A DNA stretch of 64,000 bases from an uncultured Lachnospiraceae bacterium (lineage in GTDB: Bacteria > Bacillota > Clostridia > Lachnospirales > Lachnospiraceae). Made by a program: the position numbers and the translations under genes. The stretch is from NCBI GenBank assembly GCA_910585215.1, contig CAJUDQ010000008.1, positions 14,663 through 78,662 of the forward strand, read 5' to 3'. Shown here piece after piece: positions 1 to 64,000 of this stretch; the stretch's first letter is position 1; each line of letters starts with the position of its first letter. The notes under the pieces were generated by a model that did no database searches, was not told where the DNA came from, and saw nothing but the letters and a program-made list of their open reading frames with translations.

Positions 1-1651
1 ATATTGCACCTTTGCAGCCCGATGTAACCAGTTTTGAATACCTTGCCAAATAGCCTTTTTTTACTTTTATTTCAAAAGGAATGAATGTTTTCCTCCTGTT
101 TTCCAGTTCTTCATCTGAAACCAGAACATTAATTGTATTTGCAGGTATATCTATCTCTATCATATCGCCATTCTGAATCAAAGCAATGTTTCCCCCAGCT
201 GCTGCCTCTGGCGATACATGACCAATCGCAGCTCCACGGGTAGCACCGGAAAATCTGCCATCTGTGATAAGTGCTACACTGTCTCCCAAACCGCTGCCCA
301 TAATAGCCGATGTAGGATTTAACATTTCACGCATACCCGGCCCGCCTTTTGGACCCTCATATCTGATTACAACAACATCTCCGGCCTGTATTTCTCCTGC
401 GTAAATTGCATTTAATGCCGGTTCTTCTCCATCAAATACTTTAGCTCTGCCTTTATGCCGCATCATATTTTCTGCAACAGCAGCCCGTTTCACTACACAT
501 CCATCTGGAGCCAGATTCCCTTTGAGAACAGCAATTCCTCCTTCTTTACTATAAGGGTTTTCGATGCTTCTGATAACAGTATGGTCCTTAATCTCTTTTC
601 CACAAATAATTTCTCCTATCGTTTTTCCATTGCAGGTAATGCAGTCTTTATTCAACAGTCCTGTTTTGTTGATTTCATGCATTACAGCAGCAATGCCGCC
701 TGCTTTATGCAGCTGTTCTATGTAATGTTTTCCTGAGGGAACAAGATGACATATATTCGGTGTTTTTGCTGAAATATTATTCGCTGTCTCTAAATCTAAA
801 CATAAGTCACATTCATGTGCAATGGCAGGCAGATGAAGCAGGCTGTTCGTTGAACCGCCTAATGCCATATCAATTGTAAGCGCGTTTTCAAAAGCCTCTT
901 TTGTCATAATATCCTTTGGCTTTATCCCTTTTTTAACCAATTCCATAACCTGCATTCCTGTTTCTTTTGCCAGACGAAGCCTTTCAGAGTAAATAGCAGG
1001 AATTGTACCATTTCCACTGAGTGCCATTCCAAGCACTTCTGTAAGGCAGTTCATGCTGTTTGCCGTAAACATCCCCGAACAGGAACCACAGGTTGGGCAG
1101 GCACAATTCTCATACATACGCAATGTGTCTGTGTCAATTTTTCCATTCTTATATTCGCTTACAGCTTCGGAAATATTTGAATAGCTGATTTTCCTGTTTT
1201 CAAAATCACCTGCAAGCATTGCTCCACCACTGATAAATATGGAAGGTATATTAAGCCTTGCAGCTGCCATAAGCAACCCCGGAACATTCTTGTCACAATT
1301 TGGTATAAATACCAGCCCGTCAAAAGGGTGTGCTGTTGCCATTGCTTCCGTAGAGTCAGCAATCAGCTCTCTTGTAACCAGTGAAAATCTCATGCCTTCA
1401 TGTCCCATTGCAATGCCATCGCATACTGCAATAGCAGGAAAAACAAACGGCACTCCACCAGCCAGTGCAACCCCCTGTTTAACAGCTTCGGCAATCTTAT
1501 CAATATTCATATGCCCTGGTACAATTTCATTGTAAGAACTGACAATGCCAATGAACGGCTTTTCCAGTTCTTTTTCCGTTACGCCTAATGCATGTAACAG
1601 GGCTCTTTGCGGAGCTGCAGATATTCCTTTTTTGATTTTATCACTTCGCAT
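1..1651 (-). CDS. ilvD: Dihydroxy-acid dehydratase (IlvD/Edd family); C-terminal part lies off the window
   Basis: Not in the ORF track because the frame is open to position 1. My minus-strand translation from ATG 1651-1649 reads [91 protein letters not shown]..., a canonical IlvD N-terminus. GGAGG (1660-1664) lies 8 nt upstream. The plus-strand ORFs 455-736, 1239-1535 and 1400-1588 are antisense shadows. Confidence 0.85.
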
Positions 1652-1834
1652 ATTCATAACCTCCTTGATTTATTGTTTTTCATTATAATATGTCTGATGT
1701 CTTATGTCAAGTATATTGTCTACTGTATTTTGTTTGGTTGTAAAATTATTTTTAATTGATGCTAAAACGAAGCAAAAAAGACATGGTTCAAATAGACCAC
1801 GCCTTTTTTGTTTCATATCATAATTTTGCAGATT

Positions 1835-2521
1835 TTATTCTGTTTTTTTCAATTCTAACCTCTCTATTGCATGAAGAATATGTATTCTCATAGCATTTCT
1901 TGCGCCCTCTGCATTTCTGCTTTTCATAAAATTCATAAGTATTCTGTGATCCGTAACCGTATCCTCTGAAGCAACTTTTTTCTTTTTGGACAAGGTTACA
2001 CCCTTATCAATCGCTTCCTGTATTACCGGCATCAGCTTGTTCATAAAATCATTATGAGTTGCCTTTGCAATAGAACGATGAAAAGCCTGTTCTTCCAGAG
2101 TCCTGTCCTTATCCTCCAATATGAGCTGCTCTATATTTTCACCAATTGACAGGATTCTTTGCAGTTCACTTTCTGTAGCCCGCAATGTTGCATAATAGGC
2201 CGCCTCCGGTTCAAAAATCAGACGCATCTCATATAAATCATCGGCGTTCATTTTTGCCGTAGTCAAAACAGATAACTCATCGAAAGAATTTTCTTCAAAA
2301 TTTTCTTTCACAAAAGTCCCTTTGCCTCTTTGAATCTCGACAATATTGCCGGCTGCCAGAATCCTTATGGCTTCTCTTAGTGTCGTCCGGCTGACTCCAA
2401 ACTCTTTTGATAACTCATTTTCATTTGGGAGTTTATCGCCCGCTTTAAATCTTTTCTCTATCGTAATCATGGACAGTATAGAATCCGCCACATTGTCTGA
2501 TAACCGTTTTTCTTTGGTCAT
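1835..2521 (-). CDS. GntR/FadR-family transcriptional regulator (winged HTH plus FCD-like C-terminal domain)
   Basis: 228-aa ORF. N-terminus: KLPNENELSKEFGVSRTTLREAIRILAAGNIVEIQRGKGTFV, the GntR HTH signature. The C-terminus is helical and FadR-like. Confidence 0.85.
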   Translation of the reverse strand: MTKEKRLSDNVADSILSMITIEKRFKAGDKLPNENELSKEFGVSRTTLREAIRILAAGNIVEIQRGKGTFVKENFEENSFDELSVLTTAKMNADDLYEMRLIFEPEAAYYATLRATESELQRILSIGENIEQLILEDKDRTLEEQAFHRSIAKATHNDFMNKLMPVIQEAIDKGVTLSKKKKVASEDTVTDHRILMNFMKSRNAEGARNAMRIHILHAIERLELKKTE

Positions 2522-2628
2522 ACTATCAACTCCTGTTTACAATTTTGTGAATATTATATCAAAAATTTGTATGGAAATCAACCTTTGTTGGACATCTGAC
2601 ATCTATGTACTAGCTTATCATATCAATT

Positions 2629-2654
2629 TTGTCTACCATAATAATTTTGTCTAC
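2629..2654. promoter_or_regulatory. Direct repeat AATTTTGTCTAC x2, a candidate GntR operator upstream of the regulator gene
   Basis: TTGTCTAC occurs at 2629-2636 and 2647-2654, and again at 1716-1723 upstream of the dehydratase gene. ATGTC(A/T)GATGTC occurs at 2591-2602 (reverse complement) and 1690-1701. Confidence 0.3.
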
Positions 2655-2786
2655 ACAACCTACCCGTAAAGTCATTCTGTCGAATTGAGTTTGATATTCG
2701 ATATTTCCAAAGCCTTAATTTTATGGCATTTGACATGATTGAAAACGCCGTAAGATCGCACTTAAAAGCCATAAATTCCTTGAAAT

Positions 2787-2846
2787 CAAAGCCTTTTCAC
2801 ATACCTACTTTTCAACCCTTGATATCAATACGACACACTCAACATG
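2787..2846 (-). repeat. Copy of the island junction repeat (small-gene 5' end fused to a recombinase fragment); about 80% identical to 10229-10287
   Basis: By-eye alignment: tcaaagccttttcacaTacctacttttcaacccttgatatcaatacgacacactcaacatg against tcaaagccttttcacaCacctactttttcaccatgacatcaacgcgatacactcaacatg. Confidence 0.7.
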
Positions 2847-3445
2847 GCTCGATTGCTCCGGATTGATATCAGATTTTTGCGATCGTTCGCGGGAATTTAT
2901 CAAAACGTATTTTTGCCATAAAACACACCAATTTTTACCATTGTTCATTCTCGGAAGTAAGTCAAAGGCCTTGCTTCTACCTACAATATACAAATCTACA
3001 GATTTTTCGACCGCCACAAAACTTCGCTCTGACGGAACAAGTTTCGGAGCCTGAAGACGACAATTGTCAGGATATTTTTCATACGGCCATTCCCAGACAT
3101 ATTCCAGTATTCCAAAAAATTCTCCGACATGTACGACGCACAAATTTGGCAATCCAATAAGAGCTGAGTACTTTATATTCTCATTATCAAGTCTCTGGCA
3201 AAACTCTTCGCACTTTTTTATCTCATCTGCGTTCAATGGCTTACCTTTTATCTCAAACCATCTATTCAAGTTGGGAATATAAAAGTCTGGAAGGTCTCTG
3301 GTTCCGTCCATTTCAAAGCCTTCAATCTCATATTCATAAGTCAGGCCAATAGTATTGAAAAAGACAGCCCATCGAGCTTCAAGCCGACTGCGAAATCGAT
3401 ATCCGTCACATACTTAGTTTCAATTGCTTTTATATCATTATTCAT
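2805..3445 (-). pseudogene. PD-(D/E)XK nuclease-like gene, frameshifted near its 5' end
   Basis: The 168-aa ORF (2805-3311) contains LPDFYIPNLNRWFEIKGK, a D...ExK motif. Its frame continues upstream without a start as VCDGYRFRSRLEARWAVFFNTIGLTYEYEIEGFE and is closed by TAA. An ATG at 3445 with an upstream GGAGGG opens MNNDIKAIETKYVTD in another frame. A 1-nt indel near 3395-3402 would join the two. Confidence 0.5.
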
Positions 3446-3464
3446 TAAAAAATATCCCTCCACT

Positions 3465-3740
3465 TCCGCAGATGTCATTTAATCCATTCTCCAATTTCAA
3501 GATTCACGAATTCTTCCAGTTTAATATTAGAATGGTAATCATCATCATACTTACTAGCAAGCATCTGTGCATCGTACTTGAACGATATGTTGTACAGCTT
3601 GACTTTTTTATTTTCCGGATTAGGTCATTCTTTATGAAAAAATCGATAACACGCTTATGCCCAATACATCCAGTTCCCAACTTTTACTTCATCGAAATGT
3701 GGGGCTATATCGGCAGGTAGTATACCCATGCAGGATTTTT
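3465..3740 (-). pseudogene. Decayed ORF remnant in three frames
   Basis: Minus-strand pieces are MGILPADIAPHFDEVKVGNWMYWA*, RVIDFFIKNDLIRKIKK... and PNPENKKVKLYNISFKYDAQMLASKYDDDYHSNIKLEEFVNLEIGEWIK*. They are separated by frame changes at A/T runs. I recognise no family. Confidence 0.3.
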
Positions 3741-3764
3741 GATGATTCTCGTCTGGTCACTTCC

Positions 3765-4487
3765 TCATCTCTTGATATACGGCACAATCACATCATAGAA
3801 CTTTTTTGTCCAGTCGGCATGGAAGTTAGCCATCTGTAGCCATTCTGTCTCATTCTCGATACTGACATTATTCAGCTGAATGAACACCTTGGATGATTTG
3901 ATGTCATCGCCACGATTCCATTGCAGTGTAGTACCCAGAACCGATTCGATTTCAGCTTTATGCGTGTAAAGGCTGTCAAAGGCATTCTTGTTTTCCTGTT
4001 TGCTTCCCCTGCCAAAGACAACCTCTGCTCGTGCCGCATCATAGTTCGCTACGCAGTAAAGATAGAATCCGCCGATTCCAAAGAACCCATTGATCCAGTT
4101 ATCTCTAGATGAACTAACATTTGAGAAGGAACCATCCTCTCCATGCGCCTTCTGGATAATTGGAAGTGCATACGTCCAGTATTTTCTCCGGAGTTCATGA
4201 CGACTGCCCGGCTGATCGGCATGAACTTCATTTTCATCACGCAGATAGAACATCAAATCTGCTCGATTTTCACCGTACAATTTGAACAGACGGCTCAAAA
4301 CAGACAGCTTGCTCTGGGTACTGGTATTTATCCACACATAAATGTCATCTCCGATCTCTAGCGATTTTGTAAATGCATCTGGATTGGTATTGAAGTGGAG
4401 TGCGATGTTTTCCTCCTCCGACATAGCTAGTTTTGTTATGATGGTTTTATCCTCCACATAAAGAATCTGAATAACTTTCTGGAACAT
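3765..4487 (-). CDS. DUF4268-like protein; its frame is open upstream to 4604
   Basis: 240-aa ORF. The C-terminal half (RKYWTYALPIIQKAHGEDGSFSNVSSSRDNWINGFFGIGGFYLYCVANYDAARAEVVFGRG...LQWNRGDDIKSSKVFI) matches my memory of DUF4268. See the frameshift finding. Confidence 0.6.
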   Translation of the reverse strand: MFQKVIQILYVEDKTIITKLAMSEEENIALHFNTNPDAFTKSLEIGDDIYVWINTSTQSKLSVLSRLFKLYGENRADLMFYLRDENEVHADQPGSRHELRRKYWTYALPIIQKAHGEDGSFSNVSSSRDNWINGFFGIGGFYLYCVANYDAARAEVVFGRGSKQENKNAFDSLYTHKAEIESVLGTTLQWNRGDDIKSSKVFIQLNNVSIENETEWLQMANFHADWTKKFYDVIVPYIKR

Positions 4488-4552
4488 CTCGACCCAGCTT
4501 GTTACCGGCTGCTCTGTATTCTTAAAGGTAAACTTAGCGATCAGGCGACTGG

Positions 4553-6292
4553 TTAGCTCACTCTCGTCCTCAAGGGTATAGGTGTCGAGCTGTTTTTTTC
4601 CGATTTATATTCTGTTACAGGCGCTGTCCAGATCGTCAATGCTCTGCCCATGAGATATGCACTGCGTTCTTCCAACTCTGCCAGCGTCCATTTATTCTTT
4701 TTGGCAATCCAAGTATTTATGCGGATACCGCTATCATCAAAACCATTCTGCATAGTTTTCTTTTTCGTAAATGAGCTATTGTTGTATTTTGAGTTATAGG
4801 CAATCAGTGTCAGATTTGCCATACGATGCAGCCACAACTCATGTATCTGCTCATAGTCATCGCCCAGTTCTTTCTGCCATACTAATGTAAGATGCTGCGG
4901 CATAATATGCTCAATTGAATATGTACCATCATCGCAATGACGGTATACATCCTTGTCCTCCGAAGAGCCAAAGTTCTCAAACCGTTCAAGAATATAAACC
5001 TTATTCTTGCTGTTCCTCAAATGCACCAGGCGTTCCTCAAATGCCGCCTTAAACTCCTCATCATCAGGGAAACGAGTACGCTCTTTCTTTGACAACAGTG
5101 CATATTTGAGTTTCTCAACATAGTTTTCCTCAGTGCCGTCGTATCGGATAATCTCTCTGTGCAGCATGAGGAAGATTTTATTCAAAGCATTTGTCGGCAA
5201 GTCACACATTGTCCTGCGGAACAGGTAATTCTCTGTGGTCAGGAAAATCTCTGTGACCTGTGCCAGCGTCAGCTTATTTTCGCTATAAAGACGCAGCACT
5301 TCAAGGAAGTACGGCCTTGTTACCGTCGTCTCCAAACGGTTCAGCCGGTCGATACATGCGTCAAGTACAGCGCTATCGGAATTACCATCAAGGAGAATTT
5401 GATAGCGTTTTGCGTAGGCCAGCATCTCAACAAGCAGCTGTTCTGTCTCGATCTTTCCGAGCTCCACAAAATCCTTAAAATTGATGTAGATTTTCTTCTG
5501 CTGTGGAATAGCCTGCTGCTTTACACTCAGGTAATCCCTGATGAAAGCACTAACATCATATTTCGTGCAGACCTCTATCTTATTCCAATATTTGTCGTAA
5601 TAGTTCTCTTGCTCCTTGGACGGCAAACTCATCAGGATGAAGTTCCTGATATTATCACCTTCGCTAAGATCGAGGCCAGTTGAGTTCAGGCTTTCAAAAA
5701 TGAGCTGCAGATTATCATCCATATCTAGCCAGATATTGATGATCTCCAAACCGCAGATCGCATCGTAAAGCTGGTCGATAGTAATTTCCTGCTTCTGAAT
5801 CCGGTCATAAAAATAGTCGTAGTTTACGGTCAAATTTGACTCGCGAACGTGTTCTGTCGGATCAGAGAACAGCTTGCCAAAAGCCGTCTGGTCGTTTTTG
5901 ACCAGCTTGAGCTTGATACGAATGTCTTCCGGCTTCCATTTATCTACGAGGTATTCCTCGAAAATACGTTGTTTAAGATTGGCTGTCTCTGGCACAATGA
6001 TACCCTTGTCAATCAGGTTATACATTGCGAGGAATAGCAGCGATACCGTAGTAAGACGCTGCTGACCGTCGATAATCAAAAACTCCTCATTGTGACCATC
6101 CGGATTATATACGGAAACAAAGCTCCCGAAGAAGTGACTCTTCTGGTGTCCCTTGATGATTTTTACGAGGTCATCATACAGCTGTTTGCAGTTCTCGGTC
6201 TTCCAGTCATAATTCCTCTGGTAAACTGGAATGACAAACCTCTTGTTGGAGCCCTCCAGATATTTAACGAATTTGCATTCAGAACCCTTCAT
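4553..6292 (-). CDS. GmrSD-like type IV restriction enzyme (N-terminal DUF262, C-terminal DUF1524 HNH-like nuclease)
   Basis: 579 aa. DUF262 motifs: FVIPVYQRNYDWK and IDGQQRLTT. DUF1524-type motifs: YSIEHIMPQ ... WLHRMANLTLIAYNSKYNNSSF. AAGGAGGAG RBS just upstream. Confidence 0.8.
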   Translation of the reverse strand: MKGSECKFVKYLEGSNKRFVIPVYQRNYDWKTENCKQLYDDLVKIIKGHQKSHFFGSFVSVYNPDGHNEEFLIIDGQQRLTTVSLLFLAMYNLIDKGIIVPETANLKQRIFEEYLVDKWKPEDIRIKLKLVKNDQTAFGKLFSDPTEHVRESNLTVNYDYFYDRIQKQEITIDQLYDAICGLEIINIWLDMDDNLQLIFESLNSTGLDLSEGDNIRNFILMSLPSKEQENYYDKYWNKIEVCTKYDVSAFIRDYLSVKQQAIPQQKKIYINFKDFVELGKIETEQLLVEMLAYAKRYQILLDGNSDSAVLDACIDRLNRLETTVTRPYFLEVLRLYSENKLTLAQVTEIFLTTENYLFRRTMCDLPTNALNKIFLMLHREIIRYDGTEENYVEKLKYALLSKKERTRFPDDEEFKAAFEERLVHLRNSKNKVYILERFENFGSSEDKDVYRHCDDGTYSIEHIMPQHLTLVWQKELGDDYEQIHELWLHRMANLTLIAYNSKYNNSSFTKKKTMQNGFDDSGIRINTWIAKKNKWTLAELEERSAYLMGRALTIWTAPVTEYKSEKNSSTPIPLRTRVS

Positions 6293-6299
6293 TTTTACT

Positions 6300-6760
6300 C
6301 CTCCTTGCTAACAAAGATTCCTAGAACATTCTGCCGAATGTATTCGACTTCGTTCTCTATGCTCGTTCGACCATACTTTGATAATGAGGCCTTTAGTTTC
6401 AATTTTCCAGTGCTACCATCCTTCACTTCTGGATAGTGGAGGTTATCTTTTTTATGGCCATAATGAGCCGTTTTGTCTGATCAACAGATGTGTTTATATC
6501 GTCATCTGGAATTATCTGTGCATTTTTGAATTTCTTACGGATGTTATTCTCATCTTTATCTTTTGGATTGCTAGCAATAGAAAGTGCCTGCTTCGGCAAC
6601 ATCCTAACATAATCATCCAATTCTACCTTTTCTGCCTCCTCGCTAACAAAGTAGACGTTTCCGAAAAGATTAAAACTTATTCTGCCTACACGACCTATCA
6701 AATTTCTGAAGTCGACTGATTCTATCTCACTACGAAATATCTTGTTATCTGTAAAGTTAT
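6300..6760 (-). pseudogene. Truncated, frameshifted 3' remnant of an unidentified gene that once preceded the GmrSD gene
   Basis: Frame 1 reads ...DNKIFRSEIESVDFRNLIGRVGRISFNLFGNVYFVSEEAEKVELDDY...AIKKITSTIQK*. After an A6 run, frame 2 reads EVKDGSTGKLKLKASLSKYGRTSIENEVEYIRQNVLGIFVSKEE*. That stop overlaps the RBS of the GmrSD gene. The 5' part is cut off at the IS fragment. Confidence 0.35.
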
Positions 6761-6870
6761 GGGATTATGTACACTGATAACTATCACAAAGTACATTCCT
6801 TTTTAGGATATCAAACCCCTATACAGTACAGGCAAAACAACCTTAAAAAAATTTCTAAAAAAGTGTTAAC
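6745..6870 (+). mobile_element. C-terminal tail of an IS3/rve-type transposase (fragment only)
   Basis: The plus-strand translation ...YTDNYHKVHSFLGYQTPIQYRQNNLKK resembles the conserved end of DDE (rve) transposases (..YN..R.H.SLGY.TP.EY). There is no upstream transposase body. Confidence 0.4.
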
Positions 6871-6880
6871 AATCCAAATA

Positions 6881-9706
6881 TTATTTTATTTCACTCTTGA
6901 GCAAACCAACATCATGGTTATTATTTTTCGGCTTTATTCTATCAAGAACCTTCTTTTCCACTACCTGCGTCCAATAAATCTTTAATTTCTTTCTTGCTCG
7001 TGTAATAGCAGTGTAAAATATACTATGAGTTATCAATTCGTCAATCTCATCCGTTATAATAATTTTTACAGAATCATATTCTAGGCCTTGCGCTTTGTGA
7101 ATTGATACAGCATATGCAATTTGAAATGGAACAATTGCCTTTGAAACACTATCATCATCTTCATCTGTACTTCTATTTTTATTTACTTCAAACCGGATAA
7201 TTGAATTGCCATTTTCAGCATTTCCAATAATCTCAAAATCATAGTCATCTTCATTTAAATCAATAAGCGGTCTATCAATTTCTATATCAAATTGAATACG
7301 TTCTGTTGGTTTGTCTGCATCAATAATGGTAAAGTCTACAATTCGAGCCTTCATGTTATTATGAATTATCGGTACTTGATCTTTATGTTGACTAAAAAAT
7401 TTATCAGCAGAATCATTAAATAGAATTGGATCACCAACCTTATATCGTTGTATGCCTCTCCATATCTCTTTGCTATTATTGTTTTCTTGCATAAAATGAT
7501 TAATGTTATTAATTCCGTATAGTCCACCATAATTCAAGCAAAGAATTATTTCATTTTCCTCTGCAGAAGTAAAAATAGATGGATCAAGGTTAGCAGAGAA
7601 TTCGCCCCCTTGTAATCTGTCAAGTACATCATCTTCCATTTTTCGCACATTGTCCCACAATGCCAGTAATTGCTTGCTGTTACTTCTATAAGGTTTTGTT
7701 AATTCACAAACAGCTGTTTTCGGCAAAAAATTACGAACAGCATCAAACCAATTACCAAATTCAATAGCCTCTATTTGGTATGTATCTCCAACCAAAATAA
7801 GAAGCTTAAATTTTGCTTGTTCAAGCAGTTCTTTCATATTTTGATTACTTACAGTGCTACACTCATCAATCACAAGGATATCATAATCTTGTTTTAAATC
7901 CTTTGTATTTATAAACTTAGTAATTGTCATAAATTCGCAATTTGATGATGCAACAACTTTTCGCTTAAGATTATTCACTGCAGGATTAGTGTGAGCCAAA
8001 TAGAGTCTGGAATAATTTTTAAAAAGATGCGCAATATGATTTATAAGAGTTGTTTTACCTGTTCCTGCAGATCCGTATATAACAGAAACTTGTGACTTAG
8101 TAAACATATTTATCAATGCCACCTTTTTTTCATCAGAATCAATTTGGTAATCTGTATTTTGAAGCCAATGGTTTACCATATTAGAATAGTTTTTTACACC
8201 ACTAACCGCCAAACTTTTTATTCTTTGAATAATTGCAACTGTATCGTCTTTATAACCCTCCATAAAAATATGATTATTCTTTATTAGTAACTTTCGAGCT
8301 TGCTGTTTTTTATTGGTATGTAACTTACCATTATATATATTAACAAGAGTATCTATGTCATCAAAAAAACCTAATTTGTAATGTCCGTTTTTATTTTTTT
8401 CCAATGGAGTAAAGAGTATTCCCTTTTGTTCTGTATTATTCCTAATAGTCCATGCCAAAAGTTCATATTCATGTCCATTTACATCAAGACAATCAAATAA
8501 ATCTGACAGGCTTGGAACATGTCCTTTTAAAGCAGAACAGAAGGGCATTGTGTCAAAGGGAATACATTTATTAGATAAATACAGATTTGATAGCAAATTA
8601 TTCCTCCCTATATACTTGCTTCTTTGCTCATAATAATCCCATTTCCATTGTTCTTCATATTGATCTTTAATAATTCTGTTCGTCATATGGTAAAGCAAAT
8701 AACAAAGAACATTACTGCTGGGTGCTCCTTCACTAATGATTGCACGACATTTATCAAGTATATGCCAAAAATGTCTTGTATCTGTCTTGGGTACTATACA
8801 CTCATGTACTTCTTGATAATGTGTGTCTGAAAACATAATAATTTCTGATAAATTTAATCCTGTTTCAGTTAAATATTTAGCAAGATTTCGCTGTTCCGCA
8901 TTACCTGGGGTAAATCCATTTCCATCGAACAATTTTGCCAAATTCTTAAACTCACATGGTCGTATGCTTACCTCCCAATCAACAATAATCCTAATCGGCA
9001 TTTGCTTGTCAAATAACTCAATATAATTATCGGCAAGAGCGAATTTAACCGCATAAAAGTCTGTAATTTCAATATCTGTAAAAGCAATAATGCGGTCTGT
9101 TTTACTTGCTCTATCATTTGCAGGAATAAAAGCAATCTCATAATATATTTTATCGCCAAAAAAGAATGGCTTAATTTTCTGAATGTAAAAACGATCAAAA
9201 CGAAAACCATTTTGAATAGGAGTTTTGTATTGATCTACCTTTTGAGCAATTTTCTCATAGTATTCTTTAAAACTATCATCTGCCTCTAACGGAAACTGTT
9301 CAAGATTGGAAAGTACATCCAACGAATATTCTTTATGCAAAAAATTTCTTATGCGGAAAAGATATTCATAATATTTAAACATCAATCGTTCAGAATTTTC
9401 TTCTTCTAAAGTACGATGAGAAACAGATACTTGCAAAAAATGATGAAAACGTGACAAATGACGCAAAAAACTCTCGTTTTTTACATATTTTACAGCTTTT
9501 TGAAGATTTTCATGTGAATCTTCTATATCATCACCGTTAGCATAGACTTTTAGCATAATATGTTCCACAAAATGTCGAAGTTGAGAAAGAATGTCTTGTG
9601 AAATCTGTCCTCTTGGTAAATTTCCCATATTGCTTATATGACGGCATATAACTTTATCTGTATTTAAAATTTGTTCATCTATTTGTAAATTAGTCTTTGT
9701 AACCAT
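6881..9706 (-). CDS. Large protein: unknown ~520-aa N-terminal region fused to a RecD/Dda-like SF1 helicase (AAA_30 plus UvrD_C_2 type)
   Basis: 941 aa. Walker A: VIYGSAGTGKTTLINH. Other motifs: LAHTNPAVNNLKRK; Walker B-like VIDECSTVS; LILVGDTYQIEAIEFGNWF; KPYRS; C-terminal AYAVSIHKAQGLEYDSVKIII ... FYTAITRARKKLKIYW. Confidence 0.8.
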   Translation of the reverse strand: MVTKTNLQIDEQILNTDKVICRHISNMGNLPRGQISQDILSQLRHFVEHIMLKVYANGDDIEDSHENLQKAVKYVKNESFLRHLSRFHHFLQVSVSHRTLEEENSERLMFKYYEYLFRIRNFLHKEYSLDVLSNLEQFPLEADDSFKEYYEKIAQKVDQYKTPIQNGFRFDRFYIQKIKPFFFGDKIYYEIAFIPANDRASKTDRIIAFTDIEITDFYAVKFALADNYIELFDKQMPIRIIVDWEVSIRPCEFKNLAKLFDGNGFTPGNAEQRNLAKYLTETGLNLSEIIMFSDTHYQEVHECIVPKTDTRHFWHILDKCRAIISEGAPSSNVLCYLLYHMTNRIIKDQYEEQWKWDYYEQRSKYIGRNNLLSNLYLSNKCIPFDTMPFCSALKGHVPSLSDLFDCLDVNGHEYELLAWTIRNNTEQKGILFTPLEKNKNGHYKLGFFDDIDTLVNIYNGKLHTNKKQQARKLLIKNNHIFMEGYKDDTVAIIQRIKSLAVSGVKNYSNMVNHWLQNTDYQIDSDEKKVALINMFTKSQVSVIYGSAGTGKTTLINHIAHLFKNYSRLYLAHTNPAVNNLKRKVVASSNCEFMTITKFINTKDLKQDYDILVIDECSTVSNQNMKELLEQAKFKLLILVGDTYQIEAIEFGNWFDAVRNFLPKTAVCELTKPYRSNSKQLLALWDNVRKMEDDVLDRLQGGEFSANLDPSIFTSAEENEIILCLNYGGLYGINNINHFMQENNNSKEIWRGIQRYKVGDPILFNDSADKFFSQHKDQVPIIHNNMKARIVDFTIIDADKPTERIQFDIEIDRPLIDLNEDDYDFEIIGNAENGNSIIRFEVNKNRSTDEDDDSVSKAIVPFQIAYAVSIHKAQGLEYDSVKIIITDEIDELITHSIFYTAITRARKKLKIYWTQVVEKKVLDRIKPKNNNHDVGLLKSEIK

Positions 9707-9779
9707 ATTGTCCTCTAATCTGTATTTCTAAACACAAAACTTCTTTGTACATATATTTCTTATCCTTAACTATAATTGA

Positions 9780-10247
9780 GAATCATCTACTTTCTTTTTG
9801 AACTATATTTCTCACTTTTCATCTTAATTCCATTTTCATCTTTCACCACATTACTCCACCGTCTTTTTTCTTTCTGAACAACCTCAAAAAGTTGCTTTGA
9901 TATTATAGCAGAATTGCTACCTGATGCCAAATAATGAGCTTCACTTTTCCTGTTGGCGAGAAAATTTTTCGTTTTTCAAGTTCTTTGATAATACCTATAA
10001 CGCTTTGTCCATCAAGATACAAATTAAATATCAACTTAACATTTTTAGCTTTTTCTTTATCAATTGATAAATGAATACCATTATTATATTTATAGCCATA
10101 GCACTTTCTATTATAAAGTTTTGAAGTTCCCTGTACTGTATGTTGCTTAATGCCCCATTTAATATTTTCGCTTCTGAACTCATTTTCAGCTTGTGCAATG
10201 GATTCCATTATAGCCACTATCAAATCATTCAAAGCCTTTTCACACAC
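9780..10247 (-). pseudogene. Large serine recombinase remnant lacking the catalytic N-terminus, with frame breaks
   Basis: 114-aa ORF: ...IAQAENEFRSENIKWGIKQHTVQGTSKLYNRKCYGYKYNNGIHLSIDKEKAKNVKLIFNLYLDGQSVIGIIKELEKRKIFSPTGK, a Recombinase-domain pattern. A second piece in another frame (about 9780-9900) reads ISKQLFEVVQKEKRRWSNVVKDENGIKMKSEKYSSKRK*. Confidence 0.7.
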
Positions 10248-10385
10248 CTACTTTTTCACCATGACATCAACGCGATACACTCAACATGAGTACAAAATTA
10301 GAACATATTCCCACAAAATCGCGGAAATATAGGCAATATTTATACAGTAGTAATACCGTTCGTGCAACCCATTTCCCAAAAATCC
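10229..10385 (-). repeat. Module-head repeat, truncated copy: promoter region plus the first ~10 codons of the small gene, joined to the recombinase fragment
   Basis: 10289-10385 aligns with 14063-14160 (aacatattcccacAaaatcGcgGaaatat... against aacatattcccacGaaatcAcgAaaatat...). 10229-10287 aligns with 2787-2846. Confidence 0.7.
10339..10367 (-). promoter_or_regulatory. Sigma70-like promoter in the truncated module head (TTGCAC-17-TATAAA)
   Basis: Minus strand reads TTGCACgaacggtattactactgTATAAA. It sits at the position equivalent to the promoter at 14113-14141 and points toward the recombinase remnant and the helicase gene. Confidence 0.4.
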
Positions 10386-10412
10386 TTTATCTATTGTTGA
10401 AAAACCATTTTT

Positions 10413-11117
10413 TTATAACACATCTTTTTTCTCGTATACTTTTTTACATCGATTTAAAATTGTCGACACCAAAAATTGATTATCAGTACTTATCAAATGA
10501 TATTTTTTGTTTACTCTCGGAGTAAAAATAGCCCTCATGATTCCATTTTGATCTGTTTTAATTTGTCCTTTTAAGCCTGTTACATTATCTTTTTGTATAT
10601 AAAATCTAATTTTCACCCCATGCACAGAAACCTTTTTATATAAATTCAACAATTTTTCATCTGTTGTTGATTCACACAATAATGTACAATGTTTTTTTAA
10701 ATGTTCAATTCTATCGGTTTGTTTTTTATAGTCTTTTTCATATAAAAAATCTAAATCTTTTCCAATAACGTACAATTCTACCGCATCGTCACCAAAACTA
10801 TCATATATATTTTTTATTTCCCCGTGAGTATACTCTACTTTATTAGTCAACTTAGATTGTAAGAACAAAATAATACCCAACAGTAAGTTGGCAAATATAA
10901 TATATAAAATTCCGAATTTGGCATTAAGATAAAAGGGAATCATAGACAAATTATTTTCTTGTTCTAAACTTGACAAACTAACAAAGCAAGGTATATTTAT
11001 CCATAAAATTATAATAAAACAAATTGTAAAAAATAAACTCTTTGTCAACTCATTTTTCCATACAATGTTAAACACTAACATCAAAATTAGAATTAGCACA
11101 ATAATAGATATGTTCAT
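10413..11117 (-). CDS. Membrane protein: 3 predicted N-terminal TM helices plus a ~130-aa soluble C-terminal domain of unknown function
   Basis: 234 aa. Hydrophobic segments: NISIIVLILILMLVFNIVW, SLFFTICFIIILWINIPCFVSL and FGILYIIFANLLLGIILFLQS. It is the last gene of the kinase/rSAM/UDG-like operon, 80 nt after the UDG-like gene. Confidence 0.6.
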   Translation of the reverse strand: MNISIIVLILILMLVFNIVWKNELTKSLFFTICFIIILWINIPCFVSLSSLEQENNLSMIPFYLNAKFGILYIIFANLLLGIILFLQSKLTNKVEYTHGEIKNIYDSFGDDAVELYVIGKDLDFLYEKDYKKQTDRIEHLKKHCTLLCESTTDEKLLNLYKKVSVHGVKIRFYIQKDNVTGLKGQIKTDQNGIMRAIFTPRVNKKYHLISTDNQFLVSTILNRCKKVYEKKDVL

Positions 11118-11197
11118 TCACTTCCCCATCCTTCCTTATCCATAAAGTATATTTTAATTGCGCAAACTATTTTGCTAACTTATTAAAATCATAACAT

Positions 11198-11746
11198 CTA
11201 TAATAGCTGTCTAATTATCTTTTCTACCCCCTCAATGTAATCCTGCATATTTTTTCTTTTATAAACATGAATATATGAGGGATGGTGTATAGGAACATAA
11301 TAGATTCCTTCAATTTTTTCATAATGATATTCAAAACCATTCCATTTTTCAAATCCAATTTTCTTTTTTTTCGCAACTGCTGAATATACCTTTTCTCCCA
11401 ATAAAAAAATAATTTTAGGAGACATTGTATGTATTTCACTTAACAAATGTTCAAAACAACAATCAATTTCACTTTTATCAGGATAACGAAGCTTTTGCTG
11501 CTCTGTTAAAGGTAAGCATTTAACTAAATTAGTTTTATATGCAATTACTTCTTCACACTTTTTTTCAATTTTGTGGATTATCATGCCCGTATTCGTTTCT
11601 GGCGATAATGGTAATTCAGTATCAGATATCACTTTTTTAGCTGATAAACCAACCCAAAAAATTTGACATTCCTTTTCTACATCTAGTAATGGCTTTTGGT
11701 TAAAGCATAAGCCACATTTTTGACACTTTCGTATTTGTTCGATCAT
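11198..11746 (-). CDS. Uracil-DNA glycosylase superfamily protein, family-4-like with a divergent active-site loop
   Basis: 182 aa. N-terminal CQKCGLC. TNLVKCLP matches the TN.VKCRPP motif and HHPSYI matches the HPS motif. The family-4 GE(A/G)PG loop position reads WVGLSAKK. The start overlaps the radical SAM stop (shared nt 11746). Confidence 0.7.
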   Translation of the reverse strand: MIEQIRKCQKCGLCFNQKPLLDVEKECQIFWVGLSAKKVISDTELPLSPETNTGMIIHKIEKKCEEVIAYKTNLVKCLPLTEQQKLRYPDKSEIDCCFEHLLSEIHTMSPKIIFLLGEKVYSAVAKKKKIGFEKWNGFEYHYEKIEGIYYVPIHHPSYIHVYKRKNMQDYIEGVEKIIRQLL

Positions 11747-13080
11747 TATCCTTCTCCTGTTAACCTTTGTGTTTTTAGTATATATTCATTCAATACTTCG
11801 TCAGATTCCATACTATAATTTCCAAAATCAAAATTAAACTGAGACCTTCCTTTAAACTGACTTATTGTATCATTAAACTGGCAATTCTGAATTATACCCG
11901 TATCTTGCATAATCTCATTATATAGTTGTGTACCATCATAAGGTCTGAACTGAAACACACTTGTTCTAAATGTTCCGTCTGTTCTTAGTGAAAATTCCTT
12001 TAATTCCTTTGCCAATTCAAATGTCTTTTGAAAGTCCTCCTTTGTTTCTTTAGGAAATCCATATATAAAATAACCCTTTAAATCAATTCCATTTCGCAAA
12101 ATTTCTTGAGAAACTTTTATAATATCATTATAATCTCCCAATTTGTTTATTCTATTTCTTACTGATTTCGAACCAGATTCGATACCAATAAACAATTCTT
12201 TACATCCTCCAACTCGAAGCTCTTTTATTTTTTCAATTGCGTTTACTAATGATAATACATGTACCATTCCTCTCCAACTCAACTGTGTAAATTGAGAAAA
12301 GATATGATTCGCCATATCTATACTCCTACTACTGCGTAAAAACAAATCATCCAAAATGCGAACACTTTGTATATCTGGATATGTAGATAAAATTTCATGA
12401 ATTTCTTTTATAACACTCTCTTCTGTACGAATCCTAATCGTCACGTCTTTATTTAAGCTCCTAGCCCCACCGCAAAATGCACAATCAAACATACACCCTC
12501 TTGATGTAATAATTGCAATTTCTTTCTCCCCATAATGATTTATGACTATTTCATTTCCCAGGTATTTTCGATTCAAAAAAATGTTTGATATATCCTCGGG
12601 AAAATATATGGAATTTCTATTTACCCTATAAACAAATTTCGAATCCATTTGTTCTTCTGGCTTTTGACTGCAATTTTCTGAAACAATTTGGGGAATAATA
12701 AATTCACCTTCACCAATAATAATATTTAATGTATTGGAAACATTCCAATTTAAAATTTTATAATAAATACTTTTAACAGCCTGTCCCCCTATAAAACACT
12801 TACAGTTTACATGAATGCTTTCAACAATATTTTTAACCAACTCATAATTTTGTGTAAAAATATTAATACCTACAAAATCAGGTTTAGTTTTATTTATATA
12901 GGAAATTATATTTGGCACAGATTTTCTTTCTTTTACACAATCTATAATTTCAACATCTATATCATTAATCCTTTCCAAATATGTTGCTATATACCCCAGA
13001 CCCAATGGAGATAAATATTGTTCATTTTCATTTGTGGAATCCCAAAAAATAGGAGAATTAATTAGTACAAACTTTTTCAT
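11746..13080 (-). CDS. B12-binding-domain (class B) radical SAM enzyme
   Basis: The ORF runs 11746-13092. I prefer ATG 13080 (MKKFVLINSP...) with GGAGGG 5 nt upstream; it forms an ATGA overlap with the kinase stop. The N-terminal Rossmann-like region matches the B12-binding-domain pattern (LGLGYIATYL...DFVGINIF...IGG). The radical SAM cluster motif is ITSRGCMFDCAFCGG (CX3CX2C). Confidence 0.85.
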   Translation of the reverse strand: MKKFVLINSPIFWDSTNENEQYLSPLGLGYIATYLERINDIDVEIIDCVKERKSVPNIISYINKTKPDFVGINIFTQNYELVKNIVESIHVNCKCFIGGQAVKSIYYKILNWNVSNTLNIIIGEGEFIIPQIVSENCSQKPEEQMDSKFVYRVNRNSIYFPEDISNIFLNRKYLGNEIVINHYGEKEIAIITSRGCMFDCAFCGGARSLNKDVTIRIRTEESVIKEIHEILSTYPDIQSVRILDDLFLRSSRSIDMANHIFSQFTQLSWRGMVHVLSLVNAIEKIKELRVGGCKELFIGIESGSKSVRNRINKLGDYNDIIKVSQEILRNGIDLKGYFIYGFPKETKEDFQKTFELAKELKEFSLRTDGTFRTSVFQFRPYDGTQLYNEIMQDTGIIQNCQFNDTISQFKGRSQFNFDFGNYSMESDEVLNEYILKTQRLTGEG

Positions 13081-13694
13081 TTCGCCCTCCATTTTTTTAT
13101 AATGTAAGAAACAATCTCTTCAACATTGTTTTTCAAATCAGCATTATTATTAATGCATAAAACATCTACATTTCTTTTCTCTAATTCTAAAATCCCTTTA
13201 TCCATATAAAAAAGTTCATTATATGATTGGTTTCCCTTTTCAAATCTTGTTAATACTTTTCTTTCTGACAGCCTTTTTTGTAATACATTCTCATCCGCAA
13301 ACACAGCCACCTGTAAATCAGGTTTTATAATCTTTGAATTTAACTCCAAAAGAAAACCACTATTAACACAATCCATTTGCTGCAAAATCAAAGATGATAA
13401 AATATATCTATCTGTAATAACAATTTTTCCCTTTTTCAATTCGGGCAGAATCTCATTTTCTATATGCTCATACCTATCTGCTGCAACCAAACAAGCTAAA
13501 CTTATCCCCGAATGATTTTCAGCGAATTTTCTTACAAAAGAACCACATTCCGTATTAGTTGGTTCTTTTGTCGTATATGTAGCATATCCTCTAAATTCTA
13601 GTCTTGTTTTAACTGACTCTATAAGTGTCGATTTACCAACACCATTTGGTCCATCAACAGAAACCAAAAAGCCATTTGTACTAATTTTTAACAT
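13077..13694 (-). CDS. Thymidylate-kinase-like P-loop nucleotide kinase
   Basis: 205 aa. Walker A: VSVDGPNGVGKSTLIE. TKEPTNTECG matches the REPGGT region and DRYILSSLILQQ matches DRY..SS.AYQ. LID-like LQKRLSERK. Confidence 0.8.
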   Translation of the reverse strand: MLKISTNGFLVSVDGPNGVGKSTLIESVKTRLEFRGYATYTTKEPTNTECGSFVRKFAENHSGISLACLVAADRYEHIENEILPELKKGKIVITDRYILSSLILQQMDCVNSGFLLELNSKIIKPDLQVAVFADENVLQKRLSERKVLTRFEKGNQSYNELFYMDKGILELEKRNVDVLCINNNADLKNNVEEIVSYIIKKWRAK

Positions 13695-13720
13695 ATTTTT
13701 ATATCAACCTCCCTGCAATA

Positions 13721-14044
13721 TTAAATAATCCCAAAATGCTTCAACGCATCCTTTATCGTTTCCGCTGTCGGATGTTTCCTCGGCCGTTTCAATTCCTCTA
13801 CCGCATTAGGAGCATCATAAATCGGCAATCCTGACTCCCTCTTGACCTCTGCGATATATGTGGTATGTACTTTGAAGCCATATTTCGCTTCTATGTACTC
13901 CTTAATCATTTTGTAAGTAACACACTCTTTCGGCTTGTATGCTTCAGCTCTCTTGGCGATATTATCAAGCGGCACTTTGCCCTCACCCTCGCCAAACTCG
14001 ACTTTTACGTTGATTACGCTGTCGGGTTTTTTGTGGGAAAGCAT
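13721..14044 (-). CDS. Small conserved module-head protein (107-112 aa), function unknown; intact copy
   Basis: ORF 13721-14059 starts at GTG; ATG 14044 (MLSHKKPDSV...) is more likely. Sequence: ...VTYKMIKEYIEAKYGFKVHTTYIAEVKRESGLPIYDAPNAVEELKRPRKHPTAETIKDALKHFGII. A degenerate paralog lies at 16776-17097. Confidence 0.55.
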   Translation of the reverse strand: MLSHKKPDSVINVKVEFGEGEGKVPLDNIAKRAEAYKPKECVTYKMIKEYIEAKYGFKVHTTYIAEVKRESGLPIYDAPNAVEELKRPRKHPTAETIKDALKHFGII

Positions 14045-14165
14045 TACAATCGTCTCCACATGAATACCAAATCAAAACATATTCCCACGAAATCACGAAA
14101 ATATGAGAAACATTTTTACAATACTAAGACTGTTCATACAATCCCTTTCTCACAAATACATACTC
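14030..14165 (-). repeat. Module-head repeat, full copy (5' UTR and promoter region of the small gene)
   Basis: Homologous to 10229-10385 and, in degenerate form, to 17083-17130. Confidence 0.7.
14113..14141 (-). promoter_or_regulatory. Sigma70-like promoter of the small gene and kinase/rSAM operon (TTGTAT-17-TAAAAA)
   Basis: Minus strand reads TTGTATgaacagtcttagtattgTAAAAAtg. It is conserved in position with 10339-10367. Confidence 0.4.
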
Positions 14166-14381
14166 ATATAAATTTTGCACCACCTTAATATAATATTTTA
14201 ATTAAATTTTCATATTTACAATTGATGATAACTTATCTTGTAATTTTTCTGAAATATAACTAGAAGATCTATATTCACTTTCCTATTACCTTGTTTAAAA
14301 CAAAATAACAACTCAAATATAAAAAACCTATCTACTTTTGATAGCTACCTATGCTGCGTTAAAACATGCTGATAAATAACC

Positions 14382-14861
14382 TTATTTTTCTTTCTGTATA
14401 AGATCAGAAAATCTATCTGACATTTCTCTTCCCACGGCTTCTAATTCAAATTTAATTTCTTTATTAAATTCTTTGAACTCTGGAAGCAATTCTAAGTCTT
14501 TTAATCTATATTTGCTTGCTTTCCTTCCAAAAGAGAAACGCCAAGTATGTATAAGGTTAAATAGTGATGCATAATATAACAACTCCTCATAAGACATCTT
14601 GTTTCTTGGAATCAAAATAGTAACCGAATCTCCACCATTACCTTTAGGTAAAAATTTACCATTTTGCACAGTTGCATAACCAAGTCCTGATATACAAATG
14701 GCAGGCCCCTCAAAAACTTTATCTTCATTAAATGGATCTACATAACGTGCAACACCGTTATTTAATGTTGTACTTGTTATAAATGGTATTTCCCCAAAAT
14801 CATAATCTTCAACACCAGAAGATTTTGCAACACTTATATTAAACAACTGAGATATTTTCAT
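14382..14861 (-). CDS. Restriction-modification specificity subunit with a single target-recognition domain (half-size HsdS/BcgIB-like)
   Basis: 159 aa. Starts 3 nt after the methyltransferase stop. MKISQLFNISVAKSSG...IPFITSTTLNNGVARYV...ATVQNGKF resembles one Methylase_S TRD. Confidence 0.6.
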   Translation of the reverse strand: MKISQLFNISVAKSSGVEDYDFGEIPFITSTTLNNGVARYVDPFNEDKVFEGPAICISGLGYATVQNGKFLPKGNGGDSVTILIPRNKMSYEELLYYASLFNLIHTWRFSFGRKASKYRLKDLELLPEFKEFNKEIKFELEAVGREMSDRFSDLIQKEK

Positions 14862-14864
14862 ACT

Positions 14865-16712
14865 TTATAAATCCTTTCTCATTTGTTGCAATAACATTTC
14901 AAAATATTCTTTTTTCATTTGTTCATTAACCAAATAAAAATCTACTTTTTCCGTTCCTAGATAATTTTGAGGTATCAATTCAAGTTTAATATCATCCTTC
15001 TTAATAGCAATATTTTGACATATCCCTACTTCTTGTTTTGGAATAATATCATTTATTATATATTCTTTTATTTTCGATGAATATATATCTAATTCACTCT
15101 TTGCGTTATTATGAACTCGTCTCTTTTTATGTTTCTTAAATCCATCATTAGTTATTTTCAACCATAAAATTTCCTTTTCTATAGGATGTGGGATGCCTTT
15201 TTTTATAATTACTCCTATAGATTCTACTGATGCTTGAGGATAGAATAACTCTTGGGGAAAAGAAATAACTGAAACTAACATATTATTTTTCAATAAATTT
15301 TTTCTCCAATTAAAATCTGCTCCCGAATACATGACTGAGACAGGCAATACAGCAAATAACAGTCCATTATTTTGCATCTGGTTCAAAGCATAATCAATAA
15401 AAACATGTTCTTGTTCATCACCCTTTTTTAGAGCAAAGGGCGGATTCATCAATGTTTTTGTTACTGGTGGTCTTGAATTTTTCTCATGTATATATTTTGC
15501 ACTCAAATCGCCATTCCTTTCATGTCTCTGAAGGTTTATAGCAAAACAATTCTCGTTAATAATATTATTTTTTCCATCACCTCTAAAAATCATATTTACA
15601 ATAGCTAGAACTGCAACACTAGCTTGCTGTTCAATTCCAAAAATTTTATGCTTTTTAAAATATTGTATATGTTCTGGATATTCTAACTTTACTTTATCAT
15701 ATGCAGCAACTAAAAATCCGCCTGTTCCACAAGCAGGGTCAAAAATAATATCTGAAGCATTAATATCCAAAATTTGGCACGCAAAATTTGTAATATGTCT
15801 AGGGGTTAAAACAATTCCTATATCTTTGGCTCCATTACCATATTTTAAAAATACTTCATAAAACTTTCCTAGCACATCATTACTACTATTCATTGCCGCT
15901 TTAACATTTATTTTTCTTAATAAAAAGAATACTTTTACTATTGCTGCTTTATATTTGGCTTTAGCTGAGTTTTCTTGAGGAAGCTTCAACTCTATTTGTT
16001 CAGCATATTCTCTTTTTGAATGCTCTATTAACACATCTTCTGCTCTATTATTTATATCTTTGATAAAAACTTCTGGTGAAGCATCAAAATTAGGCAATGT
16101 ATCAGAAATCATAGAAAGTAACACAGATGCCATAACTGACGATCTTTGGTCTTTATTTATGGATGCTTTATGCAACTCTTCATTAATTTCCTCAGCAATA
16201 TCCAATAAAATATTTTCTTCTTCAATAAGTTCATTTAATTGATTTGTTCGATTTTCTACTAAATACTTTGCCTGTTCAACAGATAAAAGACTTGTTATTT
16301 CTTTATCATTATACATTACAGATTTGATTTCTCCATTACCAAATATAACTGCTGTTTTTATTAGATATTTATCAACTTCATTCCCCGCAACACCACTCAC
16401 AATAAAGGCTCTACACATTGGATTCTTATTTATACATTGAGCATATTCTACAGCCTCACTGAATGCTTGTTCTAATTGTGCATGCATAGCCTTGGCTTCT
16501 ATTACCCAAAAAACATCCTCTTCTACTTTAACAACATATTCTGGTTTTTGTCTACCTAAATATGGACCTATTAAAATATTATCTAAACATTCTTGTTGAG
16601 TATATAATTGTCCCTGAGGATCTCTCTCTGGATTCTTTATATTCCAATTTAATTTTTCCAAATCATTTCTAATATAGACATATGATGAAAACTCAGAATT
16701 TCTACTAGCCAT
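14865..16712 (-). CDS. Fused PD-(D/E)XK endonuclease and N6-adenine DNA methyltransferase (type IIB/IIG, BcgIA-like)
   Basis: The ORF runs 14865-16754. ATG 16712 (MASRNSEF...) has AAGGAG upstream. The N-terminus has PEYVVKVEEDVFWVIEAKA (ExK). Motif I is FDPACGTGGFLVAA and motif IV is LMNPPFALKKG. Confidence 0.8.
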   Translation of the reverse strand: MASRNSEFSSYVYIRNDLEKLNWNIKNPERDPQGQLYTQQECLDNILIGPYLGRQKPEYVVKVEEDVFWVIEAKAMHAQLEQAFSEAVEYAQCINKNPMCRAFIVSGVAGNEVDKYLIKTAVIFGNGEIKSVMYNDKEITSLLSVEQAKYLVENRTNQLNELIEEENILLDIAEEINEELHKASINKDQRSSVMASVLLSMISDTLPNFDASPEVFIKDINNRAEDVLIEHSKREYAEQIELKLPQENSAKAKYKAAIVKVFFLLRKINVKAAMNSSNDVLGKFYEVFLKYGNGAKDIGIVLTPRHITNFACQILDINASDIIFDPACGTGGFLVAAYDKVKLEYPEHIQYFKKHKIFGIEQQASVAVLAIVNMIFRGDGKNNIINENCFAINLQRHERNGDLSAKYIHEKNSRPPVTKTLMNPPFALKKGDEQEHVFIDYALNQMQNNGLLFAVLPVSVMYSGADFNWRKNLLKNNMLVSVISFPQELFYPQASVESIGVIIKKGIPHPIEKEILWLKITNDGFKKHKKRRVHNNAKSELDIYSSKIKEYIINDIIPKQEVGICQNIAIKKDDIKLELIPQNYLGTEKVDFYLVNEQMKKEYFEMLLQQMRKDL

Positions 16713-16775
16713 CTTTCTTTTCTCCTTAGTTTTACTTCTATTAATAAGTTCCACCTAGTTTTGGACAAAACAGTT

Positions 16776-17097
16776 CCGTAATAATAAGTCAACGCATCTT
16801 TTATCGCTTCCACTTTCTCCACCATTGGATACTTTCTCAGCTGTTTCAATTCCTCTACCACATTAGGAGTATCATACATCGGCAATCCTAATTCCCTCTT
16901 TACCTCTGCGATATATGTGGTATGTATTTTAAAGCCATATTTCGCTTCTATGTACTCTTTAACCATCCTGTAGGTGATTCGCTCCTTCGGCTTTTTACGA
17001 TATTATCAATCGGCATTCTGCTTTCGCCCTTTCCTAGCTCCACTGTTACGTTGATTACGCTGTAGGTTTTTTGTAGGAAAGCATTACTACCGTCCCT
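16776..17097 (-). pseudogene. Degenerate second copy of the small module-head gene
   Basis: Aligns with 13721-14059 at nucleotide level. It has a 1-nt deletion after codon ~7 (aaaaaacct-acagcgtaa against aaaaaacccgacagcgtaatc) and a ~12-nt deletion near 16990. The ORF-track piece 16649-16966 (MVKEYIEAKYGFKIHTTYIAEVKRELGLPMYDTPNVVEELKQLRKYP...) reads through into the methyltransferase start. Confidence 0.65.
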
Positions 17098-17144
17098 ACA
17101 TAATTAGTATAAAGAAACATATCTATCATCTCAATTTTTCCCTC

Positions 17145-18002
17145 TTAATATCTATATATATGTAAAAAATACATCTTCCCATAAGCACTCCTAATCACCC
17201 CGCCAGAAAGTAAATGTTTCTTCACATTTCTTTGAAGAGAAGTTTTTTCAGGAAGTTTTTGTAAATCAGCAGCTTTTGTATGAAATAGCCATTCCATAAA
17301 TTCCATATCCACTTCACCTTCATCAACTATTTCAAAACGGTTTTGGAAACGGACAATATTCGATTCTTCATTCAACATATTCTGCAACTGTTTATCAAGC
17401 AACCAAGAATGACAATGATATTCTGCATTTTCCAATTCCGGATAATATCTCTTGAAAAATTCCTTAGCCTCTGCTACTGATTTATCTACAGCAGCTGGTG
17501 AAAAATCAGCATCAGAGGGAATATGAATAGAAATAACAACTGTATCATCCATATGCTTCATTTCATATTCAAGCGCACCAATTCGAAACAAATGCCCGCC
17601 AGACTGACGAGCAGTCCACCAATCTCTGTTAAAATATAACTTCCCCATCATTTCATAAGTTTCATCTATAAATCTTGTATAGCACTTCATTGTATCAAAA
17701 TAGATATCATCACTTATTCCTTTTAACTGATAAATATCATGGATATCAGCAGATGCTTTCAACATACAGGCAAGTATTTTTATACCATCAACATCTTCTC
17801 CAAGAATAGCCCGTAACTCTGTTCGTGCATCCTTCATTTTTTCATATATTAAAAATTCTTTTAACTGTTTCTCAACTGTATCAAAGTTAAAATTGTTACA
17901 AAAATCAATCACACGATTTTTTATTTCCGGCTGCAAATTGATTTGCGTGCAAAGAGTGAAAATATCCATTTGCTCAATCTCCCACAGTGAACTGTCTGTC
18001 AC
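17145..18002 (-). CDS. Hypothetical protein (possibly the DUF5596/acyltransferase-like family); first core-like gene right of the island
   Basis: 285-aa ORF with higher GC than the island. The family assignment is from memory only (FNRDWWTARQSGGHLFRIGALEYE). Confidence 0.3.
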   Translation of the reverse strand: MTDSSLWEIEQMDIFTLCTQINLQPEIKNRVIDFCNNFNFDTVEKQLKEFLIYEKMKDARTELRAILGEDVDGIKILACMLKASADIHDIYQLKGISDDIYFDTMKCYTRFIDETYEMMGKLYFNRDWWTARQSGGHLFRIGALEYEMKHMDDTVVISIHIPSDADFSPAAVDKSVAEAKEFFKRYYPELENAEYHCHSWLLDKQLQNMLNEESNIVRFQNRFEIVDEGEVDMEFMEWLFHTKAADLQKLPEKTSLQRNVKKHLLSGGVIRSAYGKMYFLHIYRY

Positions 18003-18079
18003 TTAATTTTGTTTCAAATAAAATACTGTATATTTTCTTTCATACTTTCAAAAATCATACAACATTTTTCCCCATATTT

Positions 18080-19258
18080 TTAATGATGAAACAGCCGAAT
18101 CCCTGTAAACGCCATTACCATATCATATTTATCCGCACACTCAATCACCAAATCATCTCTTACGGACCCTCCCGGCTGCGCGATATATTTCACACCACTC
18201 TTATGTGCCCTTTCAATATTATCAGAAAACGGGAAAAATGCATCTGAACCACAGATAACATCCTGATTCTTATCCAGCCATGCTCTCTTCTCCTCTGCCG
18301 TAAATACCGGAGGCTTCTCCTTAAATATCTTCTGCCATGCACCATCAGCAAGCACATCCATATATTCATCGCCAATATACAAATCTATCGCATTATCTCT
18401 GTCTGCACGTCCCAGTTTCTCCACAAACTTCAGTCCCAAAACCTGCGGCGACTGACGCAGAAACCAGTTATCCGCCTTCTGTCCTGCCAGTCTGGTACAA
18501 TGAATCCTTGACTGTTGTCCTGCACCGATTCCTATTGCCTGCCCGTTCTTTACATAACACACAGAATTTGACTGTGTATACTTTAAAGTAATCAGTGAAA
18601 TCTTCATATCAATCAGCGCAGATGCCGGTATTTCCTTATTCTTTGTCACAATATTCGACAACAAATCTCCATTGACATCCAGCTCATTGCGCCCCTGCTC
18701 AAATGTTATGCCAAACACCTGCTTTTTCTCCAGCTCTGCCGGCACATAAGAAGGGTCTATCTGAATTACATTATAATTTCCTTTCTTCTTTTCTTTTAGC
18801 AGCGCCAGCGCCTCATCTGTATATCCCGGCGCAATCACTCCGTCAGAAACCTCCCGCTTAATCAGCCTCGCAGTATCCACATCACAAACATCAGACAGCG
18901 CAATAAAATCTCCAAACGACGACATTCTGTCTGCTCCTCTTGCCCTTGCATAAGCACTTGCAAGTGGTGAAAGGTCTCCTAAATCATCTACCCAGTAAAT
19001 TTTTGCCAGCGTGTCATCCAGAGGAAGTCCTACTGCTGCTCCTGCCGGTGAAACATGCTTAAAAGATGTTGCTGCCGGAAGCTTTGTTGCTGCCTTTAGT
19101 TCCGAAACAAGCTGCCAGCCGTTAAATGCATCAAGAAAGTTAATATATCCTGGTTTCCCGTTTAACACTGTCACTGGAAGCTCACTTCCATCCTCCATAA
19201 AAATTCTTGAAGGCTTCTGATTTGGATTACATCCATATTTTAACTGAATTTCGTTCAT
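18080..19258 (-). CDS. purH: AICAR transformylase-only PurH-type enzyme (phosphoribosylaminoimidazolecarboxamide formyltransferase)
   Basis: 392 aa. MNEIQLKYGCNPNQKP...FKHVSPAGAAVG...GIGAGQQSRIHCTRLA...ICGSDAFFPFSDNIERAHKSGVKYIAQPGGSVRDD, the AICARFT domain without an MGS/IMPCH domain. Confidence 0.85.
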   Translation of the reverse strand: MNEIQLKYGCNPNQKPSRIFMEDGSELPVTVLNGKPGYINFLDAFNGWQLVSELKAATKLPAATSFKHVSPAGAAVGLPLDDTLAKIYWVDDLGDLSPLASAYARARGADRMSSFGDFIALSDVCDVDTARLIKREVSDGVIAPGYTDEALALLKEKKKGNYNVIQIDPSYVPAELEKKQVFGITFEQGRNELDVNGDLLSNIVTKNKEIPASALIDMKISLITLKYTQSNSVCYVKNGQAIGIGAGQQSRIHCTRLAGQKADNWFLRQSPQVLGLKFVEKLGRADRDNAIDLYIGDEYMDVLADGAWQKIFKEKPPVFTAEEKRAWLDKNQDVICGSDAFFPFSDNIERAHKSGVKYIAQPGGSVRDDLVIECADKYDMVMAFTGIRLFHH

Positions 19259-19338
19259 AATTCTGCTCCTTTTCTTCTAATTATTTTGTATAAATTCCCG
19301 CCTGTCTTTTCCAAATTATACTCCTTATCCCCACACCC

Positions 19339-20055
19339 TTATTTATTTTTATTTATAATTCTTGTTTCATATGCTCCGCTTTCAATATCAATAAATCTCA
19401 CAAACAGCGATACTCGGTTATCCTCATTCAAATTTGTCCATATTACATTTGCCACAGTATCAATATCATCACTTCTTATTTCCACAAGCTTCGGCTCACC
19501 CTCGAAACTTGGCAGCGGATTTCCGTCATGCATGTAAGTATGCAGAAAACGCCCCTCGCCTGCCAGAGGATTATCATAAGAAAATGTATATCTGTTGCAG
19601 CAGTCCGGATTTCCATTATCACTTTTCAAAATAGACATGGAATATTCAAATTTTCCATTCTCCACCTGAAGAATACTTGAAATTCTTGGAGTGAAATTTG
19701 GACCATCCGGCTCAAATTCACGCGTTCTCAACGCCTGCTCAAATGTAAGTCCCTCGCTCATTTTTTCATAAATTGTATCTGTCTGGTCGCCGTTTGTCAC
19801 AATCGTCTGATTTCCCATTACTCTCACCGGCGCATAGATAATCAGACTTGGGTCCTCCAATTTCGAAGGGTCAAACGCCTGTGTACGGATTCCTTCTCCA
19901 TCCTCTACAAATACTCTGTTTCTGCTGTTTGAACTTCTCCCCATAATAAAATACGCCATAACTGCCGTCTTTCCGTCTTTTGACCTTCCAATCAAAATTC
20001 CTCTGCCCGGATATGCGTTTTCCTTTAACTCATGATACAATGACATTTTTTTCAT
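19339..20055 (-). CDS. purO: IMP cyclohydrolase, PurO (archaeal) type
   Basis: The ORF track extends to 20268. The upstream 71 codons overlap the ZTP riboswitch and are rejected. ATG 20055 (MKKMSLYHELKENAYPGRGILIGRSKDGKTAVMAYFIMGRSSNSRNRVF...) has GAGAGGAAAG upstream. Confidence 0.8.
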   Translation of the reverse strand: MKKMSLYHELKENAYPGRGILIGRSKDGKTAVMAYFIMGRSSNSRNRVFVEDGEGIRTQAFDPSKLEDPSLIIYAPVRVMGNQTIVTNGDQTDTIYEKMSEGLTFEQALRTREFEPDGPNFTPRISSILQVENGKFEYSMSILKSDNGNPDCCNRYTFSYDNPLAGEGRFLHTYMHDGNPLPSFEGEPKLVEIRSDDIDTVANVIWTNLNEDNRVSLFVRFIDIESGAYETRIINKNK

Positions 20056-20164
20056 TTCTTTCCTCTCTTTCTGCCATTTCGGCATGTAAAATTTTTGGTT
20101 TTGACATGCAAACAACCTAAGCCACCTTTCAGACTGCTTATAGGAAATTTGCGAAACACTTTCA

Positions 20165-20296
20165 TGTAAAATAAAAATACCGGCCTTCTGGGCGCACAAA
20201 TTCGTACACGCCCAGGCGGTCGGCATTTTTTTATTCGTACTCCCTACAGGTTCCCCTGCTGCTGACATTGTCAGCTTTTCCGCCAGTCATACGAAC
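20165..20296 (-). ncRNA. ZTP (pfl-motif) riboswitch with an intrinsic terminator expression platform
   Basis: Minus strand reads TTCGTATGACTGGCGGAAAAGC...GCAGGGGAACCTGTAGGGAGTACGAA - linker - CCGACCGCCTGGGCG. The terminator stem is CTGGCG...: CTGGGCG(20215-20209)/CGCCCAG(20194-20188), extended by ACCG/CGGT and followed by ATTTTTATTTT. The terminator 5' arm overlaps the conserved CCGCCTGGGC pseudoknot segment. Confidence 0.8.
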
Positions 20297-20374
20297 AGAT
20301 ATATTTAATATACATGAAAATCATAAATATTTCAAGAACTTTTTAGGAAAATTTGTTATTATCTGGTATATCAT

Positions 20375-22324
20375 TTATTGCAAAATCATACTTGTTCTGT
20401 CGATTACTTCCTGTACCCTGTTTGCAATCTCTGATACCTTCAGCATTGTTTCCTGTATGCCTCTGCCCTTATCGGAAGACAGATTCACATTGTCTATTGT
20501 TGTGTTTACCACCTTCATCAGCTCCGCAATTTCATTGTTAAAATTTTCCACTACAACATTTACCTTGTCAATCGCCTGATGAATCCCTTGGTCATTCTCC
20601 TTTGCGCTTCCCACAGATGCCTTTGAATTTTCCGACAATTCTCTGATATTTGTCGCTACCACGGAAAATCCTCTTCCTACTTCTCCTGCTCTTGCCGCCT
20701 CAATTGCTGCATTTAATGAAAGCAGATTTATCTTTCCTGCTATTTTTTCCACATCCTGTGTCATCTGATTATATTTTTGAATATTTTGATTAATATCCTT
20801 CATGGAATCCACAATATTCTGATTCAGCGTATTTAATTCTCCCATATGCTCCACAACAGTTCCCATATTGTCTGTACTGTTCTGTCCTGATTCCCAGATT
20901 TGGGCCGCCTGCTCCTTTACCAGCAGAATATTATCTGTAAGTTCTCCAAAAATCGTCAAAAGCTCCTGATTCATTGAGAGTACTTCTGTATTTACCTCCG
21001 CTACCTTCTGGCGCTCCTTACGGACCATTTTCATCATATACTGATTGCAGTTTTCCTTTTCATTAATTCCCCTCGCCAGTGCTGCTGCCATCTCACGGCA
21101 CGATGCATATCCACATGCATGACAGTCAAAGTTTCGCTCTGTATCCGTATATTTTTCCATTTCCTGATAAGACTGTTCTATCATCTTTTCAGACACCTTG
21201 ATTCTCTGTACATTGTGTGGTCTATACTGCCGTATAAAATCCTCCAGCTTCAGATTTTTGTCAAAATCTGCAAACTGTTTATCCACACCCTTTTTGGTCA
21301 TATTTGCTCGACGAACTTTTCTGGCATAAGTTTCCACATGATGCATAATATCATTCATCTCAAACCGCTGATAATGAACTCCTGTCGCTGGACCCCCATT
21401 GCATCCTGTCTCACAGTTCAGCACATCAAACACATCCGGCAAAAACTCCTGTTTCTGGTCCAGATAAAGGTCCAAATCATGATACAGCCTGTTTGCTCCT
21501 TCCGAGGTAATTACTTCCATTTCAGGATTGTGAATCAGAAGATTTTTCATCAGTCCGCCCGGCTTTGGATAAATCGCTCCCTCCAATCCCTGATATTCAT
21601 CAAATTCAAATTCACTGTATATTTTTATTTTCGGAAGCTCCACTCCTGTTTTTTCAAAGTACGTTTTTAAATGTGCCATTGTAACATTGTAATCAATCAG
21701 TCCTGTTTCATGAAATTCATCTACCTTTGCGATACAAGGTGACAAAGCGGCTATTTTTCCCTTAAATCCCAGCACTTTCTTAATATAAACCGCCAGACAT
21801 GCCATCGGGCTGTGTACTGGTGACAGATTTTTCAGAAGTTCCGGCTTATGGCGCAACACATAATTTACCACTGCCGCACATGGCTGTGAAATCAGCTTCG
21901 CACCCGAATGAGCCTGAAGATATCTGATATGCGCCCATGTACAGATATCCGCACCATAGGATACATCATAAATCTTTTCGATTCCCTGATTTCTAAGCCA
22001 CTGCAGAACATGTCGCCAGTTTCCGTCAAACGCAATCTTTATCGAAGGCGCCGCAATCACTGCAATTTCCTTTTTCGCTTTCAAATCCTCCAGAAATGCA
22101 TCAATATCATCTTCAAAGCTACGGGAGCCATGTGAGCAGGTGCGGATACATTCTCCGCAGCGAATACATTTCTCATCGTCAATCAGAATACGAAGCTTTC
22201 CTTCTTCATCTTTTCTGGCAATATTTGCATCCTCCACTGGACAGGCACGCACACATGCATTACAACCTACACATTTATCCTTATCTACATTAATAACACT
22301 CATTTTATACTGTTCTTCCTCCAT
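20375..22324 (-). CDS. [FeFe]-hydrogenase-like domain fused to a methyl-accepting chemotaxis (MCP) signalling domain
   Basis: 649 aa. 2x[4Fe-4S] ferredoxin motifs: [12 protein letters not shown] and [12 protein letters not shown]-cluster-like motifs: [18 protein letters not shown] and [11 protein letters not shown]. It also has CHACGYASC. The MCP signalling region is [37 protein letters not shown]. An alternative start is ATG 22303 (MSVINVDK). Confidence 0.75.
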
Positions 22325-22333
22325 AAAGCAATT

Positions 22334-24430
22334 TTACGATTCTTTCTGAATCTCTATAATATCATATCCATATTTCTCCAAATGAAGAGTCTGTGTCATG
22401 GCTTCCCCTGCGATTTTTTCCCCGCTTATCAGGCTGACAGGTGAACTGTTCCTAACACTATCTTCAAGCTCTATTTCCTGTGGACCTTCACTGTAATTCA
22501 TAAAAAACAGATATTCTTTATCCTCACTGCAGCGTCTGGTTATAGAAACTCCCTTTTTCATTTCTTTTACCGGCGGTGTCGAAATACCAATTGTTTTTAC
22601 TAATGAATGATAAAATTCCTGAAGAAAATCATCCTCTGTCCGTGTGGCAATATAATAACAGGTTCCCTTTCCATACGAATGTTTTGTGACAGCCGGCATT
22701 CCCTTATAAAAATCATCTCCATAGCATGCAATTACCTCTGTTCCTTCTTTCGCATGAATAATTTCACAAAAATCTCTGCATTTATAAGAAGTATTTTTAA
22801 AATATTTGGCATATTCCTCTTTTACCTGTATCTGATTTACATCTGTACCATATAAAGGGTCTATTTCCTCTGCCCAGATACCTGCTGCCTCCATCAGTCC
22901 GTCTCCCGGAAAACCGCCCATAAAGCAGCGGTCTGTCTCATCTACATTTCCAGTGCAGTAGGTAAATACTACATTTCCGCCATTATATATGTATTTTTTG
23001 ATTCGTTCCGCCGTTTGGGGCTTCAGCATATAAAGCATTGGAGCTACCACCAGCTTATAGCCGGTCAGTTCCTGCGTCATATCATTCACATCTGTGGAAA
23101 TTCCCATATTCCAGAATGCCCTGTGATGCTTTTTACAGGTCTGCTCATAATTTCTTCTATCATTCAACCCCTGAAGATTATCAATTGCCCATCGGTTTTC
23201 CCAGTCATAAATAACTGCTACCTCTGTATCCGGAGATGTACCCACAATCTTATCCAGCTTTTTTAAATTTTCACCAAGCTTCGCCACCTCACGAAATACC
23301 CTTGTATCTTCCTTTCCATAGTGGTCTACCACTGCCCCGTGAAATTTTTCACTTGCTCCGCGGCCTTTTCTCCACTGAAAATACTGTACACTGTCTGAAC
23401 CATGTGCAACTGCCTGTATAGACGCCAGTTCATGTACTCCCGGTCTTTTTAACTTACATACCCTCTGCCAGTTTACCTGACTTGGTGTGCTTTCCATAAG
23501 AAGAAACGGTTTGTGCTTTAAAGAACGGTTTAAATCATGAAGAAATGCTGTCCTTGCCGCAGTATCTGCAAAGGATTCATAATCATTATGCCAGTCCGGA
23601 TAGCTGTCCCATGACACAACATCAATATACTTTGACAAATACCACTGGTCAAATCCCGGAAATGTTCCCATAAGATTTGTAGTAACCGGAATATCCGGTG
23701 TAATTTCTTTTAACGGTCTTATTTCATTTTTCATAAACTCTGTTGTCTGATAAGTAACAAAGCGCATCCAGTCAATGTTCAGTCCATGAATTTCCATTTC
23801 TCCATGTGGACATGGAGATTCAATTTCGTCAAAATCTGAAAACTCATGACTCCAGAATCTTGTCCACCATCTGCTGTTCAACTCATGAATATCATTGTGA
23901 TACCTGTTTTTCAGCCATTCCCGAAAAGCATTCTGACACAGTGGACAATGACATTCTCCTCCATATTCGTTGGATATATGCCAGAGTTTTAAAGCTTTTC
24001 GTTTCCCATAACGCTCTGCCAGCATCTTATTCATCTGTGCAGTTTTTTCTCTGTAATATGGAGCTGTATAACAATGATTGTGTCTCTCTCCATGAAGATT
24101 TCTTGTACGGTCTGAGTTCATGCGAAGCACCTCAGGATGATTTTTGTCCATCCATGCCGGTCTTGCCCCTGAAGGGGTAGCCAGAAATGCACCGATTCCA
24201 TTTGCTTCCAGCCGTTCAAAAAGCTCATCCAGCCATTCAAAGGTATAAACTCCCTCCTCCGGCTCCAGTGCTTTCCATGCAAAAATACCAATAGAAACAA
24301 CATTGATACCGGCAAGCTTCATCAGTCTGACATCCTCCTTTAAAACTTCCGGCATATCAAGCCACTGGTCCGGATTATAATCTCCACCGTGAAGGATATG
24401 CGGCATATCCTTTATAATTGGTTCAAACAT
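22334..24430 (-). CDS. GH42 beta-galactosidase
   Basis: 698 aa. HGGDYNPDQWLDMPEVLKEDVRLMKLAGINVVSIGIFAWKALEPEEGVYTFEWLD...WHISNEYGGECHCPLC..., typical of GH42. Confidence 0.9.
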   Translation of the reverse strand: MFEPIIKDMPHILHGGDYNPDQWLDMPEVLKEDVRLMKLAGINVVSIGIFAWKALEPEEGVYTFEWLDELFERLEANGIGAFLATPSGARPAWMDKNHPEVLRMNSDRTRNLHGERHNHCYTAPYYREKTAQMNKMLAERYGKRKALKLWHISNEYGGECHCPLCQNAFREWLKNRYHNDIHELNSRWWTRFWSHEFSDFDEIESPCPHGEMEIHGLNIDWMRFVTYQTTEFMKNEIRPLKEITPDIPVTTNLMGTFPGFDQWYLSKYIDVVSWDSYPDWHNDYESFADTAARTAFLHDLNRSLKHKPFLLMESTPSQVNWQRVCKLKRPGVHELASIQAVAHGSDSVQYFQWRKGRGASEKFHGAVVDHYGKEDTRVFREVAKLGENLKKLDKIVGTSPDTEVAVIYDWENRWAIDNLQGLNDRRNYEQTCKKHHRAFWNMGISTDVNDMTQELTGYKLVVAPMLYMLKPQTAERIKKYIYNGGNVVFTYCTGNVDETDRCFMGGFPGDGLMEAAGIWAEEIDPLYGTDVNQIQVKEEYAKYFKNTSYKCRDFCEIIHAKEGTEVIACYGDDFYKGMPAVTKHSYGKGTCYYIATRTEDDFLQEFYHSLVKTIGISTPPVKEMKKGVSITRRCSEDKEYLFFMNYSEGPQEIELEDSVRNSSPVSLISGEKIAGEAMTQTLHLEKYGYDIIEIQKES

Positions 24431-24502
24431 ATAAATCTCCTTTCCTCTTCCAAAATATTTATTATTTTATCATAGAAAACAGAGTACCACAAGAATTTTG
24501 TC

Positions 24503-24566
24503 AGAAAAAATACCGGCATTACATGTACAGTATCTTGACGGAAAACCACTGTACATTTCATGCCGG
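24503..24566 (-). terminator. Rho-independent terminator after the Coat-F gene pair
   Basis: Minus strand reads CCGGCATGAAATGTACAGT-loop-ACTGTACATGTAATGCCGG followed by TATTTTTTCT. Confidence 0.6.
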
Positions 24567-24629
24567 CTGTATTTCATGAAATGAGAAATATTATCAAATA
24601 AAAAGACTGCTTCATTAATTACAGTCCGC

Positions 24630-24893
24630 CTATTTTACACACTGGCTGTACTGCTGTTTCAGCTCCTGAACCTTATCTTCCTGTGCTGTCGGTGTCGGAT
24701 AAAGTCCCTGTTCATGCATCATATTAAATACATCCTGCTGAATCTGATGCTCCTGTCCCAGAATGTGCAGAAAAGTATTTCTTACCTCATCATGCACACA
24801 CTCATTTGAAAAAGTATTAAATGCATTTGTAGCCGCTTTCTCTGCTGCCAGTGCATCTCCAAGTATTTCTTTTTCTGTATAAATTCCTGCCAT
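24630..24893 (-). CDS. Spore coat protein, Coat F domain
   Basis: 87 aa. KEILGDALAAEKAATNAFNTFSNECVHDEVRNTFLHILGQEHQIQQDVFNMMHEQGLY matches the Coat_F pattern. Confidence 0.7.
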   Translation of the reverse strand: MAGIYTEKEILGDALAAEKAATNAFNTFSNECVHDEVRNTFLHILGQEHQIQQDVFNMMHEQGLYPTPTAQEDKVQELKQQYSQCVK

Positions 24894-24905
24894 TGTTGCT
24901 CCCTC

Positions 24906-44839: not shown

Positions 44840-46306
44840 TTAAAGACGTTTTTCAATTTCATGAATCACAATTTTCAAAGCCTTGATTCTGGCATATTTT
44901 TTATCATTTGATTCCAGAACATGCCATGGCGCAAAGGATGTATTTGTTTTTTGCAGCATTTCATTTACAGCATCTTCATACAAATCCCACTTTTCTCTGT
45001 TACGCCAGTCCTCTTCTGTAATTTTCCACTGTTTTTCCGGTGTATTCTGACGGTCTGTAAAACGTGCAAGCTGTGTTTCATTGTCTATCTGTACCCAGAA
45101 TTTAATAATTACTGCCCCCCAGTCGTACAGTTCCTTTTCAAATTCATTGATTTCATTATAGGCTCTTTGCCAGTCATTTTCACTGCAAAAACCTTCCAGA
45201 CGTTCCACCATAACACGTCCATACCATGTCCGGTCATAAATTGCAACATGCCCTGTTTTTGGCAGACGATTCCAGAAACGCCACAGATAATGGCGTGCTT
45301 TTTCATGAGGTTCGGGACTTGCAATTGGATGCACTTCATATCCCCGTGGGTCCAATGCCCCTGCGATTCTTTTGATATTTCCACCCTTGCCCGCTGCATC
45401 CCAGCCTTCATAGGCAATAATTACCGGCACTTTTTTACGATACAGTTCGTTATGGAGCTCTCTTAATTTCTTTTGATATTTCTGAAGCTGCTTGGAATAT
45501 TCCTCGGCTGACAGCATTTTATCCAAAGAAATATCCGCCAAATCTGCAATTGGATTTATCGGAAACAGATTTTGCAGTATATGAACTGCATGACTGCTAT
45601 TTGTAAGAGCAATATCAATATTTTTTATCAGAGTTTCCAGCATTTGAAGCTCTGCCCATTTTTTATTTTTCGCATCTATAAAATACCATGGTGCAGTACC
45701 CTGATTTGTGTCATCCAGATATTCTTCATAAAGCTCCATACACCCCTTATAATTTCTGTTTTGCCACAAATCATCTTCCCCTACGCGCCATTTTGTATTT
45801 TTATCATTTAAAAGAAGTTCCAGCCGCTTTTTTTGCTCTTTTTCATCAATTTGAAAAAAGAATTTCATTAAAAGATATCCATTATCTGTAAGCTGACGTT
45901 CAAAACGTTTAATGCTCTGAAGTCTTTTCTTATATTCCTGTTCTTTCAATTCGCCCTTCAGATATCCTTTTGTCACCTCGTCCATCCAGCTTCCGTCTAA
46001 AAACATAAATTTACCGGCTTCCGGTATTTTGATAAAATAGCGATACAAAAACGGTTTTCTCAATTCTTCTTCTGTTATCTTGTCCATTACAGCTACTTTA
46101 AAAAAACGGGGGTCCATATTGCGAATTACTTTTCCCAGTACACTTCCTTTTCCTGCTGCATTCCAGCCTTCAAGCACTACCAGTACCGGAAGCTTTCTTT
46201 CTTTGATTTCTATCTGTTTTTTGGCAAGCAGTTCTCTTGCATTGTGCAGGCGTTTTTCAAGCTCCTGTTCTTCCGGACCCTGTATTTTTTTCCAGTCTTT
46301 CAACAT
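44840..46306 (-). CDS. Two-domain polyphosphate kinase 2 (PPK2) family protein
   Basis: 488 aa with two PPK2 repeats (VLEGWNAAGKGS... and AYEGWDAAGKGG...). Confidence 0.8.
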   Translation of the reverse strand: MLKDWKKIQGPEEQELEKRLHNARELLAKKQIEIKERKLPVLVVLEGWNAAGKGSVLGKVIRNMDPRFFKVAVMDKITEEELRKPFLYRYFIKIPEAGKFMFLDGSWMDEVTKGYLKGELKEQEYKKRLQSIKRFERQLTDNGYLLMKFFFQIDEKEQKKRLELLLNDKNTKWRVGEDDLWQNRNYKGCMELYEEYLDDTNQGTAPWYFIDAKNKKWAELQMLETLIKNIDIALTNSSHAVHILQNLFPINPIADLADISLDKMLSAEEYSKQLQKYQKKLRELHNELYRKKVPVIIAYEGWDAAGKGGNIKRIAGALDPRGYEVHPIASPEPHEKARHYLWRFWNRLPKTGHVAIYDRTWYGRVMVERLEGFCSENDWQRAYNEINEFEKELYDWGAVIIKFWVQIDNETQLARFTDRQNTPEKQWKITEEDWRNREKWDLYEDAVNEMLQKTNTSFAPWHVLESNDKKYARIKALKIVIHEIEKRL

Positions 46307-46393
46307 AACAATTTCCTCCTTCTAAAAATATTGTCACAGCAATTAGTCCTTATCTGCTTTTTTGCACAATATCTTTCCCATTTGTGCGTTTTC

Positions 46394-46699
46394 TTATTTA
46401 TCCTCGTAATCCATGCACATGCGCACTTCTGTATACGGGCGGACATAGGTATCTGCCACTTTTACATGCTTTGGATGTATCTGATATCCCTTTAGTGCTT
46501 CCTCATTTTCCAACAGACTGTCAAGCATAACATCTGCATTTGAAGATGCAAGCGGATGTGTGATAACCGTAATACTGACAAGCCCTGGTATTTTGCCGTC
46601 AAGCGCTTCCAAATTTTCCTTGATATTTTTTAATACCTCCTTTTTTTCCTGTTCTGATAAACCTTCTTTTAATTTCCACAAAATCACATGATGAACCAT
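46394..46699 (-). CDS. Dabb (stress-responsive alpha/beta barrel) family protein
   Basis: 101 aa. MVHHVILWKLKEG...ALDGKIPGL.... Confidence 0.7.
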   Translation of the reverse strand: MVHHVILWKLKEGLSEQEKKEVLKNIKENLEALDGKIPGLVSITVITHPLASSNADVMLDSLLENEEALKGYQIHPKHVKVADTYVRPYTEVRMCMDYEDK

Positions 46700-47019
46700 A
46701 CTATATGCCTCCTTATATTTATATTATATTTATTATAAAGCCTGTTGGAAAAAAATACAATAATAAATAGTGGAAGATAGCAGATAAAAGATAATTGCAA
46801 AGATAAATATCAGAAGATAAATATCAAAAATAGCGGATAAAAGCAATTATAAAAACAAAATTGCAATTCTTCTTTCTTTCTATTATAATAAAGTTTATGC
46901 AATCAAAACATACAATACTGCAATCAAAACAAGAAAGGATTTTTACGCAGAATATTCAATCCGATTTGAATAACTGTCCATTTCCTGACAAAAATCAGAA
47001 AACTACAGAGGATTTTATT

Positions 47020-48528
47020 ATGGATTTATTTACTTTACCACCAGATTTTGTGAAAAAAATGCAGGCACTTCTTTTATCAGAATGGGAAGAATTTGAAAAC
47101 TGCTACCAAAACAACAAGTATCAAGCTTTACGTTTTAATCCCCTAAAACATGGTTTATACAGACAGGATTACGAACAGCTTCTCTCTGATTTGGGGATTC
47201 AAAAAACAGAGCCTGTCTTGTGGGCCAAGCATGCCTATTATTATCCGGAGGAAGCCAGACCAGGCAGACATCCCTATCATGAAATGGGATTGTATTATAT
47301 TCAGGAACCAAGCGCCATGTGTGCAGCAGAACTTCTGGCTCCATTGCCTGGTGAACGGGTGCTGGATTTGTGTGCAGCTCCCGGAGGAAAATCTACACAG
47401 CTTGCCTCTTTTTTAAATCAGAAGGGACTTTTTGTCTGCAATGAAATCCATCCAACACGATGCAAAATTTTATCCCAGAATATTGAACGGTCAGGAATCG
47501 CCAATGCCATTGTTACAAATGAAGACAGTGAAACACTGGCCAAGCGTTTTCCTGAATATTTTCATAAAATTCTTGTGGATGCACCATGCAGCGGGGAAGG
47601 AATGTTTCGAAAAAATCCTGAAGCTGCCTTGGAGTGGAGTGAAAAACAGGTAGAAATTTGCGCAAAACGTCAATTTGACATTCTTGAAAATGCTGCAAAA
47701 ATGCTGATATCGGGTGGAACTATGGTTTATTCGACATGTACATTTTCTCCTGAAGAAAATGAAGGGATTATCGGACGTTTTTTAGAAACTCATCCGGAAT
47801 TTTCCATTACTCACAGGGAAATTCCTTATTTCTCCCACGGCTGCCCTGATTGGGGAAATGATATGAAAGAGCTGTCCCATACTTTTCGCCTGTGGCCACA
47901 TCGTCTTCATGGAGAGGGTCACTTTGTCGCACTTCTGCAAAAAAACGAAAGAGCATCTGACGAAGACAGTTTGGAGAAAAATTTTATTAAAGACCATAAA
48001 AAAAAGAAGAACAACAAAAATATTTTCCAAACAGAAAAAAAGTTATTTGAAGAGTTAAAAAGATTTACTTCTCAAACATTATCAAAACAAATGGAAGATT
48101 TCGTTTTATCTGGAGATTTTGTATTATTTGGAGAACAGCTTTACCGATTGCCTGATGAGTCTCCTGACCTTTCCGGTCTTCGTGTACTTCGACCGGGACT
48201 TCATATTGGAAGCTTTACAAAAAATATTTTTAAACCAGCACATGCTCTGGCATTGTTTTTAGGGAGTGAACATGTAAAAAATAATGTATTTCTCTCTTTG
48301 TCGGATGTGCAGACAGAAATGTATTTCAAAGGAGAAGCCTTTGATTGTGAGTCACTCCCTATAAATGCAAACAAAGGATGGTGTCTTGTCTGCATCAATG
48401 GTTATTCAGCAGGGTGGGGAAAACTCTCCGCGGGAACCATAAAAAACCATTATCCCAAAGGGCTTCGAAAGGATTTGCTTATCAGTTCTGCACCATTTTC
48501 TTTCAGCCATTCTTCCCAGACTTTATAA
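47020..48528 (+). CDS. RsmB/RsmF (NOL1/NOP2/Sun) family RNA m5C methyltransferase
   Basis: The ORF track starts at 46861. ATG 47020 (MDLFTLPPDF) has AGAGGA upstream. Motifs: LDLCAAPGGKSTQLA, VDAPCSGEGMFRKNP and STCTFSPEENE. Confidence 0.8.
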   Translation: MDLFTLPPDFVKKMQALLLSEWEEFENCYQNNKYQALRFNPLKHGLYRQDYEQLLSDLGIQKTEPVLWAKHAYYYPEEARPGRHPYHEMGLYYIQEPSAMCAAELLAPLPGERVLDLCAAPGGKSTQLASFLNQKGLFVCNEIHPTRCKILSQNIERSGIANAIVTNEDSETLAKRFPEYFHKILVDAPCSGEGMFRKNPEAALEWSEKQVEICAKRQFDILENAAKMLISGGTMVYSTCTFSPEENEGIIGRFLETHPEFSITHREIPYFSHGCPDWGNDMKELSHTFRLWPHRLHGEGHFVALLQKNERASDEDSLEKNFIKDHKKKKNNKNIFQTEKKLFEELKRFTSQTLSKQMEDFVLSGDFVLFGEQLYRLPDESPDLSGLRVLRPGLHIGSFTKNIFKPAHALALFLGSEHVKNNVFLSLSDVQTEMYFKGEAFDCESLPINANKGWCLVCINGYSAGWGKLSAGTIKNHYPKGLRKDLLISSAPFSFSHSSQTL

Positions 48529-49013
48529 TCTGGAAGAGCCTTTTCCACCTCATGCCAAAACTGCTTGGAATGATTCATTTGTCTGCGGTGACACAGTTCA
48601 TGTACAATCACATAATCCAGCACTTTGGGAGGAGCAAGCATAAGCAGACAGTTAAAATTCAGATTTCCTCTGTCGCTGCAGCTTCCCCAAAGTGTCTTTT
48701 GATTTTTTATAGTAATACGTCCATAGGTAATATGCAGTTTTTCGGCAAAATATTTTACTCTTTTTGGTATTATCTGGCGTGCCTGTTCAGCTAAAACTTT
48801 TATCTGCTCCGCGGTAAGCTTTTGGTTTGGAGCTGCATGATTTGGCTGTTTTTCCTGCTGTTTTTTTATATGTTTTTCTATCCAGTCCGATTTGTGTTCC
48901 ACCAGTTTTTTTATTTCAGACAGAGGCAGACTATATGGAGCCCGCACAATTATTCGGGCATCTTTTGTCACCTCAATAGAAAGGGTTTTTCTGTTACTGC
49001 GTTTTATTTCCAT
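48450..49013 (-). CDS. YgjP-like (DUF45/M48-related) metal-dependent hydrolase
   Basis: 187 aa. HELCHRRQMNHSKQFW (HExxH). Confidence 0.75.
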   Translation of the reverse strand: MEIKRSNRKTLSIEVTKDARIIVRAPYSLPLSEIKKLVEHKSDWIEKHIKKQQEKQPNHAAPNQKLTAEQIKVLAEQARQIIPKRVKYFAEKLHITYGRITIKNQKTLWGSCSDRGNLNFNCLLMLAPPKVLDYVIVHELCHRRQMNHSKQFWHEVEKALPDYKVWEEWLKENGAELISKSFRSPLG

Positions 49014-49191
49014 CCTATTCTCTCCTGTTTATTATCTGAATTTTTTGCTGTTTTTGACCCGATTTTATATTTTGTGAGAAATACTCACCTGTACCTTTAT
49101 AGTATCAATTGTTTTCCTTTCAGATATTTCTGTCATTCCAAAAGATGCTGTGGCATATATTATAAAAGATTTTTAAATAACGAGGAAGGCC

Positions 49192-49767
49192 ATGCAGATA
49201 AACTTTCACTTAAACAATGCGGCAAAGGATTATTTTACCCGCTTTTACTGTATTTTAGATGAAATGATTCAGGGAATGACTGAAGTCGAATTGAACGGCA
49301 GTATTTCTCATAATTTTATTGTACAGATGATTCCACATCATAAGGCAGCAATTGAACTGTCAAAAAATATTTTAAACTATACTTCATTTCAACCCTTGAA
49401 AAATATTGCTTCCCAGATTGTAGCTGAACAGACACAAAGCATTGAACATATGAAAAATATCCTGTGTGAATGTGAAAATCTGATAAATTCAGACCAGGAT
49501 TTATTTCTTTATCAGCGCCGAATTGACCAGATTATGCAGACAATGTTTTCTTCTATGGGATTGTCTCCTTATTCAAATAATTTGAATATCAGCTTTATCA
49601 AAGAAATGATTCCCCACCATGAAGGTGCTGTGAAAATGTCGGAAACTGCTTTGCTATTTTGTACCTGTAAGGAGCTGATACCAATTCTGCAGTCGATTAT
49701 TACTTCACAAAAACGGGGGATTTTGCAGATGCAGCAGCTTTTGAAATGCTCCTGTCGAAATCAGTAA
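49192..49767 (+). CDS. DUF305 domain protein
   Basis: 191 aa with a duplicated MIPHH(K/E)(A/G)A motif. Confidence 0.7.
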   Translation: MQINFHLNNAAKDYFTRFYCILDEMIQGMTEVELNGSISHNFIVQMIPHHKAAIELSKNILNYTSFQPLKNIASQIVAEQTQSIEHMKNILCECENLINSDQDLFLYQRRIDQIMQTMFSSMGLSPYSNNLNISFIKEMIPHHEGAVKMSETALLFCTCKELIPILQSIITSQKRGILQMQQLLKCSCRNQ

Positions 49768-49911
49768 AAAATCTGCACAATTTTCAGATACATAGTATTT
49801 CGTATAAATCATGCAGTCATTACAGACAATATTGCTGATACTGTTTTCTGTAAAAACAGAGCCTGAAAATTCTTATATGGCTCTGTTTTTATTCTGTTTA
49901 TGGCAATCAAT

Positions 49912-50598
49912 TTATTTTTTCATATTTTTCAGCATTTTTTTATCCTCTTCACTCACGCGACAGGATTCCTGTATCTTCTGAATCGCTTTATTATATGTAA
50001 ATCTGTCTATCTCACAGTTTTGCAGAAATGCAAGTGTTTTATCCCGAAATTTTACAAAACAGACAGACAATCCCCATGCCACCGCCATTTTTACATAATA
50101 TGCATCCACGCATATCTTTCCATACCAGTCGAGTACTGTATCAATATACTCCTCTGTAATATAATACTGCATAAGCACTACTACTGCAAATCTTACCTCA
50201 TATTCCCTGTCTGACAGAAAATAAGGCTGTAAAAATTCATACATTTTTTTCCGATTCTTTTTTATATCCTTCAAATCCCCGCATACTACATCACAGACCG
50301 CCCAGTTGTCAATTTGGGGAATAAATTTTCTGACATATCCAAGCTTTTCTTCAAACTCACAGTCTGCTTTTGCCAGAACCATGCCATACAGCATAATGAT
50401 CTCATAAATAGTACTGTTTTCATACTCTTTCAAAAACTCCCTCCATTCTTCCTTTGTAATTCTTTTCGCCACCGCCCGAAGCTTTGGAACACGCACCCCG
50501 AGAAACTCTGTCTTTACTCCGGGAATCAGGCCGCCGTGAAACTTCTTGTATTCTTCATCGGCAAGACCTCTGATTTCCTCCAATATCATTTTATACAT
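49912..50598 (-). CDS. DNA alkylation repair protein (AlkD-like HEAT-repeat family)
   Basis: The ORF track starts at 50649. ATG 50598 (MYKMILEEIRGLADEEYKKFHGGLIPG...) has GGAGG upstream. Confidence 0.7.
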   Translation of the reverse strand: MYKMILEEIRGLADEEYKKFHGGLIPGVKTEFLGVRVPKLRAVAKRITKEEWREFLKEYENSTIYEIIMLYGMVLAKADCEFEEKLGYVRKFIPQIDNWAVCDVVCGDLKDIKKNRKKMYEFLQPYFLSDREYEVRFAVVVLMQYYITEEYIDTVLDWYGKICVDAYYVKMAVAWGLSVCFVKFRDKTLAFLQNCEIDRFTYNKAIQKIQESCRVSEEDKKMLKNMKK

Positions 50599-50791
50599 AA
50601 AAACCTCCAAAAACAAAAAGGCACGACAACGAAACTTTACTTCATTCAAATTCCATTGCCGCGTAACCCCTTATCTATCAAAATTCTGATTACTTACATT
50701 ATAAAATTTATTTATTTTGAGATAACAAAATATCCTTCTACTTATAAGTACGATTTTCTGTCAAAAGTGTTGCAGAAAAAATATAAATTTT

Positions 50792-53700
50792 TTATAAATT
50801 TCCTCTTTTTTCCACTTTAGCAATATCAATCAACTCCAGATTCTCTATCTTTGCGCTCTCAAGACTGGTCAGCAGTGCATTTACCGTATCCAGCGAGGTA
50901 AAACAGTTCACTCCTGTCTCAATCGCATAACGCCTGATTAAAAATCCGTCTCTGGTCTTGTCTCTGCCCTGTGTCGGAGTATCTACCACAATATCTATCT
51001 TGTGCTCCAGAATCAAATCAATTACAGTAGGTGCTTCCTGTGAAAGCTTGTTTACCTTAATCGCATGAACTCCGTTTTCATTCAACACCTTTGCAGTGCT
51101 TCTTGTCGCATAGACCTCATAGCCAAGCTTTTCAAAACGTCTTCCAATAGATATTGCATCCTTCTTATCTGCATCATTTACCGTAATAATCATCTTTTTG
51201 TGCTTTGGAAGATTTACTCCTGCACCAAGAAACGCTTTATACAATGCTTCTTCAAAGGTAGCCGCAATACCAAGACATTCTCCTGTAGATTTCATTTCAG
51301 GTCCAAGACTGATTTCTGCTCCACGCAATTTTTCAAAGGAAAATACCGGCATCTTGATTGCGATATAATCTCCGTTTTTCTGCAAGCCAGGTTCATACCC
51401 CATGCCTCTGATTGTTTCACCGATAATTACTCTGGTTGCAAGCTTTACAATCGGAATACCTGTTACCTTGCTGATATATGGAACTGTACGGCTTGAACGA
51501 GGATTTACCTCAATCACATACACTTCATTCTGATATACAATAAACTGAATATTAATCATACCTCTGACATGAAGCGCCCTTGCCAGTCTTTTTGTATATT
51601 CCTCAATCTTGTCAACAATTTCCTGTGAGATAGACTGTGCCGGATAAACGGAAATACTGTCACCGGAATGAACGCCTGCTCTTTCGATATGTTCCATAAT
51701 ACCCGGAATCAGAATATCTTCTCCATCGCATACCGCATCTACCTCGATTTCTTTACCCATTAGATACTTGTCTACCAGAATCGGGTGGTCCTGTGCAATC
51801 CGGTTAATAATTTCCATAAACTCTTCTATTTCCTGGTCACAGGTCGCTATCTGCATGCCCTGTCCGCCAAGCACATAGGAAGGTCTGACAAGCACTGGAT
51901 AACCAAGCTCATTTGCCACCTTCTTCGCCTCTTCTGCCGTAAACACCGTACCTCCTGCTGCCCGCGGAATTTCGGTTTTCTGCAGAATTTCATCAAATAA
52001 CTCTCTGTCCTCCGCGGCATCCACATCTTCTGCCTTTGTACCAAGAATCGGCACGCCCATTTTCATAAGCGCTTCTGTCAGCTTAATCGCCGTCTGTCCA
52101 CCAAACTGCACAACGGCTCCGTCAGGCTTTTCTATATTTACAATATTTTCCACATCCTCCGGTGTCAGAGGTTCAAAATAAAGCTTGTCCGCAATATCAA
52201 AATCCGTGCTGACGGTTTCAGGATTATTATTAACAATAATAGTCTCATATCCCGCCGCCTTAAAGGCCCATGTACTGTGAACACTGCAATAGTCAAATTC
52301 AATTCCCTGACCTATTCGAATCGGGCCTGAACCAAGCACTAATACTTTCTTTTCCGGTTTTGTTTCAATCGCTTCATTGTCTGTGCAGTAAGCAGAATAA
52401 TAATACGGCGTTGTCGCCTCAAACTCCGCTGCGCAGGTATCAACCATTTTAAAGCCCGCAGTAATGCCATATTCCATACGAAGCGCCTTGATTTCCTCTG
52501 TATTCTTTTCTGTCAGCTTCGCAATCACCGTATCAGGAAATTCAATTCTTTTTGCCTCATAAAGAAGCTCCCTTGTCAATATAGTTTCCCTTGAGATATT
52601 TTCTCCTGAGGCAATTTCCTTTAATGCCTTCTCCATTTCTACAAGAATGGCTATTTTATCTATAAACCAGAGGTCAATCAGAGTAATTTCATGAATCTTT
52701 TGCTGACGGATGCCCCGTCTTAACGCTTCGGCAATCACCCAGATTCTCCGGTCATCCACTACATGAAGCTGTTCTTCCAGCTGCTCATTGTCAAGGCCTG
52801 TAAAATCATAATCCATTAGGCTTTCTACATGCTGCTCAAGAGAACGGATAGCTTTCATAAGTGCGCCCTCAAAATTGGTGCAGATACTCATTACTTCACC
52901 AGTAGCCTTCATCTGCGTAGTAAGAGTTCTCTTCGCAGTAAGAAATTTATCAAACGGAAGACGCGGAATTTTAACCACACAGTAATCAAGTGCAGGCTCA
53001 AAGCTTGCATAGGTCTTTCCGGTAATCGCATTTTTTATTTCATCTAATGTATATCCGACAGCAATCTTTGCTGCAACTTTTGCAATTGGATATCCGGTGG
53101 CTTTGGAGGCAAGCGCTGAAGAACGGCTGACACGTGGATTTACTTCTATTACGCAATATTCAAAGCTGTCCGGTTTCAGGGCATACTGAACGTTACAGCC
53201 ACCTGTTATTTTTAACTCATTAATAATATTCAATGCAGAGGTACGAAGCATCTGATATTCCTTATCGCCCAATGTCTGAGAAGGCGCCACAACAATAGAA
53301 TCACCTGTATGTACGCCCACAGGGTCAATATTTTCCATATTGCAGACGGTAATACAATTTCCGGCGCCGTCACGCATAACTTCATATTCAATTTCCTTCC
53401 AGCCTGCAATGCAACGTTCTACAAGCACCTGTCCCACACGGGAAAGACGCAGCCCGTTTTCAAGAATATCAGTTAATTCCTGAAGATTGTGAGCGATTCC
53501 GCCGCCGCTTCCACCCAGTGTATAGGCTGGTCTTAAAACAACGGGATAACCGATTTTATTTGTAAAGGCAATTCCGTCCTCCACATTCTCCACCACAAGA
53601 GAAGGGGCAACCGGCTCGCCGATTTTTTCCATTGTATTTTTAAATTCCAGACGGTCTTCTGCACGCTTAATTGTTTCTGCCGTAGTACCGATTAATCTCA

Positions 53701-54037
53701 CCCCATGTTTGCTAAGAAAACCTGATTCAGCAAGCTCCATGCCAAGATTCAGTCCGGCCTGACCTCCCAGTGTCGGAAGAACACTGTCCGGCTTTTCCTT
53801 TAATATCAGCTTTTCCAGAACTTTAGCTGTAAGTGGTTCAATATATACCTTATCCGCAATATCTCCGTCAGTCATAATGGTAGCAGGATTTGAATTGACA
53901 AGGACTACCTCAATTCCCTCTTCCTTCAAAGAACGGCATGCCTGTGTACCGGCATAGTCAAACTCGGCCGCCTGCCCAATTACAATAGGACCAGAACCGA
54001 TTACTAATACTTTTTTTATACGATTATCCTTTGGCAT
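50792..54037 (-). CDS. carB: Carbamoyl-phosphate synthase large subunit
   Basis: ATG 54037 ([33 protein letters not shown]...) lies 2 nt after the carA stop. The 25 upstream codons in the ORF track overlap carA and are rejected. Confidence 0.95.
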
Positions 54038-54039
54038 CC

Positions 54040-55116
54040 TTAATTCCTCCTGCTTTCCATCATATTGATAAATTCCTGAAACAGCACATTCGAATCCTGT
54101 GGTCCCGGACATGCTTCAGGGTGAAACTGTACTGTAAAGATGTCTTTGTTCTTATATCTTAAACCTTCTACGGTCTTGTCATTTACATTGATAAATCCTA
54201 CTTCCGCTATATCGGGATTGATAGTTGTTTCATCTACAACATATCCATGATTTTGTGATGAAATATATACCCTTCCGCTTACCAAATCCTTTACAGGATG
54301 ATTTGCGCCTCTGTGGCCATATTTCATCTTGTGGGTGTCTGCACCTGTAGCCAGAGCCATAAGCTGGTGGCCAAGGCAAATGGCAAAAATCGGGACATTG
54401 CTTTTATATAATTTCTTTAATTCTTCTATAATAGAAACACATTCTTTCGGGTCGCCCGGACCATTTGAGAGCATAATGCCGTCAGGGCTTGCTTCAAGAA
54501 TCTGTTCTGCCGATGTAAATGCTGGATAAACGGTTACATCACAGCCTCTGTTATTTAAAGATTTTGCTATATTATTTTTGGCGCCAAAATCCATCAGGGC
54601 AACTTTAAATCCATCGCCCTTTAAATGAGAAATTTCTGTGCAGGTCGAACGCTTTACCGCATCTTTAACTGTATACTCTTTTAATTTTGGCAGAATTTCA
54701 TCAAGACTGTAGTCCTGATTGGTTGTAATCATACCATTCATGGTTCCTTTTTCCCTTAAAATCTTGGTCAGACTTCTTGTATCAATGCCTGCGATTCCCG
54801 GAATATCATTTTTTTCGAGGAAGTCCTGTATGGTTCCTTCACTTCTGAAATTACTCGGAATACGCGACAGTTCTCTTACAATATATCCATCCGGCCATGG
54901 TCTTATCGATTCCATATCCTGATAGGATATGCCATAGTTTCCAATCAGCGGATAGGTCATGCAGACTGCCTGTCCGGTGTAGGATGGGTCGGTAAGCACT
55001 TCCAGATATCCTGTCATGGATGTATTAAATACGATTTCACTGATAATTTCTTTTTTTGCTCCGATAGATACTCCTTCAAATATGTGTCCGTCTTCTAATA
55101 TCAGAAAAGCTTTCAT
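54040..55116 (-). CDS. carA: Carbamoyl-phosphate synthase small (glutaminase) subunit
   Basis: 358 aa. [15 protein letters not shown]...FAICLGHQL...GHRGANHPV... Confidence 0.95.
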
Positions 55117-55196
55117 ATCTTCCTCCGTGTTTATGCTTTGTATTGGATGCTTTTAAGCTTTTTCCACCAATGTCGAAATAAGCTCAAATTGTATAG

Positions 55197-55225
55197 ATTA
55201 TACATGATATCATAGGTTTTTTCAA
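55197..55225 (-). promoter_or_regulatory. Sigma70-like promoter for carAB (TTGAAA-17-TATAAT)
   Basis: Minus strand reads TTGAAAaaacctatgatatcatgTATAAT. The -10 lies inside the palindrome TGTATAGATTATACA (55190-55204). Confidence 0.5.
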
Positions 55226-55240
55226 CCTTTTTTGCAAAGA

Positions 55241-56134
55241 TTATTTCTCTAAAATCATTAAGCAACTGTCCAGCCTTGCATTCACATAACCTGCAAACAG
55301 CTTTTCCATTGCACCAAGATTATGCTTTACGTGGTATTCATCAAATGCATTGTAATACGAAATCCGGTCTGCAAACTTAATGTCAATTGGCGGATATCCT
55401 GCTTTCATCAATTCTAAATTTACAAGCAGTCTTCCGGTTCTGCCGTTTCCATCTATAAAAGGATGAATCCCCTCAAATTCAATATGAAACCATGCAAGCC
55501 GAGGAATAATATGATCTGTACTATTCCTATAAGCTTCCAACAACTGTTCCATTTTAGGCTGGATCAAATAGGGCTGTACTGGTTCATGTTTCGCACCCAT
55601 GATCCGGACGGGAACTCTTCTGTAAATACCCCGATCCTCCCGTTTATCTGCTAATACAAGATAGTGTATCTGCTTGATGATACTCTCTGATAAGGGTATC
55701 TGTTCTTTTACCAAATCCCGCACAAAATCAAATGCCTCTTTATGCCCGACTGCTTCCATATGATCCTTCAACGGCTTTCTGTCAATCGTCAGGCCACGCA
55801 AAACCATATCCGTTTCACGCAAGGTTAGAGTATTTCCTTCAATTGCATTGGAATTATAAGTATACTCAATAATAAATTCCTCAGTCAAACGTTCCAGTTC
55901 ACCCTCAGTCAGCGGGCGTCTGGTATCCAGTTCCTTTTTCTTTCCGTCTATAGATGTCAATAAATTTTCTGTTGTTTTAAAACGTCCATCCTCTGGTTTT
56001 CTTGCGTCTGTTGGAATCATCCAACTGCGTCCTTCACGGGTAACGCCTGAAACCTTACCTTGCGCACATAAAATACGCACACGCCTGTCAGAAATTCCCC
56101 ATTTCTCTGCAGCCTGTTTTACTGTCATATACAT
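55241..56134 (-). CDS. Fic-family protein with an N-terminal HTH
   Basis: 297 aa. Fic motif: HPFIDGNGRTGR. N-terminus: TVKQAAEKWGISDRRVRILCAQGKV. Confidence 0.85.
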   Translation of the reverse strand: MYMTVKQAAEKWGISDRRVRILCAQGKVSGVTREGRSWMIPTDARKPEDGRFKTTENLLTSIDGKKKELDTRRPLTEGELERLTEEFIIEYTYNSNAIEGNTLTLRETDMVLRGLTIDRKPLKDHMEAVGHKEAFDFVRDLVKEQIPLSESIIKQIHYLVLADKREDRGIYRRVPVRIMGAKHEPVQPYLIQPKMEQLLEAYRNSTDHIIPRLAWFHIEFEGIHPFIDGNGRTGRLLVNLELMKAGYPPIDIKFADRISYYNAFDEYHVKHNLGAMEKLFAGYVNARLDSCLMILEK

Positions 56135-56386
56135 AAAAAGAACACCTCGCTTTCCAAAACATTATATCTTATTTTCGGAATAATATCAATTTAAAAGGAA
56201 TAATATTTTTTGTTTCTCGGAATAAAAAGGTTCCATTAAAAAATGCACCCAAAGTCATGCTGATATGTGCACTGTATCATTTAGAAACGTGCGCTGCAAG
56301 GCGTAAAAAGAAAGCACATTATTTCCATATGCGGATATAATGCGCTTTCTTTATTATTCAAATAATCAAGGTTTCCAATCATAAAA

Positions 56387-57577
56387 TCAGTAAAAAACCT
56401 GATTCCCGATCACATCTCCTTTGACAATATTATTTACAGTTCTGAAATAAAGCCATTTTCCGGTACGCACTCCGTTGATTAAAACCTCCGTAGCCGCCTT
56501 TAAACAGCTTGGGTCAGGCTCCCTGGCCAGAGCGATAGCATATCTTCCGCTGCCCACAGGAGTAAACTGATATGGCTGCATAAGCACTTCCTCAATCGTA
56601 TTTCCATACTTTGGACTGGCTACTCTGTTCATAACAACCGTTCCAACTGCAAGCTGTCCCTCATACGGTTCACCGCCGGCCTCGCAGTAAATAATTGCCG
56701 CAAGCTTGGTTAAATCATCTGTCTGAGGAACATAATGAAAAGCAGTTGTTTCCTCCGGTTTCTGACCTGCATCGATTAATGCCTGCCGTCTCGAAGCCTC
56801 CTCTGATTCCCGAATGGATTCAGAAATACGCCTTGATTCCTCCCGCTTCAGTTCCTCAACAGAATCTTTCTGCTTTTTGATTTTTTCTTCGTATTCAAGC
56901 GCTTTCTGCTCCGCTGCACTGATTTGCTCCTGATGACGCTTGATATTGCTTGAGGCATCTGCCATAAGCTTAGATAAATCATTTATCACAGATTCCTGTT
57001 CGGATTTTAATGTGTTGAGATTCTTCATCTCTGTTTCTGCCTGATTTTTCATTACGGTGATGGTAAGAAGAAGATTTTCATAATCTTCCATTTTAGAACG
57101 GTCATATTCAAGAATTTTGCTGATATATTCCGCCTGATTTAAAATATCTCCCAATGAATTATCCGACATAATGACATTTGCAATATCCATATCGCCGGAT
57201 TCGTACATATACTGAATCCGAAGCTTCATGGCTTCATACTGGTCGAATTTCTGGCTTTCCGCCTCGACAAGCTTCTGATTGATTAAGTCTATGTCTGCCT
57301 GCTTGGATTCTATCTGTCCATTATATGTAGCAATTAACATCTGCGCGGCATCATGGCTCTGATTGAGAGAAGCAAGATAACTGCTTAAGTTTTCTTTGTT
57401 AACTTCAAGTTCATCTATTTTTTTTTGCATCTCCTCATACAAACTTTGCATTTCGTTTAACTGCTCTTCACCTGCCGCAATATCATCAGATAAATCATTA
57501 TCTGCATGAGCATTTATTATGACAAAAGCCATTATCAGAAAAGTAAAGATTACTGCAAAGAATTTTTGCTTTTTCAT
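56387..57577 (-). CDS. Secreted coiled-coil protein with a C-terminal SleB/CwlJ-type cell-wall hydrolase domain
   Basis: ATG 57577 (MKKQKFFAVIFTFLIMAFVI...) has GGAGGAA upstream. C-terminus: AAIIYCEAGGEPYEGQLAVGTVVMNRV. Confidence 0.75.
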   Translation of the reverse strand: MKKQKFFAVIFTFLIMAFVIINAHADNDLSDDIAAGEEQLNEMQSLYEEMQKKIDELEVNKENLSSYLASLNQSHDAAQMLIATYNGQIESKQADIDLINQKLVEAESQKFDQYEAMKLRIQYMYESGDMDIANVIMSDNSLGDILNQAEYISKILEYDRSKMEDYENLLLTITVMKNQAETEMKNLNTLKSEQESVINDLSKLMADASSNIKRHQEQISAAEQKALEYEEKIKKQKDSVEELKREESRRISESIRESEEASRRQALIDAGQKPEETTAFHYVPQTDDLTKLAAIIYCEAGGEPYEGQLAVGTVVMNRVASPKYGNTIEEVLMQPYQFTPVGSGRYAIALAREPDPSCLKAATEVLINGVRTGKWLYFRTVNNIVKGDVIGNQVFY

Positions 57578-57699
57578 AGGTTCCTCCATATTTTGGTTAT
57601 TTATCTGATTTCTGTCTACTTTAGTCGTAAGAGATTCAATACAAATATAAATCAACATCATTATACTATAATAATAAAAGAAAAAGCAATAAGAAAATA

Positions 57700-58086
57700 T
57701 TAGTAGCTACCTGCCTCAATCATTTCAACAGCCAATCTGTATTTTTCAGCCAATTCATTATTTTCCTCTTTTTCACATGCAGCTATTTCTATATTAACAG
57801 CCTCGAGAAGTCTTTCTTTTGATATAATCTTATACTCTCTTTCCAGTTCGCTGTCACCAGGATAACATTCGGGAAAAGTCCAATCAAAATAAAATTCTTT
57901 CTTTTTAGTGATTCCATATATCAATACTTCTATAGGCCCATAACAATATTTATAAATTATCTCCATATTTCCTTTACTATTATATTGAAAACATGGATCT
58001 TTATAAAAAAATTTTCCCATTTCGAATATTGGCATCAATTTCTGCTTTTTCACAAGTTCCTCCAAATAAATATTATATATTCTCAT
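57700..58086 (-). CDS. Hypothetical protein (128 aa), a possible extra immunity-type gene downstream of the toxin pair
   Basis: ORF only. AT-rich like its two upstream neighbours. Confidence 0.35.
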   Translation of the reverse strand: MRIYNIYLEELVKKQKLMPIFEMGKFFYKDPCFQYNSKGNMEIIYKYCYGPIEVLIYGITKKKEFYFDWTFPECYPGDSELEREYKIISKERLLEAVNIEIAACEKEENNELAEKYRLAVEMIEAGSY

Positions 58087-58284
58087 ATAACTTATGTTAA
58101 ATAATCTTTAGTGATAGCAAACTGGCTATATTTTAACATAAAAACAGATAAAAAATCAATAACAAAAATCTTCCTATACACAGACATATTTATGCACTTC
58201 CTAAATATGCACAAGTTATACATACAAAATCATCTACAGTATTTTGTATGTACAGAAACAGATTTTTGACAATGCTTTTGTATC

Positions 58285-58797
58285 TTAATATAATGGTTTT
58301 CCATATTTAATTGGTTTTCCATATTTCAGAATTTCTTCATTCAATTTCTTTAAATCATATTTTTTTCTTAATTCCAATATTTCATCTTCAATAAAAGAAT
58401 AGTTTATTCCAATTGCATTATCTTTATCTATAATATGTATTTCTTCTAATTTTCCTGTTTCATCATAAGAATAACTATCTGCATTTACATCATAAATTAA
58501 TATGGAAATACTGCTTATTTTCCCATTTTTATAATATTCAATACATAAACCATAGCCCCTATTATTTTTAATCTCATTTATTCTTTCCAATTCACCTGTA
58601 AAATCATAATACACTTTCTCAATTCCATTTTGTATTCCATTTACTATATCACATTCCCATGATAATTTACCATTAAAATAATCTTCAACATGACCTGTAT
58701 ATGGTATTGTACAATTTTCATCTATATAAAATGTTGAATTATTATTAATCTCTTTTCCATAATATAAGTCGTTACAATTCATCTTAATCTGATTCAT
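58285..58797 (-). CDS. YwqK-family (MORN-variant repeat) antitoxin/immunity protein
   Basis: 170 aa. Repeats of the G....YY.NGK type (GIEKVYYDFTGEL, CIEYYKNGKISS). Overlaps the toxin stop by 14 nt. Confidence 0.6.
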   Translation of the reverse strand: MNQIKMNCNDLYYGKEINNNSTFYIDENCTIPYTGHVEDYFNGKLSWECDIVNGIQNGIEKVYYDFTGELERINEIKNNRGYGLCIEYYKNGKISSISILIYDVNADSYSYDETGKLEEIHIIDKDNAIGINYSFIEDEILELRKKYDLKKLNEEILKYGKPIKYGKPLY

Positions 58798-59794
58798 CTC
58801 CTAATACTTTTATTCCGTCTGTTATCCTTTTACAATTTTCACATCTTTTCTTAAAATTAATTTCACCAGCTCTATATAATTGGCGTAAATCAATATTATG
58901 AAGATACATCTCTGAAATAGTACGTTCATCAACTGATTTTCCTGAGGCTTCTCTTTTCCTCAGTGCCTGGTCCAAGGCTCTGATTTCAGAATGAGCCGCC
59001 AGTCTTATATCACGTGAACCCGTTAAATCTGGTACTTCTCCTCTATCAATAGCACTTTGATATTCTTCTGTCCGTGTTTGAATAATTGGATGTGCCTCTT
59101 CGCGTAACCATTTCTGATAAGCTCTATATTCTGTCGCATTTCCACTTTGAAAATTTTGACCAAAATAAATCTGATTTAATACTGGATCATATACTGTTGA
59201 TAAACATGGACCTGCTTTTGTTCTTGATTGCTTTTCTCTAATCTCTTTTGCTTTTTCGCTTGCCTGTTCAACAACATACTGCCTTAATTCTTCTTCACTG
59301 AAAAATCGCGTAGCTCCGCCACAACATTGTATGGGAGAATTGTTTAATCCCATTGAGACCGTATAACAACTATTCCATCCAGACATTTTAACACCTTCAA
59401 ATCCCCTATCAGCCTCAGCCTCTTTCCCTTTCTCGTTATTCACGATTCCATCTACATTCGCTGTAACTTCATTTTTTGTCTGCTGAATGGTATGTCTCAT
59501 TTCATGCTTTAAAATTCTTCTTCCCTCTGCTGTTTCCGGCTGATATTGACCTCTTGGAAAATGAATTTCATTTCCCTGTGTAGCCGCCCTTGCGCCAAAT
59601 AAATCCGGCATATCTGATTCGACAACGCGGATATTCGCGCTACTGTATCCTGTTTTCTGCTCAAATTCCTGCGCGATTGGGCGGGGAATTAACTTTGGAA
59701 CTGCATTTCTTCTTTTGCTCTGCTTTACCTGATTTTGAAGAAAATTTTTTCTCTCACTTCTATTTTTTTTCTGTTGTTTTGCATACTCACCCAT
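58784..59794 (-). CDS. Polymorphic toxin: N-terminal DUF4157 (zincin-like) domain plus a C-terminal YwqJ-like nucleotide deaminase domain
   Basis: 336 aa. DUF4157 part: FGARAATQGNEIHFPRGQYQPETAEGRRILKHEMRHTIQQ. Deaminase-like motifs: AAHSEIRALDQAL (H-x-E) and KKRCENCKRI (CxxC). Confidence 0.65.
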   Translation of the reverse strand: MGEYAKQQKKNRSERKNFLQNQVKQSKRRNAVPKLIPRPIAQEFEQKTGYSSANIRVVESDMPDLFGARAATQGNEIHFPRGQYQPETAEGRRILKHEMRHTIQQTKNEVTANVDGIVNNEKGKEAEADRGFEGVKMSGWNSCYTVSMGLNNSPIQCCGGATRFFSEEELRQYVVEQASEKAKEIREKQSRTKAGPCLSTVYDPVLNQIYFGQNFQSGNATEYRAYQKWLREEAHPIIQTRTEEYQSAIDRGEVPDLTGSRDIRLAAHSEIRALDQALRKREASGKSVDERTISEMYLHNIDLRQLYRAGEINFKKRCENCKRITDGIKVLGDESD

Positions 59795-60160
59795 TTAACT
59801 CTCCATTAACATCCACTGATAAATTGATTTTTCCTCAAAAAAAATTATCAAAAGTCCCTTTTTCATTTGCTCTGCCTGTTTATAGATATTCAGCCAATTG
59901 TTATATGTCTCTAACAATTCTTCTATCGAAATGTCATAAATAATATCTCGATTCATATATAATCTGGGCAGCTTGTTTTTTACATAACCTTCCACATCGT
60001 CCGGATGCACATCATGAATATTCCAAAAACATATTCCCCATTTTTCCATAAAACACCTGTCTTTTTCCACTGAATTGTTGGAATTTAGCATAACATTACA
60101 GAAGAACTTTGTCAAGCCTGTCAATTTGAATAAAACAGAACCATGCAGCTTTTCCAGCAA
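59795..60160 (-). CDS. Hypothetical protein abutting the toxin start
   Basis: 121-aa ORF whose stop codon directly abuts the toxin start codon. The start codon is uncertain. Confidence 0.3.
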   Translation of the reverse strand: MLEKLHGSVLFKLTGLTKFFCNVMLNSNNSVEKDRCFMEKWGICFWNIHDVHPDDVEGYVKNKLPRLYMNRDIIYDISIEELLETYNNWLNIYKQAEQMKKGLLIIFFEEKSIYQWMLMES

Positions 60161-60231
60161 AAAAAGATTGCAGATATTATAGTTACCTGCAATCCTTCTA
60201 TTAGAAAAGTCATCAACACAGCATAACGATT

Positions 60232-61704
60232 TTATTTTTCATTCAAATTCTTCAGCACTGATAATGCCTCACTGTCTGATTCCTTTGCTATATCAATCAA
60301 TTTGCACACTTCATCACGTACTGATTTATCTGCAAGCTTTTTCAACATCCCTTCCATATCAGACATATCTCCAAATAATGCCTGCATCTGTTCTACAGTT
60401 TTTGCGCATTTTGTAAATGCATCCGCAATTTTGTTAGACTTCTCTTTATTTGTCTCACCTGTTTCTGCCAGTTTTCTGAAAAACTTCGCTGCATTTATAC
60501 GTCCGTCTGTAATGCATGTCATAGCATCCATCTGGCATAACATTTTTTCAAATAATACAAACAGATTATCGCTAACCATAAAATCGCTGTCTTTTTTTAA
60601 TGCGCTTTTCCATGCATCATATGCTGCAATTCCTTTGCAATAGCCATATTCTTTCCTGCCAATAAGTATTTTTATAGCATTGGATATAATTTCCGCATTG
60701 GAAATTTTTTCTCCCTTAATGGCGCCCATACACATAACTGCCTGTGTATCTGTATTTTCCCACCAATTGTTGCACACAAAATATCCAGACTCATCAATCT
60801 CAATATTTGCTGCAAATTCCGGGTCATTTTGGAAAAAATTCCACCCTAACAATTCTTCCCCGTTCTTTCGATATCCGGTAATAATACATGGTTCCGGTGG
60901 TCCTATAATTCCTAATGCAATACAGGGATAGCCTTCATCAATATGCGTCTTAATAAAGTTCACAAATTCTTCTTTTGTCGTGTCCTTCTCTCTTCCCTGA
61001 AAAGAAAATTCCCTGCCTAGTGCTTTTGCAGCAAATCCATATATTTCATTCGTTTCTTCCAAGGTATGAAATATATCTACATTACTCAAATCCCAACACT
61101 GTGTATTCCACACCAGACGAAATGCTGCCGCGCTTGAAACCATAGTGAAATAATACTCCAAGTCTTCACCCAGATATTCCGAGCATGACTTTAAGCAGAT
61201 TGGATACGGCGTACCTCCGCCATACACCCCATATGCAACCTTTGGCACACCATACAAAACGGTGCTTTCATTACTTTTGTACACATTCTTGTCCATAAAA
61301 ATATCGCTCCTTCGCTCTTTTTTTTCAAGGAGTCCGATACCGTACACACCTACTGAAAGCTCTTCTTTTCCAATGATTGGTCTGATATTTCGGAATGTAC
61401 TTGGCGTCATATTTACAATCTTGTGAAAAGCTCTTGTGTAAGTTTCCGGATTAGAAAATCCATACAAATACGCAATCTCCAAAATCGACATATCCGTATA
61501 AAGCAGCTCATATGCGGAACATTTAATCTTGCGCATTCTAATATACTTAACCAAGGAACACCCGGTATTCCTGCCAAAAAGTTCCCTGATATACGCATTT
61601 GAAAAGCCTATACGCCTTTCCAATTCATTATAATTAAATTTCTCATCCTTTATATGCGCCTCAATATAACATATAACAGCTTTTACAGCTGATGGGTAAC
61701 TCAT
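60232..61704 (-). CDS. AraC-family regulator (N-terminal HTH) with a large uncharacterised C-terminal domain
   Basis: 490 aa. YIRELFGRNTGCSLVKYIRMRKIKCSAYELLYTDMSILEIAYLYGFSNPETYTRAFHKIVNMTPSTFR. Confidence 0.7.
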   Translation of the reverse strand: MSYPSAVKAVICYIEAHIKDEKFNYNELERRIGFSNAYIRELFGRNTGCSLVKYIRMRKIKCSAYELLYTDMSILEIAYLYGFSNPETYTRAFHKIVNMTPSTFRNIRPIIGKEELSVGVYGIGLLEKKERRSDIFMDKNVYKSNESTVLYGVPKVAYGVYGGGTPYPICLKSCSEYLGEDLEYYFTMVSSAAAFRLVWNTQCWDLSNVDIFHTLEETNEIYGFAAKALGREFSFQGREKDTTKEEFVNFIKTHIDEGYPCIALGIIGPPEPCIITGYRKNGEELLGWNFFQNDPEFAANIEIDESGYFVCNNWWENTDTQAVMCMGAIKGEKISNAEIISNAIKILIGRKEYGYCKGIAAYDAWKSALKKDSDFMVSDNLFVLFEKMLCQMDAMTCITDGRINAAKFFRKLAETGETNKEKSNKIADAFTKCAKTVEQMQALFGDMSDMEGMLKKLADKSVRDEVCKLIDIAKESDSEALSVLKNLNEK

Positions 61705-61815
61705 ATCAAAACTCCTCTTTCATCGCGATGTGAGTTTATTATATCTTTTATGGCTTTATCTGTCTTGACTTTTTTAAGGTTGTTTAAAACTTTATATTTT
61801 TATTTTTTACTCAAT

Positions 61816-62931
61816 TTAATTGCTTTCTTTTTTATACTTCTCTGCCTGTTCTTTGATTAACTCCATATCATCAAAATAATTAATCTTCATGGCCGCCTTC
61901 ACTTCCGCCAGTGTCTGTGCAGCTACCTCTTTTGCCGCCTCGCTTCCCTTTTTCAAAATCTCATAAACTCTTGGAATATCCGCTTCATATTCCTTTCTTC
62001 TTGCGCGAATCGGCTCTAATTCTTCTTCCAAAATACGAATTAAAAATTTCTTTACTTTGACATCTCCAAGCCCGCCTCTTTGATAATGTTCCTTTAATTC
62101 CGAAAGTCCTGCATAATCAGGCAGATATTTCTCAAAATGCTCCGGCCTGCTGAATGCATCCAGATAAGTAAATACGGTATTTCCTTCAATATGTCCAGGG
62201 TCGCTGACCTGAATATGAGTCGGGTCCGTATACATGTTCATAACCTTCTTTTTTACTTCTTCCGCAGTATCTGCCAGATAAATACAATTTCCAAGAGACT
62301 TGCTCATCTTTGCTTTTCCGTCTGTACCCGGAAGACGTAAACATGCCTCATTTTGAGAAATAAATGCTTCTGGTTCCACAAGCACCTCCTCATAGACAGA
62401 ATTAAATTTTCTCACAATCTCCCTTGCCTGCTCTATCATGGGAAGCTGGTCTTCCCCCACCGGTACGGTGGTCGCTTTAAACGCAGTAATATCCGATGCC
62501 TGACTAATTGGATAAGTAAAAAATCCTACCGGAATACTTGCTTCAAAATTTCGCATCTGAATCTCGGATTTTACGGTAGGATTTCGCTGCAATCTCGCCA
62601 CTGTCACAAGGTCCATATAATAAAAGGTCAATTCTGTCAGCTCTGGAATCTGCGACTGAATAAACATGGTAGACTTTTCAGGGTCCAGTCCGCAGGATAA
62701 ATAGTCAAGCGCTACCTCTATAATATTTTGACGGACCTTTTCAGGAGTTTCTATATTGTCCGTCAAAGCCTGCGCATCCGCAATCATAATATATATTTTA
62801 TCATATTCTCCTGAATTTTGAAGCTCCACCCTCCATTTTAAAGAACCCACATAATGTCCTATATGAAGCCTTCCTGTCGGTCTGTCTCCCGTTAAAATAA
62901 TCTTTCCCAATTTCTTTTCCTCCATATTCAC
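61816..62931 (-). CDS. trpS: Tryptophan--tRNA ligase
   Basis: HIGH motif: [15 protein letters not shown] motif: AKMSKSLGN. The start is uncertain. Candidates are GTG 62931, ATG 62925, or TTG 62910, which lies 8 nt after GGAGG. Confidence 0.8.
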
Positions 62932-62985
62932 GATGCCGTTTTTTCATGATTTTGAATCATATAATAAGATTGCTGTAAGCATCGT
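62930..62985 (-). promoter_or_regulatory. Hairpin element copy 2, whose 3' arm ends at the trpS start region
   Basis: ACGATGC (62985-62979) pairs with GCATCGT (62936-62930). It is a near-duplicate of the terminator hairpin at 63042-63101 but has no U-tract. Confidence 0.4.
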
Positions 62986-63031
62986 TTATAATAACAGCCA
63001 ATTTAAACCTGAATAAACTGTTTAAACAAAT

Positions 63032-63101
63032 CCAAAAAAACACGATGCCTTTTTGCCTTTATGATTATAAGTCATACGCATAAAATTGCTGCAAGCATCG
63101 T
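63032..63101 (-). terminator. Long hairpin plus U7: terminator after the tRNA-like gene, or an attenuator ahead of trpS
   Basis: Minus strand reads ACGATGCTTGC...GGCAAAAAGGCATCGT followed by GTTTTTTTGG. Confidence 0.6.
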
Positions 63102-63105
63102 TTTA

Positions 63106-63250
63106 TGGTGATGGCAGGATTCGAACCTGCACATGGTTTTCCGGTAAATCCAAATAATTTGCTGTTATGGTTATTATCATAACCATCAAGAGTAATCAGC
63201 CAAAGGTTGATTACATTGTTTACTGCGTCTTCCAGTTCCGCCACATCACC
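63106..63250 (-). ncRNA. tRNA-Leu-like RNA gene of 145 nt with a non-canonical, expanded anticodon region
   Basis: Minus strand reads GGTGATG-TG-GCGGAACTGGAAGACGC-A-GTAAA[~70 nt]TTTAC-CGGAAAACCATGT-GCAGG-TTCGAAT-CCTGC-CATCACC-A. It has a perfect 7-bp acceptor stem, a Leu-type D arm and a canonical T arm. CCA is not encoded. Confidence 0.55.
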
Positions 63251-63257
63251 AAAATTT

Positions 63258-63286
63258 AGCATAGCATTATCAAAAGATTTTGTCAA
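63258..63286 (-). promoter_or_regulatory. Strong sigma70-like promoter for the tRNA-like gene (TTGACA-17-TATGCT)
   Basis: Minus strand reads TTGACAaaatcttttgataatgcTATGCTaaatttt, followed directly by GGTGATG. Confidence 0.6.
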
Positions 63287-63342
63287 GTATCTATTATTTT
63301 TCGAGATAAATATTCTGTCAGTAAAAGTTTTTTATTTCTCTC

Positions 63343-63371
63343 TTGACTTTATTGCAAAAATGAATTATGAT
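63343..63371 (+). promoter_or_regulatory. Sigma70-like promoter for ssrA (TTGACT-17-TATGAT)
   Basis: TTGACTttattgcaaaaatgaatTATGAT, 23 nt before the mature tmRNA 5' end. Confidence 0.6.
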
Positions 63372-63394
63372 AAAAAAACCGCAAGGTATCTTAC

Positions 63395-63730
63395 GGGGTA
63401 GTAAAGGTTTCGACAGGGACTATGCAGCCGGTGAAGCTATTCGCATGCGATGCGTTAAATGGCAAAATTAAATATAAACGCTGAAGACAATTTAGCTTAC
63501 GCTGCCTAAAGGCAGCTGTCTTATCTGTGTGACCTGCCACACAGACTAAGGCATCGACTCTGCAGGAAACGACATATACTAAGCTTTGCGTATATGGGCG
63601 TATTATGAAGCTACTGAAGCTGTCAGGATGTTAGTTTTCGGACAGTGGAGGGAATGTTAAAAAACTGACTATAATAGTAGAAGAACGGGGAATTGGTTTT
63701 TGGACACGAGTTCGACTCTCGTCTACTCCA
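63395..63730 (+). ncRNA. ssrA: tmRNA (SsrA)
   Basis: The 5' GGGGTAG pairs with the 3' CTACTCC (G3:U), followed by discriminator A. T-arm: GGACACGAGTTCGACTCTCGTC. The tag reading frame GCT GAA GAC AAT TTA GCT TAC GCT GCC TAA (63480-63509) encodes AEDNLAYAA. Confidence 0.9.
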
Positions 63731-63744
63731 TATTTAAAATGTAA

Positions 63745-63797
63745 AAAGAGTATTTGTAAAGTCTGCTTATAAAACTTTATAAATACTCTTTGTTTTT
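63745..63797. terminator. Bidirectional intrinsic terminator between ssrA and asnB
   Basis: AAAGAGTATTTGTAAAGT-loop-ACTTTATAAATACTCTTT followed by GTTTTT. An A-run on the other side serves the minus strand. Confidence 0.65.
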
Positions 63798-63825
63798 ATC
63801 AATATATCCCTCTGTTTTTTATATT

Positions 63826-64000
63826 TTACGCCGGAACGGTTACTTTCTCCGCTTCCATATAAATTTCATGCCAGATTAAAAACACATAAACAGCCCATAT
63901 TTTTCTGCTGTTATCTGCTTTCCCTTCTCTATGTTCCTCCATAAGTTTTTTAAGCGCATTCGTATCAAAATATTTTTTTGCTGTCTCCCCTGTCAGCTTA
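63826..64000 (-). CDS. asnB: Asparagine synthase (glutamine-hydrolysing), C-terminal end only; the gene continues off the window
   Basis: Minus-strand translation: ...LTGETAKKYFDTNALKKLMEEHREGKADNSRKIWAVYVFLIWHEIYMEAEKVTVPA*, a typical AsnB C-terminus. Confidence 0.6.
   Translation of the reverse strand, partial: KLTGETAKKYFDTNALKKLMEEHREGKADNSRKIWAVYVFLIWHEIYMEAEKVTVPA

Follow-up and report, generated by a model that had tools for sequence, protein, structure and literature searches.

Phage thymidine hypermodification proceeds through a 5-HMUDK kinase, aGPT-Pplase, and a radical SAM (rSAM) isomerase (PMC8989533). OxsB of oxetanocin A synthesis is a B12-dependent rSAM enzyme that acts on 2'-deoxyadenosine phosphates and, according to a 2026 review, is the sole B12-rSAM enzyme known to act on deoxynucleotides (PMC12931638). 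Here we compare with these and other described systems a cassette encoding a Tmk-like kinase, an rSAM enzyme, a uracil-DNA glycosylase (UDG)-like protein, and a membrane protein in an uncultured Lachnospiraceae bacterium (GCA_910585215.1, contig CAJUDQ010000008.1). The window analyzed is a 64,000-nt stretch of that contig (14,663-78,662, forward strand).

The cassette shares with phage hypermodification a P-loop kinase, a glycosylase-fold protein, and an rSAM enzyme. The parallel drawn in the preliminary description holds for this enzymatic logic but not for descent, as no homology to M6 gp51, gp53, or gp54 was found beyond the P-loop and the CxxxCxxC motif. Moreover, the cassette has a true Tmk-family kinase and a B12-type domain on its rSAM enzyme, lacks a 5-hmdU synthase, and occurs mainly in cellular genomes instead of lytic phages. 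Prokaryotic viperins likewise are rSAM enzymes that adjoin a nucleotide kinase and are found in defense islands, making an antiviral nucleotide a plausible product, but they have neither a B12-type domain nor a glycosylase partner, and none of the viperin models of PADLOC and NCBIfam was matched by the cassette proteins. OxsB is accompanied by an HD phosphohydrolase, OxsA, which is not present in the cassette.

A literature search turned up no publication describing this gene set, and to that extent the operon is indeed unrecognized as a published system. However, PDC-M51, a bioinformatic candidate in PADLOC, also pairs a B12-domain rSAM enzyme with a Tmk-like kinase. Its PDC-M51A and PDC-M51B models align along nearly the full rSAM enzyme (57 bits, 3.8e-16) and kinase (45 bits, 2e-12), respectively, although the similarity is distant, the library has no curated thresholds, and there is no PDC-M51 model for the UDG-like or membrane protein. 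The match of PDC-M51 to the actinobacterial sister cassette described below is even weaker.

Organization of the locus

The ORF list confirmed four co-directional genes on the minus strand: the kinase (13077-13694, 205 aa), the rSAM enzyme (ORF 11746-13092, 448 aa), the UDG-like protein (11198-11746, 182 aa), and the membrane protein (10413-11117, 234 aa). The rSAM reading frame stays open back to 13092, but the enzyme probably begins at the ATG at 13080 (11746-13080, 444 aa) because its homologs are 444 aa long and start with MKKF. Direct reading of the sequence upheld the proposed translational coupling: the kinase and rSAM genes overlap in an ATGA at 13080-13077 preceded by GGAGGG, the rSAM and UDG-like genes share nucleotide 11746 in a TAATG junction, and an 80-nt gap (11118-11197) precedes the membrane-protein gene.

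A scan for terminator-like elements found, about 80 nt beyond the last gene, a minus-strand hairpin at 10304-10331 with a 12-bp stem and a T-rich tail behind it; this hairpin is likely the operon terminator. It is also part of a repeated cassette-head element, and positions 14078-14105 hold a near-identical copy of it. Upstream of the kinase, the cassette head (13721-14157, minus strand) is a repeated block composed of the hairpin at 14078-14105 and a small ORF of 112 aa (13721-14059) having a paralog at 16649-16966; repeat families place head repeats at about 10251-10383, 13741-14157, and 16789-17122. Only the closest relatives (loci L006/7, L177, L178, and L185) had homologs of the small ORF upstream of their cassettes. 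The small gene is a repeated cassette head that travels with close relatives and lies outside the conserved system.

The four proteins

Profile searches and structure alignment bore out the motifs reported for the kinase, the rSAM enzyme, and the UDG-like protein. The kinase carries DGPNGVGKST and DRYILSSL and belongs to the Tmk family, matching Pfam Thymidylate_kin (PF02223, 2e-30) and passing the cutoff of the dTMP kinase equivalog TIGR00041 (106 bits versus 83 bits). Upon alignment with TMK structures, that of S. aureus included, Val occupies the position of the thymine-stacking Phe and Leu that of the Tyr of AYQ, suggesting a base pocket that is remodeled and divergent from that of TMK. 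The kinase belongs to a separate, cassette-specific Tmk subfamily having the signature LACLVAADRYxH plus DRY(I/L/V)xSxL(I/V)LQ. A housekeeping role is disfavored by its patchy distribution and its divergent base pocket.

The rSAM enzyme contains CMFDCAFC within a radical SAM domain (PF04055, 2.5e-16), and the N-terminal B12-binding-type domain was verified as a Rossmann domain matching PF02310 (1e-11). No NCBIfam equivalog came anywhere near its cutoff. The best Foldseek matches of an AF2 model (pLDDT 75) were OxsB (the top match), AprD4 (the best TM-score), and QCMT. Identity to OxsB is 15%, and OxsB additionally contains N-terminal and helix-bundle domains. AprD4 is a diol dehydratase. Because AprD4 carries this domain yet does not use B12, the domain does not imply that the cassette enzyme uses cobalamin.

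The UDG-like protein carries CQKCGLC, TNLVKCLP, and HHPSY and matches PF03167 (3.7e-14). Alignment with T. maritima family-4 UDG 1vk2, and also with 1l9g, placed its WVGLSAKK opposite FVGEGPGE of 1vk2, in agreement with the proposal of a family-4-derived scaffold having a substituted motif A. The protein has the same fold as family-4 UDG and the UdgX-type clade of TIGR03914 and likewise carries the four Fe-S cysteines, the NxVKC asparagine, and the HPS histidine, whereas WVGLSAK is invariant among the UDG-like homologs in place of motif A, GE(A/G)PG, and the stacking Phe is Leu. Scores are far under the cutoffs: 45 bits on TIGR00758 (cutoff 125), below cutoff on NF040953, and 22.9 bits on TIGR03914 (cutoff 190), so that the suggested membership in the TIGRFAM rSAM-linked UDG clade does not hold. 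Loss of motif A could leave the protein without cutting activity.

The membrane protein consists of three N-terminal transmembrane segments and an alpha/beta soluble domain of about 135 aa, and had no match in Pfam, NCBIfam, PADLOC, or PHROG. The soluble domain had been called unplaceable, but an AF2 model (pLDDT 83) and Foldseek gave a PLD/Zucchini-like fold, with matches to Zucchini (4gem, 2.8e-5), PPK, SauUSI, and PLD3. The HKD histidine and the HxK(x)4D motif are absent. Among other residues, K183-G-Q185-x-K187-x-D189, C148-E149, and N213-Q214 are invariant. Its homologs form 82 clusters.

Recurrence and neighbors of the cassette

The preliminary description had named as refuting a failure of the genes to co-occur outside this strain; they recur together widely, across phyla. 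Among the partly redundant loci of a metagenome scan that used the UDG-like protein as its seed, and counting those with enough room, rSAM lay directly upstream of the UDG-like gene in 69 of 71, the kinase was present in 58 of 64, and the membrane-protein gene in 3 of 62. The four-gene unit therefore stands as a recurring rSAM-UDG pair, often with the kinase, but not with an obligate fourth gene. The invariant core is a B12-domain rSAM enzyme followed by a translationally coupled UDG-like protein, seen in Clostridia, Chitinophagales, Sphingobacteriaceae, and Nitrospirota. The kinase is the usual partner, found in most Firmicutes copies, although many loci lack it (including L013-L019 and L172-175). 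The membrane protein is a rare accessory outside the conserved unit: its gene follows the rSAM-UDG pair in L006/7 and L172-175, and an Ignavibacteria locus (L015) has a distant homolog upstream of rSAM. Other partners are an 8xMP-like membrane protein in L012 and, in L013, a MazG-like gene that follows the pair; an ECF transporter adjoins the L013 locus.

These data bear on whether the genes are chance neighbors, in which case an ordinary tmk and a repair UDG would merely adjoin a membrane-protein gene and an unrelated rSAM gene of metabolism. Annotation pipelines would indeed give three of the four genes generic names, and the kinase exceeds the dTMP kinase equivalog cutoff. However, the genes overlap, the kinase subfamily is cassette-specific, and synteny kept across phyla together with gene fusions already contradicts a chance grouping, which we regard as extremely improbable.

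Thirteen loci in actinobacteria, prophages, and plasmids carry a sister cassette, among them Streptomyces plasmids and the temperate phage SF3, where gp35-gp38 lie beside the integrase at a moron position; among isolate phage genomes, only SF3 has a cassette relative. The sister cassette has a homologous rSAM enzyme (27-31% identity) and a kinase of the same subfamily (36-51%, phage copies included); a glycosylase-fold partner, tightly packed genes, and a mobile-element location are also shared. It differs in gene order, in lacking the membrane protein, in an added NUDIX hydrolase, and in having an AlkA-type HhH-GPD glycosylase that retains the catalytic Asp in place of the unrelated UDG-like protein. 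The use of two unrelated glycosylase folds in one role argues that glycosylase chemistry is integral, and the greater conservation of the kinase relative to rSAM argues for a nucleotide-level substrate.

In the window, PADLOC placed PDC-S53 and a type IIG restriction-modification system at the flanks of the operon. Neighbors at other loci included DarT/Macro, type I restriction-modification, NB-ARC-TPR, GmrSD, SIR2, and AbiH, and 82 non-redundant large neighbor proteins scanned gave matches to GajA, PtuA, AriA, MADS, and Old models. Bacteroidota loci have an RmrA/CapP-like regulator upstream. The view of a coupled, conserved, and uncharacterized cassette in a defense island was supported by gene overlaps, synteny, and neighbors that, as raw occurrences, are repeatedly defense genes. 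Exceptions that speak against a defense reading are the L001 and L172 copies, which are located in polysaccharide gene clusters.

A module for DNA repair and nucleotide-pool sanitation carried on mobile elements would also fit some of these parts. The glycosylase would remove a lesion, NUDIX or MazG would clean damaged dNTPs, rSAM would repair or recycle a damaged nucleotide, and the kinase would return it to the pool. Repair is the classical role of AlkA-type and UDG-type proteins, MutT-type NUDIX proteins are sanitizing enzymes, and DNA repair by an rSAM enzyme has a precedent in spore photoproduct lyase (PMC8989533). However, the patchy and horizontally spread distribution among defense genes and at the moron position of a prophage, the divergence of the kinase and UDG-like protein from housekeeping forms, and an optional membrane protein unsuited to repair make this quite improbable.

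Proposed function

We tentatively favor a reading, possible rather than probable, in which a modified pyrimidine deoxynucleotide is the product of the cassette and its base, once in DNA, is the target of the glycosylase. The pathway would run from free nucleotide to DNA, with the B12-domain rSAM enzyme and the glycosylase-fold protein as its core. The rSAM enzyme would alter a pyrimidine deoxynucleoside monophosphate by C-methylation or another radical change of base or sugar, the monophosphate being supplied from the triphosphate by NUDIX or MazG where present. The kinase, with its putatively remodeled base pocket, would phosphorylate the product into the dNTP pool, and polymerases would build it in, mostly into fast-replicating phage DNA. 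The UDG-like Fe-S protein, having uracil-type Asn and His contacts and a rebuilt motif A, would recognize and excise the base; abasic sites would cripple heavily substituted phage DNA, whereas host base-excision repair would handle sparse sites. The PLD-like membrane protein would be an optional effector or phosphate-ligand sensor without which the trio would work.

The presence of kinase, NUDIX, and MazG partners speaks for a step at the level of free nucleotides, and the pairing of just kinase and rSAM in PDC-M51 supports a nucleotide-level substrate. Also in favor of the nucleotide-to-DNA pathway are the coupling, the cross-phylum recurrence, the rSAM-UDG fusions, the swapped glycosylase fold, the altered base-contact residues in the kinase and UDG-like protein, the rSAM structural neighbors OxsB and AprD4, and the defense neighbors. 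Against it are the kinase-less rSAM-UDG loci and the possible loss of cutting by the UDG-like protein. The fusions, found in three clusters (P0337, P0345, and P0351), equally fit a glycosylase-like domain that presents a flipped DNA base to rSAM.

Modification could thus occur directly on DNA, the glycosylase-fold protein being a base-flipping adaptor or a transferase like aGPT-Pplase. The rSAM enzyme would methylate or otherwise alter the base in place, giving a protective or epigenetic mark on host or element DNA, while kinase, NUDIX, and MazG would merely manage the nucleotide pool. The invariant and sometimes fused core, the versions without kinase, the loss of motif A, and the absence of the Fe-S cysteines from the fused forms are all consistent with this, as is a viral-contig copy that adjoins terminase, a portal gene, and DNA methyltransferases. 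There is also precedent for a kinase, an HhH glycosylase-like transferase, and rSAM acting jointly on DNA (PMC8989533), although the M6 enzymes are not homologous. Moreover, no evident task on DNA would fall to a Tmk-family kinase, NUDIX, or MazG, the catalytic Asp is retained in the AlkA-like partner, no cognate nuclease exploits a mark, and the sole isolate-phage relative is the temperate SF3 copy at its moron position by the integrase. We consider direct modification rather unlikely.

Less likely again is a nucleoside or nucleotide analog that serves, secreted or inside the cell, as a toxin or antiviral, like the products of the oxetanocin or viperin systems. The glycosylase would then provide self-resistance by cleaning the producer DNA, and the membrane protein export or immunity. 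The OxsB and AprD4 matches, the kinase and pyrophosphatase partners, the membrane proteins of some versions (the three-segment accessory protein and the 8xMP-like protein), and the ECF transporter next to L013 point this way. Against this, no HD phosphohydrolase of the OxsA type is present in the cassette, few loci have a membrane partner, the accessory protein has a PLD-like domain rather than a transporter fold, and no viperin model was matched. Note that this alternative overlaps the favored nucleotide-to-DNA pathway and differs only in glycosylase role and product destination. The cassette is mobile, present in many gut bacteria, patchy, and horizontally spread, and its most likely role is to produce or handle a DNA building block of an unusual kind.

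Structure of the operon and its low-GC island

The four minus-strand open reading frames at 10413-13694 have exactly the coordinates assigned in the preliminary description, and direct reading of the junctions bore out the translational coupling that it had reported. The kinase stop codon and the start codon of the radical SAM (rSAM) gene overlap as ATGA at 13080-13077 with GGAGGG ahead, the rSAM stop and the start of the UDG-like gene have the A at 11746 in common (TAATG), and an 80-nt spacer separates the UDG-like gene from the last gene, which encodes a 234-residue protein with three transmembrane helices. As rSAM homologues begin at MKKF, the true rSAM start is probably 13080, giving a protein of 444 residues, rather than 13092. 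The family calls made by eye were upheld by family scans of the operon proteins. Rfam searches gave no RNA element, cobalamin riboswitches included, within or close to the operon, and a promoter scan was of no use in DNA this rich in AT (36 sites versus 26 expected).

The GC content is 29-35% across 6-18 kb of the window versus 38-44% in the flanks. Directly downstream of the operon is a minus-strand gene (6881-9706) for a 941-residue SF1/RecD-like helicase of the PDC-S53 type, a single-gene candidate system in PADLOC, to which the match is full length (E = 0, 1189 bits). The other island neighbours, also on the minus strand, are a truncated large serine recombinase (9903-10247; Recombinase domain, CcrA-like, 4e-11) that lacks the N-terminal catalytic domain and, within 14382-16754, a 629-residue N6-adenine methyltransferase/nuclease of type IIG/type I-like architecture (REase_MTase_IIG, 1e-42) followed by a 159-residue protein having one S-subunit half-domain. 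A repeated cassette head is present in three copies (10251-10383, 13741-14157, and 16789-17122) composed of blocks that are 62-86% identical. Two heads contain a hairpin with a 12-bp stem (10304-10331 and 14078-14105) and two contain a small open reading frame (13721-14059 and its paralogue, 16649-16966). One head lies ahead of each module, these being the restriction-modification system, the four-gene operon, and the recombinase fragment (which begins just after its head) plus the PDC-S53 helicase. The island looks like a modular cassette array.

The edge of the island is marked by ordinary housekeeping genes for IMP cyclohydrolase and purH (18080-20268), upstream of which is a ZMP/ZTP riboswitch (20203-20300, minus strand, 53.6 bits). 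Elsewhere in the window two proteins of about 650 residues (20375-22324, minus strand, and 25323-27257, plus strand) join a [FeFe]-hydrogenase-like N-terminal part to a C-terminal methyl-accepting chemotaxis protein domain, and a 721-residue ankyrin-repeat protein (27444-29609, minus strand) resembles at its C-terminus the sigma-70-like protein MzaA, part of the MZA anti-phage system (3e-36, well short of the cutoff). Further low-GC stretches (31-33%) at 30001-34000 and 58001-60000 may be other horizontally acquired segments. A tmRNA gene encoding the tag peptide AEDNLAYAA is found at 63395-63733 on the plus strand. Note that mobile elements commonly integrate at tmRNA genes.

Family assignments of the four proteins

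The kinase matches PF02223 (Thymidylate_kin, 2e-30) and exceeds the cutoff of TIGR00041 (106.3 versus 83.25 bits). It retains the dTMP kinase motifs, namely the P-loop DGPNGVGKST, DRY, and the LID arginines of RLSERKVLTRFE. In canonical thymidylate kinases a Phe stacks on the thymine base and the Tyr of AYQ forms another part of the pocket. The pocket segments AMLFAASRREH and SSLAYQ of Staphylococcus aureus TMK align with ACLVAADRYEH and SSLILQ of the window kinase, so that both the base-stacking aromatic residue and the AYQ Tyr are replaced and the canonical thymine pocket is absent. The Val and Leu/Val found at these two positions are kept in all 17 cassette kinases.

The rSAM enzyme carries CMFDCAFC and matches PF04055 (2.5e-16) and PF02310 (1.1e-11; 45 bits versus a cutoff of 32). 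Its CxxxCxxC core preceded by an N-terminal cobalamin-binding Rossmann domain is the class B layout. Among characterised NCBIfam equivalog models, none reaches or comes near its cutoff on this protein. In Foldseek searches the AF2 model (pLDDT 75) was closest to OxsB, AprD4, and QCMT. AprD4, an equally good structural match (TM 0.63-0.65), is not known to use cobalamin, and hence B12 dependence and methyltransferase chemistry of the window enzyme are putative. OxsB acts on deoxyadenosine phosphates and is the sole DNA- or phage-related member named in a 2026 review of B12-rSAM enzymes (PMC12931638).

The third protein had been described as having a family-4 UDG scaffold, leaving its place between family 4 and the rSAM-linked UDG clade to be settled. 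Membership of the UDG superfamily stood; the scores fall below the cutoffs of both groups. For family 4 the values are 45.1 versus 125.3 (TIGR00758) and 48.1 versus 250 (NF040953) and the motif A sequence GE(A/G)PG is absent, and for the rSAM-linked clade (TIGR03914, UdgX family) the score is 22.9 bits versus a cutoff of 189.95. In the TIGR03914 clade the partner rSAM protein is not known to carry a B12 domain. Compared with Thermotoga maritima family-4 UDG, the protein retains the four [4Fe-4S] cysteines, the Asn of NxVKC, and the His of the motif B HPS; these residues (C8, C11, C77, C97, N73, and H155) have counterparts in the 1vk2 alignment and do not vary across 30 homologues. The GEGPG of motif A has become an invariant GLSAK (the motif reads WVGLSAKK) and the stacking Phe is Leu. 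KLRYP and VYKRK are additions peculiar to this family.

The fourth protein matched nothing in Pfam, NCBIfam, PADLOC, or PHROGs. In the model (pLDDT 83), membrane helices at the N-terminus are joined to an alpha/beta domain. This domain, which the preliminary description could not place, was assigned by Foldseek to a predicted PLD fold, the matches being Zucchini (2.8e-5), PPK (1.4e-4), SauUSI (2.8e-4), and PLD3, all at probability 1.0. Searching PDB sequences with a profile returned only noise, with no PLD match at the level of sequence. The invariant strand residues are K183-G-Q185-I-K187-x-D189 (register from secondary structure rather than superposition), and an Ignavibacteria homologue has R-G-R-M-K on this strand. 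A canonical HKD PLD enzyme was rejected, since HxK(x)4D is absent and no invariant His is found on the strand. The PLD-like domain of the model would bind phosphate or a ligand, probably without the usual kind of catalysis.

Comparison with catalogued systems gave PDC-M51, a distant two-gene kinase plus rSAM candidate in PADLOC, as the closest item. The adjacent rSAM and kinase genes match its models M51A (3.8e-16) and M51B (2e-12), scores that are low in a library that has no cutoffs. In its logic the cassette resembles phage thymidine hypermodification, viperin-kinase pairs, and OxsB/OxsA, but membership was rejected for all of these. No viperin (pVip) family appeared in the PADLOC matches or in the best 25 of 31 NCBIfam matches at E <= 0.01. 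Homology to the phage M6 enzymes 5-HMUDK, aGPT-Pplase, and rSAM isomerase was rejected, the alignable parts being confined to the P-loop (E 0.027), a GPW turn (hhalign probability 0.6%), and CxxxCxxC (probability 2.6%). A literature search on rSAM together with thymidylate kinase, UDG, anti-phage, DNA modification, PDC-M51, and PDC-S53 found no paper on this gene set.

Conserved core and the sister cassette

Gut Lachnospiraceae, among them Anaerobutyricum hallii and Roseburia inulinivorans, abound in close relatives of the rSAM (74-93% identity). In every close Lachnospiraceae neighbourhood examined the kinase, rSAM, and UDG-like genes have the same order and overlapping ends in differing surroundings. 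In a metagenome scan that started from the UDG-like protein and yielded partly redundant loci, the rSAM gene lay directly upstream of the UDG-like gene in 69 of the 71 loci with room for it and the kinase gene was present in 58 of 64, the fourth gene being found in just 3 of 62. The proposal of a four-gene unit therefore holds for the kinase, rSAM, and UDG-like genes, which occur together widely, and the four genes are not a fixed set. The kinase gene, which in the 64-kb window lies in the low-GC island, is missing from many related cassettes, a patchiness that speaks against its being a housekeeping tmk. More distant rSAM relatives (42-47% identity) from Clostridia, Chitinophagales, Sphingobacteriaceae, and Nitrospirota keep the UDG-like gene and have no kinase. 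Moreover, rSAM-UDG fusion proteins form three 50%-identity clusters, in two of which the Fe-S cysteines of the UDG-like part are lost.

From the fusions, the kinase-less relatives, and the locus counts, the core is the rSAM plus UDG-like pair, which the kinase often joins and to which the membrane protein is seldom added, though as a true accessory. Modification of DNA in place, in which the glycosylase-like protein would flip a DNA base and the rSAM enzyme would modify it, is supported by the fusions and by the versions that lack a kinase. We consider this main rival reading rather unlikely, and tentatively favour a route through nucleotides. What a Tmk-family kinase would do on DNA is not obvious.

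The fourth protein has just 82 homologue clusters. Its gene follows the rSAM-UDG pair with a kinase in loci L006/7 and without one in L172-175, and a distant homologue is directly upstream of the rSAM gene in an Ignavibacteria MAG (hhalign probability 95%, E 3e-8). In A. hallii loci the three genes are followed by one for a soluble 238-residue protein that is no relative of the fourth protein. Other genes that follow the UDG-like gene encode an 8xMP-like membrane protein in locus L012 (4476-4964; 28 bits, slightly short of the Pfam cutoff) and a MazG-like pyrophosphohydrolase in locus L013 (7850-8212). The L012 and L174 membrane proteins have no detectable kinship.

A sister cassette (27-31% rSAM identity) is carried by Micromonospora, Saccharothrix, Actinosynnema, Streptomyces plasmids, prophages, and the temperate Streptomyces phage SF3 (L171, NC_028952, 25382-28755; further copies are L020-L023 and L092-L099). 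In SF3 the genes gp35-gp38 are located between the lysis genes and the integrase, the position of a prophage moron. The gene set comprises an AlkA-like glycosylase, a B12-domain rSAM, a Tmk-like kinase, and a NUDIX hydrolase that is downstream in most copies. The sister kinases are 36-51% identical to the window kinase and share with it the signature LACLVAADRYxH and DRY(I/L/V)xSxL(I/V)LQ, which departs from canonical Tmk where the thymine-stacking Phe and the AYQ Tyr align. No element is shared more widely than the kinase-rSAM pair, which also forms the PDC-M51 candidate. Identity of PDC-M51 with the actinobacterial cassette was rejected, as the sister proteins match the M51 models more weakly than do the window proteins.

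The place of the UDG-like gene is taken in the sister cassette by an upstream gene for a protein of 260-280 residues that is annotated merely as hypothetical and in which Pfam missed the AlkA-like fold. A profile of nine such proteins matches AlkA-type HhH-GPD glycosylases (2jhj, 3.7e-8; 1diz, 4e-7), and the catalytic Asp column is invariant. Hence two unrelated predicted DNA-glycosylase folds serve one rSAM-kinase module. Nothing else speaks as strongly for the function including a glycosylase-type action on DNA, and a step on free nucleotides is argued for equally strongly by the Tmk-like kinase, the NUDIX hydrolase, and the MazG-like gene of L013.

Genomic context and proposed function

Neighbours of the cassettes in other genomes include DarT plus Macro, a type I restriction-modification system with an NB-ARC-TPR protein, a Metallophos-HATPase protein, GmrSD, an OLD/AAA_15 ATPase, SIR2, and AbiH. 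Among 82 non-redundant large proteins encoded within 6 kb of cassettes, strong PADLOC matches were to GajA (5e-190), PtuA (1e-134), AriA, MADS, Old, Hhe, and PDC-S37. We use "defence-associated" as a purely descriptive term and not for a measured enrichment over background. The L001 and L172 copies sit in polysaccharide gene clusters, not defence islands, and that of L091 is on a viral contig adjoining terminase and portal genes; among isolate phage genomes a relative was found only in SF3. In Bacteroidota and Ignavibacteria a PIN-like gene (~170 residues) and a gene for an RmrA/CapH-CapP-like HTH-M78 peptidase regulator (195 bits) are always ahead of the rSAM-UDG pair (L016, 4405-5980; L017, 4432-6001; L019, 3601-5170), and in L015 the PIN-like gene (711-1223) alone of the two falls inside the short contig. 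These genes could act in regulation or form a toxin-antitoxin module of their own that moves together with the pair.

In the nucleotide-to-DNA pathway that we tentatively prefer, every step of which we infer, the rSAM enzyme would alter a pyrimidine dNMP and the specialised kinase would pass the product towards the dNTP pool. The altered nucleotide would go into DNA and its base would be recognised or excised by the glycosylase, with the outcome that heavily substituted phage DNA is killed or host DNA is cleaned. A nucleoside-analogue product with the glycosylase conferring self-resistance, and a repair or sanitation module, are given still smaller shares than in-place modification of DNA.

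By kind the cassette would be an rSAM-based nucleotide or DNA modification system of defence islands, and we give only a minority chance to its chemistry being categorically new. Equally guarded is our view of what that immune or DNA-modification chemistry might be: a cobalamin-type rSAM enzyme would make a new carbon-modified nucleotide or DNA base, and the base would be read or excised by dedicated glycosylases recruited twice independently, from the UDG and AlkA folds, with a His-less PLD-like membrane protein as a novel kind of effector in some versions and no homologous characterised defence, restriction-modification, or hypermodification system. The fusions, the two glycosylase folds, and the dedicated kinase subfamily offer a direct experimental route to function. 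The two unrelated folds provide a handle in that their common substrate should be the rSAM product.

If the proposal is true, this would be the first B12-type rSAM enzyme linked to immunity at the DNA or nucleotide level, a natural nucleotide or DNA base new to science could emerge, and a function would be given to divergent UDG and Tmk families now annotated as housekeeping enzymes. An antiviral nucleotide, if new, would be of chemical and pharmacological interest. As the cassette is common in human-gut Lachnospiraceae (Anaerobutyricum and Roseburia) as well as in Streptomyces plasmids and prophages, it bears on gut phage-host dynamics and phage therapy.
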